64,000 nt of DNA from IMG/VR virus record IMGVR_UViG_3300029590_000324; one strand, given 5' to 3'. The position numbers were made by a program, and so were the translations under genes. The stretch's first letter is position 1, and each line of letters starts with the position of its first letter. Below the pieces are notes generated by a model. The model ran no database searches. It saw only the letters and a list, made by a program, of their open reading frames with translations, and was not told the origin of the DNA. Shown here piece after piece: positions 1 to 64,000 of this stretch. Source of the stretch: a virus. Taxonomy: Duplodnaviria > Heunggongvirae > Uroviricota > Caudoviricetes.

Positions 1-3000
1 TTCTCCGCCGGTTGCCTCGGTTATAGGAACGATACCCTTTTTGCGAGCCCTTTGCTGCCTCATGTAGTCTGCGAAAGAGCCGGTAAATGTTCCGCTTTCA
101 AGCGCCTTTTGATAGTCAGACTTATGCTTATCATGTTCAGCCTTTGTGGTTGCATTGACTTTGTGACCCAGACCCTCAACAGGCTCGCCGTTGATCGTGA
201 CAAGCTTCTTTGTAATCTTACCCGTCTTGGGGTCGGCAACGAGGTTATATCCTCCGACAGTATTGCCCTTAGCTTTATTGTCGTCGCTCTTACTATCGGC
301 ATTTTGCTTTTCGGCATTGTCGTTAGACTTTTTCATCTCTTCCGTGAGAGCTTCGGTAGCTTGGGTGTTCGTTTTTATTGCCTCGCCATCATAAGCCGCA
401 CCTTGGAGCTGGTTGATGTCATAGCCCTGCAATAAGAGCTGAGTAAGTATCTCCGCACCCTTTTTGTAGAGTTCAGCGCTGTCCTCGTGAGCCTTCTGAG
501 CAGCAGCGTCCGCTTCGTCAACGGTTGTATAGTCGCCGCCCATGAAGATATCCATATTCTCAAGCTTGATACCCTTAGCCAACTGGCTTATGAGATAATT
601 ATACAGGTCGTCCTCATAGGTTTCGCTGTTAAGATCAACTACGGATTTTCCGTCGGGCTTAAAGGGAGATACATTAAACGCTCCATCGGGGTGCTGGTCA
701 GCCTTTTGCCAGAGGCTTTCGGAAATAGCCCAGATGTCCTCGCTTATTATTTTGCCTTGCTTTTCTTGACTGACAAGATATTGCTCGAACAAGTCAGCGA
801 GATCGCTGTATGTCAATGTCGAGCCGTAAATAGTACCGTAATTACCCTCGGTATCATGTACAACCGATGTCCTGTGGTTAATATCTACATTGCCCTCGTG
901 TCCCTTTTCGCCATAGTTGGAAGGAACCTTTTGAAGCTCTGCATAGAACGCATTCCACTCAGCAATGAGTTTTGTCACCTCGTCACTTTGAGGCGCAGCG
1001 GCATTGCTCGATTTAGTGGTCTCTGCAGCTGTAGAATTACTGCTGTTCAGGTCAAGCCCAATGTTCTTGGCAGCCTCTTCCGTAGTACGGTTGTTCTCTT
1101 CCGCCAATTCATCGACCATTCTTTGAGCATCGGAAGTGGTAAGCGTGTCGTCGGGAACATCTACGCCGGCAGCGGAAGCCTGAGATTGACTGAAAGACAT
1201 CTTCTTGTTCAAAGCTTCGAGCGCTGTTGTACCATCGGCGCTGGACAAAAGCTGGGCTATAAAGTCAGGATCAAGATTGTATTGCTGTGCTAAGAGCGCC
1301 GTCAGAACCCTTGTCAGATTGTTGATAGGCGTCTCGATTTGCTTGATTTGTTTTTCACGTTCCTCGATCTCGGTCTGGATAGACTCGTCACGGGCTTCTT
1401 TTTCTTTTTCAAGGGCGTCGATCTGCTTTTCAATAGCATCTGTTACGGAGTCCTGCTTTGCGTCCTCGTATTCCTTTTTAGCCTGTTCATACTCTTCACT
1501 GTCTGCCTGAGCTTCCCAGCCGTGATTGGTCAGTACGATATACTTTTTAACACTTGCTTTTTGCATCGCAAGATACTTGTCTTGTATGTCGTTTGCCTTT
1601 TCACGTTCTTTGTTCTGCTCTTCGAGCTTCTCTTTTTCCTTGTTCAGAGCCTTGATGCGCTTGTCCATCATCTTGTCGTATTCGTCTTGGACATCGTTCA
1701 ATGCGTCGATCTCGTCCTGATAAGGCTGGGTCTGCAACTCGGACATTGCGTCTAAGCCGTCTATCTGTTTCTGAATTTCACTCTTGTAGGCTTCAAGGAT
1801 GTCTTTTTGTGTCTGCAAATCTTCCTTTGCAAATTCTTTCTTGTCCTTGTAATACTTTTCCCAGAGCTTAGTGTATTCGTCAATATAGTCGTCAGATGAG
1901 ATAAGTCCGGCTTCAAGCTGATTGTCGAGCTGCTCTTTTTCGTACTCAAATGCCGATGTTACGTAACTCTTCTGTTGTTCAAGAGCATCTTGAAGTGCGC
2001 CGGTCAACTGTTTAGAATTGCCAAGCAGGGCTTCCGAGAGATAGGGAGCCATAGCTGCTAAATCAGTAGCATCCCATGTGCCTGTTTCTATGCCCTTTTG
2101 AATTGATTGAGCAACTGCATTGGGAAGTTCTTGACCTTCAAATACTTCTTTGATATCATCAATGATGCTTGGATCGATTATTTTACCAAAATCAATAGAG
2201 CTTTGAATTCTGGAAGTAATGTCACTGAATGCGTCTCCTGCGAGCTTTTCAATTTCACGAAGATTAGCTTCATACTGTTTCTTACCATCTTCTGTATTGC
2301 CAATCTTTGTACCCGGAGCGTAATACTGTTCATTGAGAGCAGCAAATTGCTTTTGATATTCAAGGGCACTTATCTGCAGGTCTTCACGAGCATTGTCAAT
2401 GATAAGTTTTGCGTCATCAAAGTTTTCCTGAAGCCGAGTGAGCTTAGCATTATATATTTCCTCTTCGCCACTGTCGATCAGATCTTGAGCTTCTGAATCA
2501 TTAGATGCTGCTGTATTCTTTAAAGTGGTGACAGCCGCTGCAAAACCTTGGTCATATGTTTCTTGGTTTATTTCACCCGTAGCTAATTGATGTTTGAGAT
2601 CCTTTACCGTCTTATTGAACTTATTAACAGCATCAGAAGATTTGAACGATTCAATAATGGATTTTAAAATCTCATCTAAGAACGTCAATTCTTCTTTACT
2701 ATCTTCTATAGCATCTCCTGTGGCATTTATTCCATTTTCAAATTTGCCCATTCGCATAGCGGCTTCTTCAAGTTGTTTTGTTGTATATTTTCCACTCGCT
2801 TGCATATCAGAAAGAATCTGAGCAGAGTTTTTTCCTTCACTATTTGCTCCGCCAAGCTTTTCTTTAAGGGCTTTAAGTTTTGTCTCGAATACTTCTTGAG
2901 CAGATGAAAGCTTATCAGTAGTGTTTTTCAGTGCTTTATACGCATTGTCCAGTCCGCTGGTTTTCTTTATCATTTCAGATAGAGTAGCGTTATCCAGATC

Positions 3001-5661
3001 GTTTAATACTATTTTCCCGTTATTAACACTGAGATACTTCTGCCAATCAGGAACTTGCTGCATAAAATCAAGGGCGGTAGTTAGATCAAGTTCGTTATAT
3101 GCAGCCATTTGATTACGCATTTCAAGTATTTTACTTGTTATAGTCTCAAATTTATTTGCCGCACTATCAAGTATAGACACCCAGTTCTGAGTAGAGTTTT
3201 CCAGTTGTTCGAGCAAGAATTGGTATTGAGCTGTTTCGGCATTTATATCTTTGATTTTATTTTTTCTGTCGTCAATCTTAGCGTTGATTTGCTCATTCTG
3301 TTCGATGATCTTTTCATATTTATCAATATTCTCGGTAGCTTGTTTTATGCCTACTTCATCGTTTAAAGAAGTGTATTTACTAAGTTTGCTTTCCCAGAAT
3401 GTCAACATTTTCTCGGGATCATCAGTTGTATATAAATTATTTTGAAGTTCAGCTATTTCTTCTTTGATTTTTGTTTCTTCTTTTTTGTTTGCCTTTATTT
3501 CATCTGAAATATCTTTTCTTTCGGAAGAAACAAACTTTTCTCTTGCCTCAGCCATTTTATCATATGCTATAACATATCCATTGGCTGTTTTTTCAACTGA
3601 ACTTAAAAGATCAGGAGAAAGTGAGAGTATTTCATTTATTTCGCTGTTATCCATCGTTTCGCCGGTCATCATTTTTGACATAGCTGTATCGAATTTATCA
3701 ACTTTGTCTCTTGTAGTATCCATTTGCTCTACAAGTACAGAGAACGATTTGGTTACAGCGTCAGTGTCGCTGGCTGTTGTAGATTCAATAATACCGAGAT
3801 CTGCAAATGCCGAAATGATACCATCTATCGTAGTACCGTATGTCTCTTGTGCGACAGCTAAAAAGTCAGTAAGACCATTTTCAGCATTGTTTAGGTAAGC
3901 TTTTGCTTCTACGTCTGTCTTACCATTAAATGCTTCAGATATAGTTCCCCACTTTCCGTTATTGCTAATGCCGGCAGTAATCGCATCCCGAAGTTTTCGT
4001 TCAGATATATCTTGGTCAAATGCGCTAAACATCTCGTTGAAATAATCGGCAACATTCTGATGATTTGCAGCTTCTTCGATGTCTAAAATTCCATCTTTTA
4101 ATTTACTTAAGCTTTCAATTTCCTTATTTATTTCATCAGTATCACCGGAGACAACAGCTTCATTGTAATCATCGATGGCTTGCTGAATTTTGAGATAATA
4201 ATTGTAGGCATCATCATTTGCGATAATTCGCTCTTTTGCACTACTCTCATAAACTTCTTTGCTTGATTTATAATCTTCGGATTCTGCTAAACCTCGTCTG
4301 CGTTCTGAAAGTTTATTTCTCCACTTGGCAGCTTCTTTATCATTGGCCTCGAAGTTATCGTTGATGTATTGAATCAATGAATCATAAATTTCAATCATTT
4401 CTTCATATGTAACATCATTAAATGTTGTAGTTCGAGTTATTAGATCACGCTGTCCGCCAAGTTTCTCAGCTTCTTGACGTAATTCTTTCTTTACGTCTGA
4501 ATTTGTAGAAAATGCTTCTGTAAAACCTGCAAGAGAAAATTTTGACATTGCACCCTTTGATAGAGGTGCATTCCAGCCGGTTGTATTTGTCTGTGTAAGA
4601 TATTTCTCAGCAGCTTCTTCTCCTGCGTATCCTCCGTTATTTAACATTTCCTGAGCTTTAAGCTTTTGGATTTCTCTAAGCTTAGCAATTTCTTCGTCAC
4701 GCTTACCATTAACAAGATCAATTCCTGCAGCTTCTTCTCCGTAGGTGTCATATAAATCATTCTGAATTTCCAGAAGGTCTTTTTTCTTATCATAAGCTTC
4801 TGAATCGGTTAAAGTCCCAGACTCTATAGCATCTTTGAGTTCTTTTATTTTATCTATGTTGTCATTGATGGAATCATTTTCAGTATTAAAAGCATCAGCA
4901 AGTTCGTTTGCCTTTTTGATTGCGTCTTTCTCAGAGTTTATCCACGCAGCAAGCGCAGAAATTCCCGCCTGAACAATCAAACTGATTCCAAACGATAGAG
5001 CAATATTTGCAGCTGTCATAGCCGCTGCCTCTACTGTTTTGGCGGCAGCGGTAGCACGAGCCTGATGTTCATAGATTTTACCGGACTTGGCACCGAGTGT
5101 TTGTTTTTGCGCAAAATCTGCTATGCCGGTATTTACGGTTCGTATAGAATTATCGAACTCACGATATGCTTTCTGGGCACTCTCAACGGTTTTTTTATTA
5201 TCTTCTACAGCCTTCTTAGCCTGTTCGTAGGCATTGTTATCGAGAGACGGCTTAAACAGCCCCAGATTATTTTCTGATTCTTTCAGAACTGCCTGCGCAT
5301 CGTCTATTTTACCCTTAAGCTCAATATAGCGGTCAAATATCTTTTGAATATTGGTATTGTTCTGAGCATAATCAATATAGGTAGAGCCAATATATTTTTG
5401 ATATCCTTCTTCGGAAACTGCCTTGTTGCCGGCAACGCATGTTGCAAGGTAAGCGTTTACGGAATCAGTTGCTTCGTTTGTGCCTTCTGCAATGCTTTTC
5501 CAATATTTATATGAGTCAGAAGAAAAGTCTTTAATTTTCTCCTTAGCTTTGTCAAGTTTAGTTTTGATCTCTTTTTCATCAAGAATAATATCAAATATAT
5601 TATCTTTATTTTTCCATCGTTCTTTTAATTGCTTAATAACCGAAGCAGGTTGGAATATATT
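1..5661 (-). CDS. Tape measure protein, exon 2 (1887 codons, open to window edge)
   Basis: The frame starting at 5661 reads NIFQPASVIKQLKERW...AAMTAANIALSFGISLIVQAGISALAAW...YDTYGEEAAGIDLVNGK... I translated several parts by hand and found no stop. The ORF track lists no terminated ORF in this frame, consistent with it running off position 1. Coiled-coil, Ala/Lys/Glu-rich, like a TMP. Confidence 0.9.
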
Positions 5662-5712
5662 CAATCTGTTATCATAGTAAAATAATTGTGAGAAATTATT
5701 TTACTTAAAGTG

Positions 5713-5741
5713 TTGACAAAAAGCCTCTTCAGTGTTATGAT
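5713..5741 (+). promoter_or_regulatory. SigA-type promoter for the antisense cargo operon inside the intron
   Basis: TTGACA (5713-5718), 17-bp spacer, TG-n-TATGAT (5733-5741); GGGAGGGG RBS before ATG 5762. Confidence 0.8.
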
Positions 5742-5761
5742 TTATAATGGGAGGGGATAAT

Positions 5762-6214
5762 ATGGAAATATTTAAAGCAGAATATCAAATATGCCCAAGG
5801 TGTTTAAAGTATCATTCTTTAGGTGCTTATAAAAGATGTATTTATTGTCGTTATGAACATTTGATCACTTATACATTTGAAGCACCTCGTAATGATAGCT
5901 GGTCGAGCAAAGAAGATGCAGACGGTCATGCTAATTCCGATGCTCTCTACGGAAACCCTGAGTTCTCCGAAAAGCTCTACAAGCGCCGTCTGAGAGACGA
6001 ACACGCTATCGAAATGCGCCACTTAGAATTACAGCGCAGTCAGATTGCCGAGCAGAAAAAGGGCACGTCTGTTCCCAAATGCCCTACCTGTGGAAGTACG
6101 AATGTAGAAAAAATATCCACAGCTCAAAAAGCTATTGGTTTTGCTTTGGTTGGATTGTTTAGTAGTAACTTGGGTAAGACTATGCACTGTAAGGATTGCG
6201 GATATAAGTGGTAG
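5762..6214 (+). CDS. Zinc-ribbon protein with a short hydrophobic segment (intron cargo)
   Basis: CxxC pairs (CPRC, CIYC, CPTC, CKDC); C-terminal PKCPTCGSTNVEKIS...IGFALVGLFSS...CKDCGYKW; good RBS. Confidence 0.75.
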   Translation: MEIFKAEYQICPRCLKYHSLGAYKRCIYCRYEHLITYTFEAPRNDSWSSKEDADGHANSDALYGNPEFSEKLYKRRLRDEHAIEMRHLELQRSQIAEQKKGTSVPKCPTCGSTNVEKISTAQKAIGFALVGLFSSNLGKTMHCKDCGYKW

Positions 6215-6239
6215 TGATTCGGAAAAGGAGAGAACCGTT

Positions 6240-8045
6240 ATGAATTCAAGTAATGATTTCAAATTTAATTCATTAAATATTACTCCTATTCCTATATCTG
6301 ATTTTATTTTATTACCAATGAACATATTTATCACAGATGAAGAAGGAAATCGTGTTAAAAAAGTAACCTCTATTTATGAAGCAAAATTCAAACGTTTGGG
6401 ATATTTTGAAGATTTAAACGCTTATGAAATTATAAAACAAATTAAAAATTTTTTTAAAGCTCCTTCAAAAGAACTATTTAAACAGATATGTACTTTTTTA
6501 TGCGTAAAGGAAACGAATGTGCTATATGAAAATATTGTGCAGATCTATGAGCATATTCACGCATTTAGATCGACTGATGAAAATCGGAAAAACATTATGT
6601 TTGTCAATAGTTTCCTTAAAGAAATGACAGCTTCTTACGTCAACGATCAAGAGTGTATGTTCGCACAATCTAATGAAACAGATGAAATATTTCCAGAAAT
6701 TCCTATATTTCTAAATGAAAATAAGTGGGATCTGCATATTGCACCAATATACAACAACGGTATTATTCTTTTTTACACTATGTATAAATGTTCTAAATGC
6801 GAAAAAGAAAATTTTAATTTTATCTCAGTCAAATATACCTTTGTGCCTGATTTCGTTGCGATTATAAACGAACTTAAAAAAACATCTTGCGATTGTAAAA
6901 CACATTTTTCACTTAATGGAATTCGTGGAATTAGTTATCATTTTTTCCCTGATAAAACATTGCGATATAATTTTCGACACAATGTAGACGATTCAAATCG
7001 AATCACCTTTAAATATAAAGGACGAACAGCTCGTATTTTTAGTTCAAAATCTCAAAATGATTTATTAAGCGCAAAGATTTGTCTTAACGCTAACTTAAAA
7101 ATAAAAAATACCTTGCCTGAATGGATAGATAATTTTCATAAAATTAAAGCAGATTCTAACAAGTTAGAAATAACAACACAGAAAGTTTCCAAGGACTCAG
7201 AGCCTATAGAATCTACCCCAGAGATTGATGTTAAACTCGGAGATGTATTCTATTCAAAAAATAAATCCATCTGTAATCATCATTTCTATAGGGTAATAAG
7301 TGTTGAATCATACGAAGTAGATATACAATGCACAGAATGCGAACAGAAAAGGCATATTTTCAAATCAACATTGATAGAAAATTACAAGTTTGCCTATCAC
7401 AGCGATTTTATTGATTCAACAAAATCTTCTCAGAAAAAGATCGAATCTTCGCCAAGTCTATCAATGCAAAAAAAGAAGATATCCGTTGTTGATGTAATTG
7501 TGTTAAGCACTTCGAAAAAATGCTCAGAATTTAATCACACGATTGTTGATTACATTGGAATATTACCCGTGTATCACAACGATCAATGCAAGAATCTTGA
7601 AATTAATATTGGCTATTGTAAGCAGTGTAATAAATATATTATGCTTACATCCGATTATATCAAAATTAACGGGTCTCCAATTTGTGAAGTCAGGGACCAA
7701 ATCACTGGTAAAATATATAATAAAGGTTATAATATATACGACTCTAATTCCACCGAATCAGTACTTCATTCATATGGATATAATGTACGAGCTGGGAATG
7801 GACTTTCATCGATAGATCGTAGAAATATTCTACTTAACATACTTAAAAATGGTGTGTGTTCTAAGAGTGAAATTATTTCCCATTTAGATTATTGCATCAA
7901 TATGGCTTCCGGAAAGAGTAATATGAGCGTTGCCATTCATAAATGGAAATCGGATTTGCAATTTATTCGTGAATACAAGATCAATGCCGAAAAAGTAGCC
8001 ATTGGATCCATTACCCTGAAATATAATAAAATCAAACACCGCTGA
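6240..8045 (+). CDS. ~600-aa Cys-rich hypothetical protein (intron cargo)
   Basis: AAGGAG RBS before ATG 6240; several CxxC motifs; AT-rich. I see no LAGLIDADG, GIY-YIG, HNH or EDxHD motif. Confidence 0.75.
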   Translation: MNSSNDFKFNSLNITPIPISDFILLPMNIFITDEEGNRVKKVTSIYEAKFKRLGYFEDLNAYEIIKQIKNFFKAPSKELFKQICTFLCVKETNVLYENIVQIYEHIHAFRSTDENRKNIMFVNSFLKEMTASYVNDQECMFAQSNETDEIFPEIPIFLNENKWDLHIAPIYNNGIILFYTMYKCSKCEKENFNFISVKYTFVPDFVAIINELKKTSCDCKTHFSLNGIRGISYHFFPDKTLRYNFRHNVDDSNRITFKYKGRTARIFSSKSQNDLLSAKICLNANLKIKNTLPEWIDNFHKIKADSNKLEITTQKVSKDSEPIESTPEIDVKLGDVFYSKNKSICNHHFYRVISVESYEVDIQCTECEQKRHIFKSTLIENYKFAYHSDFIDSTKSSQKKIESSPSLSMQKKKISVVDVIVLSTSKKCSEFNHTIVDYIGILPVYHNDQCKNLEINIGYCKQCNKYIMLTSDYIKINGSPICEVRDQITGKIYNKGYNIYDSNSTESVLHSYGYNVRAGNGLSSIDRRNILLNILKNGVCSKSEIISHLDYCINMASGKSNMSVAIHKWKSDLQFIREYKINAEKVAIGSITLKYNKIKHR

Positions 8046-8058
8046 AACTTATAGATGT

Positions 8059-8259
8059 TTAAATGTTGTCCCAATCTATTTTGTTGGCAGATAGAATAAC
8101 ATTGTTCTTACATTGTTTATCTTTTACCATACCACGCACAACATCTATAATTGTTTCGGCTTCACCGTAGGTTATATTATTGTCGTGAAATAAATTTATT
8201 ATATCCATAGGCATATCAAGGATTTGCCTGTTATGAAGAAGAAATTATTCTGTAATCAT
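8059..8259 (-). pseudogene. Small cargo gene with premature TAA at codon 5
   Basis: RBS AGGTGGTG, then MITE*FLLHNRQILDMPMDIINLFHDNNITYGEAETIIDVVRGMVK...DWDNI*. Confidence 0.5.
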
Positions 8260-8263
8260 TTTA

Positions 8264-8470
8264 TCACCACCTTAAATACAGAAAAAGGAAGATAATTTTT
8301 AAAAGGATAAATCCAATAATAAATGAAGTAATAGCAATTATTAAAATCTCTCGTAGATTGATTTCCTTTTTTTCAAATTCCACAATCTTTATTGGATCTG
8401 GAGTTGGTGGAGATATGGCTGTAATATAATTACTGTTTTCTTTCGTCAATACGACTCTTTTTTTACTCAT
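8264..8470 (-). CDS. Small single-TM membrane protein (intron cargo)
   Basis: 68 aa with C-terminal hydrophobic helix ILIIAITSFIIGFILLKIIFLFLYL; AAGGA RBS. Confidence 0.6.
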   Translation of the reverse strand: MSKKRVVLTKENSNYITAISPPTPDPIKIVEFEKKEINLREILIIAITSFIIGFILLKIIFLFLYLRW

Positions 8471-8556
8471 TGATTAATTCCTTTCTTTTATTAATATTAT
8501 AAAATGATATAACACATATCAAATAATATGATGATTGTAAATATCAATGGTAAAGA

Positions 8557-8838
8557 TTACTCTTCTTGCACCATTGAAAAATTCTCATTTTCAATATCCC
8601 ACGAATATTCTACACCGAAGTTAAAGGGATGTGGGTAAATTATTGTACTTCCACCATTCTTAACTATTTCATTTAACTTTTCTTTATCCCAATCAAGATA
8701 AAAGCGTTTCACGTTTTCCAAATGTTTACCATTGACAGTAATGGAAAATGGTGTCTCATAATTTGTAATATCAGGGTTGGTTTCAATGATAATCTTTAAT
8801 GGTTTCTCGTTAATAACCATATTATCTTTTTCAATCAT
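8557..8838 (-). CDS. Hypothetical protein (intron cargo)
   Basis: 93-aa ORF with GAAAGGA RBS, downstream of a candidate promoter at 8900-8872. Confidence 0.65.
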   Translation of the reverse strand: MIEKDNMVINEKPLKIIIETNPDITNYETPFSITVNGKHLENVKRFYLDWDKEKLNEIVKNGGSTIIYPHPFNFGVEYSWDIENENFSMVQEE

Positions 8839-8871
8839 ATTATATTTTCCTTTCTTGGAGTGATTTCTACG

Positions 8872-8907
8872 AAATTAACATATTTAAGGTAAAATGTCAA
8901 GACATTT
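8872..8907 (-). promoter_or_regulatory. Candidate SigA promoter for the sense cargo genes, -35 inside a palindrome
   Basis: Minus strand TTGACA (8900-8895), 17 bp, TG-n-TAATTT; the -35 lies within AAATGTC-nn-GACATTT (8892-8907). Confidence 0.5.
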
Positions 8908-9306
8908 CTCTATCTTTTACGTTGATAGATAACGTTGATAACTCCATACTACTTCTGAAAGTGTCTTTACACTTGAGCATGGACGTTCTTGCGAACGAGA
9001 TTGGACTGTCTCTCAGACAAGTATCCAACGAACAGATTACTTGCCAACCGACTTACAGTCTCTGAACCGACCGCAGAAGGTCTCACCCTTCAATTTTTAT
9101 CCTTATGGACTTAGCGGTTTGGCTGCTGATTTCACATTATTAACCCCGTTAGCTTTTGGCATAGGGGAGCCGTTCTGTTTTTTCTGAGTTTCCTCACCAT
9201 GACGAATGCCTTTTCAAGCTGCGCTTTGGTAGAACGGCGTTAGTGATTTCCAGCAATTTTCCGGTTTGTGCATTTGCTCAGTTACCTGAACAAAGGGCAT
9301 ATTAAT

Positions 9307-12300
9307 ACCTAAAATGCCATCAGCCTTTTGGCCCTTATTCTTTATTGAAAGTCCGGCACTGATAGCTGTAATTATAGTGGGAAGAGCTTTGATCTCATCG
9401 AAATATTCCGCCCAGCTGCTATCTGGAGCAATTTTTTCGAATATCTGACTAAATGACAGAAGTGAATCGGTAGCTCTTACGATTGCGTCTCCCGTGGAGA
9501 CAAAGAATTTTATAAGACCAGAATCAATGACATCGTTGCTTAATTTCTGGTATGATGCTTTGAGTTGTGCTATGCGACCCTCAATAGAATCTACATATGT
9601 TGCGTTTTCATCTAATGCGGATCCTGCTGAATTTAAAGAATCTACCAGAGCTGAAGACGCAGTAGTCCAGTTATTCAGCAAAGCTGAAACCTGATTTGCT
9701 CTTGTCTTGCCTGCGATAGTTTCAAGTAAACTTGCACGGTTAATATCACTCATATCAGCCCACTTATCGGCTATTTCACCCATAATTTGATATGTTGATT
9801 TAAACGTGTCTTCATCAAGCATGATATCTACACCAGCAAGTCCTTTGATTTTTTCTCGCAATTTAGAAACAGAATTACACATTCCGTCAGTATCTTCGCC
9901 TGCTGCCTCAAGAGATGAAGATGCTCCACGAAGCCTCATTGACAAAGTTTTCAAGGCATTGCCCGCACTTGCACTGTCCTGTGTAATTTCTGTTATGGCT
10001 GTAATCATCGCTGCTGATTCTTCCATTGTATTGTTTGCCGTTGCTAATGCCGATGCTGATTCTCTTAAGCCCTGTCCTACATCCGCAGAAGCAAGAGCAT
10101 ATTTGTTACCTAAAGTATTAAATGTATCAACGATCTTAATACTATCCTCAGCGGTAATATTGAATGCTTTCATTGATGATACTATGTCATCTGTTGCGGT
10201 ATTGATATCCAAATCTCCTACATTTGAATACATTAAAGCATTGTTAGCCAACTCAGAAGCTTCTTTGAGGTTGTAGCCCAAACGGCTAAAATCAGTAGTT
10301 GCATCAATTACCTGCTGCATAGTTGATCCAAGATCACGAGCTTGATTAGCCGCAGAAGTCATAAATTTTTGATATGTAGATTCAGTCTCTTCACTTACAC
10401 GTTTAAGATTCGTCATCCCGGTATCGAGTTCTTTGACCACAGAAACCATCTGTTTAAGATAATTTAATGCTTGATACGTAGCTCCACCGATCATTGCTTT
10501 AAGCCCAATCTTTGAAGCGATAAAGCTAAGTTCGTCGCCTAAAGATCTTCCAGTCAAGCCCTTGCTCATAACAACAGATTTCAGAGAATTAAATCTCGCA
10601 GTAAGTTCATTCAATGATTTTGCTGATCTATCAGCATTTTGAACCGATATCATTAATTTATTAAACTCGGCAGAAAGACCACCGTCTTGATTGATCCTAC
10701 TGTTTTTGTCTATAAAATCCTGAATTTTAAAGATTAAATCATCAAATTTAGAGCTGAGTTTCTCTGCGGAACCAGCGATATTATCCATACCTTTGAAATC
10801 AGAAGCTTTTTTCTTGAGATTATCTACTTCTTCAGAAATTAATGTTACCTTACCAAGAAATTCGTTGATTTCCTTATTAGAGCCGGTTGTCAGATCCTTT
10901 TGTTCATTTTTTAATTTCTCAATTTGGGCAATTAAATCTGTTATCTTATTATAATATTCATCACCTTGACCGCCACGATTAACTGTGTTTTTCTTGGCGG
11001 CTTCAAGTGTATTTAAAAGCTTATCCAGATTATTGACAGATTTATTGATATTGGTAAACCTATCGGTAGTTTCATTCAAAGCCTTCATTGCATTGATGAT
11101 TTCTTGAATATTTTCGATATTATAATTCGATGAACCACTGTTAATATTCTGAATTTTCTTATCAAGTGCTTCTTTCAGACTGTTATAAGCTACGAGCTGG
11201 TCTCCACTAAAGGTGTCATTAAACTTATTCTTTATTTTGTCTAAGTCCTTGCTCATCTTAGAGGCAAAGTCTGTGTTTGACATTGTAGCCGAATAAGTTT
11301 CTGCTGTGTTATTGCTTAACTTGAGAACGTCCTGTATTTTTTTCTCAAGAGTATTCCAACTATCAATAATAGCTTTATTTTGATTTAACCATTCTCCCAA
11401 AACATTTGCATCATCAAAATTTTCTAATGGATTTATTTCGCCCAATGTGTTAACTGTATTTTGAAGTTCTGATGAGAGATCTCTGGAAATATTGGAAAGT
11501 GCCCCGGAAACATTCTCTTTCATCTTAGATGCAGCATTATAAGCGTCCTCAATGCTCTTTTGAACCTTGTCATATTCATTTAGCTGAGATTTAGACGGCT
11601 TAGGAACTTGCGGTTCTTCTTGTCTTTGAGCTTCTCTTACTGCTCTTTGAGCAGCCTTTTCACGAGCATTGGTGATGGCGGCCTCAACATCAGCCTGAAG
11701 TTGTTTTGTATCTAAGCTTAATCCAACGTTTTTCATTGCTTCGCCAAGATCAGTTTTCAATCCATTCTTGGCTTCTTTAGTTAGTTTAAATGATTGGATT
11801 TTAACATTTTTAATGCCCTGACCAAATGCTTTTGGATCGACTTTTAAATGCTGTATGTTCAGAGTTTCCTTAATATTGTTATTGGTTATTTCAATAGGAA
11901 CCTTTTTCAACTCGTCGGCGATTTGTTTTTTTAGTCCTTCAACATTAGGCGTGAAAGAAATTGGAATAGGATTATTTTCTCCGAGTGCAGCAACAATTTG
12001 CTCACGAATAGAGGCAACCTGATTTTCATTCAGAACATTATAACTTTCTGTCAAGGTGCCGTTAGTTGTGTCTTCAGAAGGTTTATTTTCAACGGGAGTA
12101 TTGCCAATACTGATTTTAAATGGCTTTTCAACTTTTGCCTTTAGATCATCAACAGCATTACTGATTGAAGTTACAGATTCAACCTCAGACGCCGACGCCA
12201 CAGTCATCTCTTCAGCTTCGGCTTTGATTGATTCGGTCTTTTCATTGATGTGTTGAGTTAAATTTGTTACAGCCTTATCAATTTCATCAAAGTTTTGAGC

Positions 12301-15300
12301 CTCTGAAGCTAAGATATTAGATGACGGAGATCCAACTTCTGATTGATTGTTATTGGCCGCTTGCCTCTCTAAAGCTTTACGTTTCTGCTCTTCTCTGGAT
12401 TTTTCAGCAACTGATATATTTTCAGGGACAGGTGCCTCTTTTGGCTCAACTGCATTGGATGCCTCTTTTTCAGCTTCGGCTCTTTTACGAGCTGCTTCAG
12501 CTATAGCATCCTGCTCTTGCTTCTGCTTCTTCAAAGATTCTGAGTATTTTGCTTGGATATTAAATATATCTTCTTCATAATTTTTATATTTAGAAATCTC
12601 ATTCAAATCTAAAGAAGCATCCTTTATCTTCCCACGAACAGCTTCTCCACGGTTTGCAAAATCAGATGAATAAAAGTCTTGACCTTTAAATGTATCATAC
12701 TTTTCCATAATAGCATCAACACTATTAGACATCGACTTTAAGTTTTGCTTTAAAACATTGAATTGCTTTCCAGACGTTACTTTCTGCGAAATCATTCTCT
12801 GGAATTTCTGATTATATTCATCAATTACAGCCTCATATTTCTTTGCATCTTCCTTGGCCTGCGCCATTTGATTTTTCTTTTCAGTATTCGTGCCGATTCC
12901 AGACTGCAATTTATTCATCAATGCGTCAAGTTTTGTGCTATCCTGAATTGATATGTCTCCATTTTTACTCTTTAAAACAAGAGCAGAAAGTTCGTTAGCT
13001 TTACCCTCGTAGTTTTCTACAGTAGCAATAATATCCTTGACACAAGACTGCATATCTTGCAGCCTTTTTATTCTTGCATCGAAATCGGTTTTATCTATTT
13101 TTTGAGATGTAAGCTCATTAAAAGCTTGTACTGCTTCAGATAATTTTTTATATGCTTCAGTTTCCTTATAGAGTTCTTGAGTGTTGGCAGTTGATTTCTG
13201 TGGATCATCATCAGCAATATCGTTTTGAGGCTTGTTGTTTCCGACCTTTAAGTCTTTAAGTGATCCTGCCAAATTAAACTTTTTATTTGACATCTTCCCT
13301 TTATATGAGTTCTTTTCAAATTCAGCAATTTTTTTATCTATCTTTGCATCAAATTGATTTTCAAGTTGCTTAAACTGTTCGGCCAATTCCTCTGCAGTGG
13401 TGCCAAGATTTTTCAGACTGCCATCTTCATTGAAGTTCCCTGACATTTTTTCAATTTGTCCGCTAAGTCTTTTTAACCCACTCATACCTTCGGGGATATC
13501 TTTCAAAATTTCCTCTGCCTTATTCATTCTTTCCTGAAGTGCTTTAACGGCTTCTCCAAGTTCCTTAATAGTTTCAGGGCTGCCAGCCTTAACAACTTGT
13601 TCTCCTTCGCCTACTTGTACAGAAGTAGCTTTAAGTTGTTCAAGCTCGTCTTTGGCACTCTGTGCCTCTGCTTTTACTTTTTCAAGAGCAGAGGTAAGAT
13701 TATCATAATCTTCTTGATTTATCACAAAACCATCAGAACCAACTATTGAATCAAACTCTAATTTATCATTTAAGTCACTTATTTTTTGATTGAGTTCATC
13801 AATCTTCTGCTTGGCAGATTCAAGAGCCTGTTCAGTAGTTAGAAGTTTATTTTTGATATCATCAGGCTGATCAGCAGTTGTGCGATACTCTTTTATTTTG
13901 GCGGTCAATTCCGTAATCTGCTGCTTATACTTTTCAACTTCGGCGGTAATATCGGCATAATTTTTCTTAAGTTTTTCAGCTTCTTCAGATGATAGCATTT
14001 CATCACTATTTGGAGTGTCACCGGCACCACTTGTCAAACTATCGTTGCCGCCAGTTAAAGCTCCTGAAATAGAACCAATACCTGATGTGTCAACCCCCAT
14101 CTTTTTCAACCCAGTAATAATAATTTCTCTTTGTTCATTCAGCTTATTGATATCTTTCGTATTAAATATTGCTTCAACGAATCCCGGAGCTAAAGAATTA
14201 TAGCTATTTATTTTTGCTATCAGCATATCGATGTCAGACAAGCGTTCCTTTAAAGTTGAAATTTTATTTTCAGCTTTAGCGCTACTATCAATAATTGCCT
14301 GCATATTTACTTCGTTTAACGTATCAATGTCATATGATAATGCTTGTGCATGCGCCGCATATTCTTCGCTATAATCATCAGTCTTACTCGGTTCGTTCAT
14401 ATCTCTTGAAAGAGATAGAGTATCTTTAACAGTTTTCAGATACTTTTTATACATCTCCATATCGTCAATTTTCCCGACCTTTGAAGATTCTTCACCCAAA
14501 CTTTTTAACGCTGTTCGGAGAGCTTCTATTTGCGCAACGGTATCATATATTTCGTTTTCATCTGTGTTATGATTAAAATTATTATAAAGGTCGATTAACT
14601 CTTTAAGTTCATCTTTTAACTTCTGCGTTTCATTTGTTATTTCAGAAATATTTGAACCACTGGTCATAGCCTTAATGTCAGAGTCGGTATAACTCTTACC
14701 AAAAGTGTTTGCATCAGTATTGTTGTTTAAGAAACTTATGAATTCTTTAGTTATTTGTTCTTTCATATCCTTAACATAAGCAACGTCCTTTGCTTTTTGC
14801 TGCAAAATCGCTTTAACATCAATATTGTTAGCATTAAGCTGCTCAGAGATCTTTTTATTATTCAGCAACTGTTCGATTTCTTTAGGGAAACGGCCATTAA
14901 GAGCGATTGTGTCGCTTCCATTTTTTGCCGCAGAAAATGCTTTCGTTTTAAAGTATTTGTTTATATATGCTTCAAGCTTATCTTGTGAAAAATTCTTAGC
15001 AAGCTGTTTCATGTCGTATTCCAGTTGATCCTGTAAATTCTTTTTCTGCTCCGCAAAGAATTTATCACCCAGCTGAGTTTTCAAAATTTTGCTCAAAGAA
15101 TCATTAGCAGACTTATCAATTTCCTTAGCGAATTTATCTATTGACTTGTCGATACCTTTTATATCAAATAATTCCTTACCATCGAATTTAATAGACTTTA
15201 GCTCGATTTGATCTATCTCTGCGCCGGTCTCTTTAATTTTTTGGTTTAGCGCAGTTATATCTTCAATAACATATTTTAAACCTGCCATAGCAAAAACCTG

Positions 15301-15510
15301 TTTGGTTTTGCTTTCTGCTTTTTCAACAAGTTGAATTAAATCATTATATCTTTGTTGAGCAAGTTTTGCATCATTAGCCAACTGCTCTCCTATTTTAAGA
15401 TTATCATTCTTTTGACTTATTTTCTCAAGAGTCCTTTCAAGAGATTCTAATCCATCTTCGGCACTCTTAGAATTTATGCCGACATCTAACATAAGCATAT
15501 TTCCTGCCAT
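9307..15510 (-). CDS. Tape measure protein, exon 1 (2068 codons)
   Basis: Long coiled-coil ORF. The TMP core is near its C-terminus (ELDTGMTNLKRVS...GNALKTLSMRLRG...IAGKTRANQVSALLNNW). The track ORF runs 30 codons into the intron. Confidence 0.92.
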
Positions 15511-15532
15511 GTATTATTACTCCTTTCAACAC

Positions 15533-15550
15533 AGGGCAGTCATCTGCCCT
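15533..15550. terminator. Intergenic hairpin between the HPr-like gene and TMP
   Basis: AGGGCAG-TCAT-CTGCCCT; weak U-tract, so it may be a processing or pause site. Confidence 0.35.
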
Positions 15551-15798
15551 TAATTATTAATTTCGTTACATACAATTGAAAGCTCATTCTCGTTGTCGCA
15601 ACTAATTTGTACTTCAACTTCATCTCCACTCTGTAAATTCAGCGAAAGTAATCCCAGAATGCTTTTGGCGTTTATCATTCTGTCGTTCTTATAAATCCAT
15701 ATATTGTAAGGTTTGCTTGTAACTCCATGAACAAAGTTAGCTGCTTTTCTTCCTGTTATGTCGTTATGTAAAGTCATTTTAGTTTTTATCATATTCAA
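15550..15798 (-). CDS. HPr/Crh-family phosphocarrier-like protein
   Basis: NAKSILGLLSL (Ser46 motif) and GDEVEV; the His15 region reads ITGRKAA instead of LHARPA. Confidence 0.8.
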   Translation of the reverse strand: MNMIKTKMTLHNDITGRKAANFVHGVTSKPYNIWIYKNDRMINAKSILGLLSLNLQSGDEVEVQISCDNENELSIVCNEINN

Positions 15799-15814
15799 AT
15801 CTGCTCACCGCCCT

Positions 15815-16651
15815 TCAATCAAAAAGATCTGCAAGCGCAGCGGTTTCACTACGTTCTGTTTTCTGCAGCTGAACATATCCAAAAAGTCTGTTGCCCTTTA
15901 AAACATCTATAGCCTTTGTAATTCCGTTATTGGTTTCAAAAATCTTCTTATCAACCTGCTTGATATCTCCATCAAAATAAAGCGTAGAACCTTCGCCGAC
16001 ACGTCCTATAATAAGCTGAACGTGCTGGGCCGTGAGGTTTTCGGCTTCCGATACAATAATAGCAGAGTTCTTGAAGTCCCTACCTCTTATAAAACCTAAA
16101 GGCACAATTTCAAGTTTCCCTTGCATCATAAGAATATTCAAACCATCTTTACCACCAAGTGCATCAGCAACAGGAAGAGCAAAATTACAAATTTTCTCCA
16201 ATTCTGTACCGGGGAGATATCCTATTTCAGGGACATCTTTGACCGAGACGTTATTCCTCAAGTAAATAATCTTGTCAAATTTATTTTGTTTTAATGCCTG
16301 CAGAGCATGACAAACAGTTAAGTATGTTTTACCGCTGCCCATCCTTCCAGTAACTAATTTAATTGTTGTATTTTTATCTTGAAGCATATCAAAGGCAAGT
16401 TCTTGTTCTATGTTGATCGGTTTAATTTTTGAAAACCAATCATTATTGATGGCTTTATATGTAACAGCAATATTCTTAATACCGTCCCATTTAATTTTGT
16501 CAACCAAAACTCCATCGTGAGAATACAATAAACAATATTCGTTAACCATTAAACCTAAAGAATTTTCTGCCATATTCTCGTAAAAATTTGCCATTTCGAC
16601 ATCGTTTGCAAAAGTATATTCTGTATAACCTTTGTAATCCATAAAACACAC
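15815..16651 (-). CDS. phoH: PhoH-like ATPase
   Basis: Walker A GRMGSGKT, IGYLPG, FIRGRDF, EAENLT, RVGEGS, GDIKQVD, RSETA. Confidence 0.9.
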   Translation of the reverse strand: MCFMDYKGYTEYTFANDVEMANFYENMAENSLGLMVNEYCLLYSHDGVLVDKIKWDGIKNIAVTYKAINNDWFSKIKPINIEQELAFDMLQDKNTTIKLVTGRMGSGKTYLTVCHALQALKQNKFDKIIYLRNNVSVKDVPEIGYLPGTELEKICNFALPVADALGGKDGLNILMMQGKLEIVPLGFIRGRDFKNSAIIVSEAENLTAQHVQLIIGRVGEGSTLYFDGDIKQVDKKIFETNNGITKAIDVLKGNRLFGYVQLQKTERSETAALADLFD

Positions 16652-16654
16652 ACC

Positions 16655-17242
16655 TTATTTATTTTTTTTATATTCTTCCAATAAGCGTTTAGCAATCATC
16701 TCTTGAAATTCATCTTTATAATTCTGTTTCAGATCGTGCATAGCCCGATTGATAAAAGCTTTTTTTTCAAAACGACTATTTTCACGATACGTTGCCCATT
16801 GCTTTTCATCCATTCTTTCTTTGTTTCTATGATCTGTAAGAGCAGGGTGGATAAGAATGTTACCATCAACTACTAATCTGGTAAAGGACAATTCATCGGT
16901 TTGTCCTGAATAAGGATCCTTCCAGCCCATCAAAGTTTCAAGCGGCTTATCGTTATAAACACTAAAGGCGCCAGTATCTTTGAATTCTGGCGCCAAGTAT
17001 TTATCACTACTTACAATGTATTTTTCATCAGACATTCTGCGAGCTATATGCTTTGCAGTCTTTTTCTGTGCTTTTTTAGCAGCAGCATTTGTAACTCCTT
17101 CGGCGTTTTTCCCCGGTTTTATATCTTTCAACGTTTCAGCATGTTTTTTATAAACTTCTTTTACAGCAGGTTCAATATCTTCTTTCAAAGCTTTTTTTAC
17201 TGCTGTTTTCATTATTTTTTGCAAATCAATTTGTTTGCTCAT
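16655..17242 (-). CDS. Hypothetical protein, possibly tail completion/neck
   Basis: Basic 195-aa ORF in the tail module; function inferred from position only. Confidence 0.6.
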   Translation of the reverse strand: MSKQIDLQKIMKTAVKKALKEDIEPAVKEVYKKHAETLKDIKPGKNAEGVTNAAAKKAQKKTAKHIARRMSDEKYIVSSDKYLAPEFKDTGAFSVYNDKPLETLMGWKDPYSGQTDELSFTRLVVDGNILIHPALTDHRNKERMDEKQWATYRENSRFEKKAFINRAMHDLKQNYKDEFQEMIAKRLLEEYKKNK

Positions 17243-17651
17243 TTTCTTTTACTCCTATTTCTTCGCCCCATTTTGAAAGTAATTCTACAGTTTCAGGATT
17301 ATCAAGCTTTTCAAAAATTTCTTCAATAAGCTTATTTAGCTTAGTGTTGTGCGCTTCGGCTTGTACTTCTTTTTGACGTTTTGTTTCGATAGTATTTTCC
17401 ATTGTTTCGTATATTGAAGTTACCTGAATATTCTGAAAGAGTTCTTCTCTTAAAGTAAAATCAAGGGTTTTAGAATACTTCTGATCAAGACTCATTTCGG
17501 GCTTTACCCAATTAGTAAAATGCTCCATCAGAACATACCAAATAGCAAAATCCTTCATATATGGCAAGTATTCTCCATTGGGAAAGCACAGATCTGTTAC
17601 TTCATCTATGCAAATTTTCATTTCTGCGAATGTTATTCTTTCTTTTATCAT
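17226..17651 (-). CDS. Hypothetical protein (possible tail chaperone)
   Basis: 141-aa ORF coupled to its neighbours in the tail module. Confidence 0.6.
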   Translation of the reverse strand: MIKERITFAEMKICIDEVTDLCFPNGEYLPYMKDFAIWYVLMEHFTNWVKPEMSLDQKYSKTLDFTLREELFQNIQVTSIYETMENTIETKRQKEVQAEAHNTKLNKLIEEIFEKLDNPETVELLSKWGEEIGVKENEQTN

Positions 17652-17653
17652 AA

Positions 17654-18220
17654 TTATTTTCCTTTCTTTCTATAGCATAAACACAATCCATCATGAATTT
17701 CATCTTGAGTTCTGCCTTCTTTTGCTTTCTGCAGCAGACTACAATTTCGTGTATATCTTACACACCCGACGCAACGGTTTTCAAAATTCTTTAACGCTGA
17801 GGCATTATCAAAAATACCTATATAGTCCACCGGATATATTTCAAGCTCAATTCTTGGGTTGATTTTATCATAATAAATTGCCTGTACTCGTTCACATACA
17901 ACGTTGTCATCAATCCAGACACAACCACTTTCAGTGATGGCATCAAGCATTACTTTCATGTAATTGTTGCTATCCCGATCTGTTCTGTCGAAATAAAACA
18001 CACAGTCCACATAATAATGTTGATATGGGTTTTCGGACATTTTATATCCTTGTTTCCGAGTTTGATCTTTTACATACAAAGTAAAATTCGTCTTGTATTT
18101 TTTAGCCTCCGCCGTAACATAGCTTGCAGCCATTGGTCTGCCGCTTTTCATAATTGCTCTATATCCGAGATAATGATTGACCGAAGGAGGTATCGGCGAA
18201 ATCAGTTTTAATTTTTTCAT
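17654..18220 (-). CDS. RusA-like Holliday junction resolvase
   Basis: PPSVNHY, DRDSNNYMKVMLDAI, WIDDN, NPRIELEI; C-terminal Cys cluster. Confidence 0.8.
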   Translation of the reverse strand: MKKLKLISPIPPSVNHYLGYRAIMKSGRPMAASYVTAEAKKYKTNFTLYVKDQTRKQGYKMSENPYQHYYVDCVFYFDRTDRDSNNYMKVMLDAITESGCVWIDDNVVCERVQAIYYDKINPRIELEIYPVDYIGIFDNASALKNFENRCVGCVRYTRNCSLLQKAKEGRTQDEIHDGLCLCYRKKGK

Positions 18221-18233
18221 TAGTTCACCTCTG

Positions 18234-18270
18234 AAAAAAATAGGAGATAAACTTTGACATTTACCTCCTA
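18234..18270 (-). terminator. Rho-independent terminator
   Basis: Minus strand TAGGAGGTAAA-loop-TTTATCTCCTA followed by T7. Confidence 0.7.
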
Positions 18271-18277
18271 ATTTATG

Positions 18278-18685
18278 TTAATGATTATATTTCTTATTTG
18301 ATTTATTGCGAGCGGAATCAATATCCTCATTAACTTTATCAATGATATCACCAAGAGGCATATCAGGATTTTCTTCAAAATAATCTTTCAGCTCAACTTC
18401 TTTGGTATAATTTTCAACCTCTTTTATTGGCTTATTCCAAACGGTTTCTATTTCAGGGATAGTCATATCTGTTCTTTCGGGGAACTTCTCTTCACGAGAC
18501 TTACTACGATTAAAAAGAACGAGCTGAACATACTCTTCATAACATTCTCTTGAACAACAGTACGCTCTCCAGCTTTCAGTTCGTAAACAAGCCAAACAAG
18601 CATAAAAATGCTTTCTGCCACCATCTTCTCCATGAGTACAGTTAGGATTGCGGCATATGGTATTAGGTTTTCTTATCTCACTCAT
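18278..18685 (-). CDS. Zn-finger hypothetical protein
   Basis: CRNPNC, CLAC and CCSREC motifs; lies downstream of the tail tube gene. Confidence 0.7.
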   Translation of the reverse strand: MSEIRKPNTICRNPNCTHGEDGGRKHFYACLACLRTESWRAYCCSRECYEEYVQLVLFNRSKSREEKFPERTDMTIPEIETVWNKPIKEVENYTKEVELKDYFEENPDMPLGDIIDKVNEDIDSARNKSNKKYNH

Positions 18686-18787
18686 ATAATCACCTCAATA
18701 ATTTCCTTGTACTCGGGCTCAGAGCCACTAAGCACAAGTACAAAGAAAGAGGGCTTAAAGCCCTCTCCTTTGATTATAGATTTAAAA

Positions 18788-19594
18788 TCAAACTGCGTCC
18801 TGATATACAATAAACTCAAAGAGCTCAGCTGCGGAAGTCTGACATGTATCAACAAGTGTGTTGATAGTAAACTCTTCAACAGTCTGATCTCCGCCCATAG
18901 AAATGGAGAATTCGCCGGAGAACTGACCTCTGGGAATTACGAACTGACACTTGTACTCATTATCGCAAACATCGGTACCAATGCAATCAACATAAACTTT
19001 AAGAGTCTTGCCGAAAATATCAGACTTATTTACAACCTTAGAGCCATCTGCAAGATAGTCGTAGAATGCTACGATCTTAAGGTCGCCAGACTTTGCAATA
19101 TCTGTAGGCAAAGTGATTACCTGAGTAGTAGGATCATATGTAAATTCGTCAGCAGAAACAGCCGCACCCTGTGTGAATTTCTTACCAAGAGCACCATTAG
19201 AAGTAAGAATACAGAGAGAAGAAATCTCTGCGCCAGTCTCGCCAACAGCCTTGAATGTAGTCTTTACGTTCTTAGCTCCCTTAGCTACATCAAGAATATC
19301 AGGCTTTCTTACCTTTACACCGCCCTCGGGAGTTTCAACCTCAGAGCCAGTCTGTGCAGCCATAAGATCGCCACAGATAAGTGCAGAAGTACCGGTTACA
19401 GTAGTTGCCTTATTCTTCTTGATCTGCTTAAGCAGTCTGTCACCCTTACCTGTAATATCCTTAGTATCCTCTGAGTTGTCAATAGTTGCTTCCTGAAGCT
19501 CATCAAGATAAAGCTCACAAACACCAGTAGTTCTGTTGTAAGCATGAATGGTTTCAAGGGAAGTAATAGTAAATCCATTGATTGTAACAGCCAT
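18788..19594 (-). CDS. Major tail (tube) protein
   Basis: Thr/Gly/Val-rich 268 aa (DITGKGDRLL...QFSGEFSISMGGD); strong GGAGG RBS; flanked by hairpins; position in the tail module. Confidence 0.75.
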   Translation of the reverse strand: MAVTINGFTITSLETIHAYNRTTGVCELYLDELQEATIDNSEDTKDITGKGDRLLKQIKKNKATTVTGTSALICGDLMAAQTGSEVETPEGGVKVRKPDILDVAKGAKNVKTTFKAVGETGAEISSLCILTSNGALGKKFTQGAAVSADEFTYDPTTQVITLPTDIAKSGDLKIVAFYDYLADGSKVVNKSDIFGKTLKVYVDCIGTDVCDNEYKCQFVIPRGQFSGEFSISMGGDQTVEEFTINTLVDTCQTSAAELFEFIVYQDAV

Positions 19595-19609
19595 GTTTTT
19601 TCCTCCTTA

Positions 19610-19641
19610 TAAAAAAAATAAGACGGTCGTTTGCCGTCTTT
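19610..19641 (-). terminator. Rho-independent terminator
   Basis: AAGACGG-loop-CCGTCTT, then a T-run on the minus strand. Confidence 0.6.
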
Positions 19642-20396
19642 TACTCATAATCAAGCCAATTAAGTTTATCTCCTAAGCCCTTAGCATTAACAGTTCCGGC
19701 ATATATTCCGGAGTTTAAATTATCGACTTGATATTTTTTAACGATTTGTTTTAAGCTACACATGAAGTTATATATCGTAAGATTCTCAACTGTATCAAAA
19801 TCGTATTTAAAGTTGGAATTGTTAACCAACGCAATTACCTGCTTGTCCAGTCGAGAATGATATTTTTGCTTCTTTCGTCTTTTAGCTTTTACCTTTTGAC
19901 GTTCTATGATATATTCTTTAGCAGTTGTGTCTCCAGGCTTGCGATGTCTCTTTTCAATCGAATACACGGTACAAAAGATCGTTGAAAGTTGCATATACAT
20001 CAACTCGTCAATCGTGATATCATGCTCCTCATCGTACAGTATAGGTAAATCATTTATTGTACTCAAACTAACTTTGAAATTAGCAAGATTTATATTTTCA
20101 AACATTAAAGAAGATTTTTCATCTAAAACCTTTTTAGGCATTCCGCCAAAAAGTATCAAAAAAGTTTGAAAATCAGTTATTTTTGTAAAATCCATTCCTG
20201 CCTCATCCAATTCAAGCATGATATCTGAAGAGGTCGAAGTAAATAAGCTAACTAAAGAATAAAAATTTGCTTCATCTTCATCTGTTCCGTAAAGCTTAGG
20301 TGAGTCACCTTTGATTTCCCCCAGCGTAGGAATATGTACTGTAATATTATCGTTAACTTTAAACTTAGTTTTGTTTAACAGACTTATATCACTCAT
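19641..20396 (-). CDS. Tail-module hypothetical protein
   Basis: 251-aa ORF (IPTLGEI...LTIYNF...GIYAGTV) between neck genes and the tail tube gene. Confidence 0.65.
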   Translation of the reverse strand: MSDISLLNKTKFKVNDNITVHIPTLGEIKGDSPKLYGTDEDEANFYSLVSLFTSTSSDIMLELDEAGMDFTKITDFQTFLILFGGMPKKVLDEKSSLMFENINLANFKVSLSTINDLPILYDEEHDITIDELMYMQLSTIFCTVYSIEKRHRKPGDTTAKEYIIERQKVKAKRRKKQKYHSRLDKQVIALVNNSNFKYDFDTVENLTIYNFMCSLKQIVKKYQVDNLNSGIYAGTVNAKGLGDKLNWLDYE

Positions 20397-20875
20397 ATTT
20401 TACACCTGCTGTTATTTAAGTCATCAGCAACAAATTTCATTATTCTGCAGCGATGTTTTACACTTATGGCTTGAGCAGTATTACTGATAAGTCTCAGTTC
20501 TTTTTTGCCTATACCTTCATATCCATTGAAAAGCTTATCTATGTAAGCGGCAATAAGATCGTTTCTTACGCCACCCGACACATCATCTGTCGGCATAAGC
20601 CTTTCATGTGATACTATATAAAATGTAATAATTAACTGTTTGAATAGATAGTTTCTGTCGCTATAAACTTCCGGAACATCGACTTCAAATGCAATAAATG
20701 TTATCTCTTCTTCCGGAGCGTTCGGATATCTGATAAAGTTGAAAATATTTTTTCCTATCAAGTCTTCAGGTTCTTCGATTTCATCATTATTGATAAGTTC
20801 AACAATCTCGGGACAGTTAATCAGCATTGAGCCTATTTGCTGTTTATATTTGATTATTTCAAATGAATTAGCCAT
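20393..20875 (-). CDS. Putative tail terminator/completion protein
   Basis: Size and position; VRNDLIAAYIDKLFNG motif. Confidence 0.55.
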   Translation of the reverse strand: MANSFEIIKYKQQIGSMLINCPEIVELINNDEIEEPEDLIGKNIFNFIRYPNAPEEEITFIAFEVDVPEVYSDRNYLFKQLIITFYIVSHERLMPTDDVSGGVRNDLIAAYIDKLFNGYEGIGKKELRLISNTAQAISVKHRCRIMKFVADDLNNSRCKI

Positions 20876-21902
20876 ATAGGCTCACCACCTTTATAAAAAG
20901 TTGAGCTGATATCGTTCCTGTCTCATCAGAGACTTCCAAAAGAACTTGGTCGCCTATCATAGCCAGAACATTGTCAGCTTTTATTTTTATTTTGTTGTCC
21001 GCAATTATTGTTTTGAAGTTACCATCATATTCGGGCTTCACAGTGGTCAATTTCCATTGTGGGTCTATAGCGATTTTATTGCCTTCTGAATCAAAGAATT
21101 TTACAGAAAAAGTTTTATAGCTTCCACCAACTTTTATGATTGGCTCTCCCGTATAGGAAATAACACAGGATCCCTGTTTTACAGTTTGTTCCCCTAATTT
21201 ATTGGGGGCAAAATAATCCGCAATCATAAGATCTAAGTTGTCATCATCACTCAGTTGTGTCTGAGAGAATGTCAGCGTCAAAACCTTATCTTTTCCATTA
21301 AATTCCTTTCCTGAAATATCACCTGCAGTCCAGTTACCACTAAGAACATTTCTGCCGGTCAAAATATAAGCATTGGGCTTATCATTGATAATATCAATTA
21401 AAAAGCGTTTATCTCTTCTTAATTTAATCGTTTCTTCATCGCAAGGAAATTTTACAACAAACACCTGTTCGATAGACATCATAACCTTAGATTCAACTGT
21501 ACCAGATGCGAACTGACTGATATCTTCTGAATATCCATATCGCCCGATTATCTCTCCTTTTTCATTCTGCCATTTTAAATAGATATTACATCTATACATT
21601 TCGCCGCTTTGATATATTTCATCTTCGACATCTGTGTCAGTAATGAGAAAATGAGAGTTATTCCATTCGACAATGCTTCCGGCATAAATATGCTCTCCGG
21701 GCATAGCATTTATTTTTTTGTGATACTTTTCAGTAGAAGAAGTAATAACAACATTCTGCTGTTCTCCATCGATAAGAACATTCTTATACCCGGGAGACCT
21801 TGGAATTCTTTTATTCATTGAACGTTGAGTTTCAAAAATTGCTCGGTCTCTGCGAGTATCACCTTTTACAGTGAGACTTTGATTATACAATGACCAATTC
21901 AT
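20868..21902 (-). CDS. Putative head-tail joining protein
   Basis: 344 aa, beta-rich (GSIVEWNNSHFLIT, CNIYLKWQN), possible Ig-like C-terminus; position after capsid genes. Confidence 0.55.
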   Translation of the reverse strand: MNWSLYNQSLTVKGDTRRDRAIFETQRSMNKRIPRSPGYKNVLIDGEQQNVVITSSTEKYHKKINAMPGEHIYAGSIVEWNNSHFLITDTDVEDEIYQSGEMYRCNIYLKWQNEKGEIIGRYGYSEDISQFASGTVESKVMMSIEQVFVVKFPCDEETIKLRRDKRFLIDIINDKPNAYILTGRNVLSGNWTAGDISGKEFNGKDKVLTLTFSQTQLSDDDNLDLMIADYFAPNKLGEQTVKQGSCVISYTGEPIIKVGGSYKTFSVKFFDSEGNKIAIDPQWKLTTVKPEYDGNFKTIIADNKIKIKADNVLAMIGDQVLLEVSDETGTISAQLFIKVVSLYG

Positions 21903-22225
21903 TCTTTCACCTCAAAATACTTTCTCTTCAATGTTCCCACGATTCGAATACATCTAAAAATTTCTCGCTTACAAATTGAGATATCTTCACAGTCTTTTAT
22001 GTATTCCAATGAATTGATGATACTAAGATATTGTCCGTCATTACGAATAAATAGAATTACATCTTGTCCACCAGTCATTTCTGAAAGCAAGCTCTCAATA
22101 TAGACTGATACAGTGGGGGAATATTCTTCTTTCAAAGGGAGAATTTTATACAGACGATTGATAAGAATATTAAAATAGTTCTCGCATAGTTCATCAGGAA
22201 TTGGATTATATTTTGTAGTTATCAT
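21899..22225 (-). CDS. Hypothetical head/neck protein
   Basis: 108-aa ORF (YKILPLKEE) translationally coupled in the head-tail module. Confidence 0.65.
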   Translation of the reverse strand: MITTKYNPIPDELCENYFNILINRLYKILPLKEEYSPTVSVYIESLLSEMTGGQDVILFIRNDGQYLSIINSLEYIKDCEDISICKREIFRCIRIVGTLKRKYFEVKE

Positions 22226-22665
22226 GATTTATTCAACTCCGCAATATCGCCATGAGAAAAAGTATAATTATTGATAGCAACTCTCGACTCTTTTTTACTC
22301 ATTTCATATACATATCGCATTTGTTCAATAAGCTTAGCAGGGGAGTATTCGGTAAAATCCTTAGTGTTCAAACGACTTTCAAGCAGTTCATCCGAATACA
22401 TTTGAGGTTTTAGCCATTCAGTAATCATACATTCAGCAATAATATCTATCATGTCATCGTCCAGTTCTGTCCGAAATTCTTTAACTTCATCGTCTCTGTC
22501 AGTGAGATTGGCATATGTCTTTACGGTTTTTGCCACTTTACGACATACAGATATCATATATAAATATAATATATCTTCTCTGTCTTCTTCGAGTAACATT
22601 AAAAGGTCATAGGCCTTTACCTTGAAAACAAATGCCTCATAAATTTTTGAATAAGGGGTAGCCAT
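22222..22665 (-). CDS. Putative head-tail adaptor
   Basis: MATPYSKIYEAF...IIAECMITEWL...KDFTEYSPA; position in the head-tail module. Confidence 0.6.
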   Translation of the reverse strand: MATPYSKIYEAFVFKVKAYDLLMLLEEDREDILYLYMISVCRKVAKTVKTYANLTDRDDEVKEFRTELDDDMIDIIAECMITEWLKPQMYSDELLESRLNTKDFTEYSPAKLIEQMRYVYEMSKKESRVAINNYTFSHGDIAELNKS

Positions 22666-22676
22666 AGCCCACCTCC

Positions 22677-23222
22677 TTATCTTTCATAAAGCTCACACTT
22701 TAAAGCTTTTTCCAAAGCTGCAATAGTATTGATGTTGGAAAGACGACCATCTTTAATCATCTCCATAGCTTTAATACCAACGCAATTCTTAATAACAGGA
22801 CTCATTGTTTTAATCTTGGTTATAAGTTCTTCTTGATTCATATTGAAAAGGTTTTCAATCTCGTCCGCAGTAATAGTATTTTCATAGAAACGATCCATCT
22901 GCAAATCACGCAGAACAGCCATGTCAACTTCAATCCAATTTTCAGTAAAGAAACGTCTATCAGTATTCTTCATAGAATATAGTTCTGCCATTTCCATTGG
23001 AATTTCCTCACCAAACTCATGCCATTCCTCGGAATAACCCACAAGTCTTTTACTTACATAAATAAGCTTGCCTCCGGTTAGATTTTTAACCATAACCTGA
23101 GCGTCAAGGGGAATTTTTCTGCGAGGAACATAAGTGGTAGAAACAGTTTCGGGCACTGTTTCAGCAGTACCCGAATCCTGTGTTTTCTCAATATCGGCAG
23201 CTTTAGCTTTTGAATATGCCAT
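22677..23222 (-). CDS. Hypothetical head-module protein
   Basis: 181-aa ORF directly after the major capsid gene. Confidence 0.65.
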   Translation of the reverse strand: MAYSKAKAADIEKTQDSGTAETVPETVSTTYVPRRKIPLDAQVMVKNLTGGKLIYVSKRLVGYSEEWHEFGEEIPMEMAELYSMKNTDRRFFTENWIEVDMAVLRDLQMDRFYENTITADEIENLFNMNQEELITKIKTMSPVIKNCVGIKAMEMIKDGRLSNINTIAALEKALKCELYER

Positions 23223-23253
23223 ATATTCTTCTCCTTTAAATTCTCAATAGTAA

Positions 23254-24255
23254 TTAAGACATTGTGTAAACAGCAAACTTCTTATCAGGAATAATAACCT
23301 GAATGCCTGCATTGTTTACGAACAGATAGTCCTCAGAGAAATCAGCATTCATACCGTAAGTAGGAGGAACAATAAGTGCCTCGCCTTCATTTACATACTT
23401 AATAGGCTTAGTGTTAATACCTATGATATAAAGCTGATTGTCAGGAAGCAGGAAAGAATCAGTATTTGTCTTATGGATCTGGTTGATTCTTACCATAGGA
23501 ATACCATTGAAGTTGCCATAGTAACCCATGTTATACATATCTTCCTTAGCGGTCTCAGAAACAGTAGCAGTAGTAACCTTTCTGAGAGCTGCACGAGTAC
23601 CCATAATTACAGGTGTCTGTCCATTATTTACTTCAACATGCTCGCAAAGCTCAAGAAGAGCTGCTTCAGAATAAGAACCAGATGCGGGAATGTAAGTAGA
23701 ACCGGAATTGTTAACAAGACCTGTCCATGCAGTAAAAATATCATCGTACTGCTTCTTAACAAGAGATCTGCCAACCCTATCAATTATATTGTTGAGATCA
23801 GCTCTTCCAGACAGCATTCTGTCAAGTTCCTCGTAAACCTTTACGCCGTAAGTCTTCATATTGACAGAAATACGACTACCGCCGCCAAGTCTCTGACGTC
23901 TGAGACCCTGAGTACCACGAGCTACCTCGTCAACATAGAAAAGGGAGTCATCAGGAATATAAAACTCATTAGTATCGCCAAGAGCAAGGTTCTTGTACTC
24001 GACCATATTCATAAAGAACTCATTACCCTGAAGACCATCAATTACTGTCTTAACAATAGTCTCTTCGATGATAGCAAAGAGCTCGCCACACTTGCCGTCA
24101 CGGATATCTTTCCTATCAAGATATTTCTTACCATTATTTGCAGCAACGATAGCGTTATAAACAACCTCGTGGGATTCATCAAGGGAATACTGACCGGCAG
24201 GGGCGCCGTTATATGTATCGACTGCAAGCTTTACAATATCATTTACTGTAGCCAT
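23254..24255 (-). CDS. Major capsid protein
   Basis: 333 aa (LFAIIEETI, KNLALGDTNEF, VIMGTRAALRKV, GYYGNFNGIPM); biased codon usage; position after protease/scaffold. Confidence 0.8.
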   Translation of the reverse strand: MATVNDIVKLAVDTYNGAPAGQYSLDESHEVVYNAIVAANNGKKYLDRKDIRDGKCGELFAIIEETIVKTVIDGLQGNEFFMNMVEYKNLALGDTNEFYIPDDSLFYVDEVARGTQGLRRQRLGGGSRISVNMKTYGVKVYEELDRMLSGRADLNNIIDRVGRSLVKKQYDDIFTAWTGLVNNSGSTYIPASGSYSEAALLELCEHVEVNNGQTPVIMGTRAALRKVTTATVSETAKEDMYNMGYYGNFNGIPMVRINQIHKTNTDSFLLPDNQLYIIGINTKPIKYVNEGEALIVPPTYGMNADFSEDYLFVNNAGIQVIIPDKKFAVYTMS

Positions 24256-24275
24256 TAAAAATCACTCCTCTCAAA

Positions 24276-24782
24276 TCAAAGTGCAACATCAACGTAATAG
24301 AAAGTGTGCGCACCAAGGGTGTACACATCTGTAATCTTACCGATAATAGTACCAGTGCTTGTATCATTTGCAATTACAGGCTTTGTGGTAGTACCAACCT
24401 TAAGATACTTGCCCTTAGCGGGTGTGCCGGAAAAGCCCTCAGCAGTCATTGAGAAACCATCTCCGCTGTGGAAACGATAACCACGTATAACCTTGCCGGC
24501 CTCGTTAACATACTCTTCAAGACCATGATGTCTGGTCTCATCATAAATTATTTCAGGATTTGCAACGAGTACAAGCTTGGTAATGGGAGTAGAAGCTGTA
24601 GGAGCTGTTGCCTTTCTCACTTCTCTCTCATTGTCGATAAGATCGCCAATTTCAACAATTCCGCCATTTTCAATCTCGGCAGGGTTCTCGGAAACGAAAT
24701 ACTTGAGAGATACAAGAAGGGTGCTGTCTTCTGTGCCGCTCATACGATCGAGATTTACAACTGTATATGCCATATTATTCAT
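24276..24782 (-). CDS. Capsid decoration/auxiliary protein
   Basis: 168 aa (EIENGGIV, LVANPEIIYD, RGYRFHSGD) between scaffold and MCP. Confidence 0.6.
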   Translation of the reverse strand: MNNMAYTVVNLDRMSGTEDSTLLVSLKYFVSENPAEIENGGIVEIGDLIDNEREVRKATAPTASTPITKLVLVANPEIIYDETRHHGLEEYVNEAGKVIRGYRFHSGDGFSMTAEGFSGTPAKGKYLKVGTTTKPVIANDTSTGTIIGKITDVYTLGAHTFYYVDVAL

Positions 24783-24793
24783 CCTTTCTAATA

Positions 24794-26254
24794 TTACTTT
24801 GTACCGTACAAATCAAACAAGTCGCCATAAGGACTGGAAGGTACGGAATCTTTTTCTACGATAGGTATTCTAACTACTCCATCATCTTTAGGTTTTGCTG
24901 AAAATGTAAAGCTTGCTTTCGCATCAGCAAAAATACACTTACATTCCCTTTCAAGGTCTTCCTTGGAATACTCATTAAGCTTGTCCTTAAGGGCTGCAAA
25001 CTCAGCAGAATCTTTCAGGTTCTCAGACCACTTGTCAATAATTTCCTGCTTTTCTGCAAGAGCAAATTCAGCTTCAATCTTTGCCTTGTAATCTCTGAGT
25101 GAAGTCACCTCTGCCTGTATGGACTCATAATTTGCTCTCATTGTGTCAAGAGCCGCCTTCTCATCGGAAGTCAGTTTTTCAACGAATACTTCATAGGGAT
25201 CGCCCTCAAAAGTAATGTTTTCGCCATTCTTTGTGTACTTCTGTCTGTACAGAGAGTTGCCAGACCAAGAAGCATAATCGAAGTATGTATCATATACGGC
25301 GTCTATATAGTACCAATCATTATTCTCTGTCTCGATAGGTTCAAGAAGAGCATAGAGAGCACAACGAACGTCGTCATGAGAGAGCTCAAAAGTCTTTACA
25401 AATTTATCATTTGCGGGAGCTCCGCTTTCAACTGAAGCAGGAATTTCGGGTGTAGCAGGCTCTCCTTCAAAATTTTCCGCAGGAACAGCAGGCTGCTCTT
25501 CGGGTGTAGCGTTTGTTACAATATTCTCATCCATTTGTTTTTTACCTCCTTCTTCAGTATTTTTCTTATTAAATGCGACAAGAGTTTCATTCAGCTCTTG
25601 CATGATAATAAGCATTTTTTCGTTGATATTATCTTTTTCTGCGAATGTGTCTGTAGTACCCATTGCATTTTTCATGCCTGTACCAAGCTCATTGTTAAGA
25701 AAAGTAATACCGGTGTATTTATAGTCGGTTATGTTATAGATTTTCTTGGCAGCATTAAAAGTAAATTCATTAACACTAATTTCCATAGAAAGCTTGATAT
25801 TTTTATCACGCTCGATAATATCCTCAGCGTAATTTGAATATCCTCGCCATACATATCCATCTACAAATACATAGTTTTTGCCGTCATATTCAGCTACCTC
25901 ATAATTGTTCGTCTCAGGAATAACACCAATGGGAACTTCTTTGTAAATCATACGATATTCTCCCTCATTGACCTTATCCTTTTCAATAGACATATCATGA
26001 GAGCCAAACTGGGGCTGGCCATTCTCGTCAAACTCAACGTTTGCAAGAATAGGAATGTTTTTCAGTGTATCTTTCGCAGAGTTCATATCATCAACGTTGA
26101 AATTTGAACCATTAGGATTTACTCCATCATGACATACTCTGAGTCTCATCTTAATGAATCGGTCAGTGTCAAAACTTTCATCAAGGTCATATGTTACTGC
26201 GAGAGAAACATTATTTAATTCGCTTAATGCCAAATTTTTCACCGCCCTTCTCAA
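24794..26254 (-). CDS. Prohead protease/scaffold
   Basis: CHDGVNPNGS, IPILANV, KLSMEISV protease-type N-terminus with an acidic coiled-coil C-terminus; true start is probably TTG at ~26233. Confidence 0.75.
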   Translation of the reverse strand: MRRAVKNLALSELNNVSLAVTYDLDESFDTDRFIKMRLRVCHDGVNPNGSNFNVDDMNSAKDTLKNIPILANVEFDENGQPQFGSHDMSIEKDKVNEGEYRMIYKEVPIGVIPETNNYEVAEYDGKNYVFVDGYVWRGYSNYAEDIIERDKNIKLSMEISVNEFTFNAAKKIYNITDYKYTGITFLNNELGTGMKNAMGTTDTFAEKDNINEKMLIIMQELNETLVAFNKKNTEEGGKKQMDENIVTNATPEEQPAVPAENFEGEPATPEIPASVESGAPANDKFVKTFELSHDDVRCALYALLEPIETENNDWYYIDAVYDTYFDYASWSGNSLYRQKYTKNGENITFEGDPYEVFVEKLTSDEKAALDTMRANYESIQAEVTSLRDYKAKIEAEFALAEKQEIIDKWSENLKDSAEFAALKDKLNEYSKEDLERECKCIFADAKASFTFSAKPKDDGVVRIPIVEKDSVPSSPYGDLFDLYGTK

Positions 26255-26433
26255 AGAAATATTTTGTCTGTAAAAACGTAAGCGCCATCTTTGAGATTTT
26301 CTTTACAAAACTTCTTGATTGATGGTTCGTTTTTAAATATGAAAAAACCGCTACCCATATTAGGTAACGGCTCATATCCAGATTTAATCAAAGCGTCAGC
26401 AACACTCTCACTTTGTGTAATAATAAATTTCAT
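26251..26433 (-). CDS. Small hypothetical protein
   Basis: MKFIITQSESVADALIKSGY...; GAGGTG RBS; between portal and protease. Confidence 0.6.
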   Translation of the reverse strand: MKFIITQSESVADALIKSGYEPLPNMGSGFFIFKNEPSIKKFCKENLKDGAYVFTDKIFL

Positions 26434-26437
26434 ACTG

Positions 26438-27913
26438 TCACCTCGATGCGTTACTGTCGTGTTCTCTTGTATTTTCGTTTGAATCGGAAATTTCTTCTCC
26501 GTTTTCTTCGGCGGTTGGGCGACCTGCTTCATCACCAGAAGCTAAAGTATATGAAGAGCTTAGAGGTATCATTTTTTCGTGCATTTTCAGGAAATCATTT
26601 TCCATAAATAGCATAGCATTCATTGCTGGTTGATCGATGCCCACTGAGGCTGCAATAGCAGACTTAACGGGCACTCCGTATTGAGCATCTTTAAGAAGTA
26701 AATCATGAAACTGTTGTCTGTGGTATTCACTTATATCCAAAATGGTTATCTGGAATTTCTGTGTACCGCTAAGATTTTTAAGTAACCTGTTTACATTACG
26801 TTCGATCTGACGATTGACAGCGAACGTCAGACACTCATCTGCTGTTATTGAAATATTCAACGATGCTGCAGTTTGTTTATCACTGCCAAAAAGCAATGAA
26901 GAAACTCCAACATCGTTATAAAAATTTCGGATAGCTTCATAGGTTTTATCCGGATCTTCTGCTCCGGACTTCTCGAAATCAAATACTTGTACATCCATCG
27001 GGGTTTCAAAAACGCCAATATTATCAGGCGTAATGTTTGTCAGCTGAGCATAAAATTGATCTGCAAGCGTTTTGTCAATAAGAAGATTTCCGGCTTCATC
27101 AGTAGGAAGCTTCAATCCAAGAGCCTTGTAATTTCTCAGGATTGAGGCGCCCTTCTGAAGATCTTTATAATCTTCAATGTCATAAATGCCCACTAAACAG
27201 CCGGCAAGAGGAATAAGAGGGTAAGTAACATCTTCAGAAATTTTTAAGCAAAACTGTTTCTTTTCATCGAGAAGCTGCCAGCGCTGAGAGGAATCTTTCT
27301 TATAAATTTCGTATTTATCAATAAATTCCTGTCCATACGATTCAAGTTCATCTTCTTTTCCACGGAAATAACTGAAATCAAAAGCTGCAATATAACAGCC
27401 ATCGACTATTGAGGCTATCTTGACATAATCAGCAGGAAGCTTTCTTATGTAAAACGAGTCTTTTGTCTGATAAATGTATCCTGCAAAAATATCTTCTCTC
27501 CAAGCGATAGTCAATGCTTTGCTCATTTCATGACGTAGATTGAATATCGACATGAAATCCGTAGCCTTTTTATATGAAGCTTTAAAAGCTTTATCATTTA
27601 TTTCCTTAGTGGCGTCAAACTTAAACGGATACATTATATAATTAAGCGGACACATATGAGCAAAATAATTGATTATTGTGCGATACTGTGGCGAAACTTC
27701 ATATAAGTATATCGAAGCATTGCGCAGCTGTTTGGCATTAGTTTCAGGATTTTTAAGATACTTAATGATGTTTTCTTTTGTATATTTGGTATAAATAACG
27801 GAAGTATGAGTATTGCTTGCTAAATTTAAAAGTTGCACGTCGGTCAACTTAGAAAATCGCAAATCTTTCATAGCATTCTTCCATTGCTCATTGTAATTTA
27901 CTTGTTCTGCCAT
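26438..27913 (-). CDS. Portal protein
   Basis: 491 aa directly after the terminase; GVSSLLFGS and MIPLSSSYT motifs. Confidence 0.8.
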   Translation of the reverse strand: MAEQVNYNEQWKNAMKDLRFSKLTDVQLLNLASNTHTSVIYTKYTKENIIKYLKNPETNAKQLRNASIYLYEVSPQYRTIINYFAHMCPLNYIMYPFKFDATKEINDKAFKASYKKATDFMSIFNLRHEMSKALTIAWREDIFAGYIYQTKDSFYIRKLPADYVKIASIVDGCYIAAFDFSYFRGKEDELESYGQEFIDKYEIYKKDSSQRWQLLDEKKQFCLKISEDVTYPLIPLAGCLVGIYDIEDYKDLQKGASILRNYKALGLKLPTDEAGNLLIDKTLADQFYAQLTNITPDNIGVFETPMDVQVFDFEKSGAEDPDKTYEAIRNFYNDVGVSSLLFGSDKQTAASLNISITADECLTFAVNRQIERNVNRLLKNLSGTQKFQITILDISEYHRQQFHDLLLKDAQYGVPVKSAIAASVGIDQPAMNAMLFMENDFLKMHEKMIPLSSSYTLASGDEAGRPTAEENGEEISDSNENTREHDSNASR

Positions 27914-27919
27914 TTTATA

Positions 27920-29198
27920 TCACCTTCCTATCGACATACATTTAGGGCTTCTGCATTGAAGCCTAAATGAGCTCTGGGAAAGTTTAGGCTTACTCAATTT
28001 ACGTTCAAGCTCATTTGCAATCTGATTTGCATAAGATAGCGAGCTGTATCGGTCTTTTCGATTTGTTCCGGTCTCTTTGATCTTTATTTCTGCTCCAACA
28101 GTCGTATATTCAAGATTAACTAATTCATTGATTAACAACGATGTCTGGATATAAGGCATTTTAATGGTGAGCTTATCTTCAGCACTCAAATTATAAAATG
28201 CCTTATTGCTTTCATATTCATCATTAAATTCCTCCTCATCAAGAAGAAGTCTCATTTTACCACGACGAATACAGTCTCTTAGAGCATATGCACATTGAGA
28301 GTTCCATTTTGTATTAGCTTTTACACTATATATAACTTTTGCAGGATTAGTGCTTGATCCTTTATAGTGCTCAGCCATCTCAGCATCGTTAATACAAGTG
28401 AAAGCAGGATAAAATTCTCCGGTTATATCATCAGTCATATCCTTAACAAGATTATCAAATACTCCAACGCCAACACCTTGAGTATCTATAACCATGTAAT
28501 CACAATCCATTTGCTCAAAAATTCGTCGGATAGTCAGAGCTTGATCTTCTGTATGCCCGCCTTCCTTATTTTCAGAATAAAGAACATTTCTGATATATTG
28601 ACCGTCCTTAGTAGGAAGCAGCTGAGTAACAAAAATTGATGTTGCATCATTTTTATTGCGCTTCGAACTCATTACGGCAATATCGGCAGAAAGCAATCTA
28701 AGTTCTCCCGGTGTTTTTTCGGGATACTTAATGATTTTGTTCGAGATCTGAGTATATATCTCTTTGGGATATATAGCTTCTTTGATTCTTCTGGCTTTCA
28801 TCAAGTCGTCAAACCTGAAAAATGAATCTTCACTTTCGCCCCACCATAAGCAGCCGGACTCCATGCTGAATGAAATTTCATTAAAAGTCGGGCTCATCAT
28901 TTCTTCCAATACTTGCTCTGGATTCAAAAGTCCTTCTTTGATAGACATCTGATAGGGGAGTCCGCATATAAATGTTTTCTTCTTTTGATTCATCAGATCG
29001 ACAACATAGCTCTGCGCTTCTTTATATGCCCAATGCGACTTAAGCCACACCGAAGACATGTAAATTTCTTTATTACGTTCCTTGGGATAGTTAACATATT
29101 CTTTCTTCTTGAAAAAACCAGGCATACGCTCCGAACGCATAAAAGGTCTGAGAACAGTTTCAATAACTTCTTTTTTACACAGACGGAACTCATCAAGT
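27920..29198 (-). CDS. Terminase large subunit, exon 2
   Basis: Begins (A) CTT GAT GAG TTC CGT = LDEFR; nuclease domain with LSADIA, VIDTQGVG and KDRYSSLSY. Confidence 0.9.
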
Positions 29199-30279
29199 CG
29201 ATTTGTTATCCATAAAGCTTTTTATCTTTATGTTCTGGAGATTTCTCTCATACGATTTCTCGATACGTCTGTCAATTCAGACCAGTCCAGCATATATTTT
29301 CACCCTCGTTTAACGTTAGGTTTGTTGGGTACTACTCCAACTCAGATTATACTATATATAATCGTGTCGAGCACTCTTGGGGGTATTATATTTATTCAAC
29401 CCCTATGCGTTACGGTGTTAACGAACCTTGCGAAATCTCGTTAATTACCTCGGTATTAATATGTAATGTGTTTATAATCATTTTTTCAAAATTATCCTTT
29501 TCAAAATAAGGCAAACGCAATAAACCAATATTATTATTTTTGCAATAATCTGTTTTTATTTTATCTCGTCTTTGAACTTCAGGTAAATTCATATATTTTG
29601 TGGAAAAGTTACCATTAGCAGACAGGTAATGAAATTGCCCATCAACTTCAATACATAAATTATAATCCTCTAAATAATAATCAAATGGTAAACATCTTAT
29701 ATCTTTGCAATCTTCAAAACGTTTTTCTTTTTGAAATTTAATATGGTACTTGTTTAAAATTTCTTCTGTTAAATCCATATAAGAAGATTGTCGTATTGTA
29801 CATTGAGCACATCCCTTACCACGTAAAAGATTATCAGGCGATATGTAATATGAATGTCCACATTTTTTATTGATTATCTCTAATGGTTGGCGTGCTTTCA
29901 CGTATTCCCCAATAATTATGTATCTATCTGGGTATAATTTATCTACTTCCTCTTGAAGTGTTTCTTTGGTTTTAAAATGATTTTTCCCGCTACAAATATA
30001 ACATCCTTCCGAGGCAGAACCTATCATTTTATACGCTTGTTTATATATGATATTACCACATTTATTGCATTTGACTTTAAGTTTTGCTGATCTTATAGTA
30101 TATGGTTCCAATAGAGTCAGATTATCGCCGTGAATTTCATAAAATTCTTTTTCATATTCTTCAGGAAGTTTTCGTGCCATCACTACTCACCTCCTTTATT
30201 TAATTAACACATTATTTAATCTTCACCGATTTTACTCGATTACAGACATATGTTTCCATATGTCCAGACAATTTTGTTT
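29199..30279 (-). mobile_element. Group I intron (1081 nt) in the terminase Walker B, carrying a homing endonuclease
   Basis: Exon CTGAT| with a GTC partner (U.G pair); P AAAAUCGGUGAA, Q UAAUACCGAG, R CGUAACGCAUA, S AAAAUAUAUGCUGG; ends AAAUCG. Splicing restores CHILI-LDEFR and a 587-aa protein. Confidence 0.92.
29410..30183 (-). CDS. Intron-encoded homing endonuclease (Zn-ribbon repeats + Vsr/DUF559-like nuclease)
   Basis: Repeated KCxKCG...GCxxC units; C-terminal LPFDYYL...IEVDGQFH...RDKIKTDYC...LLRLPY; its 3' end overlaps the intron core. Confidence 0.85.
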   Translation of the reverse strand: MMARKLPEEYEKEFYEIHGDNLTLLEPYTIRSAKLKVKCNKCGNIIYKQAYKMIGSASEGCYICSGKNHFKTKETLQEEVDKLYPDRYIIIGEYVKARQPLEIINKKCGHSYYISPDNLLRGKGCAQCTIRQSSYMDLTEEILNKYHIKFQKEKRFEDCKDIRCLPFDYYLEDYNLCIEVDGQFHYLSANGNFSTKYMNLPEVQRRDKIKTDYCKNNNIGLLRLPYFEKDNFEKMIINTLHINTEVINEISQGSLTP

Positions 30280-30764
30280 ATCAGTATATGACATCTGCCG
30301 CCACGAGCTGTATCAGTCGTGGTTGTAACAAAAATTATTGATCCATTCTTAAACTCGATTTGAGCATCTACACTGTTGAGAGTTATTTGTTTTATCTCCA
30401 ATCTTAGATTAGGAGAGCTGGGCATAAGTTCTGACGTTATCTTCTTCAGAACTTCCTTGGCCTGCTTAAGTGTTTTTGATGCTACGCATATTTTGGTGCC
30501 GGGATACAGGATACATCTGACAACACAGAAAATAGCTGTTAAGTATGTTTTTCCGAGGCCTCTTGCGGCCAAAAACATACTGTTCGTGCAGTAATTCATC
30601 ATCACAAGAATAATCTCTTGGAATAATTTCAGCTCTATTCCCAGATAATCCTTTACAAATCTGTTAGGATTTTCTCTGTAGAATGCTGCACGCTTTGCTA
30701 TCGTAGTCATCATCTTCTCAGACTTGTCCTGTATTCCTGTATTATACTGTCTATATTTACTCAA
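30280..30764 (-). CDS. Terminase large subunit, exon 1
   Basis: LKLFQ adenine-binding motif, Walker A AARGLGKT, ARGGR. Confidence 0.9.
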
Positions 30765-31807
30765 GGCTCATCACCGGACCCAAAAATATCTTCATATGTG
30801 ATCTGATTGATATCTTCTTCTTCAAGCTCGGGACGATTAACAGTATATTTTCTTATTTCGTCTTCATAGAGTTGACTCCAGTTATTTTTAAATCCGAACA
30901 TCTTAGATAAATGCCCAAAGAAAAAGACGCTGATATAACGTCTGATTCCATCAATATCTTTCCATTTTTCTTCAGGTTCGGGTATAGGCTCTTCATCTTC
31001 CCAACGTTTTATCAAGACGCCAAATGAAGCAGTGTCACTCATTGTATTCTCGCTGCTTTGTTTAGGCTGAATACCCGCAGAATTCATAAGATCATTCATA
31101 GCCTTACATAAACTATCGACCTTATCTCCCTTTTGAATACCTCTCATGATCTGAAGCTCAAGCAAACATATTTTCTGAATAATTGCTTCCATAGCCTTCG
31201 CCTGTACAGGATAGGATAGAATCCATTCAGAATATCGGCTATCCAAATATTCGTAATCTTCAGGTTTAAATCCGGAACCCCAGAAAGACACCGTATCTGG
31301 ATCTATCTCTTTTGAAGAATACATATCTTCATATGTAGTTATTTTATCCTCTTCTGCCTTTTCTTCCAATATAGTAGTGTCATATGTTTTGTTTGCATAC
31401 TTTGCAGTATGAGTTTTACCAACATAGTATGTCATTCGCTTCAAAGGCTTAGAAGCGCTCTTCATCAAATTGACGATCTCTTTATTATAATATATGTCAA
31501 ACTTCATGCACACTCTGCGAACCGCTTCTTCTTCGCTGCCAAGCTCTTCGAGATATTCCTCATATAACGAATCCAAACAGTCTTTGCATATTGGAAGTCT
31601 GCATCTGTGTCCTACGTGAAGCTTGCTGAAGCTGATCATAAATTCTCTGTCATCGTCCATAACTTGTTTGCCGCATTTTTCGCAGCGATACATAAATGGG
31701 ACATTCTCGTTACCAGCAGCAATTTGTTTAAGCATCTCAACACGAGTATCTACAGTTTTTTTCTTTTGCTGCTGAGGAGCTTTACGTCCTAAATTTTGCT
31801 TCGGCAT
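30761..31807 (-). CDS. Zn-finger protein upstream of terminase (possible small terminase)
   Basis: CEKC and CKDC motifs; FGVLIKRWEDEEPIPEP; overlaps the terL start. Confidence 0.55.
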   Translation of the reverse strand: MPKQNLGRKAPQQQKKKTVDTRVEMLKQIAAGNENVPFMYRCEKCGKQVMDDDREFMISFSKLHVGHRCRLPICKDCLDSLYEEYLEELGSEEEAVRRVCMKFDIYYNKEIVNLMKSASKPLKRMTYYVGKTHTAKYANKTYDTTILEEKAEEDKITTYEDMYSSKEIDPDTVSFWGSGFKPEDYEYLDSRYSEWILSYPVQAKAMEAIIQKICLLELQIMRGIQKGDKVDSLCKAMNDLMNSAGIQPKQSSENTMSDTASFGVLIKRWEDEEPIPEPEEKWKDIDGIRRYISVFFFGHLSKMFGFKNNWSQLYEDEIRKYTVNRPELEEEDINQITYEDIFGSGDEP

Positions 31808-31836
31808 AATTCCTCCTTTTTATGAAGGAACTAATG

Positions 31837-32466
31837 TCATTTGCTATTTTTTTTAATCATCCTGTCACGCTCTGCAATGCGTTCCTTCATTTCTTTCTCT
31901 AAAGCCTTTTCTTCGGCTTTAAGTCTTTCCTTTTCTCTCATTTTATCAAGATCTTTTTTCTTATACGGCAGCTTTTCTGCTTGGCACCAACGTCTGATGC
32001 CATTATCAGTCAAACCATACATATTAGAAATCTGAGTAATGTTATATTCCAACAACAATCTCTTAAGTTCCCTTCTGTTTGGACGATCTGTTTTACGCTG
32101 CGCTAAAGAGCTGCATTCAGAGCAGCAGAATTTAGCATCGGCTCTCTTAGGTTTAAACATTTGTCCACAATAAGCACAGGGAATTTCGGGACGATAAAAA
32201 TAGCTCGTGTAAACGTTAGGCTCATCGGTCTCAACCAAAGTGCCTCCCTGATGATATCTCGTATGAGCTTCTCGGGAAACAAACACGATTATATTATCTT
32301 CGCTGTTATTTAATCGATTCTGATCCTTGTGGTGAACTACTTCGCCCGGCTTCAAAGGTCTGCCAAGGATTTTCCTTGCCACAACTCTGTGTTCGGGGAC
32401 AAAGCCACGTTTATCAGCTTCAGGATCAGATGGTAAATAAATTGTGCGGTATCCTGAATATGACAT
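31837..32466 (-). CDS. Free-standing HNH endonuclease
   Basis: EHRVVA..ILGRPL...EVVHHKDQNRLNNSEDN, followed by a Zn finger and an HTH-like segment. Confidence 0.85.
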   Translation of the reverse strand: MSYSGYRTIYLPSDPEADKRGFVPEHRVVARKILGRPLKPGEVVHHKDQNRLNNSEDNIIVFVSREAHTRYHQGGTLVETDEPNVYTSYFYRPEIPCAYCGQMFKPKRADAKFCCSECSSLAQRKTDRPNRRELKRLLLEYNITQISNMYGLTDNGIRRWCQAEKLPYKKKDLDKMREKERLKAEEKALEKEMKERIAERDRMIKKNSK

Positions 32467-32562
32467 TTATAAATCTTCCTTTCATTCTGATATACTATTA
32501 TATATATTATTTTGCCACAAGGGCGAAGGCTTGTTCGGAGCACAAAGCCTCTGAAAGCTCAT

Positions 32563-32637
32563 TGGGGATGCGATCGGGATTCGAACCCGAGCCGACGCCG
32601 TGAAAGGGCACCATCTTAACCACTTGACCATCGCACC
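32563..32637 (-). tRNA. tRNA-Glu (UUC), 75 nt, CCA encoded
   Basis: GGTGCGA..GTC-AAGTGGTTAA-GAT..GTGCC-CTTTCAC-GGCGT..TCGGG-TTCGAAT-CCCGA-TCGCATC-C-CCA. Confidence 0.93.
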
Positions 32638-32671
32638 AAAATAGTGCGCCCCTATTGGGGCAGCACCATCG

Positions 32672-33040
32672 TTAATCTTCTTCTTCGTCTTTGTCATATA
32701 TTCCGGGGTTCATATCTCTCTTAAACTTCTGAGTGATACGGAACTTGACCCATCTTGTTTCGGGAAAAATATACTCAACTTTGTTACCATTTTCGTCGAG
32801 CATTACTCCGTTTCCGTCAAGACGAAACATTTTTCTGGGCGGCTTGATATAGGGCTCAAGCCAACCAAGCTTAATGAAATAAAGACCTCTGCCTTCAAGC
32901 AAAGTCTCTTTCATTATATTGACAAAGGAGTCATAAGCAATTCTACAATTAGCCTGAGTGAAGCCAGTATCATAAGACATCCTTTTTATAAATTCTGTCT
33001 TAGTGATCATTTCAGGCTGATTTTTCTTGGAAGACGACAT
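32672..33040 (-). CDS. HU/IHF-like DNA-binding protein (divergent)
   Basis: ITKTEFIKRMS..TGFTQ...LGWLEPYIKPPRKM...FPETRWVKFR. Confidence 0.7.
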   Translation of the reverse strand: MSSSKKNQPEMITKTEFIKRMSYDTGFTQANCRIAYDSFVNIMKETLLEGRGLYFIKLGWLEPYIKPPRKMFRLDGNGVMLDENGNKVEYIFPETRWVKFRITQKFKRDMNPGIYDKDEEED

Positions 33041-33055
33041 AATATCGCCCCCTTA

Positions 33056-33328
33056 TTACTTAAACGACTTCTTAAAAGTAGAACTGAACTTGAACTTGGG
33101 GACAGTATGAGCAGGGGAAACAAACTTTTCCTTGGTGCGGGGATTCTGTCTTTCACAAGCCTCTACGTCAGCAGTAGAGAAGGTGCCAAAGCCATAAAGC
33201 TTTACAGTGTCCTTCTTGTCCAGAGCTGAGATAATTGTGTCAACAACCGCATTAAGCGCAGTCTCAGCATCATTCTTTGTCATGTTAGCGTTTGCTGCGA
33301 TAGCAGCGATAAATTCCTTCTTAGTCAT
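33056..33328 (-). CDS. hup: DNA-binding protein HU
   Basis: MTKKEFIAAIA...GFGTFS...NPRTKE...PKFK. Confidence 0.92.
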   Translation of the reverse strand: MTKKEFIAAIAANANMTKNDAETALNAVVDTIISALDKKDTVKLYGFGTFSTADVEACERQNPRTKEKFVSPAHTVPKFKFSSTFKKSFK

Positions 33329-33342
33329 AATAATTTCTCCTT

Positions 33343-34632
33343 TTATTCTTTAATATTTGTGTATAGAACATCCGTAAGTCCATATTCTTTATCGAAAATA
33401 AAAGACTTACATTGTCTCTTTGAACGATATCCTTGCTCAGTAGTCCACGCTGATGGCGCACTGATAGTGGGCAATCTTTGAATTCTCATGTGATTGTTTT
33501 CATCGAGAACCATTTCACTATGTAGATGCTGTAAAAATACTTCAGTATTAGTTACACTGCTCCATACTTTTCTACACTCATCAGGGATGAGGGCAGGAAG
33601 CTTTTTAATATCAGCGTCATGTGCGAACACGAAAAGTGTCTTACCAAAAACACGATACTTACGAGGAGCAGGGGATATATCTACCGTTACTCTTTTGTCA
33701 TCCTTATACCAGGCATAGCAATATTGTGCAAGAGAATATCCAACAGTCTTGTCATGATTAGCATTCACCAAGACAACATCTACAGGTGCGATATTTGCAA
33801 GCATATCAATAGCTATAATAGTCATATCAAACAGCTTCTGCATCATATCAAAATAGCCACAGGCATTATCTTGCGGCGTTCCCTTAGTGGTTGTTCCGGC
33901 GAGATTATCAAAATTACTTTGATCTCCACCTATAGTAAATATAATCCTGCTAAGCTTGATATATTTCACACGAGACATCACATCTTTAATGACATAGTAA
34001 AATAGATTTTCAGCAATCTCGCAGTTATATTCGCTTCCGGTCTCAAGCATACTGGATCTGAGAGCAAAGTGAAGGTCAGATATGGGTAAAATAAGCAGAT
34101 TATCACCCGTTCCGTAATCTGATGATACTACGGGAATGGTAATATTACTGTATCTTCTATCTAAATCATCGAGCCACTGCTTCATGTCAGAGTCCATTAG
34201 TTCGGGGACTTTGGGCTTTACAGTTATCTTGCTTGAATATAGTGTCTTGTCTCCACTGTTCCATTTGCTGTTTTTAGCAGATGAAACATCAAAGAAACGT
34301 GGATCATAATTATGTAAGCGCAAAAGATAATCAACGTCACGAAGTTTACTTTCATCCTCAATATAGAATGTACGTTCGCTTGTTTCCGATCTGTCTGCGT
34401 TTATCGTAACGGTTTCCTTGGTGGATATAGTCGCAGCATTGGTTTTAGGCTTGATTTCCCAGCCACCGTTGATAAACTCATAGAAGAACTTTGCACCTTT
34501 ACGGGCACAGTCTCTGGTTTCGTTTATACCATATCTGGCTCTCATATCGGCAACATCCTGCCATTCAATATCCTCGTTGTGCTGCTTTTCGCAGAGAATA
34601 TTGTAAAGATCTATATAATACTGACTATCCAT
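33343..34632 (-). CDS. Metallophosphoesterase/nuclease
   Basis: ISDLH, GGD, NHD, FAH and HLH motifs. Confidence 0.8.
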   Translation of the reverse strand: MDSQYYIDLYNILCEKQHNEDIEWQDVADMRARYGINETRDCARKGAKFFYEFINGGWEIKPKTNAATISTKETVTINADRSETSERTFYIEDESKLRDVDYLLRLHNYDPRFFDVSSAKNSKWNSGDKTLYSSKITVKPKVPELMDSDMKQWLDDLDRRYSNITIPVVSSDYGTGDNLLILPISDLHFALRSSMLETGSEYNCEIAENLFYYVIKDVMSRVKYIKLSRIIFTIGGDQSNFDNLAGTTTKGTPQDNACGYFDMMQKLFDMTIIAIDMLANIAPVDVVLVNANHDKTVGYSLAQYCYAWYKDDKRVTVDISPAPRKYRVFGKTLFVFAHDADIKKLPALIPDECRKVWSSVTNTEVFLQHLHSEMVLDENNHMRIQRLPTISAPSAWTTEQGYRSKRQCKSFIFDKEYGLTDVLYTNIKE

Positions 34633-34633
34633 A

Positions 34634-35320
34634 TTACACGACCTCATCAATATCGCAGTCTTCGCCGATGATTGAATCTACAATACCAAGTGTTTTGGCT
34701 TCATCTGCAAAATAATAATTTTCAATTCTCTCTATCTCTTTCAGGTCTTTTATAGAAAACTTTGTTCTCGACACAACAAACTGCATCAAGCGCTCTTTAT
34801 ATTTTTGACCAAATCTCCAATAGTCATCAACCTTAGAAGGACTGCCATAATCTCCGTCTCTTCCTTCATGATTTAAAAAGAATGCGTTTTCAGAAGCATA
34901 TCTTTTGTGACACGAAATATAGATATAGAATCCCATGGACAGTGCATATGATGTACAAACACCAATTACGGGTGTCTTTGAATTTTTGATGCAGTCACAG
35001 ATTCCCATACCGTCCCACGTAGAACCTCCGGTAGATGATATGTATATGATGATTGGAGTTCTCTCTGTAACGGGTACGTCAATATCAAGTGCGTTATATC
35101 TCATGATATGATATGAAATATTGGCTCTGGTCTCAGGGGTGATTTCTCCATTGATAAAAAGTTTTCTATCCTCAATGTCCGACATAATAAACATTTCTTC
35201 GAGTCCATAATTGAAATTATTTGATGATGCACATTCAAGAACATTCATTTCACCACATTCGCAGCTCTTCTCTTCAGAAATTACCGCTTCAATATTGTCA
35301 GTCTGTTTATTCTCTGTCAT
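34634..35320 (-). CDS. ClpP-like protease
   Basis: YISSTGG, ALSMG (Ser), FLNH (His), ADEAKTLGIVD. Confidence 0.85.
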   Translation of the reverse strand: MTENKQTDNIEAVISEEKSCECGEMNVLECASSNNFNYGLEEMFIMSDIEDRKLFINGEITPETRANISYHIMRYNALDIDVPVTERTPIIIYISSTGGSTWDGMGICDCIKNSKTPVIGVCTSYALSMGFYIYISCHKRYASENAFFLNHEGRDGDYGSPSKVDDYWRFGQKYKERLMQFVVSRTKFSIKDLKEIERIENYYFADEAKTLGIVDSIIGEDCDIDEVV

Positions 35321-35323
35321 GCT

Positions 35324-35521
35324 TTAGCCCTCACGTATATTGCGATATTCTCTGATGAGTCCGAGATATCTGTTGCTTTCAGGACAATAATATGTCTTGC
35401 CGCTTATCTTACTTCCCTTTGCTCCATGTTTACGTTTCGAGCAGATGGTAATATAAGGGTCATGCACATACTTGCAGATAAATAAATATTCGTCTTTACT
35501 GATTTGTATCATTTTGTTCAT
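35324..35521 (-). CDS. Small basic hypothetical protein
   Basis: 65 aa (IQISKDEY...KTYYCPE) with AAGGA RBS. Confidence 0.6.
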   Translation of the reverse strand: MNKMIQISKDEYLFICKYVHDPYITICSKRKHGAKGSKISGKTYYCPESNRYLGLIREYRNIREG

Positions 35522-35676
35522 CCTTTTAATCGTATTTTAGGAAAAGTCTCGGTACCACCGAAGGCATAAATTCCTACTATATAAACAACAATCAAAAACG
35601 AAAGAAAAACACGCTCAAATAACGTATTATAGCCATTCGAGCGTGTTCAATTTACTATTACAAATCAACTTGAATA

Positions 35677-36429
35677 TCAAGCTTTATCTTGCAATTTGCG
35701 CATTCTTGTCTGTTCAATATTTACTTTCACACTACAGTTCTTACAGTATTTTGTGCGGGCATTCCCTTTACACTTTGTCAAGCGCCCACACTCTGCACAT
35801 CTGATATACTTATGCTTGCCTAAGTAATTCATGTATTCATGTCCAAGCTCCCTGAAATCAGATACTCTTATCGCCATATACGATTCTTCCTGAATATATA
35901 GAACCTGAATGTTTGTATTAGTAACTTTCATGCTGAACCCAATCAATCCGGCTTGATATAGACTATTTAACATTGCAGCTTGCTTTTTTATAGTGGCCGG
36001 CACAGCAGCAATTTTAAATATTTCATCATGGGAACGGCAAACCCAGCCATTGTTATTCATATTCCTCTTATCGCCGAATTTTGCAAGACACAACAACGTA
36101 AAAGCAAGTCTTTCAAGAGGAGGAGATTTAAGATTTTTTATAGTTTCCATTTCCGCCCTCGTAATAACGACATCGTTTATCTCTGTAAGAGGGTATTTAT
36201 CTGCCTTTTTCACTTTGTTCTGTAAGGCAGTCTCCCATAATTTCGAATCGTACTTAGGATAATTGTTTTGCATAAACTCATTCAGCTTATTGTATAATTT
36301 TTTCCCTGTGAGCTTTTCAACATTGTAATAGTATCTCGCAAGCAATGATAAGGTTTCAGAAGGCTTTTCGCCAACATTTCCCGTCTCAATAATTCTCTCT
36401 GCTTCTGTACGTTCATTAAGTATTATCAT
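35677..36429 (-). CDS. Hypothetical protein coupled to the RNA polymerase gene, C-terminal Zn finger
   Basis: Starts MIILNE, overlapping the RNAP end; LAFTLLCLAK; CAEC...CKNC. Confidence 0.7.
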   Translation of the reverse strand: MIILNERTEAERIIETGNVGEKPSETLSLLARYYYNVEKLTGKKLYNKLNEFMQNNYPKYDSKLWETALQNKVKKADKYPLTEINDVVITRAEMETIKNLKSPPLERLAFTLLCLAKFGDKRNMNNNGWVCRSHDEIFKIAAVPATIKKQAAMLNSLYQAGLIGFSMKVTNTNIQVLYIQEESYMAIRVSDFRELGHEYMNYLGKHKYIRCAECGRLTKCKGNARTKYCKNCSVKVNIEQTRMRKLQDKA

Positions 36430-39202
36430 TCTTTGTCTCCACCTTTGCCTTCCCGATGCTAAAACTTTCTCCACAATAAATAATCTCGCCGTCTTTATCT
36501 TTATATACATATGAAATTTCATTGTTATTTTTAGCAAGAAGATTATGAATAATCGTATCTACGCATATTTCCCATGCAAACTGTTTAGAATGTGAGGACT
36601 TGTAGCACATATCAAGGATAATATCACACAATTCGCATTCATTAGGGCAAATAGCTTGACATTCCCTCTTGAACTCATCCCTCATCACTAAAAATTGAAT
36701 AGATGTTTCTTCCTTATCTAATCTTTGCTGTTTCGATCTAATTTGAAAATCGACTGTTCTTTTTAAGTATTCGTCATACAGTTGTTTGATTTTTGTATAA
36801 TCGTATTTGCTATATTCTACGCCGCTTTTCATTATACTATAATCGAAATCAGACGATGACTTTACAGATGATATATATCCATCAAATTCCTGTTCTATTT
36901 TATGACAAATTTTATTCATCGTCGAACTATTATCACTTACGGGCAGTAACAAATAATACCAATGAAGAAAGTCGTTTTGCTCTTCTGTCTTCTCGGGCAG
37001 AACTTCTAACTCCGCAATATCCATCTGATAAAGCATTCTGCATTTTTGATTCGTGCTTTTTATATATTGATTGTATTCTGTCATCTGGTCCGGATATATA
37101 TAATTCGTGAAATACGGCTTTTTATTTGCACAGATAGAAGAGTTGAATTTCTTTTTCAATGTTTCTTCAGGTGTGCTATTATCTTTGACTTTGTTTTTGG
37201 ACATATTATACCAATAATCAGGCATAGGTTTGGAGATTATGCCTTTTGTACGATCTATACAATTCTGCTGGTATAACTGTCCACACATTATCCTATATTC
37301 CAGCGTCTTGTACTCTTCGCTATCTTTATCAAACAAAGGTAAGAGATCATACATAGCTGTTATGTGATTAGTTGTCGTACCTATTTCATCACCAAAGCTG
37401 TTTTGATTAGCTTCTACGAGTAATTCTTCGGTTATGATCTTTTTTTCTGCTTTTCTTTGAGCACACATTATTGCAGGTAAATCTCTTGTGTTCTCAAGAA
37501 GGACTTTATTATCTGTTGTTATCAATGCGTCTCCATCAAAGTCACACCCATTCAGCGCATGGCAGAACGAGTCGTGAGCATTTAACACGTTTACAACGTG
37601 CATATATTTATACCATCGACGTATTTCAGGATTGTCAGCTATCTTCATTCTTCTTATATTATTTGCCGCCGACATAGGTGCTCTAAAGCACACAATTTCT
37701 TTCACTCCGAGATCAGCCCAATACTCCGAATAGATTTCCCCAGCTTTTAACAATCCCAGCTTACTCTCATCTGTTTCAATACCGAATGTTTTTTGACATA
37801 AAGCAACAGGATCTCCCGAAATTGTCGCATAATTGCCATGTATTTTAAGTACGCCGATCTTAGCTTCATCTATTTTTTTCTTAAGCATATAATTAAGCCT
37901 GTTTATTACATAGTTGTCCTTAAGCATTCGAGGATCTATCATTATTGCCTTAGCGAAATCATTTTCGACAGAATTGATATTATCTGCAGTTAAGCCCATG
38001 CCTTTGAGAAATAAAATCGTCTTATTCACATCTCCGCTGATAACATCTTTAATTTCTGATACAGTAGGGGAGATAAGCTCTTCGATCTGTTTATCATTCA
38101 ACTCGTAGCTTTGAATAAATTGGTAATTAAGATTTCTTTCGTTTTCAAGCTTCTCGGGCAAAGCCTTAGTTACCGCAAATCCGTAATGATTAGCTGTGCT
38201 TTTTTCTATGTAATCATCTATACTCTTATATGAATCCCAAAGTTTAAGCATCGACGGGGTTGTTATCATTTCGACATCATCAAGATGATGTTCATTTCCC
38301 CATACATCTTTGATTATCTTGTTTCCACCATATTCTTCGCAAAAACTATGAAAATCAAAAGTAAACATCATTCCTTTGAAAAAGGCATTTCTTGTACAGA
38401 ACCCAGATACAAGATAATGCTCTCCCATTTCGGAGCTCCATTTTTCAGCTAAAGCGGGACAAATAAGTCCGTATCCATCATTAGTATTTAACTCCACTTC
38501 CTGCTCCGCAACAGTCATTACCGGCTCATTACTGTTACCATCATCAAGATTTATTACCCTTTCACGAAAATGAGTAAAAACATCATCTACCACAAGAATA
38601 CCTTTAGGCATCGAAACCGAAGTAGACGTACTGCATGAAAGTGATTTATAAGCCTCGAATTTTGCAGGAACCAGTTTGATACTAAGGTCTCTGTCGTTAT
38701 CAAGTCTACGGGCAAGCTCTTTATGTATTATTTTTCCTTGATTAGATATCTCGCTTGCATATATTATCGTAGATTTCTTTACACCATTGGTCGTTCCTAT
38801 CAATCTCTTATAAGACAATCCGTTAATCTTAAATCCTGTATTTAACTTTTTAAAATCTGACATCCTATCCATTATGACCGCAACATAATCAGGTTTAAAT
38901 TGAAGCCGATCCAACTCAGAATATAGTGCTTTTATGCGGCGTTTATTTGCCAGTGATTTGGGCATTTTTTGTATGCTTCGTATCTCACGCCGAATGGTTT
39001 TGATTTTTTCTTCTGTCGCCTGAACGTCAAGTCCGTTGATCTCATCGATGAAGCGCATGACTTCACGATCTCCCAGAGCAATTATTTCGTCATTACGTCT
39101 GGCGTCTTCCAGAGACAAAGTTAAGCTCTTACGAGGGGCAGATAATATCCTGCCACTACGTAGCTTAAAAATGTACTTCTGATATGTCTTTTGTTTTGAC
39201 AG
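36416..39202 (-). CDS. YonO-type single-subunit DNA-dependent RNA polymerase (RdRP-like fold)
   Basis: NDGYGLI, CTR...KGM, FRAP, and catalytic GCDFDGD; frame extends to a CTG at 39202 behind AGGAGG (928 aa). Confidence 0.9.
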   Translation of the reverse strand: MSKQKTYQKYIFKLRSGRILSAPRKSLTLSLEDARRNDEIIALGDREVMRFIDEINGLDVQATEEKIKTIRREIRSIQKMPKSLANKRRIKALYSELDRLQFKPDYVAVIMDRMSDFKKLNTGFKINGLSYKRLIGTTNGVKKSTIIYASEISNQGKIIHKELARRLDNDRDLSIKLVPAKFEAYKSLSCSTSTSVSMPKGILVVDDVFTHFRERVINLDDGNSNEPVMTVAEQEVELNTNDGYGLICPALAEKWSSEMGEHYLVSGFCTRNAFFKGMMFTFDFHSFCEEYGGNKIIKDVWGNEHHLDDVEMITTPSMLKLWDSYKSIDDYIEKSTANHYGFAVTKALPEKLENERNLNYQFIQSYELNDKQIEELISPTVSEIKDVISGDVNKTILFLKGMGLTADNINSVENDFAKAIMIDPRMLKDNYVINRLNYMLKKKIDEAKIGVLKIHGNYATISGDPVALCQKTFGIETDESKLGLLKAGEIYSEYWADLGVKEIVCFRAPMSAANNIRRMKIADNPEIRRWYKYMHVVNVLNAHDSFCHALNGCDFDGDALITTDNKVLLENTRDLPAIMCAQRKAEKKIITEELLVEANQNSFGDEIGTTTNHITAMYDLLPLFDKDSEEYKTLEYRIMCGQLYQQNCIDRTKGIISKPMPDYWYNMSKNKVKDNSTPEETLKKKFNSSICANKKPYFTNYIYPDQMTEYNQYIKSTNQKCRMLYQMDIAELEVLPEKTEEQNDFLHWYYLLLPVSDNSSTMNKICHKIEQEFDGYISSVKSSSDFDYSIMKSGVEYSKYDYTKIKQLYDEYLKRTVDFQIRSKQQRLDKEETSIQFLVMRDEFKRECQAICPNECELCDIILDMCYKSSHSKQFAWEICVDTIIHNLLAKNNNEISYVYKDKDGEIIYCGESFSIGKAKVETKNDNT

Positions 39203-39217
39203 AGAAATAACCTCCTT

Positions 39218-39439
39218 TTACCTTTTCCCTATACGAGCATATTTTTCACAATAGTATGCCCGAAGGTCTTCTGAACGAGTCCTTGCCAATATAGTCTTCC
39301 TTTTAGCAGAATATTTCTGATACTTACCACAAGCAGAATGACAATTATAACAGCGCTCAGAACAGTCTTTACATGGTGATGTTTCCAAGATGTTTATCTC
39401 CTTTCTAATATGTTCAGCAAGCCTTAATAAAGATCCCAT
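39218..39439 (-). CDS. Small Cys-rich protein
   Basis: PCKDCSERCYNCHSACGKY. Confidence 0.55.
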   Translation of the reverse strand: MGSLLRLAEHIRKEINILETSPCKDCSERCYNCHSACGKYQKYSAKRKTILARTRSEDLRAYYCEKYARIGKR

Positions 39440-40359
39440 CTATCCGGACAATCAAAATCATCTACAAACTGAATAGGATCCGGCGTAGGTTCTATATAAT
39501 CTTTTTTTTGCGTGAAGACTATTTTCAGTATTTTTACACGATTATAATCATGTCCTGCAAAGAAGATATTCGGATTGGCAAAGAACCTCATATCGGCTTT
39601 ATCATCTTCATAATTATAAAAATATCCTAAGAAACTTTGATTATAACCGTTCCAATCAAACTTAATGTCTCGATATTCTCTCATGAAACGAGCCGCATTA
39701 GTTCTGTCATATCCTACCAATTCACAAAAATCTCCAACGCTCATAGGGATTATTGCATCTTCATCTGTTTCTTCAGGGTTATAACAAATTACATTCCATT
39801 CACGATTTATGTAGGGAATAAGCTGAAATATATACCCAAGATATACGTGCTTGTTCTGGGGGACGGACAAATATAATTTTCTCAAATTATTTATGTAAAC
39901 ACGAACGTATCTCTGCTTCTTGTCAGACGAATCTATTGAAAGCTCTCCTCTGTAAAAATGGTCGGTATTAAGTCTGTAAAGCTTTTTCTCTTTGATCAAA
40001 TATCCTGCTGATACTACTTCAGCTAAAAATCTTTTAAATGTTGCCGGCTTTAACACCATTAAATTTTGCATCTTTTCTCGGGTTATATATTTTCCATTTG
40101 ATTTCAGGAACTTCCCATCATATTCTAAAAACGTTGAAAGATATACCAATCTGATTGCCGTCTGAGGAGACAAGTCCGTCATAGACTTATGAATATTAAA
40201 TAAATACATGACAAACTGCTCTTTTTTTGTCAGATATTTAAAACATTCTACCTGCTCATTGTTTTCAGCATATTGTTTTCTGACTTCTTTCTGTTCTTTG
40301 GTGATCAATGTTGCATCATCAAATATTTCTCCTGTGTTTGCATCTATATACGATCCTAT
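39424..40359 (-). CDS. Putative Rep/RepL-like winged-HTH protein
   Basis: N-terminal IDANTGEI (frame extends to ATA at 40359 behind GAGGAGG); two HTH-like segments ending YRLNT and FFANPNIF; direct repeats upstream. Confidence 0.5.
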   Translation of the reverse strand: MGSYIDANTGEIFDDATLITKEQKEVRKQYAENNEQVECFKYLTKKEQFVMYLFNIHKSMTDLSPQTAIRLVYLSTFLEYDGKFLKSNGKYITREKMQNLMVLKPATFKRFLAEVVSAGYLIKEKKLYRLNTDHFYRGELSIDSSDKKQRYVRVYINNLRKLYLSVPQNKHVYLGYIFQLIPYINREWNVICYNPEETDEDAIIPMSVGDFCELVGYDRTNAARFMREYRDIKFDWNGYNQSFLGYFYNYEDDKADMRFFANPNIFFAGHDYNRVKILKIVFTQKKDYIEPTPDPIQFVDDFDCPDRWDLY

Positions 40360-40394
40360 AAAAATCCCTCCTCAATAATCATGGACAGATTCAC

Positions 40395-40448
40395 CTCGTC
40401 AAATTTGAGCCTTTTTTGCCCGATTTCTCGTCAAATTTGAGCCTTTTT
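40395..40448. repeat. Two identical 22-bp direct repeats with a 32-bp period
   Basis: CTCGTCAAATTTGAGCCTTTTT at 40395-40416 and 40427-40448. Confidence 0.9.
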
Positions 40449-40687
40449 AAAATTGCGTTTTTGTTAGGCAGGAACAGGCAAAAAAGCACTTTTTTGAGGT
40501 GAAATTACATTGTTCTTTATACCTTACTTCATACGGTCAGCTACCACATCGGGATCACTTCCTCTCTTGTCGTTGGGGGAAAAAGAATCTTTAAGAGTCG
40601 GGACGTGGAAACGTCACGACCAGTGGAATGAACGTAAGTTCATTACACTGTTTTCCCACTGCAACTTGTTTTCTGTTGCAAAGTAGT

Positions 40688-41329
40688 TTACTCGCCACTG
40701 ATTTCATCAAACAACTTGGTCAGTCTTCTTGGCTTGTAGACTCTATTCTCAAGCTGCTTGTGATCTTCAGCCAACTTATTTACGTTACAGTTGTCATACA
40801 AGCTTTTCACAGCCATTATGCTATCTTTGATCTTACGTCTCTCCTGCAGTGTATCTCTCAGCATCTTATAGGCAGCATAAGCATCAGATACATTAAACTT
40901 GCTAAATTCAATCAGATGTTCTATGTCTGTTATTTCCTCGTTTATTTCAGATAGTCTTCCCTGAAGCTTTGATAAACATCCGTTCTTTCTTGCCTTTAGT
41001 TCAGCCATTTCATTAAACAATGTAAGATAATCAATCTCATCGTTATCAAATGTTTCTATGATATCAGTTGTTTCATTAAGCTCATGATCAACTGTTTGCT
41101 GTTTTGCCTTACTCTGAGTCTCTTCTTGTGGCTCATTATCTTCTGTAATATCCTGTCTTACAGACCACTGAGTGCTAATATTGTAGAATCTACGAGGTAA
41201 CGTTACAAGAGTCTGTCCTGCTCTCTGAGCAGTAGAATATCTTCTTGCCTTGGTAAGGTCTTCTGTTACAAACATATATCCATCAGATTTAGTGGCAATG
41301 TACTTATTGCCTGTGCCTATGTAATACAT
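40688..41329 (-). CDS. Coiled-coil hypothetical protein
   Basis: DIEHLIEF...RRKIKD...RVYKPR; 213 aa. Confidence 0.7.
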   Translation of the reverse strand: MYYIGTGNKYIATKSDGYMFVTEDLTKARRYSTAQRAGQTLVTLPRRFYNISTQWSVRQDITEDNEPQEETQSKAKQQTVDHELNETTDIIETFDNDEIDYLTLFNEMAELKARKNGCLSKLQGRLSEINEEITDIEHLIEFSKFNVSDAYAAYKMLRDTLQERRKIKDSIMAVKSLYDNCNVNKLAEDHKQLENRVYKPRRLTKLFDEISGE

Positions 41330-41350
41330 TTACTATTATCCTTTCTGTAC

Positions 41351-41611
41351 TTATATTTCATTCATCAGTTTTTCTATACATTCGCAGAAAAGCTCATATT
41401 TATCAGGACGAGCAAGAATAACTTCCTTCTTGGTTCTTGCGCCGCATCTTCTCATAAGCTGGCTCCAGCTCGCTTTAGTACCCATTGTTCCATAGACAAT
41501 ACTATATGTACGAATGCCATGTACGGCGTCAATATCCTTGAATGTCACAACACGCTGTCCTTTGTACTCCTTGATACCGATTAAAGTATCACATATTGTT
41601 ATCTCGTTCAT
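41351..41611 (-). CDS. Truncated ORF6N-type antirepressor-like protein
   Basis: IKEYKGQRVVTFKDIDAVHG resembles the ORF6N start, but the similarity stops abruptly. Confidence 0.5.
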   Translation of the reverse strand: MNEITICDTLIGIKEYKGQRVVTFKDIDAVHGIRTYSIVYGTMGTKASWSQLMRRCGARTKKEVILARPDKYELFCECIEKLMNEI

Positions 41612-41617
41612 TATTGT

Positions 41618-42742
41618 TTAACCTCTCTGTGTCAATATATTGGACTGTTGATGCTTCACGTTCCATTTGTCGATTGCTTCTTGCTGTTCTTTAGTAATAG
41701 GATCATTAAATCTCTGCTTTGCCTGAACAATATAACCGTCTCGGATCTCTAAAGTTACCAAGCTGTCATTTGGAGTAGCAGCATATCTCATAAACATGAC
41801 ATGGCAATCACCGGATATAACCCTACTAATATATGAAGCAACACAGTTGTTCTGCTGTACAGCTTCATCTTTAATATCTTGAATGCTCTTGGGATATATG
41901 AATACATACCCATCAATTTTGTCTTCAAGAGTAGTATCTATTCTTGCTACAAATTGATCTTCTTGAAACTGCTGTTTTAAACGATTATAGTTTCGACAAG
42001 CGATAGCGTGAGTAGTAAGAAAATGTCGAGGGTATTTATCAAATTTAGGACTGATTTTTGACATCATAGTTGCATAATCGAGCACTTCTCTTATGATATT
42101 TAAATTACACGCTTCGTAAGTTATCAGGTTGTCTATGTATCTAAGGAGAGCTTTAGGCTGATAATTATATCTGATAAAAGAATCAATATAAAAATCATTA
42201 TTTCGATAATCATGTTGAGCAAGTATATATTCTACGATAGTTCCAAACGAAAGAGACGTAAATTGCTCCGAAGCTGCAAAATTAAATATATCTGCGTGTT
42301 TTTTATAGGATTCATATGTGTTTTGCTGTAAACAGATGTTATTTTCTTTACATATCTTTTTTAATCCTTTAGGAATATCGGAAAAGGGTATTGCGTACAT
42401 ATTTTTACTTATATTTGTTATTCCTGCGCTGTAATATTGTTCAAGATTGGAATATAAAGGAATGCGATCTAAAATTGTTCCTATATTTGAAATATTGGAT
42501 CCGCCCTTTACTTCCCATTCCATAATAGACTGTAAAAATAAACCATAATTTTTATCGGAGCAGGCATCAATTAATTCTTTTATTGAAATATTACGAAGCT
42601 GTGTTTGAAGCGAATTGACTTTTCTTCCACTCCATCCGTATGTAGTCTTTGTTGCAAAATCATATTTGCAAATCTTATCGTCTTGATTAAAAATTAAGAA
42701 TGAATGATCCTTATAAACCGATAATGCCACTGTTATTTCCAC
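41618..42742 (-). CDS. PcfJ-like domain protein
   Basis: DYATM...KYPRHFLTTH...PKSIQDIKDEAVQQNNCVASY...VTLEIR...VQAK. Confidence 0.75.
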   Translation of the reverse strand: MEITVALSVYKDHSFLIFNQDDKICKYDFATKTTYGWSGRKVNSLQTQLRNISIKELIDACSDKNYGLFLQSIMEWEVKGGSNISNIGTILDRIPLYSNLEQYYSAGITNISKNMYAIPFSDIPKGLKKICKENNICLQQNTYESYKKHADIFNFAASEQFTSLSFGTIVEYILAQHDYRNNDFYIDSFIRYNYQPKALLRYIDNLITYEACNLNIIREVLDYATMMSKISPKFDKYPRHFLTTHAIACRNYNRLKQQFQEDQFVARIDTTLEDKIDGYVFIYPKSIQDIKDEAVQQNNCVASYISRVISGDCHVMFMRYAATPNDSLVTLEIRDGYIVQAKQRFNDPITKEQQEAIDKWNVKHQQSNILTQRG

Positions 42743-42748
42743 CTTTCT

Positions 42749-43024
42749 TTAATTTTCTTCTTTATACAGCTTCGGAGTTCCATCGGCGTTAACCATAACG
42801 GTTATTTCGACGCAATAAGTACAGTTACGTTCATAATACATTACCATTGTATCCTTGTCGTACCAAATAGTGCTATTAGAATCCTCATATAATTTTACCA
42901 TAGGATTTTCAATGGTGTTGTTTTGTGATCTACTGCGCTCTGTAAATATTCCCAGTGCTATTGCTCCTACTGCCAACATTCCCACCGCAAGCACACAGCC
43001 TGCCAATATGTAATTAATTTTCAT
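42749..43024 (-). CDS. Membrane-anchored/secreted small protein
   Basis: N-terminal TM; YDKDTMVMY...ITVMVNADGTPKLY. Confidence 0.65.
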   Translation of the reverse strand: MKINYILAGCVLAVGMLAVGAIALGIFTERSRSQNNTIENPMVKLYEDSNSTIWYDKDTMVMYYERNCTYCVEITVMVNADGTPKLYKEEN

Positions 43025-43325
43025 TTTTACCTCCATTTTCCTTGGGCTTACCATAAACGCTTCTTGTATTTTCAAGAAATACAGTTCCTTTTTCATATCT
43101 TTGTATTTCCATTTCGTTTTCTAATTTGTCAAAAAGTTGATAATTACTAACAAAGTAGTAAATACCCTCTTGTTCGCTTTGAAACTCTATAGGATATTCA
43201 TACCACCAAAATCTCTGATTAGTTACAAACCATGAGTCAGAGTCAGGGCAGAATGCTATTATCCAAGTGGAAAATTCTGTCCCAAACGTCATATCATTCT
43301 TTGAGTTAATTGTTATCATTATCAT
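43014..43325 (-). CDS. Hypothetical protein
   Basis: Trp/Phe-rich ORF coupled to its neighbours; start uncertain. Confidence 0.55.
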   Translation of the reverse strand: MIMITINSKNDMTFGTEFSTWIIAFCPDSDSWFVTNQRFWWYEYPIEFQSEQEGIYYFVSNYQLFDKLENEMEIQRYEKGTVFLENTRSVYGKPKENGGKNEN

Positions 43326-43327
43326 TA

Positions 43328-43606
43328 TTATTTTCCTATCAATATCCATAAAGGAATTTTCTTCTTGGGCTTTATTTCTATAAAGTCCACGGTGTCTAAA
43401 GTTCGAATCAGTTCAGGCTTATTGCGCCTTATCTCGCTGACCGATGGATAAATGCCTAATTCTACAAGGATTTTAGGCAAATATCTTTCATCGGTATAAT
43501 ATGTTTTCTCAGACTCGCTACCGATCCAATCGTCGCTGTTTGCGGCAAATATTTCAGCAGGATCTACAATAGGCGTCCCGATGACAATATTTTCAACGTG
43601 TCTCAT
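43328..43606 (-). CDS. Hypothetical protein, S4-like segment
   Basis: LPKILVELGIYPSVSEIRRN resembles an S4-type RNA-binding motif; GAGGAGG RBS. Confidence 0.5.
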   Translation of the reverse strand: MRHVENIVIGTPIVDPAEIFAANSDDWIGSESEKTYYTDERYLPKILVELGIYPSVSEIRRNKPELIRTLDTVDFIEIKPKKKIPLWILIGK

Positions 43607-43703
43607 TATTATCCTCCTCGTCACTTGATGCAATTACACATGCTATAGCAGCAAGCGCACAGCTGCCTGCGAACATCCCAATTACAAAACCTATCCAGAA
43701 CAT
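43593..43703 (-). CDS. 36-aa single-TM peptide
   Basis: GGAGGTG RBS; MFWIGFVIGMFAGSCALAAIACVIASSDEEDNNETR. Confidence 0.6.
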   Translation of the reverse strand: MFWIGFVIGMFAGSCALAAIACVIASSDEEDNNETR

Positions 43704-43737
43704 TTAATCACCTCCGTTGGCGTACTGATACGGCTTA

Positions 43738-43977
43738 TCAATATTCATCCCACGCTTCGCACCAGCATAAGTATTCGTATGCGAGATAAAATTTGAAACA
43801 ATTCATATTCTTACATTCGCCATAATCGTGGTCTTCGCCGCACCATCTCTCGCAGTTTCGGCACATATCGTGTAATGCCTTACAGCTGGTCTCATCGTCA
43901 AGATAAGGCTTGATGTGCTGATAGGCTTCTTGTATATGACCTTCGGTTTTAGTATATTGCCTTTGACAGTTGCCCAT
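43738..43977 (-). CDS. Small Cys-rich protein
   Basis: 79 aa, CRNC and CKNMNC; AGGAG RBS. Confidence 0.6.
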   Translation of the reverse strand: MGNCQRQYTKTEGHIQEAYQHIKPYLDDETSCKALHDMCRNCERWCGEDHDYGECKNMNCFKFYLAYEYLCWCEAWDEY

Positions 43978-44019
43978 ATTTAATCATCTCCTACTATAGT
44001 AGTGTATTATTTGTTTCTT

Positions 44020-44799
44020 TTACATTTTCACGATCCTATACAGATTATCGTCAAGATATCTTCTCAGTAGTGTATCTTCATCGAAACCTGTTCCGTGGTA
44101 GAATTCCTCGGCAATGCCTCCGCCGATCGCACATAGTGTATCGGTATCGCAAGGCAGTGACAGAACATTTCTGATGAAATTCTCATAACTCTCGCTTTCG
44201 AGAAAGCATCGGATTGCTACCGGCACACTGCCCTGACAAGTCACATCCCATTCGTATATGTTCCTGTAGTTATTAAGACTCAAATCTACCCCGTATTTGT
44301 ATATGTAAGATGGATAATGCTTAAGTGTATAATCGTATATTGCCGATTTAGATGCTCCGCTTTTTGCCATATTGACACACATAGCCGTTACGATCGCACC
44401 CTTTATGCCCTCTGGATGATTATGTGTGCAGACTGCTGAGAGCCTTGCAAATTCTTTTATATCGTTTTCGTTTTTATAATGTTCCCCAATGTAAGAGCAT
44501 CTCATTGCTGAACCATTTCCGAAGCTACCGTATGGACCCCCGTCATCGTGTCTTAGCCATCTGCCAAACATACCACCATATCCGGCGTAAGGGTATCTTT
44601 TACCCAATTCTCTGTAGCATTTTGCAAATGACTCTTCGTTAAGCACTGCCTTTTTTGCTGCCAGTGTCATAACGGTATCATCTGTGAAATAACATCTGTT
44701 TGTAAAAAGCTCACAATGCTCCCAGTCAAGATCTTGGGGTCTGTCGAACTCGTACTGAGAACCTGCAATATCTCCTAAAATTGCTCCGATTATAGCCAT
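44020..44799 (-). CDS. ADP-ribosylglycohydrolase (DraG/ARH family)
   Basis: GAILGDIAG, FTDDT, SFGNGSAMR, THNHP, DTDT. Confidence 0.92.
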   Translation of the reverse strand: MAIIGAILGDIAGSQYEFDRPQDLDWEHCELFTNRCYFTDDTVMTLAAKKAVLNEESFAKCYRELGKRYPYAGYGGMFGRWLRHDDGGPYGSFGNGSAMRCSYIGEHYKNENDIKEFARLSAVCTHNHPEGIKGAIVTAMCVNMAKSGASKSAIYDYTLKHYPSYIYKYGVDLSLNNYRNIYEWDVTCQGSVPVAIRCFLESESYENFIRNVLSLPCDTDTLCAIGGGIAEEFYHGTGFDEDTLLRRYLDDNLYRIVKM

Positions 44800-44841
44800 A
44801 AAATCATTCCTTTCTTATTACTGTAGTGTTGCTATGGGACT

Positions 44842-45132
44842 TTACAATTCTGCCTGAAGCTTCTCGATAATTTTGTCTATCTCATCGTCAAGTCTCCATC
44901 TGAAATGACACCAACCATTGCTGCCATTGTCTGAATACATAGGGCATTTGCCGTCTCCGCCATCTGGGAAATGAGCACAATAGTAACAGTCGAGGTCATG
45001 CTCATTGAGATCAGCCGCCATATGATTTATAGTGGCCTGTGCTCGCTGCAAAAGGCTTATGAGATTGTCGATCTCATTATTTGTCATACAGCCACTCCTT
45101 TCCGTTAATAACTCTTGTATTTTCGTGCGCAT
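44842..45132 (-). CDS. Small Cys-rich hypothetical protein
   Basis: CYYC..CP..WC; start uncertain (45132 or 45087). Confidence 0.5.
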   Translation of the reverse strand: MRTKIQELLTERSGCMTNNEIDNLISLLQRAQATINHMAADLNEHDLDCYYCAHFPDGGDGKCPMYSDNGSNGWCHFRWRLDDEIDKIIEKLQAEL

Positions 45133-45142
45133 AAATCTTACC

Positions 45143-45877
45143 TCATTCATCCGCCGGTTCATACGGAAACTTTTCAATATCGCCGTAAAGCATTGAATAT
45201 TTTCCATTATCCCAGTCGTCGTGATAATGTCCAAAATACCAGTGCTTGAAGTCAAGCCTGTCGGCAATCTTCTGAAACCAGACTTCCATAGAGCTGTCCA
45301 CGAGGGACTGGTCGATACCTCTCAGGAAAAGGTGTGTGGGTCTCGTATTATAAGGACAGGTATGAGACAGCACGTAGTCAACGCTCCATCCGGCTTTGTC
45401 AAGTATTTGCTCTATCTCAGTCTTACGCTTATCTGTGATCTGCTCTGACTCGAACCAGTTCCAGCCTTTCATCAGCCTGTAATACTTGTCCACCGAATAT
45501 GCACCGCCGAGAATCAGCGTCTTAGTGCCGTTAAGCTTGTAAATACTGCCATCCTTGGCAAAGATCAGATTTGGGTATTCGGGTTCGTAGTAAGCCGTAT
45601 CCTCACAAAACTCCGTCTCGGTATATGTAGAGATGTTCTCGGGTCTCTCCTCGTGGTTGCCATGAACGCATAGCAGTGTGATAGGGGACTGGGCGAGCAT
45701 TTCTTTTAGCCTCTGATCACGTCCATTTCGGTAATAGTTAACGCCCGCATCTCCAAGAACTATCATCAGGTCGTTACGGGTGGTGCCTTGCTGGTCACAG
45801 AATCGCATAAGCCCCGAGAAATCCCCGTGCTTATCACCCGTGATATAAATGTTGTCAAATGTGGTTACTTGAGCCAT
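45143..45877 (-). CDS. Calcineurin-like metallophosphoesterase
   Basis: GDKHG, LGDAG, HGNHE, GGAYSVD, LSHT, FGHYH. Confidence 0.9.
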   Translation of the reverse strand: MAQVTTFDNIYITGDKHGDFSGLMRFCDQQGTTRNDLMIVLGDAGVNYYRNGRDQRLKEMLAQSPITLLCVHGNHEERPENISTYTETEFCEDTAYYEPEYPNLIFAKDGSIYKLNGTKTLILGGAYSVDKYYRLMKGWNWFESEQITDKRKTEIEQILDKAGWSVDYVLSHTCPYNTRPTHLFLRGIDQSLVDSSMEVWFQKIADRLDFKHWYFGHYHDDWDNGKYSMLYGDIEKFPYEPADE

Positions 45878-47205
45878 TTCTGAGCCTCCTTTAAAAGCGT
45901 TTCCCTATCGTTTGGAAGAGCGTCATCTGTTACGGAGTTTAACAACCCTGTGAGCACTTCTCCTAATTCCTTGCCCGGGACAAAACCCAAGGCAATAAGA
46001 TCATCTCCGTTGATTGAAAGGTCTTTCATAGAAAAGCATTGCTGTTCTTCAAGGACTTGATTTAAAACATCTGCAAGATCATCAATTTTCCTCATTTTCT
46101 CCCTATCATAAGGAATTTTCTGCCCCCTAATATCAGCCCTGCGAAGATCGATGAGACGCTTTAATTGAATTTCTCCCACTTTGTTTAGCCAACGCTTAAC
46201 AGCTGATGGCTTTGCTATAAACGAAGAATCGTGATATAAAATCAACTGAACAACAGCATTTCGGGTGTTGCTGTCATATTTCAAGCGCCTCATGATTTTA
46301 TCTGTCATATCCGCCCCGACAATATTGTGTCCCACAAAATGTCTGATACCGTCAGGTTCGTCTTGGTATGAATGAGGTTTCCCGATATCGTGGAATAATG
46401 CCGCCAATCGAAGGATAAGATCGTTCTGACAGGATACTGCTGTATAAAGTGTGTGAATAAGTACATCGTACATATGATGAGGATTATTCTGAGGAAACTT
46501 AAGCATATCCTTAAGCTCTGGAATAAATTGTGTGAATACGTGAAAATATAGGACTAACATTGTGACAAATCGATTGGATATAACGATTTTATTGAATTCG
46601 CTGGTAATTCTTTCAGTGGATATATTTGCTAAAGAATCCCTCTGTCTGTTTAGTTCAGAAGACGTGTTGTCTTCAATAACAAAACGCAGCTGTGCGGCAA
46701 ATCGAATGGCTCTAAGTATTCTGAGAGCATCTTCGTTAAACCTATCTGCCGCATTCCCAACGCATCTGATTATGCCACGCTTTATATCACCCATTCCATC
46801 AAACGGATCGATAAGACCTTCTTCGTCATTATATGCCATTGCATTGATTGTAAAATCCCGACGTCTTAGGTCTTCAGTAAGGTCGTCAATAAACGTCACG
46901 CTGTCAGGTCTGCGATTGTCAGAATACACCCCGTCGATACGAAACGAAGTGCATTCATACTGCTCGCCATCAATAACTACTGTTACCGTGCCATGCTGCA
47001 ACCCCGTCTCGATAACACGGTAATCTTTAAACACTTCAAGCGTTTGCTCCGGTCTCGCAGAAGTGCATATATCCCAGTCGTGAGGAACTCTGTTCATTAG
47101 ACTATCTCTGACGCAGCCACCAACGATATATGCCTTGTAACCTGCATCTTGAAGTGCATGAATGATTACATTTGCATTGGGTGGCATATCAATTTTATAC
47201 TTCAT
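45865..47205 (-). CDS. tRNA nucleotidyltransferase (CCA-adding/poly(A) polymerase class II) with HD domain
   Basis: VGGCVRD, DWDI, DLRRRDFTINAMA, EDALRILRAIRF, FHDIGK. Confidence 0.93.
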   Translation of the reverse strand: MKYKIDMPPNANVIIHALQDAGYKAYIVGGCVRDSLMNRVPHDWDICTSARPEQTLEVFKDYRVIETGLQHGTVTVVIDGEQYECTSFRIDGVYSDNRRPDSVTFIDDLTEDLRRRDFTINAMAYNDEEGLIDPFDGMGDIKRGIIRCVGNAADRFNEDALRILRAIRFAAQLRFVIEDNTSSELNRQRDSLANISTERITSEFNKIVISNRFVTMLVLYFHVFTQFIPELKDMLKFPQNNPHHMYDVLIHTLYTAVSCQNDLILRLAALFHDIGKPHSYQDEPDGIRHFVGHNIVGADMTDKIMRRLKYDSNTRNAVVQLILYHDSSFIAKPSAVKRWLNKVGEIQLKRLIDLRRADIRGQKIPYDREKMRKIDDLADVLNQVLEEQQCFSMKDLSINGDDLIALGFVPGKELGEVLTGLLNSVTDDALPNDRETLLKEAQKWLK

Positions 47206-48220
47206 TTTTTATCACTCTTTCATTGATGCTCTGAACGAAATCATTTATTGCCTTGTAGTTTGGCTTAGGTGGGAGTTCGGTGTGCTCTTTCGCATACTGA
47301 TATTTCTTTTCATATTCGTCTATCATCTCATAGAACTCGGGAGTGGGCTGCTGATTTTCATCAAGGTACTTGCCGTTGCGGATGTCTATCAGCAGGTCAT
47401 GATCTTTTTCACGGTATGTTATTACGCCTCGTCCCTCAAGAATGTCAATACACATGAGATACAGACGAATCAAGTGCATCATATGCTTGCCAAGCCTTCC
47501 GTTTTCGATAGCCTTGTTGTTGCGGTATCCGATGTTATTGTAAGACTTAATAATGCTCTTCATTTCATCCCACATTCCGGCGTAGTCTCTGATAGGGTAG
47601 TGGGTCAGGTTAGTATCCATGAAAATTTCGGTTTCCATATCGGGACTTACAGCCTTGTCAATATATAGCCGAAGCTGACCAGCAGGAATACCATATTTTT
47701 CTTCAAAGTTTTCGGCAACGTGAGACAGTGTGTTATAGATATACTGTTCCAGCTGTTCCTGACCAACAAGGCGGTTGGCTTTATTTTCAAGGCGGCGAAG
47801 CTGAGCGGTTGCATACCCACCGAAGCTGTATGCAGCCTTCTGGGAAAGAAACAGATTAACGTTGTCAAGAAGCTCCTTCCCGATAGGGGAGACATAGAAA
47901 TAATGTTCTGGCTTGTTTCCCAGCATCTCGATGGTGTTGGGGTTACAATTAGCGAGCAGTGAGACCAACTTGTTGAACGAATATATCGTGGTGTCGGTCT
48001 CTTCATTTACAAACTGCTCGAAGTTTTCGCTGGTAAGCAGCTCTCTTGGAGTATTCAGGGCACAGCCACGAATATCCAAGTCACTGGTGGGAGTATCCGT
48101 TCCGTAAGCGTGGGAACCGCCGACTGTCAACAAGATGACATTAGAGCCAAGATGTGGATTATCCGACAGGAAGCTGTATTCAGAGCTGCGGAGCGCAGAC
48201 TTGATTTCATTTATTGTCAT
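47195..48220 (-). CDS. Pol-beta superfamily nucleotidyltransferase (RlaP/YcgL-like)
   Basis: GGSHAYGTDTPTSDLDIRG, CNPNTIEML, SFGGYA, KHMMHLIRL. Confidence 0.85.
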   Translation of the reverse strand: MTINEIKSALRSSEYSFLSDNPHLGSNVILLTVGGSHAYGTDTPTSDLDIRGCALNTPRELLTSENFEQFVNEETDTTIYSFNKLVSLLANCNPNTIEMLGNKPEHYFYVSPIGKELLDNVNLFLSQKAAYSFGGYATAQLRRLENKANRLVGQEQLEQYIYNTLSHVAENFEEKYGIPAGQLRLYIDKAVSPDMETEIFMDTNLTHYPIRDYAGMWDEMKSIIKSYNNIGYRNNKAIENGRLGKHMMHLIRLYLMCIDILEGRGVITYREKDHDLLIDIRNGKYLDENQQPTPEFYEMIDEYEKKYQYAKEHTELPPKPNYKAINDFVQSINERVIKNEV

Positions 48221-48489
48221 AGTATCATTCCTCCATATAAATTTCTCGGTTGAGAATTCTGCAAAGCTTCTTTTGCTTTATCTTCGGTAAAATAAGTAAG
48301 AATATGTTCAAAGCAATACCAACGAGTCCAGTTAAAACATTTATAATCATTGTCATAATAGACAAACCATTCGTCTTTATCCTCATCTTCAAGCCACACC
48401 AGTTCGTGAAGATACATTAGCTTATTCTGAATACGCAGAAACCTATGGTTATCGCTTAACCATTTTATTACATCTATTTTATTTATCAT
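48217..48489 (-). CDS. Partial paralog of 48555-49058
   Basis: LRIQNKLMYLHEL / YYDNDYKCF match LRVQNKLMQLHEL / YYDNTYKCF. Confidence 0.6.
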   Translation of the reverse strand: MINKIDVIKWLSDNHRFLRIQNKLMYLHELVWLEDEDKDEWFVYYDNDYKCFNWTRWYCFEHILTYFTEDKAKEALQNSQPRNLYGGMIL

Positions 48490-48554
48490 TGTTTACTGCC
48501 CCATTTCAATTGTTGCCTTTTATTGCGACCACCTTTTCCAATTCGCCCATGTCA

Positions 48555-49058
48555 TTATCCTTTCATCATAAGTATTTCTTTGTTGAGAATTTCACAAGCC
48601 TTTTCTGCTGCTTCTCTGGTAAAACAAACGGCAAACCAATTACAAGAACACTGAAGAGTATAACTAAAACACTTATATGTATTATCATAATATATAGCCC
48701 ATGTTGTTTTACCTGTATCCCAATCAGGAAAACAATCGGGACACAACAACTCGTGAAGCTGCATCAGCTTATTCTGAACACGGAGAATATTGTCTCGATA
48801 CCATTCAAGATGTTTATCTGTATCTTTCATTACTCTAAATACACTATTCATATTAAGTATACCAGTATCGTAAGCCGTTTCGTCATTTGTTTCTGTAGAA
48901 ACACTGCCATCAGTAGCGAGATATAGATATTCTTCGCCTATTTTTGGTGTCCATATTGTCTCTTGCGTTTCAGCAAGTTCAGCCTTGAGCTTTTCAAGCT
49001 CTGCCGACATTGCCTTGTAATTGGTTTCAAGTTCTGCAATTTTTTCTTCTGTCGTCAT
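48555..49058 (-). CDS. Hypothetical phage protein (family shared with 58606-59103)
   Basis: N-terminal coiled coil, YLYLATDG, FTREAAEKA. Confidence 0.7.
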   Translation of the reverse strand: MTTEEKIAELETNYKAMSAELEKLKAELAETQETIWTPKIGEEYLYLATDGSVSTETNDETAYDTGILNMNSVFRVMKDTDKHLEWYRDNILRVQNKLMQLHELLCPDCFPDWDTGKTTWAIYYDNTYKCFSYTLQCSCNWFAVCFTREAAEKACEILNKEILMMKG

Positions 49059-49060
49059 TA

Positions 49061-49366
49061 TTATTTACCTCCATTTAACAGTTCTTTCAGAACATCATAT
49101 TCTTCCTGCGTGAGACTATCAACTCTGTACTCGTACTTAGGACAGCATAGTCTAAGCTTACCACCATTGATATTAGGGCTTACAGCCTCAACATAGAAGT
49201 ATCTTTCACCATCGGCTGCTGCTTTCGCTGCCCATTCAGACAGGTCTGGTCGCATATAAAGTTGAACTCTTCCGTCACTGTTATACGCAGGCAGTCTATT
49301 TATGCAGATTTTATGTATTTTATTTTTAATTTGTGACCTGATATCAGTTTCAATCATCTCGATCAC
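49061..49366 (-). CDS. Hypothetical protein
   Basis: 101-aa ORF in an operon. Confidence 0.55.
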   Translation of the reverse strand: MIEMIETDIRSQIKNKIHKICINRLPAYNSDGRVQLYMRPDLSEWAAKAAADGERYFYVEAVSPNINGGKLRLCCPKYEYRVDSLTQEEYDVLKELLNGGK

Positions 49367-49529
49367 CCCACGGACATCTTTTATTTATTTCATCGTTAGT
49401 CATAGTAGAATCAAGCTCTACACCGTTGAACTTCATTTTAACGGCCTCAGATGTTTGCTCGGCTATTTTACGGATAGTTTTAATAGCTGTCTCGAGAAAC
49501 ATACCTTTTGGCACTTCGTAATAAATCAT
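49350..49529 (-). CDS. Small hypothetical protein
   Basis: MIYYEVPKG...VKMKFNGVEL; start uncertain. Confidence 0.5.
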   Translation of the reverse strand: MIYYEVPKGMFLETAIKTIRKIAEQTSEAVKMKFNGVELDSTMTNDEINKRCPWGDRDD

Positions 49530-49688
49530 TGTTATCATCACTTTCTTTTAATAATTCTATTAAAAAGATATATTCTTCTTCTGTCAAATTATCAACCGTA
49601 TATTCGTATTTAGGCTCACATAATCTTTATTCTTCCCCAGCTATAGCAATCTTGAGCATATCTATTGCTTCTTGTGGAGTCATTGCCA

Positions 49689-50081
49689 TCACCCCTTTTT
49701 CTGCTTGTTGGCTTCATACAGCTTCAACATATCATCCGTGTCGATATCTTTCAGGTAGTAATTCCATACGTCTTCATCTGTATATTCAAAACCGATAGCT
49801 TCGGCAAGAGATTTAAGCAGATAGAAATATGCAGTTTCAACCTTGTTGTAAATATTACATTCATTTTCAGCAGCCGAACCAGACCAGCCATGATACCCCA
49901 TATCGCCCATTGACCAGCCGAGGTCATAAAGATAGTGGCCGTCTTCATTGCCAAGAACTTGGTGGGTGCCGTTTTTGAAATATGTATTGCCGGTTTCTTT
50001 GGGGCTCAGATCCCACCACATTATCTGCTTGAACATTTGGCGGTATATGTCATAAGCGCCGAGCATATTTGTTTTATTCAT
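49689..50081 (-). CDS. Hypothetical protein
   Basis: 130 aa with GGAGG RBS. Confidence 0.65.
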   Translation of the reverse strand: MNKTNMLGAYDIYRQMFKQIMWWDLSPKETGNTYFKNGTHQVLGNEDGHYLYDLGWSMGDMGYHGWSGSAAENECNIYNKVETAYFYLLKSLAEAIGFEYTDEDVWNYYLKDIDTDDMLKLYEANKQKKG

Positions 50082-50515
50082 TATTTTTCCTCCAATATAC
50101 TACTTATTTCAATATTGAGCGTTTCCCACTTCTTTGTGGTCAGACTCTTCAGATAAGACATCTGTTCAGACATTATTACCTTGTCTCTGTGGGCTTCAAT
50201 ATATGTTTTCAGGGTATCAATTATATATTCTTTCACGATCGTCTCCAATCCTATGTGCTGTAATACTTGATATATTTCATCCAAGGTTAAGCAATTATAA
50301 AAGCTTGTTCGCAGTTTTACTTTTGATCTTAACGTACACCCATTTGAGAATGTAAAATTATATATATCTTTATTAAGACAGTTAATCCATGTAAGGTCAC
50401 GGGAAATGTCTTTGTTGATCTTAAAAATATGTCTATTATAAATAAAAGAAATTTTCACCATAGGACACTTGAAATAAGGATAAATATAGAACTTATATTT
50501 GGCTTTTATGTTCAT
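50081..50515 (-). CDS. Hypothetical protein
   Basis: 144 aa, AT-rich, AGGAG RBS. Confidence 0.55.
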   Translation of the reverse strand: MNIKAKYKFYIYPYFKCPMVKISFIYNRHIFKINKDISRDLTWINCLNKDIYNFTFSNGCTLRSKVKLRTSFYNCLTLDEIYQVLQHIGLETIVKEYIIDTLKTYIEAHRDKVIMSEQMSYLKSLTTKKWETLNIEISSILEEK

Positions 50516-50521
50516 TATTTA

Positions 50522-50725
50522 TTATCTCCTTTGAAAAAATCCGTTGTCGCCAACCATTGCTTTGAGTTCTGAAATCTCTTTACGTAGTTGCTGGATCTCT
50601 TTTAATACTCTATTTTTGGCGTAATGATCTGGGCTAAATATCCATAAATGGTCTTCTGCGCAGTAGACTATAACTATCCAAGCTGTAACAAAAATGCCTA
50701 CAAGTATAATCACAAGTGCAATCAT
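50522..50725 (-). CDS. Small membrane protein
   Basis: N-terminal TM followed by a coiled coil. Confidence 0.55.
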   Translation of the reverse strand: MIALVIILVGIFVTAWIVIVYCAEDHLWIFSPDHYAKNRVLKEIQQLRKEISELKAMVGDNGFFQRR

Positions 50726-50739
50726 TATTAACCTCTCTT

Positions 50740-51573
50740 TTATTCAAACATTATTCTACTATTTACATAGCTTGTATCCCGTGAGAAAACAGGTATTTCT
50801 TTATCAATGACCCAACGAGAACGCAGTGCCACACCATCTTCCGTTTCGATTTCATGCTGCTCTTTGATGCAGCAAGAACCACGCTTTAAATGAGTGGGAA
50901 TATTATTCCAGTTGATGCCTTTTTCCTGAAACAGCATTTCCTGAAGCTCTGAACAGTTCTTATTTTGCAGCTGTTTGTGTGAGAAATTTGCCTGAGCTAC
51001 AGACTGAATAGAATTACGGGTCGCATCTTGCTGTCTCCAAAGCAGGCAGTTATTGACTTCTTCTTTTGGAATATTGAATACTCGGCTATCGAAGAGTGCT
51101 CCGTGAAAATCTGCATCGTCATAAGCGTTTCTTATCTTGAACCATTTTTCAAGCATATCTTCGTTTGAATACGCACAGCTATGAGTATTCATAATCCATC
51201 GGTCTTTATTTTCACAAAATTTTCTGTTAAATTCCAATGTTGCCATACTTGCTGAAATACTGCACATCTTCTGAATGTTATTATCAAACCAAGCCTGAGA
51301 TGTAAGCTTCTTATAATCACAAAGTACAAGAGTTATTTCATCAGACTGGGTGTAGCCGAGAACACAGCCTTCGATATTTTCACAAAGATATTTCATTGTG
51401 TCCTGTATAGTCTCAACGAGAATATCATCAAACGGCTTAACAAAGCCCCTTGTAAATGTGTGAAATGCTTTGCCGTCAATCCTGATGATAACAGGCGTTC
51501 TGCGAGTAAGATGTGTACGGGTTACATTTTCATATGTTTTCATTCTGTCACCAAGACTATCATTTTTATTCAT
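50740..51573 (-). CDS. tRNA(His) guanylyltransferase Thg1-like protein
   Basis: RIDGKAFHTFT, YTQSDEI, FDSR, WRQQDATRNS, KRG. Confidence 0.93.
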   Translation of the reverse strand: MNKNDSLGDRMKTYENVTRTHLTRRTPVIIRIDGKAFHTFTRGFVKPFDDILVETIQDTMKYLCENIEGCVLGYTQSDEITLVLCDYKKLTSQAWFDNNIQKMCSISASMATLEFNRKFCENKDRWIMNTHSCAYSNEDMLEKWFKIRNAYDDADFHGALFDSRVFNIPKEEVNNCLLWRQQDATRNSIQSVAQANFSHKQLQNKNCSELQEMLFQEKGINWNNIPTHLKRGSCCIKEQHEIETEDGVALRSRWVIDKEIPVFSRDTSYVNSRIMFE

Positions 51574-52190
51574 TATTCATCTCTCCTTATCCAATCCTCG
51601 ACACGCTTGTCGTTATCGGGATCAATGTAATATTTGTAAGCCAATTGTCTTGGAAATCCGTCTGAATCTGGCTGCCACATCAAATATTCCCACCAGGCGG
51701 GTTCGCCATCATCATTGAGGCAGCTCCACGATGGATACTCAAACATGTCTCTGTAAATGCCGCTGTGGTCGTCAAATACATAGATTTTGTCTTCTCCGGT
51801 CAGCTCAACCAGAACCTTGTCAATACGAACTCTTTTGGCCAGTCTGCAAAGCCACTTGTTAAACTCAGCAAAAGTTGTGTCAAACGTTCGGTCACGGAGT
51901 GCTCCATCAATTACGATGATATATTTGCTCTGTGTTTTGAGCCAACCGTATTTTTGGCTGTGAGCACCGTAAGAATCGACCAACTGATTTGAATGGTTCT
52001 CAAATTCATCGACCGACCTGCTGCAATCGTGCCCGTTGGCTTGAATAAGATATACGTTCATATCTTCCTCGGAACCTGTGACCAATGGCAGATGATCGAG
52101 AACTGTGCGGAGAATATATTCTTTCTCCGCCTGAGTTCTGCCGATCGCATCGACCGTGATGGTGCCGTTAATATATGTCCACATACTCAT
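51573..52190 (-). CDS. Hypothetical protein
   Basis: 205 aa (MSMWTYINGTI...VTGSE...GALRDR). Confidence 0.7.
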   Translation of the reverse strand: MSMWTYINGTITVDAIGRTQAEKEYILRTVLDHLPLVTGSEEDMNVYLIQANGHDCSRSVDEFENHSNQLVDSYGAHSQKYGWLKTQSKYIIVIDGALRDRTFDTTFAEFNKWLCRLAKRVRIDKVLVELTGEDKIYVFDDHSGIYRDMFEYPSWSCLNDDGEPAWWEYLMWQPDSDGFPRQLAYKYYIDPDNDKRVEDWIRRDE

Positions 52191-52195
52191 TTAAA

Positions 52196-52738
52196 TTACC
52201 TTGACCTTTCTATAATCTCTGTCAATGTTCTTGGCGTGTAGTCCATATGCGGCATCATACAGCCAACATTGTAACATTCGTATGAGAAGCCACGCTGTTT
52301 TATCATGGCCTTGTAATCATCGAATGGACGGGTATCACGACCGGCGTGAATGTGACCGTATAGATGAATCGTGCCGTAGTCACAATTTCTCCAATGTGCG
52401 ATGGGATAGTGGCAAAGTACAACGTGTTTTCCATTGTCTTTGATTTCGGCATAATCCTTGGTCCATATGAAGTATTTTTTCATATCGGAATTAATTCTGT
52501 CGTGGTTTCCTAATACTAAGAATTTGTTGCCGTTCAATGCTCCGAGGACTTCGGGAGCTTCGTTGTTGTTCCAGAACATATCTCCTAGAATATAAACATC
52601 GTCAGTTGACCCAACGGCATTGTTCCAGTTACTGATGATGATTTCTTGCATTTCCTGCAAATCTTTGAATGGTCGCTCGTCGAATTTAATCGCTTTCTCG
52701 TGACCCAGATGAAGGTCACTGATATAAAACTTACTCAT
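52196..52738 (-). CDS. Calcineurin-like phosphoesterase
   Basis: ISDLHLGH, ILGD, LGNHD, LCHYP, LYGHIH, NVG. Confidence 0.9.
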   Translation of the reverse strand: MSKFYISDLHLGHEKAIKFDERPFKDLQEMQEIIISNWNNAVGSTDDVYILGDMFWNNNEAPEVLGALNGNKFLVLGNHDRINSDMKKYFIWTKDYAEIKDNGKHVVLCHYPIAHWRNCDYGTIHLYGHIHAGRDTRPFDDYKAMIKQRGFSYECYNVGCMMPHMDYTPRTLTEIIERSR

Positions 52739-52919
52739 TTGTTATGCCCTCTTTTAAATATATATTATCTGTCTGCTGTAATGCTTCGAGTTTACGTATA
52801 AGCTCTTGATAGGGGAGAGCCTCGTTTTCTTCGTGGCAGTAGTAGGAAATAGCAGCCATACAACCATAAATGAGTGTTTCGATTTCAGCGGACGTGAGAG
52901 TGATGGTTATTTTGTTCAT
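52731..52919 (-). CDS. Small hypothetical protein
   Basis: 62 aa with AAGGAG RBS. Confidence 0.55.
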   Translation of the reverse strand: MNKITITLTSAEIETLIYGCMAAISYYCHEENEALPYQELIRKLEALQQTDNIYLKEGITNE

Positions 52920-52948
52920 GGTTAATTACTCCTTTATATATAGTATAG

Positions 52949-53266
52949 TTAGTGGCGCTTCTGGAATGAAATAGCGGTCGGAAAATCGATTTTTTTGAAG
53001 CCAATAGGTTCAACATAGTATGCCTTGCGATTGCCGGCAATATCAAACACAATAACATCGCTTACCGAGAGAGAACGGGCGTGATAATCATTCGGATGGT
53101 GTATATTGAGAGCCTCGTAGAGCGCTTCAAGCGTTCGACTGTTGACATCGCCCGAGATTTCTCCTTCGTAAACTGGAATATAATCAGCAGGTGAGAATTC
53201 GGTTTCATCATAAGGCATGAAACAATAGGGAATCGTTACTGGGCATTGGAATATAGTGTATATCAT
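52949..53266 (-). CDS. YodL-like domain protein
   Basis: VYEGEI...LEALYEALNIHHPNDYHARSLSVSDVI...YYVEPIGF. Confidence 0.8.
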   Translation of the reverse strand: MIYTIFQCPVTIPYCFMPYDETEFSPADYIPVYEGEISGDVNSRTLEALYEALNIHHPNDYHARSLSVSDVIVFDIAGNRKAYYVEPIGFKKIDFPTAISFQKRH

Positions 53267-53359
53267 TGCTAACCCTTTCTAATATTGCATAGCAGGAATT
53301 TTGAGCCCCGCCAATGCGGAGTGTGTGACGTTGTGTTTCGTGTTAATCGTACCCCGGGG

Positions 53360-54160
53360 TTACTCGGCATCGAGCTTAAGGGCATCAAGCAGCTTTTCGA
53401 GCATCGCTTCGACGCTTTCTGTTTGAGGGAGAGCTCTGGTTGCCGTGCCAGCAACAACGTTTCCCATGTCTTGGTACATGACGGACAGATGATCACGAGT
53501 GTGTCCGGAATAGTGGAGCGTTGTGAGCATTGAGTCGTGGTTGAGCATTTCCTGCAGTGAAGCCATTACGTGGGGATCATCATAATGCTGGACAATTATC
53601 CAATATGCGAACGTCTTGCGAAGTGAACGAACGTTGAGACTGAAGTTGCATGAGAGCTGAGGGGCAAGCGCTTCCTTTGCTCTGACCAGGAGACGACGAA
53701 GAGAGTTAGTTTCAAGAGGCTTGTTTTCGTCAGATGAGGCTCTGAAGAGATAGTCATCGGGGTGAACTACGGAAAGACTGCTCAAATATTCAGCTATTGC
53801 TGCTTTGGCTTCGGCATTGATGATTGGGTGGTTCATCTTGTGAGTTTTAGATTCGAAAGTTGATATCTCATCAGCAACGAACCCGTCGTTGGTTACTACA
53901 TCACGAACTTGCAGGCGGAGTAAGTCTTTACCTCTTATACCGATTGAAATGCCAAGGACAAAGAGTGCATAGTTACGGAGGGAGTGCTCGTGAAAGTAGT
54001 TCTTGAAAAGCTGAATGTCTGAGAGCTCTCGGAATGGGTCTCCCGGTGTTGCTTTGCGCTTTCCTCGGGCCGTGTAATTAGAGGGGACAGGTTTCGGACG
54101 ACGATCTATGTTGATGATGTTGGCGAGTGGGACTACGGGTGAATTGGCTATTGCGTACAT
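53360..54160 (-). CDS. Tyrosine recombinase/integrase family protein
   Basis: GIRGKDLL (R), ESKTHK (K), VRSLRKTF, MLNH, TLHY; the first catalytic His position reads R. Confidence 0.88.
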   Translation of the reverse strand: MYAIANSPVVPLANIINIDRRPKPVPSNYTARGKRKATPGDPFRELSDIQLFKNYFHEHSLRNYALFVLGISIGIRGKDLLRLQVRDVVTNDGFVADEISTFESKTHKMNHPIINAEAKAAIAEYLSSLSVVHPDDYLFRASSDENKPLETNSLRRLLVRAKEALAPQLSCNFSLNVRSLRKTFAYWIIVQHYDDPHVMASLQEMLNHDSMLTTLHYSGHTRDHLSVMYQDMGNVVAGTATRALPQTESVEAMLEKLLDALKLDAE

Positions 54161-54196
54161 ATTGGTCAATCCTTTCTAATATGTTTTGATACTCTA

Positions 54197-54225
54197 ATTA
54201 TAGGCTTTTTTACTGGATTTGTCAA
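54197..54225 (-). promoter_or_regulatory. Consensus SigA promoter for the recombinase operon
   Basis: TTGACA (54225-54220), 17 bp, TATAAT (54202-54197). Confidence 0.85.
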
Positions 54226-54549
54226 GCATTTTTGGATATTGCAAGGGATTTTTTGCGTTTTGTGCAATGTGACGAAGTTCTTTGAGTGTGAATTTATTGT
54301 AGAATGTGACAAGGAATGTGGGGAGAGTTTGTGGATTGTAACGAAAGAGGTGTGAGCTGTTGGACGTAAAAAGAGGGACAAAATGAGATTTGCGGATCGG
54401 AGCTGGTTGAGTGCGATTGGGCGGGATTTTTGAGTGGAGTCGGGGCCGTGCGGAGCGGTTTGATGGGGCGGTTTGTGAGGGGTGATGAGCAAAAAGTGAC
54501 TACGGAGAAAAGTGAATTTTTAACCGAAAATTTCTTGTAAAATACACCC

Positions 54550-54582
54550 CGTTGTCCCTCTTTTTCGAGTAGAGGGACAACG
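54550..54582. repeat. Perfect 12-bp inverted repeat at the strand switch
   Basis: CGTTGTCCCTCT-N9-AGAGGGACAACG. Confidence 0.85.
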
Positions 54583-54618
54583 TAGGCAAGCCAAAAACGG
54601 GAATTTTGCAGTTGTCTA

Positions 54619-54647
54619 TTGACATATTGGATATTATGAGATATATT
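54619..54647 (+). promoter_or_regulatory. SigA promoter starting the plus-strand arm
   Basis: TTGACA (54619-54624), 17 bp, TATATT (54642-54647). Confidence 0.75.
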
Positions 54648-54653
54648 ATAGCT

Positions 54654-55167
54654 ACAGTCAAGGGAACGACAACAAAGAAAAAGACAATAAAGCTCTTGAC
54701 CGTTGGCTTATCTTTTAGCCAGTCCGCAAGGAAATAATCAAAAGAGGTACCGCAAGCCATAGCCACGGAGTTGACAGCTAACTAAAAGTTGCATGGTATG
54801 CAAGCCCCTATACGCTTGCAAGGTGTAGGCACTCACGCCTAAAATCTACAGCGCAGACCGCAAGAGAGGAAGGAAAAGTCGGTCAATGTGGTTTAATCAT
54901 GCTGAAAAATAAGTATGAACGTTGTAGTCTCTGTTACTCCGCAGAGTCCCTTCGCCAAAAGTCGGGAAAATGGTGCATAAGAGTGTAGGCACGCCTGCTA
55001 TAGGTCTGCTGTAATTAGTATAATTTTGGCATAAGCATAGTTCTATGAAACGATATGCTTTATTAGAAAACAGTCCGCTATAGCGTGATGTTTGAGTGTT
55101 TTAACGCCGTATATGCCCCAAAAGTAACATGGCGCTTTTGGTGACATAAGCAAGCCAATTACATAGC
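54654..55167 (+). ncRNA. Candidate large structured RNA / 5' leader (~510 nt)
   Basis: No plus-strand ORF >=60 aa; many nested helices and a GCAA-capped hairpin (details in findings). Confidence 0.5.
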
Positions 55168-55198
55168 AAAAAACCGCCCACACCAAAAGTGTAGGCGG
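55168..55198 (-). terminator. Rho-independent terminator of the antisense transcript
   Basis: CCGCCTACAC-TTTTG-GTGTGGGCGG-TTTTTT; fully paired only on the minus strand (U.G versus C.A). Confidence 0.8.
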
Positions 55199-55225
55199 AC
55201 TCCCTACAGAAGGGAGGTGTTTGTT

Positions 55226-55336
55226 ATGGATGAGTATTCCTCATATAGTTACGTCACTTCCGACAGTGACGTAACCGAATATGTCAGCGATGAAGAGGCG
55301 TGGGATTATCCCAACGACCCCGTATTCGCTGACTAA
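55226..55336 (+). CDS. 36-aa highly acidic peptide
   Basis: GGGAGGT RBS; MDEYSSYSYVTSDSDVTEYVSDEEAWDYPNDPVFAD (11 D/E, no K/R/H). Confidence 0.55.
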   Translation: MDEYSSYSYVTSDSDVTEYVSDEEAWDYPNDPVFAD

Positions 55337-55350
55337 ACTATACAACACTT

Positions 55351-55379
55351 AGTATAGCACACTCTTTGGCTCTTGTCAA
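55351..55379 (-). promoter_or_regulatory. Antisense SigA promoter
   Basis: TTGACA (55379-55374), 17 bp, TG-n-TATACT (55356-55351). Confidence 0.8.
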
Positions 55380-55550
55380 GGGGTGTTGCTGTACATCTGT
55401 AAATTTTAGCATATCCAATAGGGTATGAGTATGCCACAACGTCTTGCGACACCGTGGGTATTCGTACCTTATAAGACGTGCTAAACGTCAAAATAATTGG
55501 GTAAAAACGCCCTATAAGCATACCTTGCAAAAGCAAGGGGAAGGAATTTT

Positions 55551-56150
55551 ATGACATACACATCTACAAACGCAATTCTCACCGCAATTCTTACTGCGCC
55601 TGTTTCTATCAAACCAAAGAACGGCACTCCCTACACTACCACTGTAGGCGAGGACGGCATTAAGCACCTGCCCAAGCCTTCCGATATCGCCGATGACGCC
55701 GCTGTCAAGGCATTCAAGGCAATAGGCAACGCCTACGACTTCATTGTCAAGTCACGGACTGCCCCTATGGGTTCTGATACCGCCGTGCAGAACGACATCA
55801 AAGCAGAGGACTGTATCAAGGAATACCTCTCCTCTCTCAAACTGCCCACAACGCCCGACTGTATCAAGGCTATTTATGCCATTGACGCTCTCAAAGCATC
55901 AAAAGTCAAGGGTACAGACAGTTATGTGCCTACCTCTACAGGTAGGGCAACGTTCCAGAAAAACGTACTCAAAGTGACGTGCCTTGCGGTTGAGCTTGGC
56001 TCTTGGAACCTTGAAAAAGTAACCAAATCTACAGCCAAGGCATCGACATTCGATGAGCTTGAGCAGGTATATATAGTCAATTTTGGCTTTACTCCCGAAG
56101 TAGCGAGGGAGCTTGTAGCCAAAGCAAGAGCTGCCAAGGCATCCTTTTAA
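55551..56150 (+). CDS. Hypothetical early protein
   Basis: 199 aa, GGAAGGA RBS, Ala/Thr/Lys-rich. Confidence 0.75.
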   Translation: MTYTSTNAILTAILTAPVSIKPKNGTPYTTTVGEDGIKHLPKPSDIADDAAVKAFKAIGNAYDFIVKSRTAPMGSDTAVQNDIKAEDCIKEYLSSLKLPTTPDCIKAIYAIDALKASKVKGTDSYVPTSTGRATFQKNVLKVTCLAVELGSWNLEKVTKSTAKASTFDELEQVYIVNFGFTPEVARELVAKARAAKASF

Positions 56151-56389
56151 ATGTGAGTAGGTGATACTATGCCCAAATATCACCGTCCTCAACGACGGGC
56201 ACAGGTCGTCCTGTTGGGGTCAACGACCTAAAATAAATGGCTCCGACCCAATACCTCTGCGGATATAAGCCCGACAGAAGGTAATTTCTTGGGCAAGGTT
56301 ACACTGCCCTTCACCACCAGACCTACGCAACAGTGTAGGTTGGTTATCGACCAGCTCATGTCACTAAACCGAGCAGAAAGGAAACTACT

Positions 56390-56773
56390 ATGGAAGCTAT
56401 AGAAGCTATTTATAAGAGAAGACCATATCAGATGGAGGTAACATTCTGCAAGTTCGCCAATATTGGCGGACGCACAAGAGTTGTGCCTGAACATGGAAGT
56501 GTTCTCAAGGGAATCCCAGTGTTCACTGACGACAAGGGTAGCTACGTCTATATGGTAGATTCGTACTACCGTAATGACGCCGGTTATTTTGAAGCATTCT
56601 CTGAATACAGGCAGTTCGCCGACCTCGGCGATATAATGTATCGAGAAGTGGGGAAGGAGTGGAAAACCTACGACCTCGACATCGTAGATGAGACTATTCA
56701 TCATACGCTGTCCAAATATACCTGTGCCGTTTCAAACGGTACAATTTCCATCATAAGAAAGGTGAGTGAGTAA
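56390..56773 (+). CDS. Hypothetical protein
   Basis: 127 aa, GAAAGGA RBS. Confidence 0.7.
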   Translation: MEAIEAIYKRRPYQMEVTFCKFANIGGRTRVVPEHGSVLKGIPVFTDDKGSYVYMVDSYYRNDAGYFEAFSEYRQFADLGDIMYREVGKEWKTYDLDIVDETIHHTLSKYTCAVSNGTISIIRKVSE

Positions 56774-56774
56774 T

Positions 56775-56957
56775 ATGTCTAATCTTACACTCAATCTCTT
56801 TGCGCTGGGTTGCAAGTCACGGAGCGATATCATTCTCCGCCGTGATGAATGCGACAGCAATATCGCCTTCATCAAATATAACGGTCATACTTACATGACC
56901 GATTGGAAACGGTTTGCTGTTGAAAATTTTGAGTGTCCTCTGACACTCATCGTCTAA
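56775..56957 (+). CDS. Small hypothetical protein
   Basis: AAGGTGAG RBS, MSNLTLNLF... Confidence 0.55.
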   Translation: MSNLTLNLFALGCKSRSDIILRRDECDSNIAFIKYNGHTYMTDWKRFAVENFECPLTLIV

Positions 56958-57300
56958 TTGCCAAGCAATATTAGAAAGTAAGTGTTTCCAATGCGCTACT
57001 AAGGGTCCAAGTGCCAGCGACCGGAAATAGGCGGCACGAACTTGACATCCGACAGCTCTGTACGTAGGATGTACGATTCGCACTTGGTAACTGCGAACCG
57101 ATAATCCCACGGTGGACTTTGGAGGTAGTTATGTCAGTAATTGTAGAAGCAGTTTCGGGAACTGCCTGAACAAAACCCGAAATCAACGAAAGGACGTGAT
57201 ACCAATGCTTTAGTCTGAGCAGCTTAGTGGGGTGCTGCTTTATCAATCACCCCACCCCAAGCAGGTAACTGCAAAATACATATTTGAAAGGAGTATTCAA

Positions 57301-57564
57301 ATGAATACAAAAATCCATCTTTACACAACTGCCGAGGCTCTTGCCTCACTTATCAATCTTATGATCGACGGCGATAATATGATCGATTCAGTCGAGTCAA
57401 TTGCAAAACTGTTTTCTGATATTACAGATGACGGTGATGTTATTGAGCTTCTCGAAAACCAGGGTTTCAAGTTCGCCCTTTACCATACTACGGGTGTCCG
57501 TTACTGGTTCCGTCTTTGTGAGCTGTCCGACTCCATTGACGAGGAGGTGAACCGCAATGCGTAA
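57301..57564 (+). CDS. Acidic hypothetical protein
   Basis: AAGGAG RBS; 87 aa. Confidence 0.65.
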   Translation: MNTKIHLYTTAEALASLINLMIDGDNMIDSVESIAKLFSDITDDGDVIELLENQGFKFALYHTTGVRYWFRLCELSDSIDEEVNRNA

Positions 57565-57826
57565 ACAAATGCGTAAACACCATTATGCCCCCGCAGAATG
57601 GCATATAATTTCCATTGCCGTTATTGCGGCAACAGCAATTCTTATTTCCATCATGTCCCCGTGGGAAAAAGACATGACAGGAATAGTAGTGTTCCCCGCA
57701 CTGTTCTGCGGAATAATCATGAGGTGCGTATGCGACTGGGTTTTCGTTGTGAAGACAGTCATTTTCACAACTGTAAAATACGGTTGCGAACACATATTAA
57801 AAAGGACGGTGAAGTACATTGGCTGA
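57557..57826 (+). CDS. Small 2-TM membrane protein
   Basis: Two hydrophobic helices; GGAGGTG RBS. Confidence 0.6.
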   Translation: MRKQMRKHHYAPAEWHIISIAVIAATAILISIMSPWEKDMTGIVVFPALFCGIIMRCVCDWVFVVKTVIFTTVKYGCEHILKRTVKYIG

Positions 57827-57995
57827 ATACTACAAGCAGGAATTGGCGATGCTAACAAAACAGCTCGCCGACCTTAGTGCTGACCTTATAACCGCAAATA
57901 GCAAATACGAAGCTGCTCTAATTAGAGACGCCATATCAACCGTCAAGGCGGAGATATCTCTTTGCAAGTGTGATCTTGCAAGAGAAACCGCATAA
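57819..57995 (+). CDS. 58-aa helical protein
   Basis: TTG start overlapping the previous stop; LAEYYKQELAMLTKQLADLS...ARETA. Confidence 0.5.
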   Translation: MAEYYKQELAMLTKQLADLSADLITANSKYEAALIRDAISTVKAEISLCKCDLARETA

Positions 57996-58024
57996 GCCAA
58001 AACATATTAGAAAGGAAAATTATT

Positions 58025-58606
58025 ATGGAAAAGACAAACAACAACTTCAATTTCTTTACCTCTCACGAAGCCGCCGAGTATCTCGGCATTACCTATTATC
58101 AGCTGAAAGAGCTTGTCCGTAAGGGCAAACTTACCCCTGACTTTCGGGGCAATCGCAGGCGCCCCAATCTTTTTAGCGTTACAACCCTCAATGCTTATCG
58201 TGACGGCACAGAACGCAAAATCACGTTTCCCGAACCCGTAACCGCAAATCCCGAAAATCCCGAATACACCTCTCCGATAGACTGCCTTATCGCTATGAAC
58301 GAGGCAGCTGAGAAAGACAGTAATTTTAAGGCGTATATGGAAATGCGCCGGTTGTTTGAAGCAATGAATGAATCGGCGCTTCAGCACTTCTTTGCTCCAA
58401 TGCTGAAGAGGTTCAAGTACAGCTACATAACTGAAAATGTCAAGTCTGTCCAATCGCAGACTCTGACCTGCATTAACAAAGGCAAACTCAGAGGACTGGA
58501 TAAGTATAAACTTAACTTCAACGCTTTTCTCCAGCTGTTGAAGTTCTGTTCGGACAATAATTGTCCGACAAATTATAAAGATTTCCAGAAAGGAGATGTT
58601 CAGTAA
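58025..58606 (+). CDS. Protein with N-terminal excisionase/MerR-type HTH
   Basis: FTSHEAAEYLGITYYQLKELVRKGKL...RPNLF. Confidence 0.7.
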   Translation: MEKTNNNFNFFTSHEAAEYLGITYYQLKELVRKGKLTPDFRGNRRRPNLFSVTTLNAYRDGTERKITFPEPVTANPENPEYTSPIDCLIAMNEAAEKDSNFKAYMEMRRLFEAMNESALQHFFAPMLKRFKYSYITENVKSVQSQTLTCINKGKLRGLDKYKLNFNAFLQLLKFCSDNNCPTNYKDFQKGDVQ

Positions 58607-59103
58607 TGAAAACTGCAAAACTTATCATTGACGGCAATGAGATCGAAGTCCAGCTCACAGACGAGCAGGTGGAAGAGCTGACTGCATCCGAGAAAGTCAC
58701 AGGTTTTGAAAGAGCCGATAGTTATTTGTATATCGACTCCGAGGGCGACGTAGGGTTGGGTTATGACGAAGATGATATAAATTCCGATTGTCATTATGCG
58801 GTAGCAAACTACTACACCGATAACGCCCTTGCCCAATGGTGCCGCCGCAGCGACAATCTTACCCGCCGAATGAGGCGTTGGGCAGCGGAGCATAACCCCA
58901 AACCCATTTATTTGTATGACGCTGAACCCCAATGGTATCTCACTTGGAATATCAAAACTAAAACAGTTGAAGCATATTTCAACATTAACAGCATTGATTT
59001 TGGAAAGGCGTTTTTTAAAACCAGAGAACTTGCCGAAGCTGCAATCGAGGAATTCGGTGACGAAATAAAATGGCTCACCGAAAACAGACCCAAGTGGTTC
59101 TGA
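58606..59103 (+). CDS. Hypothetical phage protein (family shared with 48555-49058)
   Basis: YLYIDSEG...NYYTD...FFKTRELAEAAIEEF. Confidence 0.7.
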   Translation: MKTAKLIIDGNEIEVQLTDEQVEELTASEKVTGFERADSYLYIDSEGDVGLGYDEDDINSDCHYAVANYYTDNALAQWCRRSDNLTRRMRRWAAEHNPKPIYLYDAEPQWYLTWNIKTKTVEAYFNINSIDFGKAFFKTRELAEAAIEEFGDEIKWLTENRPKWF

Positions 59104-59117
59104 TAATCATACACAAC

Positions 59118-59175
59118 TTCAAACTATGAGCATAAGCCCATCAGCCTGTCTGGTGGGCTTTTCTGATAGCTTGAA
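59118..59175 (+). terminator. Long hairpin / terminator
   Basis: AAGCCCATCAG-loop-CTGGTGGGCTT-TT, nested in TTCAA..TTGAA. Confidence 0.55.
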
Positions 59176-59218
59176 CTATCAAATAATAAATTGCCGAAAG
59201 GCAGAAAGAGGTACTATT

Positions 59219-61282
59219 ATGAGTACAAGATACAATGTTGGTGACAGAGTGGTAATCGTAAACAGCAGAACTCTTCGCATGAATGAAGACGGGGAAATGG
59301 ATCGTTACCTTGGCACGATAATGACCATAAAGTCAATAAGTCCGAGTCCCATATTTCCTTATAGGATGGTTGAAGATCAGAATGATCCCAATAGAGCTGG
59401 TGGTGGCTGGAGCTGGGATGACGGTATGATCGACCATGAGGCAACGGCGAAGCTTGCAAATCCGGATCCCGAACCCGAGGAATCTGGCGAATATAACGAG
59501 GACTATTACACCGATAAGGTGTACAATATGTTCAAGCGTCTGTCGGGCGAGGGCAAACTGCTGGGAAATGCCGGAAAATATACTAAAGACGGCATCCGTC
59601 AGAATGTTAAGGAGTGGCTTAAGAATAAGACAGAAATGTTCAAACTACTGCGCAAGCATCCTAATTGGAACGAAGAGGCTAAGGCAGTCGTATATCTGAA
59701 TACGGAACATCGTATCCCGTCTTTTGACGATGCCAGATCGGCTTTTAATAATTTGTGGAATATTTGCTGTTATGAAGATTCGCAGTCGCAAGAAACCCCT
59801 ATACGCAATATAACGAATTTCTTTGACAATATGACAAAAGAGGATTGGAATACCCTTGTTTCAAAATCCAAAATTTTCGACTATTGTTATGTGCCGGATT
59901 ATGTAGATGGCTGTCAGCTCTTTAGTGCTCTTTTTACAGCTATTTTCAAGCAGGAAAAAATGAATAGCATCTCCGAGCCTGTTGCAAACTGCATAAATAC
60001 TATTTTCCCCGACCTTAAAATACACATCGGTCAGAAGTCAAGCCGTGTTATGAATAAGCTCTTCGTAAAATTCGGCTTTGATAAAACACTGTCCTATAAC
60101 CGCACATTTGCGAAGCTGGCGGATAGTATAAATCCCTTTGATGTCGAGCGTATCACAGTCCTTTCCGCAAACATAATAGATTTTCTTTTAATGTCAAACG
60201 GAAACTCGTGGGCAAGCTGCCATACGATAATTTCAAAATGCGGAGACACATACGGCGGCTGCTATATGGGTGGCACTCTGAGTTACGCCAATGATTCGGA
60301 ATCTCTTATTCTCTATACTGTTGATAAGTCCTATACGGGAACAGACTGGTGCTTCGAGCCAAAAATAACCAGACAGGTTTTCTTTTGGGATTATCCCGTA
60401 CTCGTTCAGGAGCGTCTCTATCCTCAGTGTAATGATAACGGCGAACAGGGCAAGGCTCTCGTAAAGCAGTACAGAACTGTGGTCGAGGATATTGTTTCGA
60501 CTTGTTTGGAAACTCCAAATCTCTGGGTCAAGGAAAACAGAAATAGGGCAAACATTTATAGTCGCCCTGATACATTTATGTATCATGATTGGAGTTGTTT
60601 CCCGAACTACATAGTACATATTAAAAAGGAAACTGCAATTTCCGATACCGAAGTAGAGGAAGGCGCAGATATGGAAACTTACGACAGCCGTTACCTTGTT
60701 CGTTCATCTAAGAAAATAATGGTTGGCGGTCCAAGTTTCTGTATCAACTGCGGTGAGCAGAAATGTGAAGATGATTACGATGATGGAGATAATTCCCATA
60801 ATGGATTACTTTGTGCAAATTGTCATCCGGACGAAAACAATTCGGAATGTTATGAATGTGGTCAATATCACGATCTGGAGGATATGCACGAGATCAATGG
60901 TCATTATTATTGTGACGAATGCTGCTTCTATTGCGATTATCATGAAGAATATGAAATAGGCGACTACGAATATGTTGAAGGCTATGGAGTAGTCTGCGCA
61001 GATGGACTTGAATATGGAAACTTTTACCATTGCGACCACTGCGAAGGTTGGTATTGCAAACCCACAACAACCGCAACCGACAGATGGGGATCGGAAGTTG
61101 AAATTTGTAATAACTGCCTTAGCAATTTTTATACGAGCTGCGACGACTGCGGCGAATTTTTCAATCACAGAAACCTTCACTCACTCGGATCCTGTTGGCT
61201 TTGCAGTGACTGCTATGACCGACGACTGGAGAACTCTGATGATTCCGAAAATAGTTCCGACGACGAGGAGGTGACTGCATGA
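59219..61282 (+). CDS. Large hypothetical protein with C-terminal CxxC repeats (paralog of 61279-62583)
   Basis: MSNGNSWASC, PKITRQV, ERLYP core; tandem CxxC acidic repeats. Confidence 0.75.
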   Translation: MSTRYNVGDRVVIVNSRTLRMNEDGEMDRYLGTIMTIKSISPSPIFPYRMVEDQNDPNRAGGGWSWDDGMIDHEATAKLANPDPEPEESGEYNEDYYTDKVYNMFKRLSGEGKLLGNAGKYTKDGIRQNVKEWLKNKTEMFKLLRKHPNWNEEAKAVVYLNTEHRIPSFDDARSAFNNLWNICCYEDSQSQETPIRNITNFFDNMTKEDWNTLVSKSKIFDYCYVPDYVDGCQLFSALFTAIFKQEKMNSISEPVANCINTIFPDLKIHIGQKSSRVMNKLFVKFGFDKTLSYNRTFAKLADSINPFDVERITVLSANIIDFLLMSNGNSWASCHTIISKCGDTYGGCYMGGTLSYANDSESLILYTVDKSYTGTDWCFEPKITRQVFFWDYPVLVQERLYPQCNDNGEQGKALVKQYRTVVEDIVSTCLETPNLWVKENRNRANIYSRPDTFMYHDWSCFPNYIVHIKKETAISDTEVEEGADMETYDSRYLVRSSKKIMVGGPSFCINCGEQKCEDDYDDGDNSHNGLLCANCHPDENNSECYECGQYHDLEDMHEINGHYYCDECCFYCDYHEEYEIGDYEYVEGYGVVCADGLEYGNFYHCDHCEGWYCKPTTTATDRWGSEVEICNNCLSNFYTSCDDCGEFFNHRNLHSLGSCWLCSDCYDRRLENSDDSENSSDDEEVTA

Positions 61283-62583
61283 TGATAGATTCAATAACCG
61301 CAACTGCCATCAGCTATCTCAGCGGTCTCGGCATCTCTTGTTCTGAACGTGGCGTTAAAAAGAATATAGAGGAGTGGTATAAAAATAAAATGCCACTTCT
61401 CGAATTGCTGCGCAAACATCCAATGTGGCGTGAGAATGAGCTGGCAATCGTAACTACCATAACCGAAAAAAGAGAACTTGACTCAAGCTATTTTAACTAT
61501 TTCGACCAGCTCCGCAGCCTGTGTTTTCAAAATAGCGTCGTCTCTCATGTAATCCTTGAAAAGCTTCGAGCACACATAACCTCAAATTACAACGATGATG
61601 TTCCCGAGAATTTCTTTACGTATTTCTCACTATCGTATAATAATGACAGCGGTCTCCGCTTCGTTGTTGAAAATTGCTTTTCCGAAACCATAACCGATTC
61701 TGTAGCAGAAATAATCAACCTGATAGCTCCCGAATTTAAATTCAAAGGTGGTCAGAAATCATCACGAGTCCTCAACAAAGTGTTTGATTATCTGGGATTT
61801 ACAAAGCATCCTGAATATAATTGCATTTTTGCAAAGATAAGCGATTGTATATCCCCACGAGACTTCAAAAGAACTGCAGTTCTTTCGGTAAATCCAATGG
61901 ATTATCTTACAATGAGCAACGGCAACTCGTGGAGTAACTGCATGTGTCTTACCCCCAGTCGTAATTTCGACGGCTTTGAATATCAGGGTAAACACAAAGC
62001 AGGGTGTATGTCATATCTGACGGACGGAGTTTCGCTCCTGTTTTATACGCTTGACGATAACCGCTTTAAATCTGCCGAGCTGTGGAAAATACCTAAGATA
62101 ACCCGACAGGTGATATTCTACAGCTCTCCCCATATAATTCACGAAAGAATATATCCGAAGTCGATAGATTATTGTGAAAGCGAAAACAATCCCTATTACG
62201 TATATCGTAACTGCGTTTGGAAAATCATTTCGGAATGCGAAGAAGTCCAGAATCGATGGACGCCTTATAACACGATCATCAAAGATAAGCCCGATACTTT
62301 TATGTATCCCGATTGGAAATATTATACGGTGCTCAGATATGTCAATCCGAACATTCCTAAACAGAGCAACACGATTTCAGTGGGCGACAAAACATATTGT
62401 ATCAAGTGCGGAGAACAGAGATATCGTTCAACATCAGATGTCAACGATATAATGTGCTCTTCACTTTATTGCGAAAACTGTGATCCCACAATAGAACCCG
62501 GCGATGAAGATAACAGTACCGATGAGAACGACGATTCCGAAGATTATAATGACGATATCTTCGAGATACTTCGTTCATGGTAA
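61279..62583 (+). CDS. Paralog of the preceding protein
   Basis: LLRKHPMW, GQKSSRVLNK, MSNGNSWSNC, PKITRQV, ERIYP, PDTFMY.DW. Confidence 0.75.
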   Translation: MMIDSITATAISYLSGLGISCSERGVKKNIEEWYKNKMPLLELLRKHPMWRENELAIVTTITEKRELDSSYFNYFDQLRSLCFQNSVVSHVILEKLRAHITSNYNDDVPENFFTYFSLSYNNDSGLRFVVENCFSETITDSVAEIINLIAPEFKFKGGQKSSRVLNKVFDYLGFTKHPEYNCIFAKISDCISPRDFKRTAVLSVNPMDYLTMSNGNSWSNCMCLTPSRNFDGFEYQGKHKAGCMSYLTDGVSLLFYTLDDNRFKSAELWKIPKITRQVIFYSSPHIIHERIYPKSIDYCESENNPYYVYRNCVWKIISECEEVQNRWTPYNTIIKDKPDTFMYPDWKYYTVLRYVNPNIPKQSNTISVGDKTYCIKCGEQRYRSTSDVNDIMCSSLYCENCDPTIEPGDEDNSTDENDDSEDYNDDIFEILRSW

Positions 62584-62600
62584 AATACGGAGGTAAAATT

Positions 62601-63935
62601 ATGACTGATACAATCAAAACCACAACCAAGACGACCGCATCCACAATATCCTCGATAAAGGAAATCGAACCTGTAAAGCATACGAGAAACTTCCAGCCCA
62701 AGGCTCCCAACATCAGCGAAGTCAATGCTATCATTGATAACTACAATTCTATTATCGGCGAAACAAGAAGTTTCAGACCGCTTTCTTCCCTTTTTGAAAA
62801 GATAATCCGACTTAAGCAGTACGAGCTTAAAGATTTTCTTTATTCCATACTTGTAGGCTTTGGTTATGAAGTGATCTACGCCGATGGATATCTGTTTGCA
62901 AAAGGCAATGTTCCCGTAATGCTCTGTGCTCATATGGATACCGTCCATAAAGATCCTGTCAAGGATATTTATATGTCCGATAACGGCTGCATATGGTCTC
63001 CTCAGGGCATCGGGGGCGACGACAGATGCGGTATTTATACTGCGTTAATGACAGTCCGAGACGGCAACAGACCGTATATTCTTTTCACCGAAGACGAAGA
63101 GATAGGTTGCATCGGCGCCGGCTATTTTGCAGACGATGTTACTTATAATATCATCAAAGCAGAGGATATAAATATCAATTTCATAATCGAGATCGACCGT
63201 AGAGGTTCAAACGACAGCGTGTATTATTCCTGCGATAATCCCGAATTTGAAAAGTTTATAGACACTTATGGTTTCAAGACCGCATACGGCAGCTGTTCCG
63301 ATATTTCTGAGGTCGCACCTGCTCTCGGTATTGCGGCTGTTAATTTCAGCAGCGGATATTATAATGCGCATACAACAAGTGAATATATTGTCCTCGATGA
63401 GCTTTACAATATCATTGAAAGAGTAAATCAGATAGTCATAGATGCAGCCAATGGCAAAACCGTAAAATATGAATACATCGAGGCAAAGTATTCTTATAAG
63501 AATTATTGGGGCAAAGAGTGGTGTGGTTACGACAGTGATTCCGGATACGATGATTACAGTTACGGCAGATGCTATTGGAGCGATAAGTTCGATAAAGACA
63601 GTAAGAAATATCAGACAACTGCAAATGAAGAAACTCCGTGCGACGAAATGATACTTGCATCTCAGATCGACGATACCGCAGTTATCATTCTTAAAGATGG
63701 AACAATGATCGATGACACTAACAACGACTATTACTATTATATAGACGAGAACAACAAGATATATAAACTCGTTGATTGGGTGGATGATGATATCGCAGAG
63801 GGCGAATGTAACTTCATCGTAGCTCCTATTGAAGCAAGCGTATATACCTCAGCGGGCAATCACTATCAGTATGATGAAAGCAGCGCTGAGCTTGTATATG
63901 TAGTAAATGACGAGCTCAGCTATTACGGAAATTAA
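62601..63935 (+). CDS. M28/M20-like zinc peptidase
   Basis: AHMDTVH, GGDDRCG, TEDEEIG, EIDR, SDI, YYNAHT. Confidence 0.85.
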   Translation: MTDTIKTTTKTTASTISSIKEIEPVKHTRNFQPKAPNISEVNAIIDNYNSIIGETRSFRPLSSLFEKIIRLKQYELKDFLYSILVGFGYEVIYADGYLFAKGNVPVMLCAHMDTVHKDPVKDIYMSDNGCIWSPQGIGGDDRCGIYTALMTVRDGNRPYILFTEDEEIGCIGAGYFADDVTYNIIKAEDININFIIEIDRRGSNDSVYYSCDNPEFEKFIDTYGFKTAYGSCSDISEVAPALGIAAVNFSSGYYNAHTTSEYIVLDELYNIIERVNQIVIDAANGKTVKYEYIEAKYSYKNYWGKEWCGYDSDSGYDDYSYGRCYWSDKFDKDSKKYQTTANEETPCDEMILASQIDDTAVIILKDGTMIDDTNNDYYYYIDENNKIYKLVDWVDDDIAEGECNFIVAPIEASVYTSAGNHYQYDESSAELVYVVNDELSYYGN

Positions 63936-64000
63936 AGGGAGCTGCGTAAATGAAGTCGGGTTTTGATAACGGCATCTGCACTGAGTGTGCTTATAATACA

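What the first reader, a model, noticed from the sequence alone, without database searches (positions are those of the whole stretch)
5662..9306. Group I intron in the tape measure gene carries a 3.3-kb multi-gene cargo cassette instead of a homing endonuclease
Seen in sequence: the TMP gene is cut into a 2068-codon exon and a >=1887-codon exon 3645 nt apart. A complete group I ribozyme core (P1, P2, P/Q/R/S, P7 GACUGU/ACAGUC, P8, GCAA-capped P9) sits in the first ~370 nt (9306-8936). The 3' splice site is 3.3 kb away but can be identified: AAUCU after P7 pairs with AGAUU just before the terminal G (5662), GUUAUCA (8942-8936) can pair with UGAUAAC (5674-5668) to close the whole cargo as one loop, and ligation gives an in-frame GILG|NIFQ. 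The loop holds four ORFs and one pseudogene in two convergent units with their own promoters, and no nuclease motif I recognise. Established: phage group I introns usually carry one homing endonuclease or nothing, and IStrons carry IS transposase/TnpB genes. Inference: this intron acts as a splice-out harbour for moron-type accessory genes inside an essential structural gene. I do not know of a description of this arrangement, but I cannot search to confirm novelty.
Basis: partly seen in the sequence, partly recalled or inferred. Interest (0 to 1): 0.95.

Follow-up and report, generated by a model that had tools for sequence, protein, structure and literature searches.

The report
Phage intron as swappable gene bay
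A phage's tail-length gene is split by a 3.6-kb group I intron, predicted to splice itself out, whose end loop holds passenger genes that differ among related phages, so the intron likely serves as a safe slot for extra (in some relatives defence-like) genes inside an essential gene.

Summary
Observation confirmed. A 3,645-nt group I intron (9306-5662, minus strand) splits the tape measure (TMP) gene in frame. The core matches Rfam RF00028 (44.7 bits, E 2.6e-10, below the curated cut-off of 50) and covaries across seven alleles (19 of 99 pairs change on both sides). All seven alleles keep the ribozyme and the 3' end but carry different cargo (introns 2.1-4.8 kb). Of 76 more distant TMP loci (highly redundant), 75 are interrupted at about this place by three other intron lineages. 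No nuclease motif was found in 345 cargo proteins; relatives carry Panacea antitoxins and a ThsB-like TIR gene. New here: a 6-nt kissing loop between P6b and a hairpin before the 3' splice site, with compensatory changes across 2-5 kb, which with P9.0 and P9.2 would dock the distant splice site. Splicing is inferred, not shown; no RNA run was listed. Sense-strand terminators in 43 of 51 cargos need antitermination or trans-splicing. TMP introns, IStrons and a gene-bearing coral intron are known; ten literature searches found no description of this layout. The scan noted the same layout before on other DNA (24 notes, at least 17 genomes).

The parts
9307..15510 (-). TMP exon 1, 2068 codons, with PhageMin_Tail domain
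   Evidence: PF10145 E 7e-24; phrog_4211 tape measure E 1e-83
5662..9306 (-). Group I intron, 3645 nt, whole element
   Evidence: same ends in six relatives
9296..9309 (-). P1 helix with U9307.G wobble at the 5' splice site
   Evidence: (U.G in 7 of 7)
8936..9306 (-). Ribozyme core and P9/P9.1 (P2-P9.1, long P5 extension, no P7.1)
9081..9086 (-). P6b loop GUGAGA, predicted kissing partner of the 3' hairpin loop
   Evidence: compensatory changes in 7 alleles
9003..9062 (-). P7 (9062-9056 with 9008-9003), P3 3' strand and P8; G9060-C9004 is the guanosine-binding pair by position
   Evidence: (P7 invariant in 7 of 7)
8998..9002 (-). P9.0 5' strand AAUCU
   Evidence: L029 has GAUCU (G.U)
8936..8942 (-). 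P9.2 5' strand GUUAUCA; identity with relatives ends here
8872..8900 (-). Promoter-like site for the sense cargo unit (perfect -35, 17 nt, extended -10 with 3 of 6)
   Evidence: sequence; not listed by the scanner
8557..8838 (-). Cargo ORF, 93 aa, no family
   Evidence: SD
8264..8470 (-). Cargo ORF, 68 aa, C-terminal hydrophobic helix; relatives in L025, L027, L028
8059..8259 (-). Probable pseudogene: SD and ATG, stop at codon 5, frame then open for 61 codons
   Evidence: no homolog in the fetched loci
6240..8045 (+). Cargo ORF, 601 aa, antisense to TMP; Cys/His-rich, C-terminal domain widespread and unnamed
   Evidence: (2372 relatives)
5762..6214 (+). Cargo ORF, 150 aa zinc-ribbon protein with a hydrophobic stretch, antisense to TMP; the conserved last gene of the loop
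5713..5741 (+). Sigma-70-type promoter match (TTGACA-17-TATGAT, TG) for the antisense unit
   Evidence: 11 of 12
5676..5705 (-). 12-bp hairpin with loop UCUCAC (5693-5688), complementary to the P6b loop
5662..5674 (-). P9.2 3' strand (5674-5668), P9.0 3' strand (5667-5663) and terminal G5662
1..5661 (-). TMP exon 2, at least 1887 codons, homologous to the C-terminal part of unbroken TMPs
   Evidence: profile E 4e-16 on L073, directly after the exon-1 match

Best explanation
The TMP gene is split by a group I intron that likely splices itself out of the late transcript to rejoin the two exons in frame, and whose P9.2 loop holds a block of passenger genes that differs among related phages. Shown in sequence: an intact, covarying ribozyme core; conserved ends; variable cargo with its own promoter-like sites; no recognisable mobility gene. 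Predicted from covariation: the last 45 nt form a docking piece tied to the core by a P6b kissing loop, P9.2 and P9.0, which would bring the terminal G to the active site whatever the loop length. Inferred: the intron is fixed and inherited with the gene; cargo is exchanged by recombination between the conserved ribozyme and the conserved zinc-ribbon/3' end; the cargo is expressed from its own promoters, likely in the lysogen; the late transcript likely reads through cargo terminators by antitermination. Some cargo in relatives likely acts in phage defence.
For: RF00028 full-length match. 98.4% of 688 cells paired, 19 of 99 pairs with change on both sides, 0 of 500 shuffles as high; slid controls 36-46%. 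Seven of seven lineage-A alleles keep the 3' end in frame with a long exon 2 while exon-2 codons differ. Kissing pair GUGAGA/UCUCAC (3 alleles), GAUGAGA/UCUCAUC (1), AUGAGGA/UCCUCAU (3), each 3' partner in a hairpin loop. Lineage B: all 62 loci with enough flank have an in-frame G-ended 3' site, and the first 11 nt of exon 2 match the guide at 10-11 of 11 in 20 distinct junctions while later bases vary. L107 closes its loop with a 29-bp helix. Exon 2 follows exon 1 directly in unbroken TMPs L073 and L003. No SD-led start within -30..+100 codons in 30 of 32 junction types. Identity to L002 drops at 8935 and resumes at 6212. 30 cargo architectures in 65 introns; Panacea, ThsB TIR, DUF3800, DUF2513, aspartyl protease above Pfam cut-offs. 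Cargo GC 31% against 36% and 41% for the exons.
Against: No spliced RNA or peptide seen. RF00028 score is below the curated cut-off (44.7 of 50). The covariation test uses related sequences and a structure drawn on the window allele, which favours it; core helices P3, P4, P7 never vary and so give no covariation. P10 is only 3-6 bp by duplex folding in lineage A and is not in a fixed register. The kissing-loop duplex is matched by 0-11 of 149-397 cargo windows, so energy alone does not single it out. In an IStron, splicing fell with cargo length and was nearly lost at about 1.2 kb (10.1101/2023.11.20.567912, passages). 43 of 51 distinct cargos carry a strong sense-strand terminator (0 of 51 exon controls); no antiterminator was identified. 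Six lineage-C loci have UAGUGA where P7 needs UAGUCC. Two lineage-B loci begin exon 2 with ATG and G5662 ends an in-frame TTG. None of the window's own cargo genes has a known family. The 76 distant loci are the best of 224 hits and are mostly one lineage.
Confidence: 0.8

Rival explanations
1. Trans-splicing: the exon 1-ribozyme half and the 3' piece-exon 2 half are separate transcripts that meet through the kissing loop, P9.2 and P9.0.
For: Strong sense terminators in 43 of 51 cargos, one 68 nt after the core in L025 and L028; the 3' piece is a compact self-folding module; long loops hamper cis-splicing in IStrons; trans-spliced group I introns exist in mitochondria (PMC2731911, PMC3873408, search listing only).
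Against: No sense-strand promoter better than 9 of 12 before the 3' piece in the window; the window's own cargo has no strong sense terminator; the late region has terminator-like hairpins elsewhere (26347), so read-through may be general.
Confidence: 0.12
2. The intron is dead or leaky, and TMP works as two polypeptides with exon 2 translated from its own start; the loop is an ordinary moron slot between two genes.
For: In-frame TTG ends at G5662; two lineage-B loci start exon 2 with ATG; six lineage-C loci lack the P7 G-C pair; in lineage B the 3' pairing strand is also the SD of the antisense gene, which alone could conserve it.
Against: No SD at exon 2 in 30 of 32 junction types; invariant catalytic positions and compensatory changes in lineage A; kissing-loop covariation has no promoter or SD explanation in lineage A, where the antisense gene starts about 100 nt away.
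Confidence: 0.05
3. A mobile intron with an unrecognised homing nuclease (the 601-aa protein) and passengers picked up later.
For: The protein has conserved Cys/His clusters and no known fold, so a new nuclease type is not excluded; Pfam also fails to name the EDxHD-like ORF in this phage's terminase intron; one weak PADLOC 'HEase' hit (E 1.7e-4) on a hydrophobic cargo protein of L025.
Against: Its family is in 3 of 7 lineage-A introns and in none of 58 lineage-B introns; it lies antisense; no GIY-YIG, LAGLIDADG, HNH or EDxHD motif in 345 cargo proteins and no phmmer hit with five HEG-like queries; no intron-less allele among close relatives.
Confidence: 0.03

Closest known systems
Group I introns TMP-IVS1, IVS2, IVS3a/b of Bacillus cereus-group prophages (Tourasse and Kolsto 2008, PMC2504315; passages and first part of section 8 read)
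   Same: Group I introns in a tape measure gene, in frame, some without a complete endonuclease gene; different introns can occupy one site.
   Different: Those are IA1/IA2 and no multi-gene cargo is described in the parts read; this one lacks P7.1, has a long P5 extension and holds 2-6 kb of variable genes.
IStrons (CdISt1, CboIStron; 10.1101/2023.11.20.567912, passages read)
   Same: Group I ribozyme upstream, genes in the 3' loop, distant 3' splice site, silent insertion in a host gene; the paper also notes related introns with uncharacterised accessory factors.
   Different: No transposase or TnpB, no transposon ends, one fixed host site, cargo on both strands with its own promoters.
Hexacoral mitochondrial ND5-717 intron (PMC6545197, abstract read)
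   Same: A group I intron that harbours ordinary, independently needed genes in a peripheral loop.
   Different: Mitochondrial, cargo in P8, fixed core genes, removed by back-splicing in the giant form; here a phage, loop after P9.1, fast-turning accessory genes.
Phage morons and variable defence hotspots (recalled, no call)
   Same: AT-rich genes with own promoter and terminator inserted in a late operon, exchanged between conserved flanks, some defence-like.
   Different: Morons sit between genes; here the slot lies inside a coding sequence and is hidden by RNA splicing.
Phage group I introns with a homing endonuclease (T4 td type, recalled; example in this phage's own terminase gene, 30279-29199)
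   Same: Same ribozyme class and splice-site logic.
   Different: One sense-strand nuclease ORF of about 0.8-1.1 kb against several non-nuclease genes on both strands.

Membership tests
Group I intron | Match to the family covariance model RF00028 | tested here: met
   Full model 1-253, 44.7 bits, E 2.6e-10; below the gathering score 50 and missed in wider scans
Group I intron | P1 with U.G at the 5' splice site | tested here: met
   7 of 7 alleles
Group I intron | P3-P7 pseudoknot, P4-P6 domain, G-C guanosine-binding pair with bulge in P7 | tested here: met
   All paired in 7 of 7; aligned to the model's P/Q/R/S
Group I intron | Terminal G with P9.0 | tested here: met
   G5662 after AGAUU; 7 of 7 alleles, one with a G.U variant
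Group I intron | P10 pairing of exon 2 with the guide | tested here: inconclusive
   Short and variable in lineage A; 10-11 of 11 in lineage B
Group I intron | Guanosine-dependent self-splicing giving ligated exons | not testable with these tools
   No RNA run was listed
Subgroup IA (typical phage introns, IStrons) | P7.1/P7.2 insert between P7 and P3 (feature recalled) | tested here: not met
   P7 is followed within 4 nt by the P3 3' strand; the small intron L116:6610-6934 does have the insert
Homing group I intron | Encodes a GIY-YIG, HNH, LAGLIDADG, EDxHD or PD-(D/E)xK endonuclease | tested here: not met
   0 of 345 for four motifs; loose PD-(D/E)xK pattern hit 10 small proteins, none in the window; no Pfam or fold match
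IStron | IS200/IS605 or IS607 tnpA/tnpB genes in the loop | tested here: not met
   No transposase or TnpB family among 41 cargo representatives
IStron | Insertion at many unrelated target sites | tested here: not met
   All lineage-A copies found lie at one TMP site; no second copy in window 9400-64000
Moron / defence hotspot | Variable genes with own promoter and terminator between conserved flanks | tested here: met
   30 architectures in 65 introns; promoter match; terminators
Moron / defence hotspot | Expression in the lysogen and a host-protective effect | not testable with these tools
   Only family resemblance in relatives

The most novel reading that the evidence does not exclude
A domesticated, split ribozyme: the intron's last 45 nt are a stand-alone docking module (kissing loop, P9.2, P9.0) that lets the two halves of the tape measure mRNA be joined even when made as separate transcripts, so that a phage defence island of any size, terminators included, can sit inside an essential gene. 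This would be natural group I trans-splicing in a phage.
Probability: 0.13. Interest if true: 0.95.

Novelty: new variant of a known kind. Interest (0 to 1): 0.8.

Why it matters
It would show a selfish ribozyme turned into genome infrastructure: a slot for fast-changing accessory genes inside an essential coding sequence, kept across several intron lineages in a large phage family. It marks a new place to mine defence and counter-defence genes, explains 'split' tape measure genes in annotations, and offers a natural solution to a measured problem (loss of splicing with loop length) that can be tested by mutating a 6-bp kissing loop. A length-tolerant group I scaffold would also be of use in RNA engineering.

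Tried and rejected
No whole genome is held for this window. Rfam at gathering level and on a 4-kb stretch missed the core; the hit came only with the 431-nt stretch. blastn of the core against 50,697 annotated phage records: no match. GTDB genome scan with alignment A2: 80 pattern hits, none a relative. Sequencing runs: no RNA holder listed, so no reads were laid. Lock-and-key idea (zinc-ribbon allele paired with exon-2 allele, as a superinfection-exclusion factor and its target): not one-to-one, one zinc-ribbon cluster goes with four exon-2 clusters and three exon-2 clusters go with two zinc-ribbon clusters each, so no complex was folded. -10-like hexamers before the 3' end were dropped as promoters because they are the hairpin stems. 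Full 601-aa model was poor (pTM 0.31) and gave no match; the C-terminal domain model was good (pLDDT 86) but had no Foldseek match at E 0.001 and no PDB sequence match; the wide VIA search never ran. Of 50 relatives of that domain scanned, 2 had a Pfam partner (macro, peptidase S24). 3' sites guessed for L106, L113 and L038 had no long-range duplex better than controls and are unverified. L118 was a chance pattern match in a coding region. Cargo clusters 8, 13 and 25-28 may be false gene calls and were not scanned.
Full report
Observation. On the minus strand the tape measure gene runs 15510-9307 (2068 codons, PhageMin_Tail domain), is broken for 3645 nt, and resumes in frame at 5661 for at least 1887 codons. 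The first 370 nt of the gap fold well (z -4.5) and hold every group I element in order. Rfam RF00028 matches 9322-8982 over its full length at 44.7 bits, E 2.6e-10; this is under the curated cut-off and the hit was missed in wider scans. P7 runs straight into P3, so the intron is not of the IA type that B. cereus TMP introns and IStrons belong to (their class; the IA feature is recalled). The loop holds ORFs of 93 and 68 aa and a broken ORF on the sense strand, and ORFs of 150 and 601 aa on the other strand behind an 11/12 promoter match.

Close relatives. Scans of viral and metagenome contigs gave six more distinct alleles (L025, L027, L028, L029, L033, L114; duplicates of the same contigs were dropped). 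All six have the intron at the same codon, end in the same motif before a long open exon 2, and differ in cargo; intron lengths are 2102-4830 nt. None lacks the intron. On the seven cores 98.4% of 688 cells pair, 19 of 99 pairs change on both sides, and 0 of 500 shuffles reach that; slid controls pair at 36-46%. The test is favoured by relatedness and by a structure drawn on the window allele. Identity with L002 stops at 8935, the last base of P9.2, and resumes at 6212 in the zinc-ribbon gene, as expected if cargo is swapped between conserved flanks.

How the far splice site is found. Besides P9.0 and P9.2, every allele has a hairpin 12-45 nt before the terminal G whose loop is complementary to the P6b loop: GUGAGA/UCUCAC in three, GAUGAGA/UCUCAUC in one, AUGAGGA/UCCUCAU in three. 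The stems differ wholesale yet stay paired. By energy alone 0-11 of 149-397 cargo windows match as well, so the case rests on position and covariation (three loop types, two independent changes at most). P10 is weak in this lineage.

The wider family. Of the best 80 of 224 TMP relatives, 4 were lineage A; of the other 76, 75 are broken just after the same hydrophobic segment and 1 (L073) is whole. The 75 fall into three further intron lineages: B (66 loci, nearly identical in exon 1, so not independent), C (7) and D (2). RF00028 matches D (L107, 38 bits) and B (L043, 23.8 bits, E 6e-4); a model built on lineage A scores D at 124-130 bits, B at 37 and C at 29-54 (partial), the last two no better than introns at other sites, so either deep divergence or repeated arrival. 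All 62 B loci with enough flank have a G-ended in-frame 3' site (57 by pattern; 1; 4 by eye); 4 are cut by contig ends. There the first 11 nt of exon 2 match the guide at 10-11 of 11 in 20 distinct junctions. L107 closes its loop with 29 bp. More distant TMPs (L003-L008, L010, L073) are whole here; an exon-2 profile hits L073 at 756-896, right after the exon-1 match at 558-740 (E 4e-16; no reversed control hit). Exon 2 has no SD-led start near its beginning in 30 of 32 junction types, and the two exceptions are a TTG 65 codons in.

Cargo. A heuristic gene call on 65 introns gave 345 proteins, 47 clusters and 30 architectures. In 64 of 65 the last gene is an antisense zinc-ribbon protein next to the 3' site; lineage C has one too. 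Of 41 representatives, Pfam names SocA/Panacea antitoxin (two clusters), ThsB TIR, DUF3800, DUF2513, an aspartyl protease and a helicase-associated domain above cut-off, and a HEPN just under it; PADLOC gives ThsB at E 3e-13 and a weak 'HEase' hit on a membrane protein. No GIY-YIG, LAGLIDADG, HNH or EDxHD motif occurs in the 345. The window's own cargo has no named family. The 601-aa protein ends in a Cys-rich domain with 2372 relatives, once fused to an Ltp-type repeat (P0013); its confident model matches no solved fold.

Against. Splicing is unobserved (no RNA run listed). In an IStron, splicing dropped with cargo length. Strong sense terminators lie in 43 of 51 distinct cargos and 0 of 51 exon stretches, though not in the window's cargo; cis-splicing then needs antitermination, which I could not identify, and trans-splicing stays open. 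Six C loci lack the P7 G-C pair, unexplained.

Mechanism. Most likely (0.8) the late transcript is made through the loop, the core folds, the 3' piece docks by three contacts, and guanosine-initiated splicing gives a TMP of at least 3955 aa; the cargo is transcribed separately. Shown: structure, ends, frame, cargo turnover. Inferred: splicing, antitermination, lysogenic expression, defence.

Known and new. Group I introns in TMP genes are known (PMC2504315, passages and part of section 8), as are IStrons (10.1101/2023.11.20.567912, passages) and the gene-bearing ND5-717 intron (PMC6545197, abstract). PMC7886860 and PMC11318856 (passages) describe ordinary phage introns only. Ten searches found no description of a phage intron used as a variable gene slot; the library lacks most subscription papers. 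This scan has 24 earlier notes of the layout in at least 17 genomes; they are unchecked and I do not count them as support, and none has a look-alike of this ribozyme. Verdict: real, a new variant of a known kind, interest 0.8.

Noticed in passing
window 30279-29199 (-): Ordinary group I-like intron in the large terminase gene with a 257-aa ORF carrying an EDxHD-like motif (30183-29410); the join restores the ILDEFR Walker B stretch. Rfam did not hit it at E 0.1.
   Followed up: partly
L018:6049-7150 (= L033/L116): Three small ORF-less introns in the PhageMin_Tail part of the same TMP gene, one above the Rfam cut-off (73.9 bits), so this TMP has four introns.
   Followed up: partly
L038, L039, L040, L042, L049, L051, about 10825-10900: Lineage-C core reads UAGUGA where P7 needs UAGUCC; the related L113 is normal. 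Dead ribozyme, split helix or an alternative register.
   Followed up: partly
L055, L056, L061, L065, L067, L068, L075, about 10830-11200: About 370 nt extra inside the P6 region of the lineage-B core, a second insertion point.
   Followed up: no
lineage B 3' ends, e.g. L060:12805-12830: The strand that pairs with GAGGAGA after the core is also the SD of the antisense zinc-ribbon gene: one stretch with two roles.
   Followed up: partly
L025:11083-14251: Cargo with a ThsB-like TIR gene, a 193-aa membrane protein and a 649-aa P-loop GTPase-like protein: a candidate defence system.
   Followed up: partly
L114:9290-9341: Rfam 6A RNA motif (53.7 bits) inside the cargo loop.
   Followed up: no
L009:10456-12409 and L015: TMP intron at another site with a 358-363 aa EDxHD-like ORF: the conventional layout in the same gene family.
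   Followed up: partly
window 44020-52738 (-) and 32566-32637: RNA-repair-like cluster: CCA-adding/poly(A) polymerase-HD, RlaP nucleotidyltransferase, Thg1, two metallophosphoesterases, ADP-ribosylglycohydrolase; plus a tRNA with UUC anticodon.
   Followed up: no
L019 against window 11657-1962: 96-98% identity on both sides but 70-76% across the end of exon 1, the intron and most of exon 2: the block moves as a unit between phages.
   Followed up: no
window 7440-8042 (+): Widespread unnamed domain (2372 relatives; invariant C, G-Y-x-V, R, W-x-x-D) fused to varied N-termini, with no solved fold match.
   Followed up: partly
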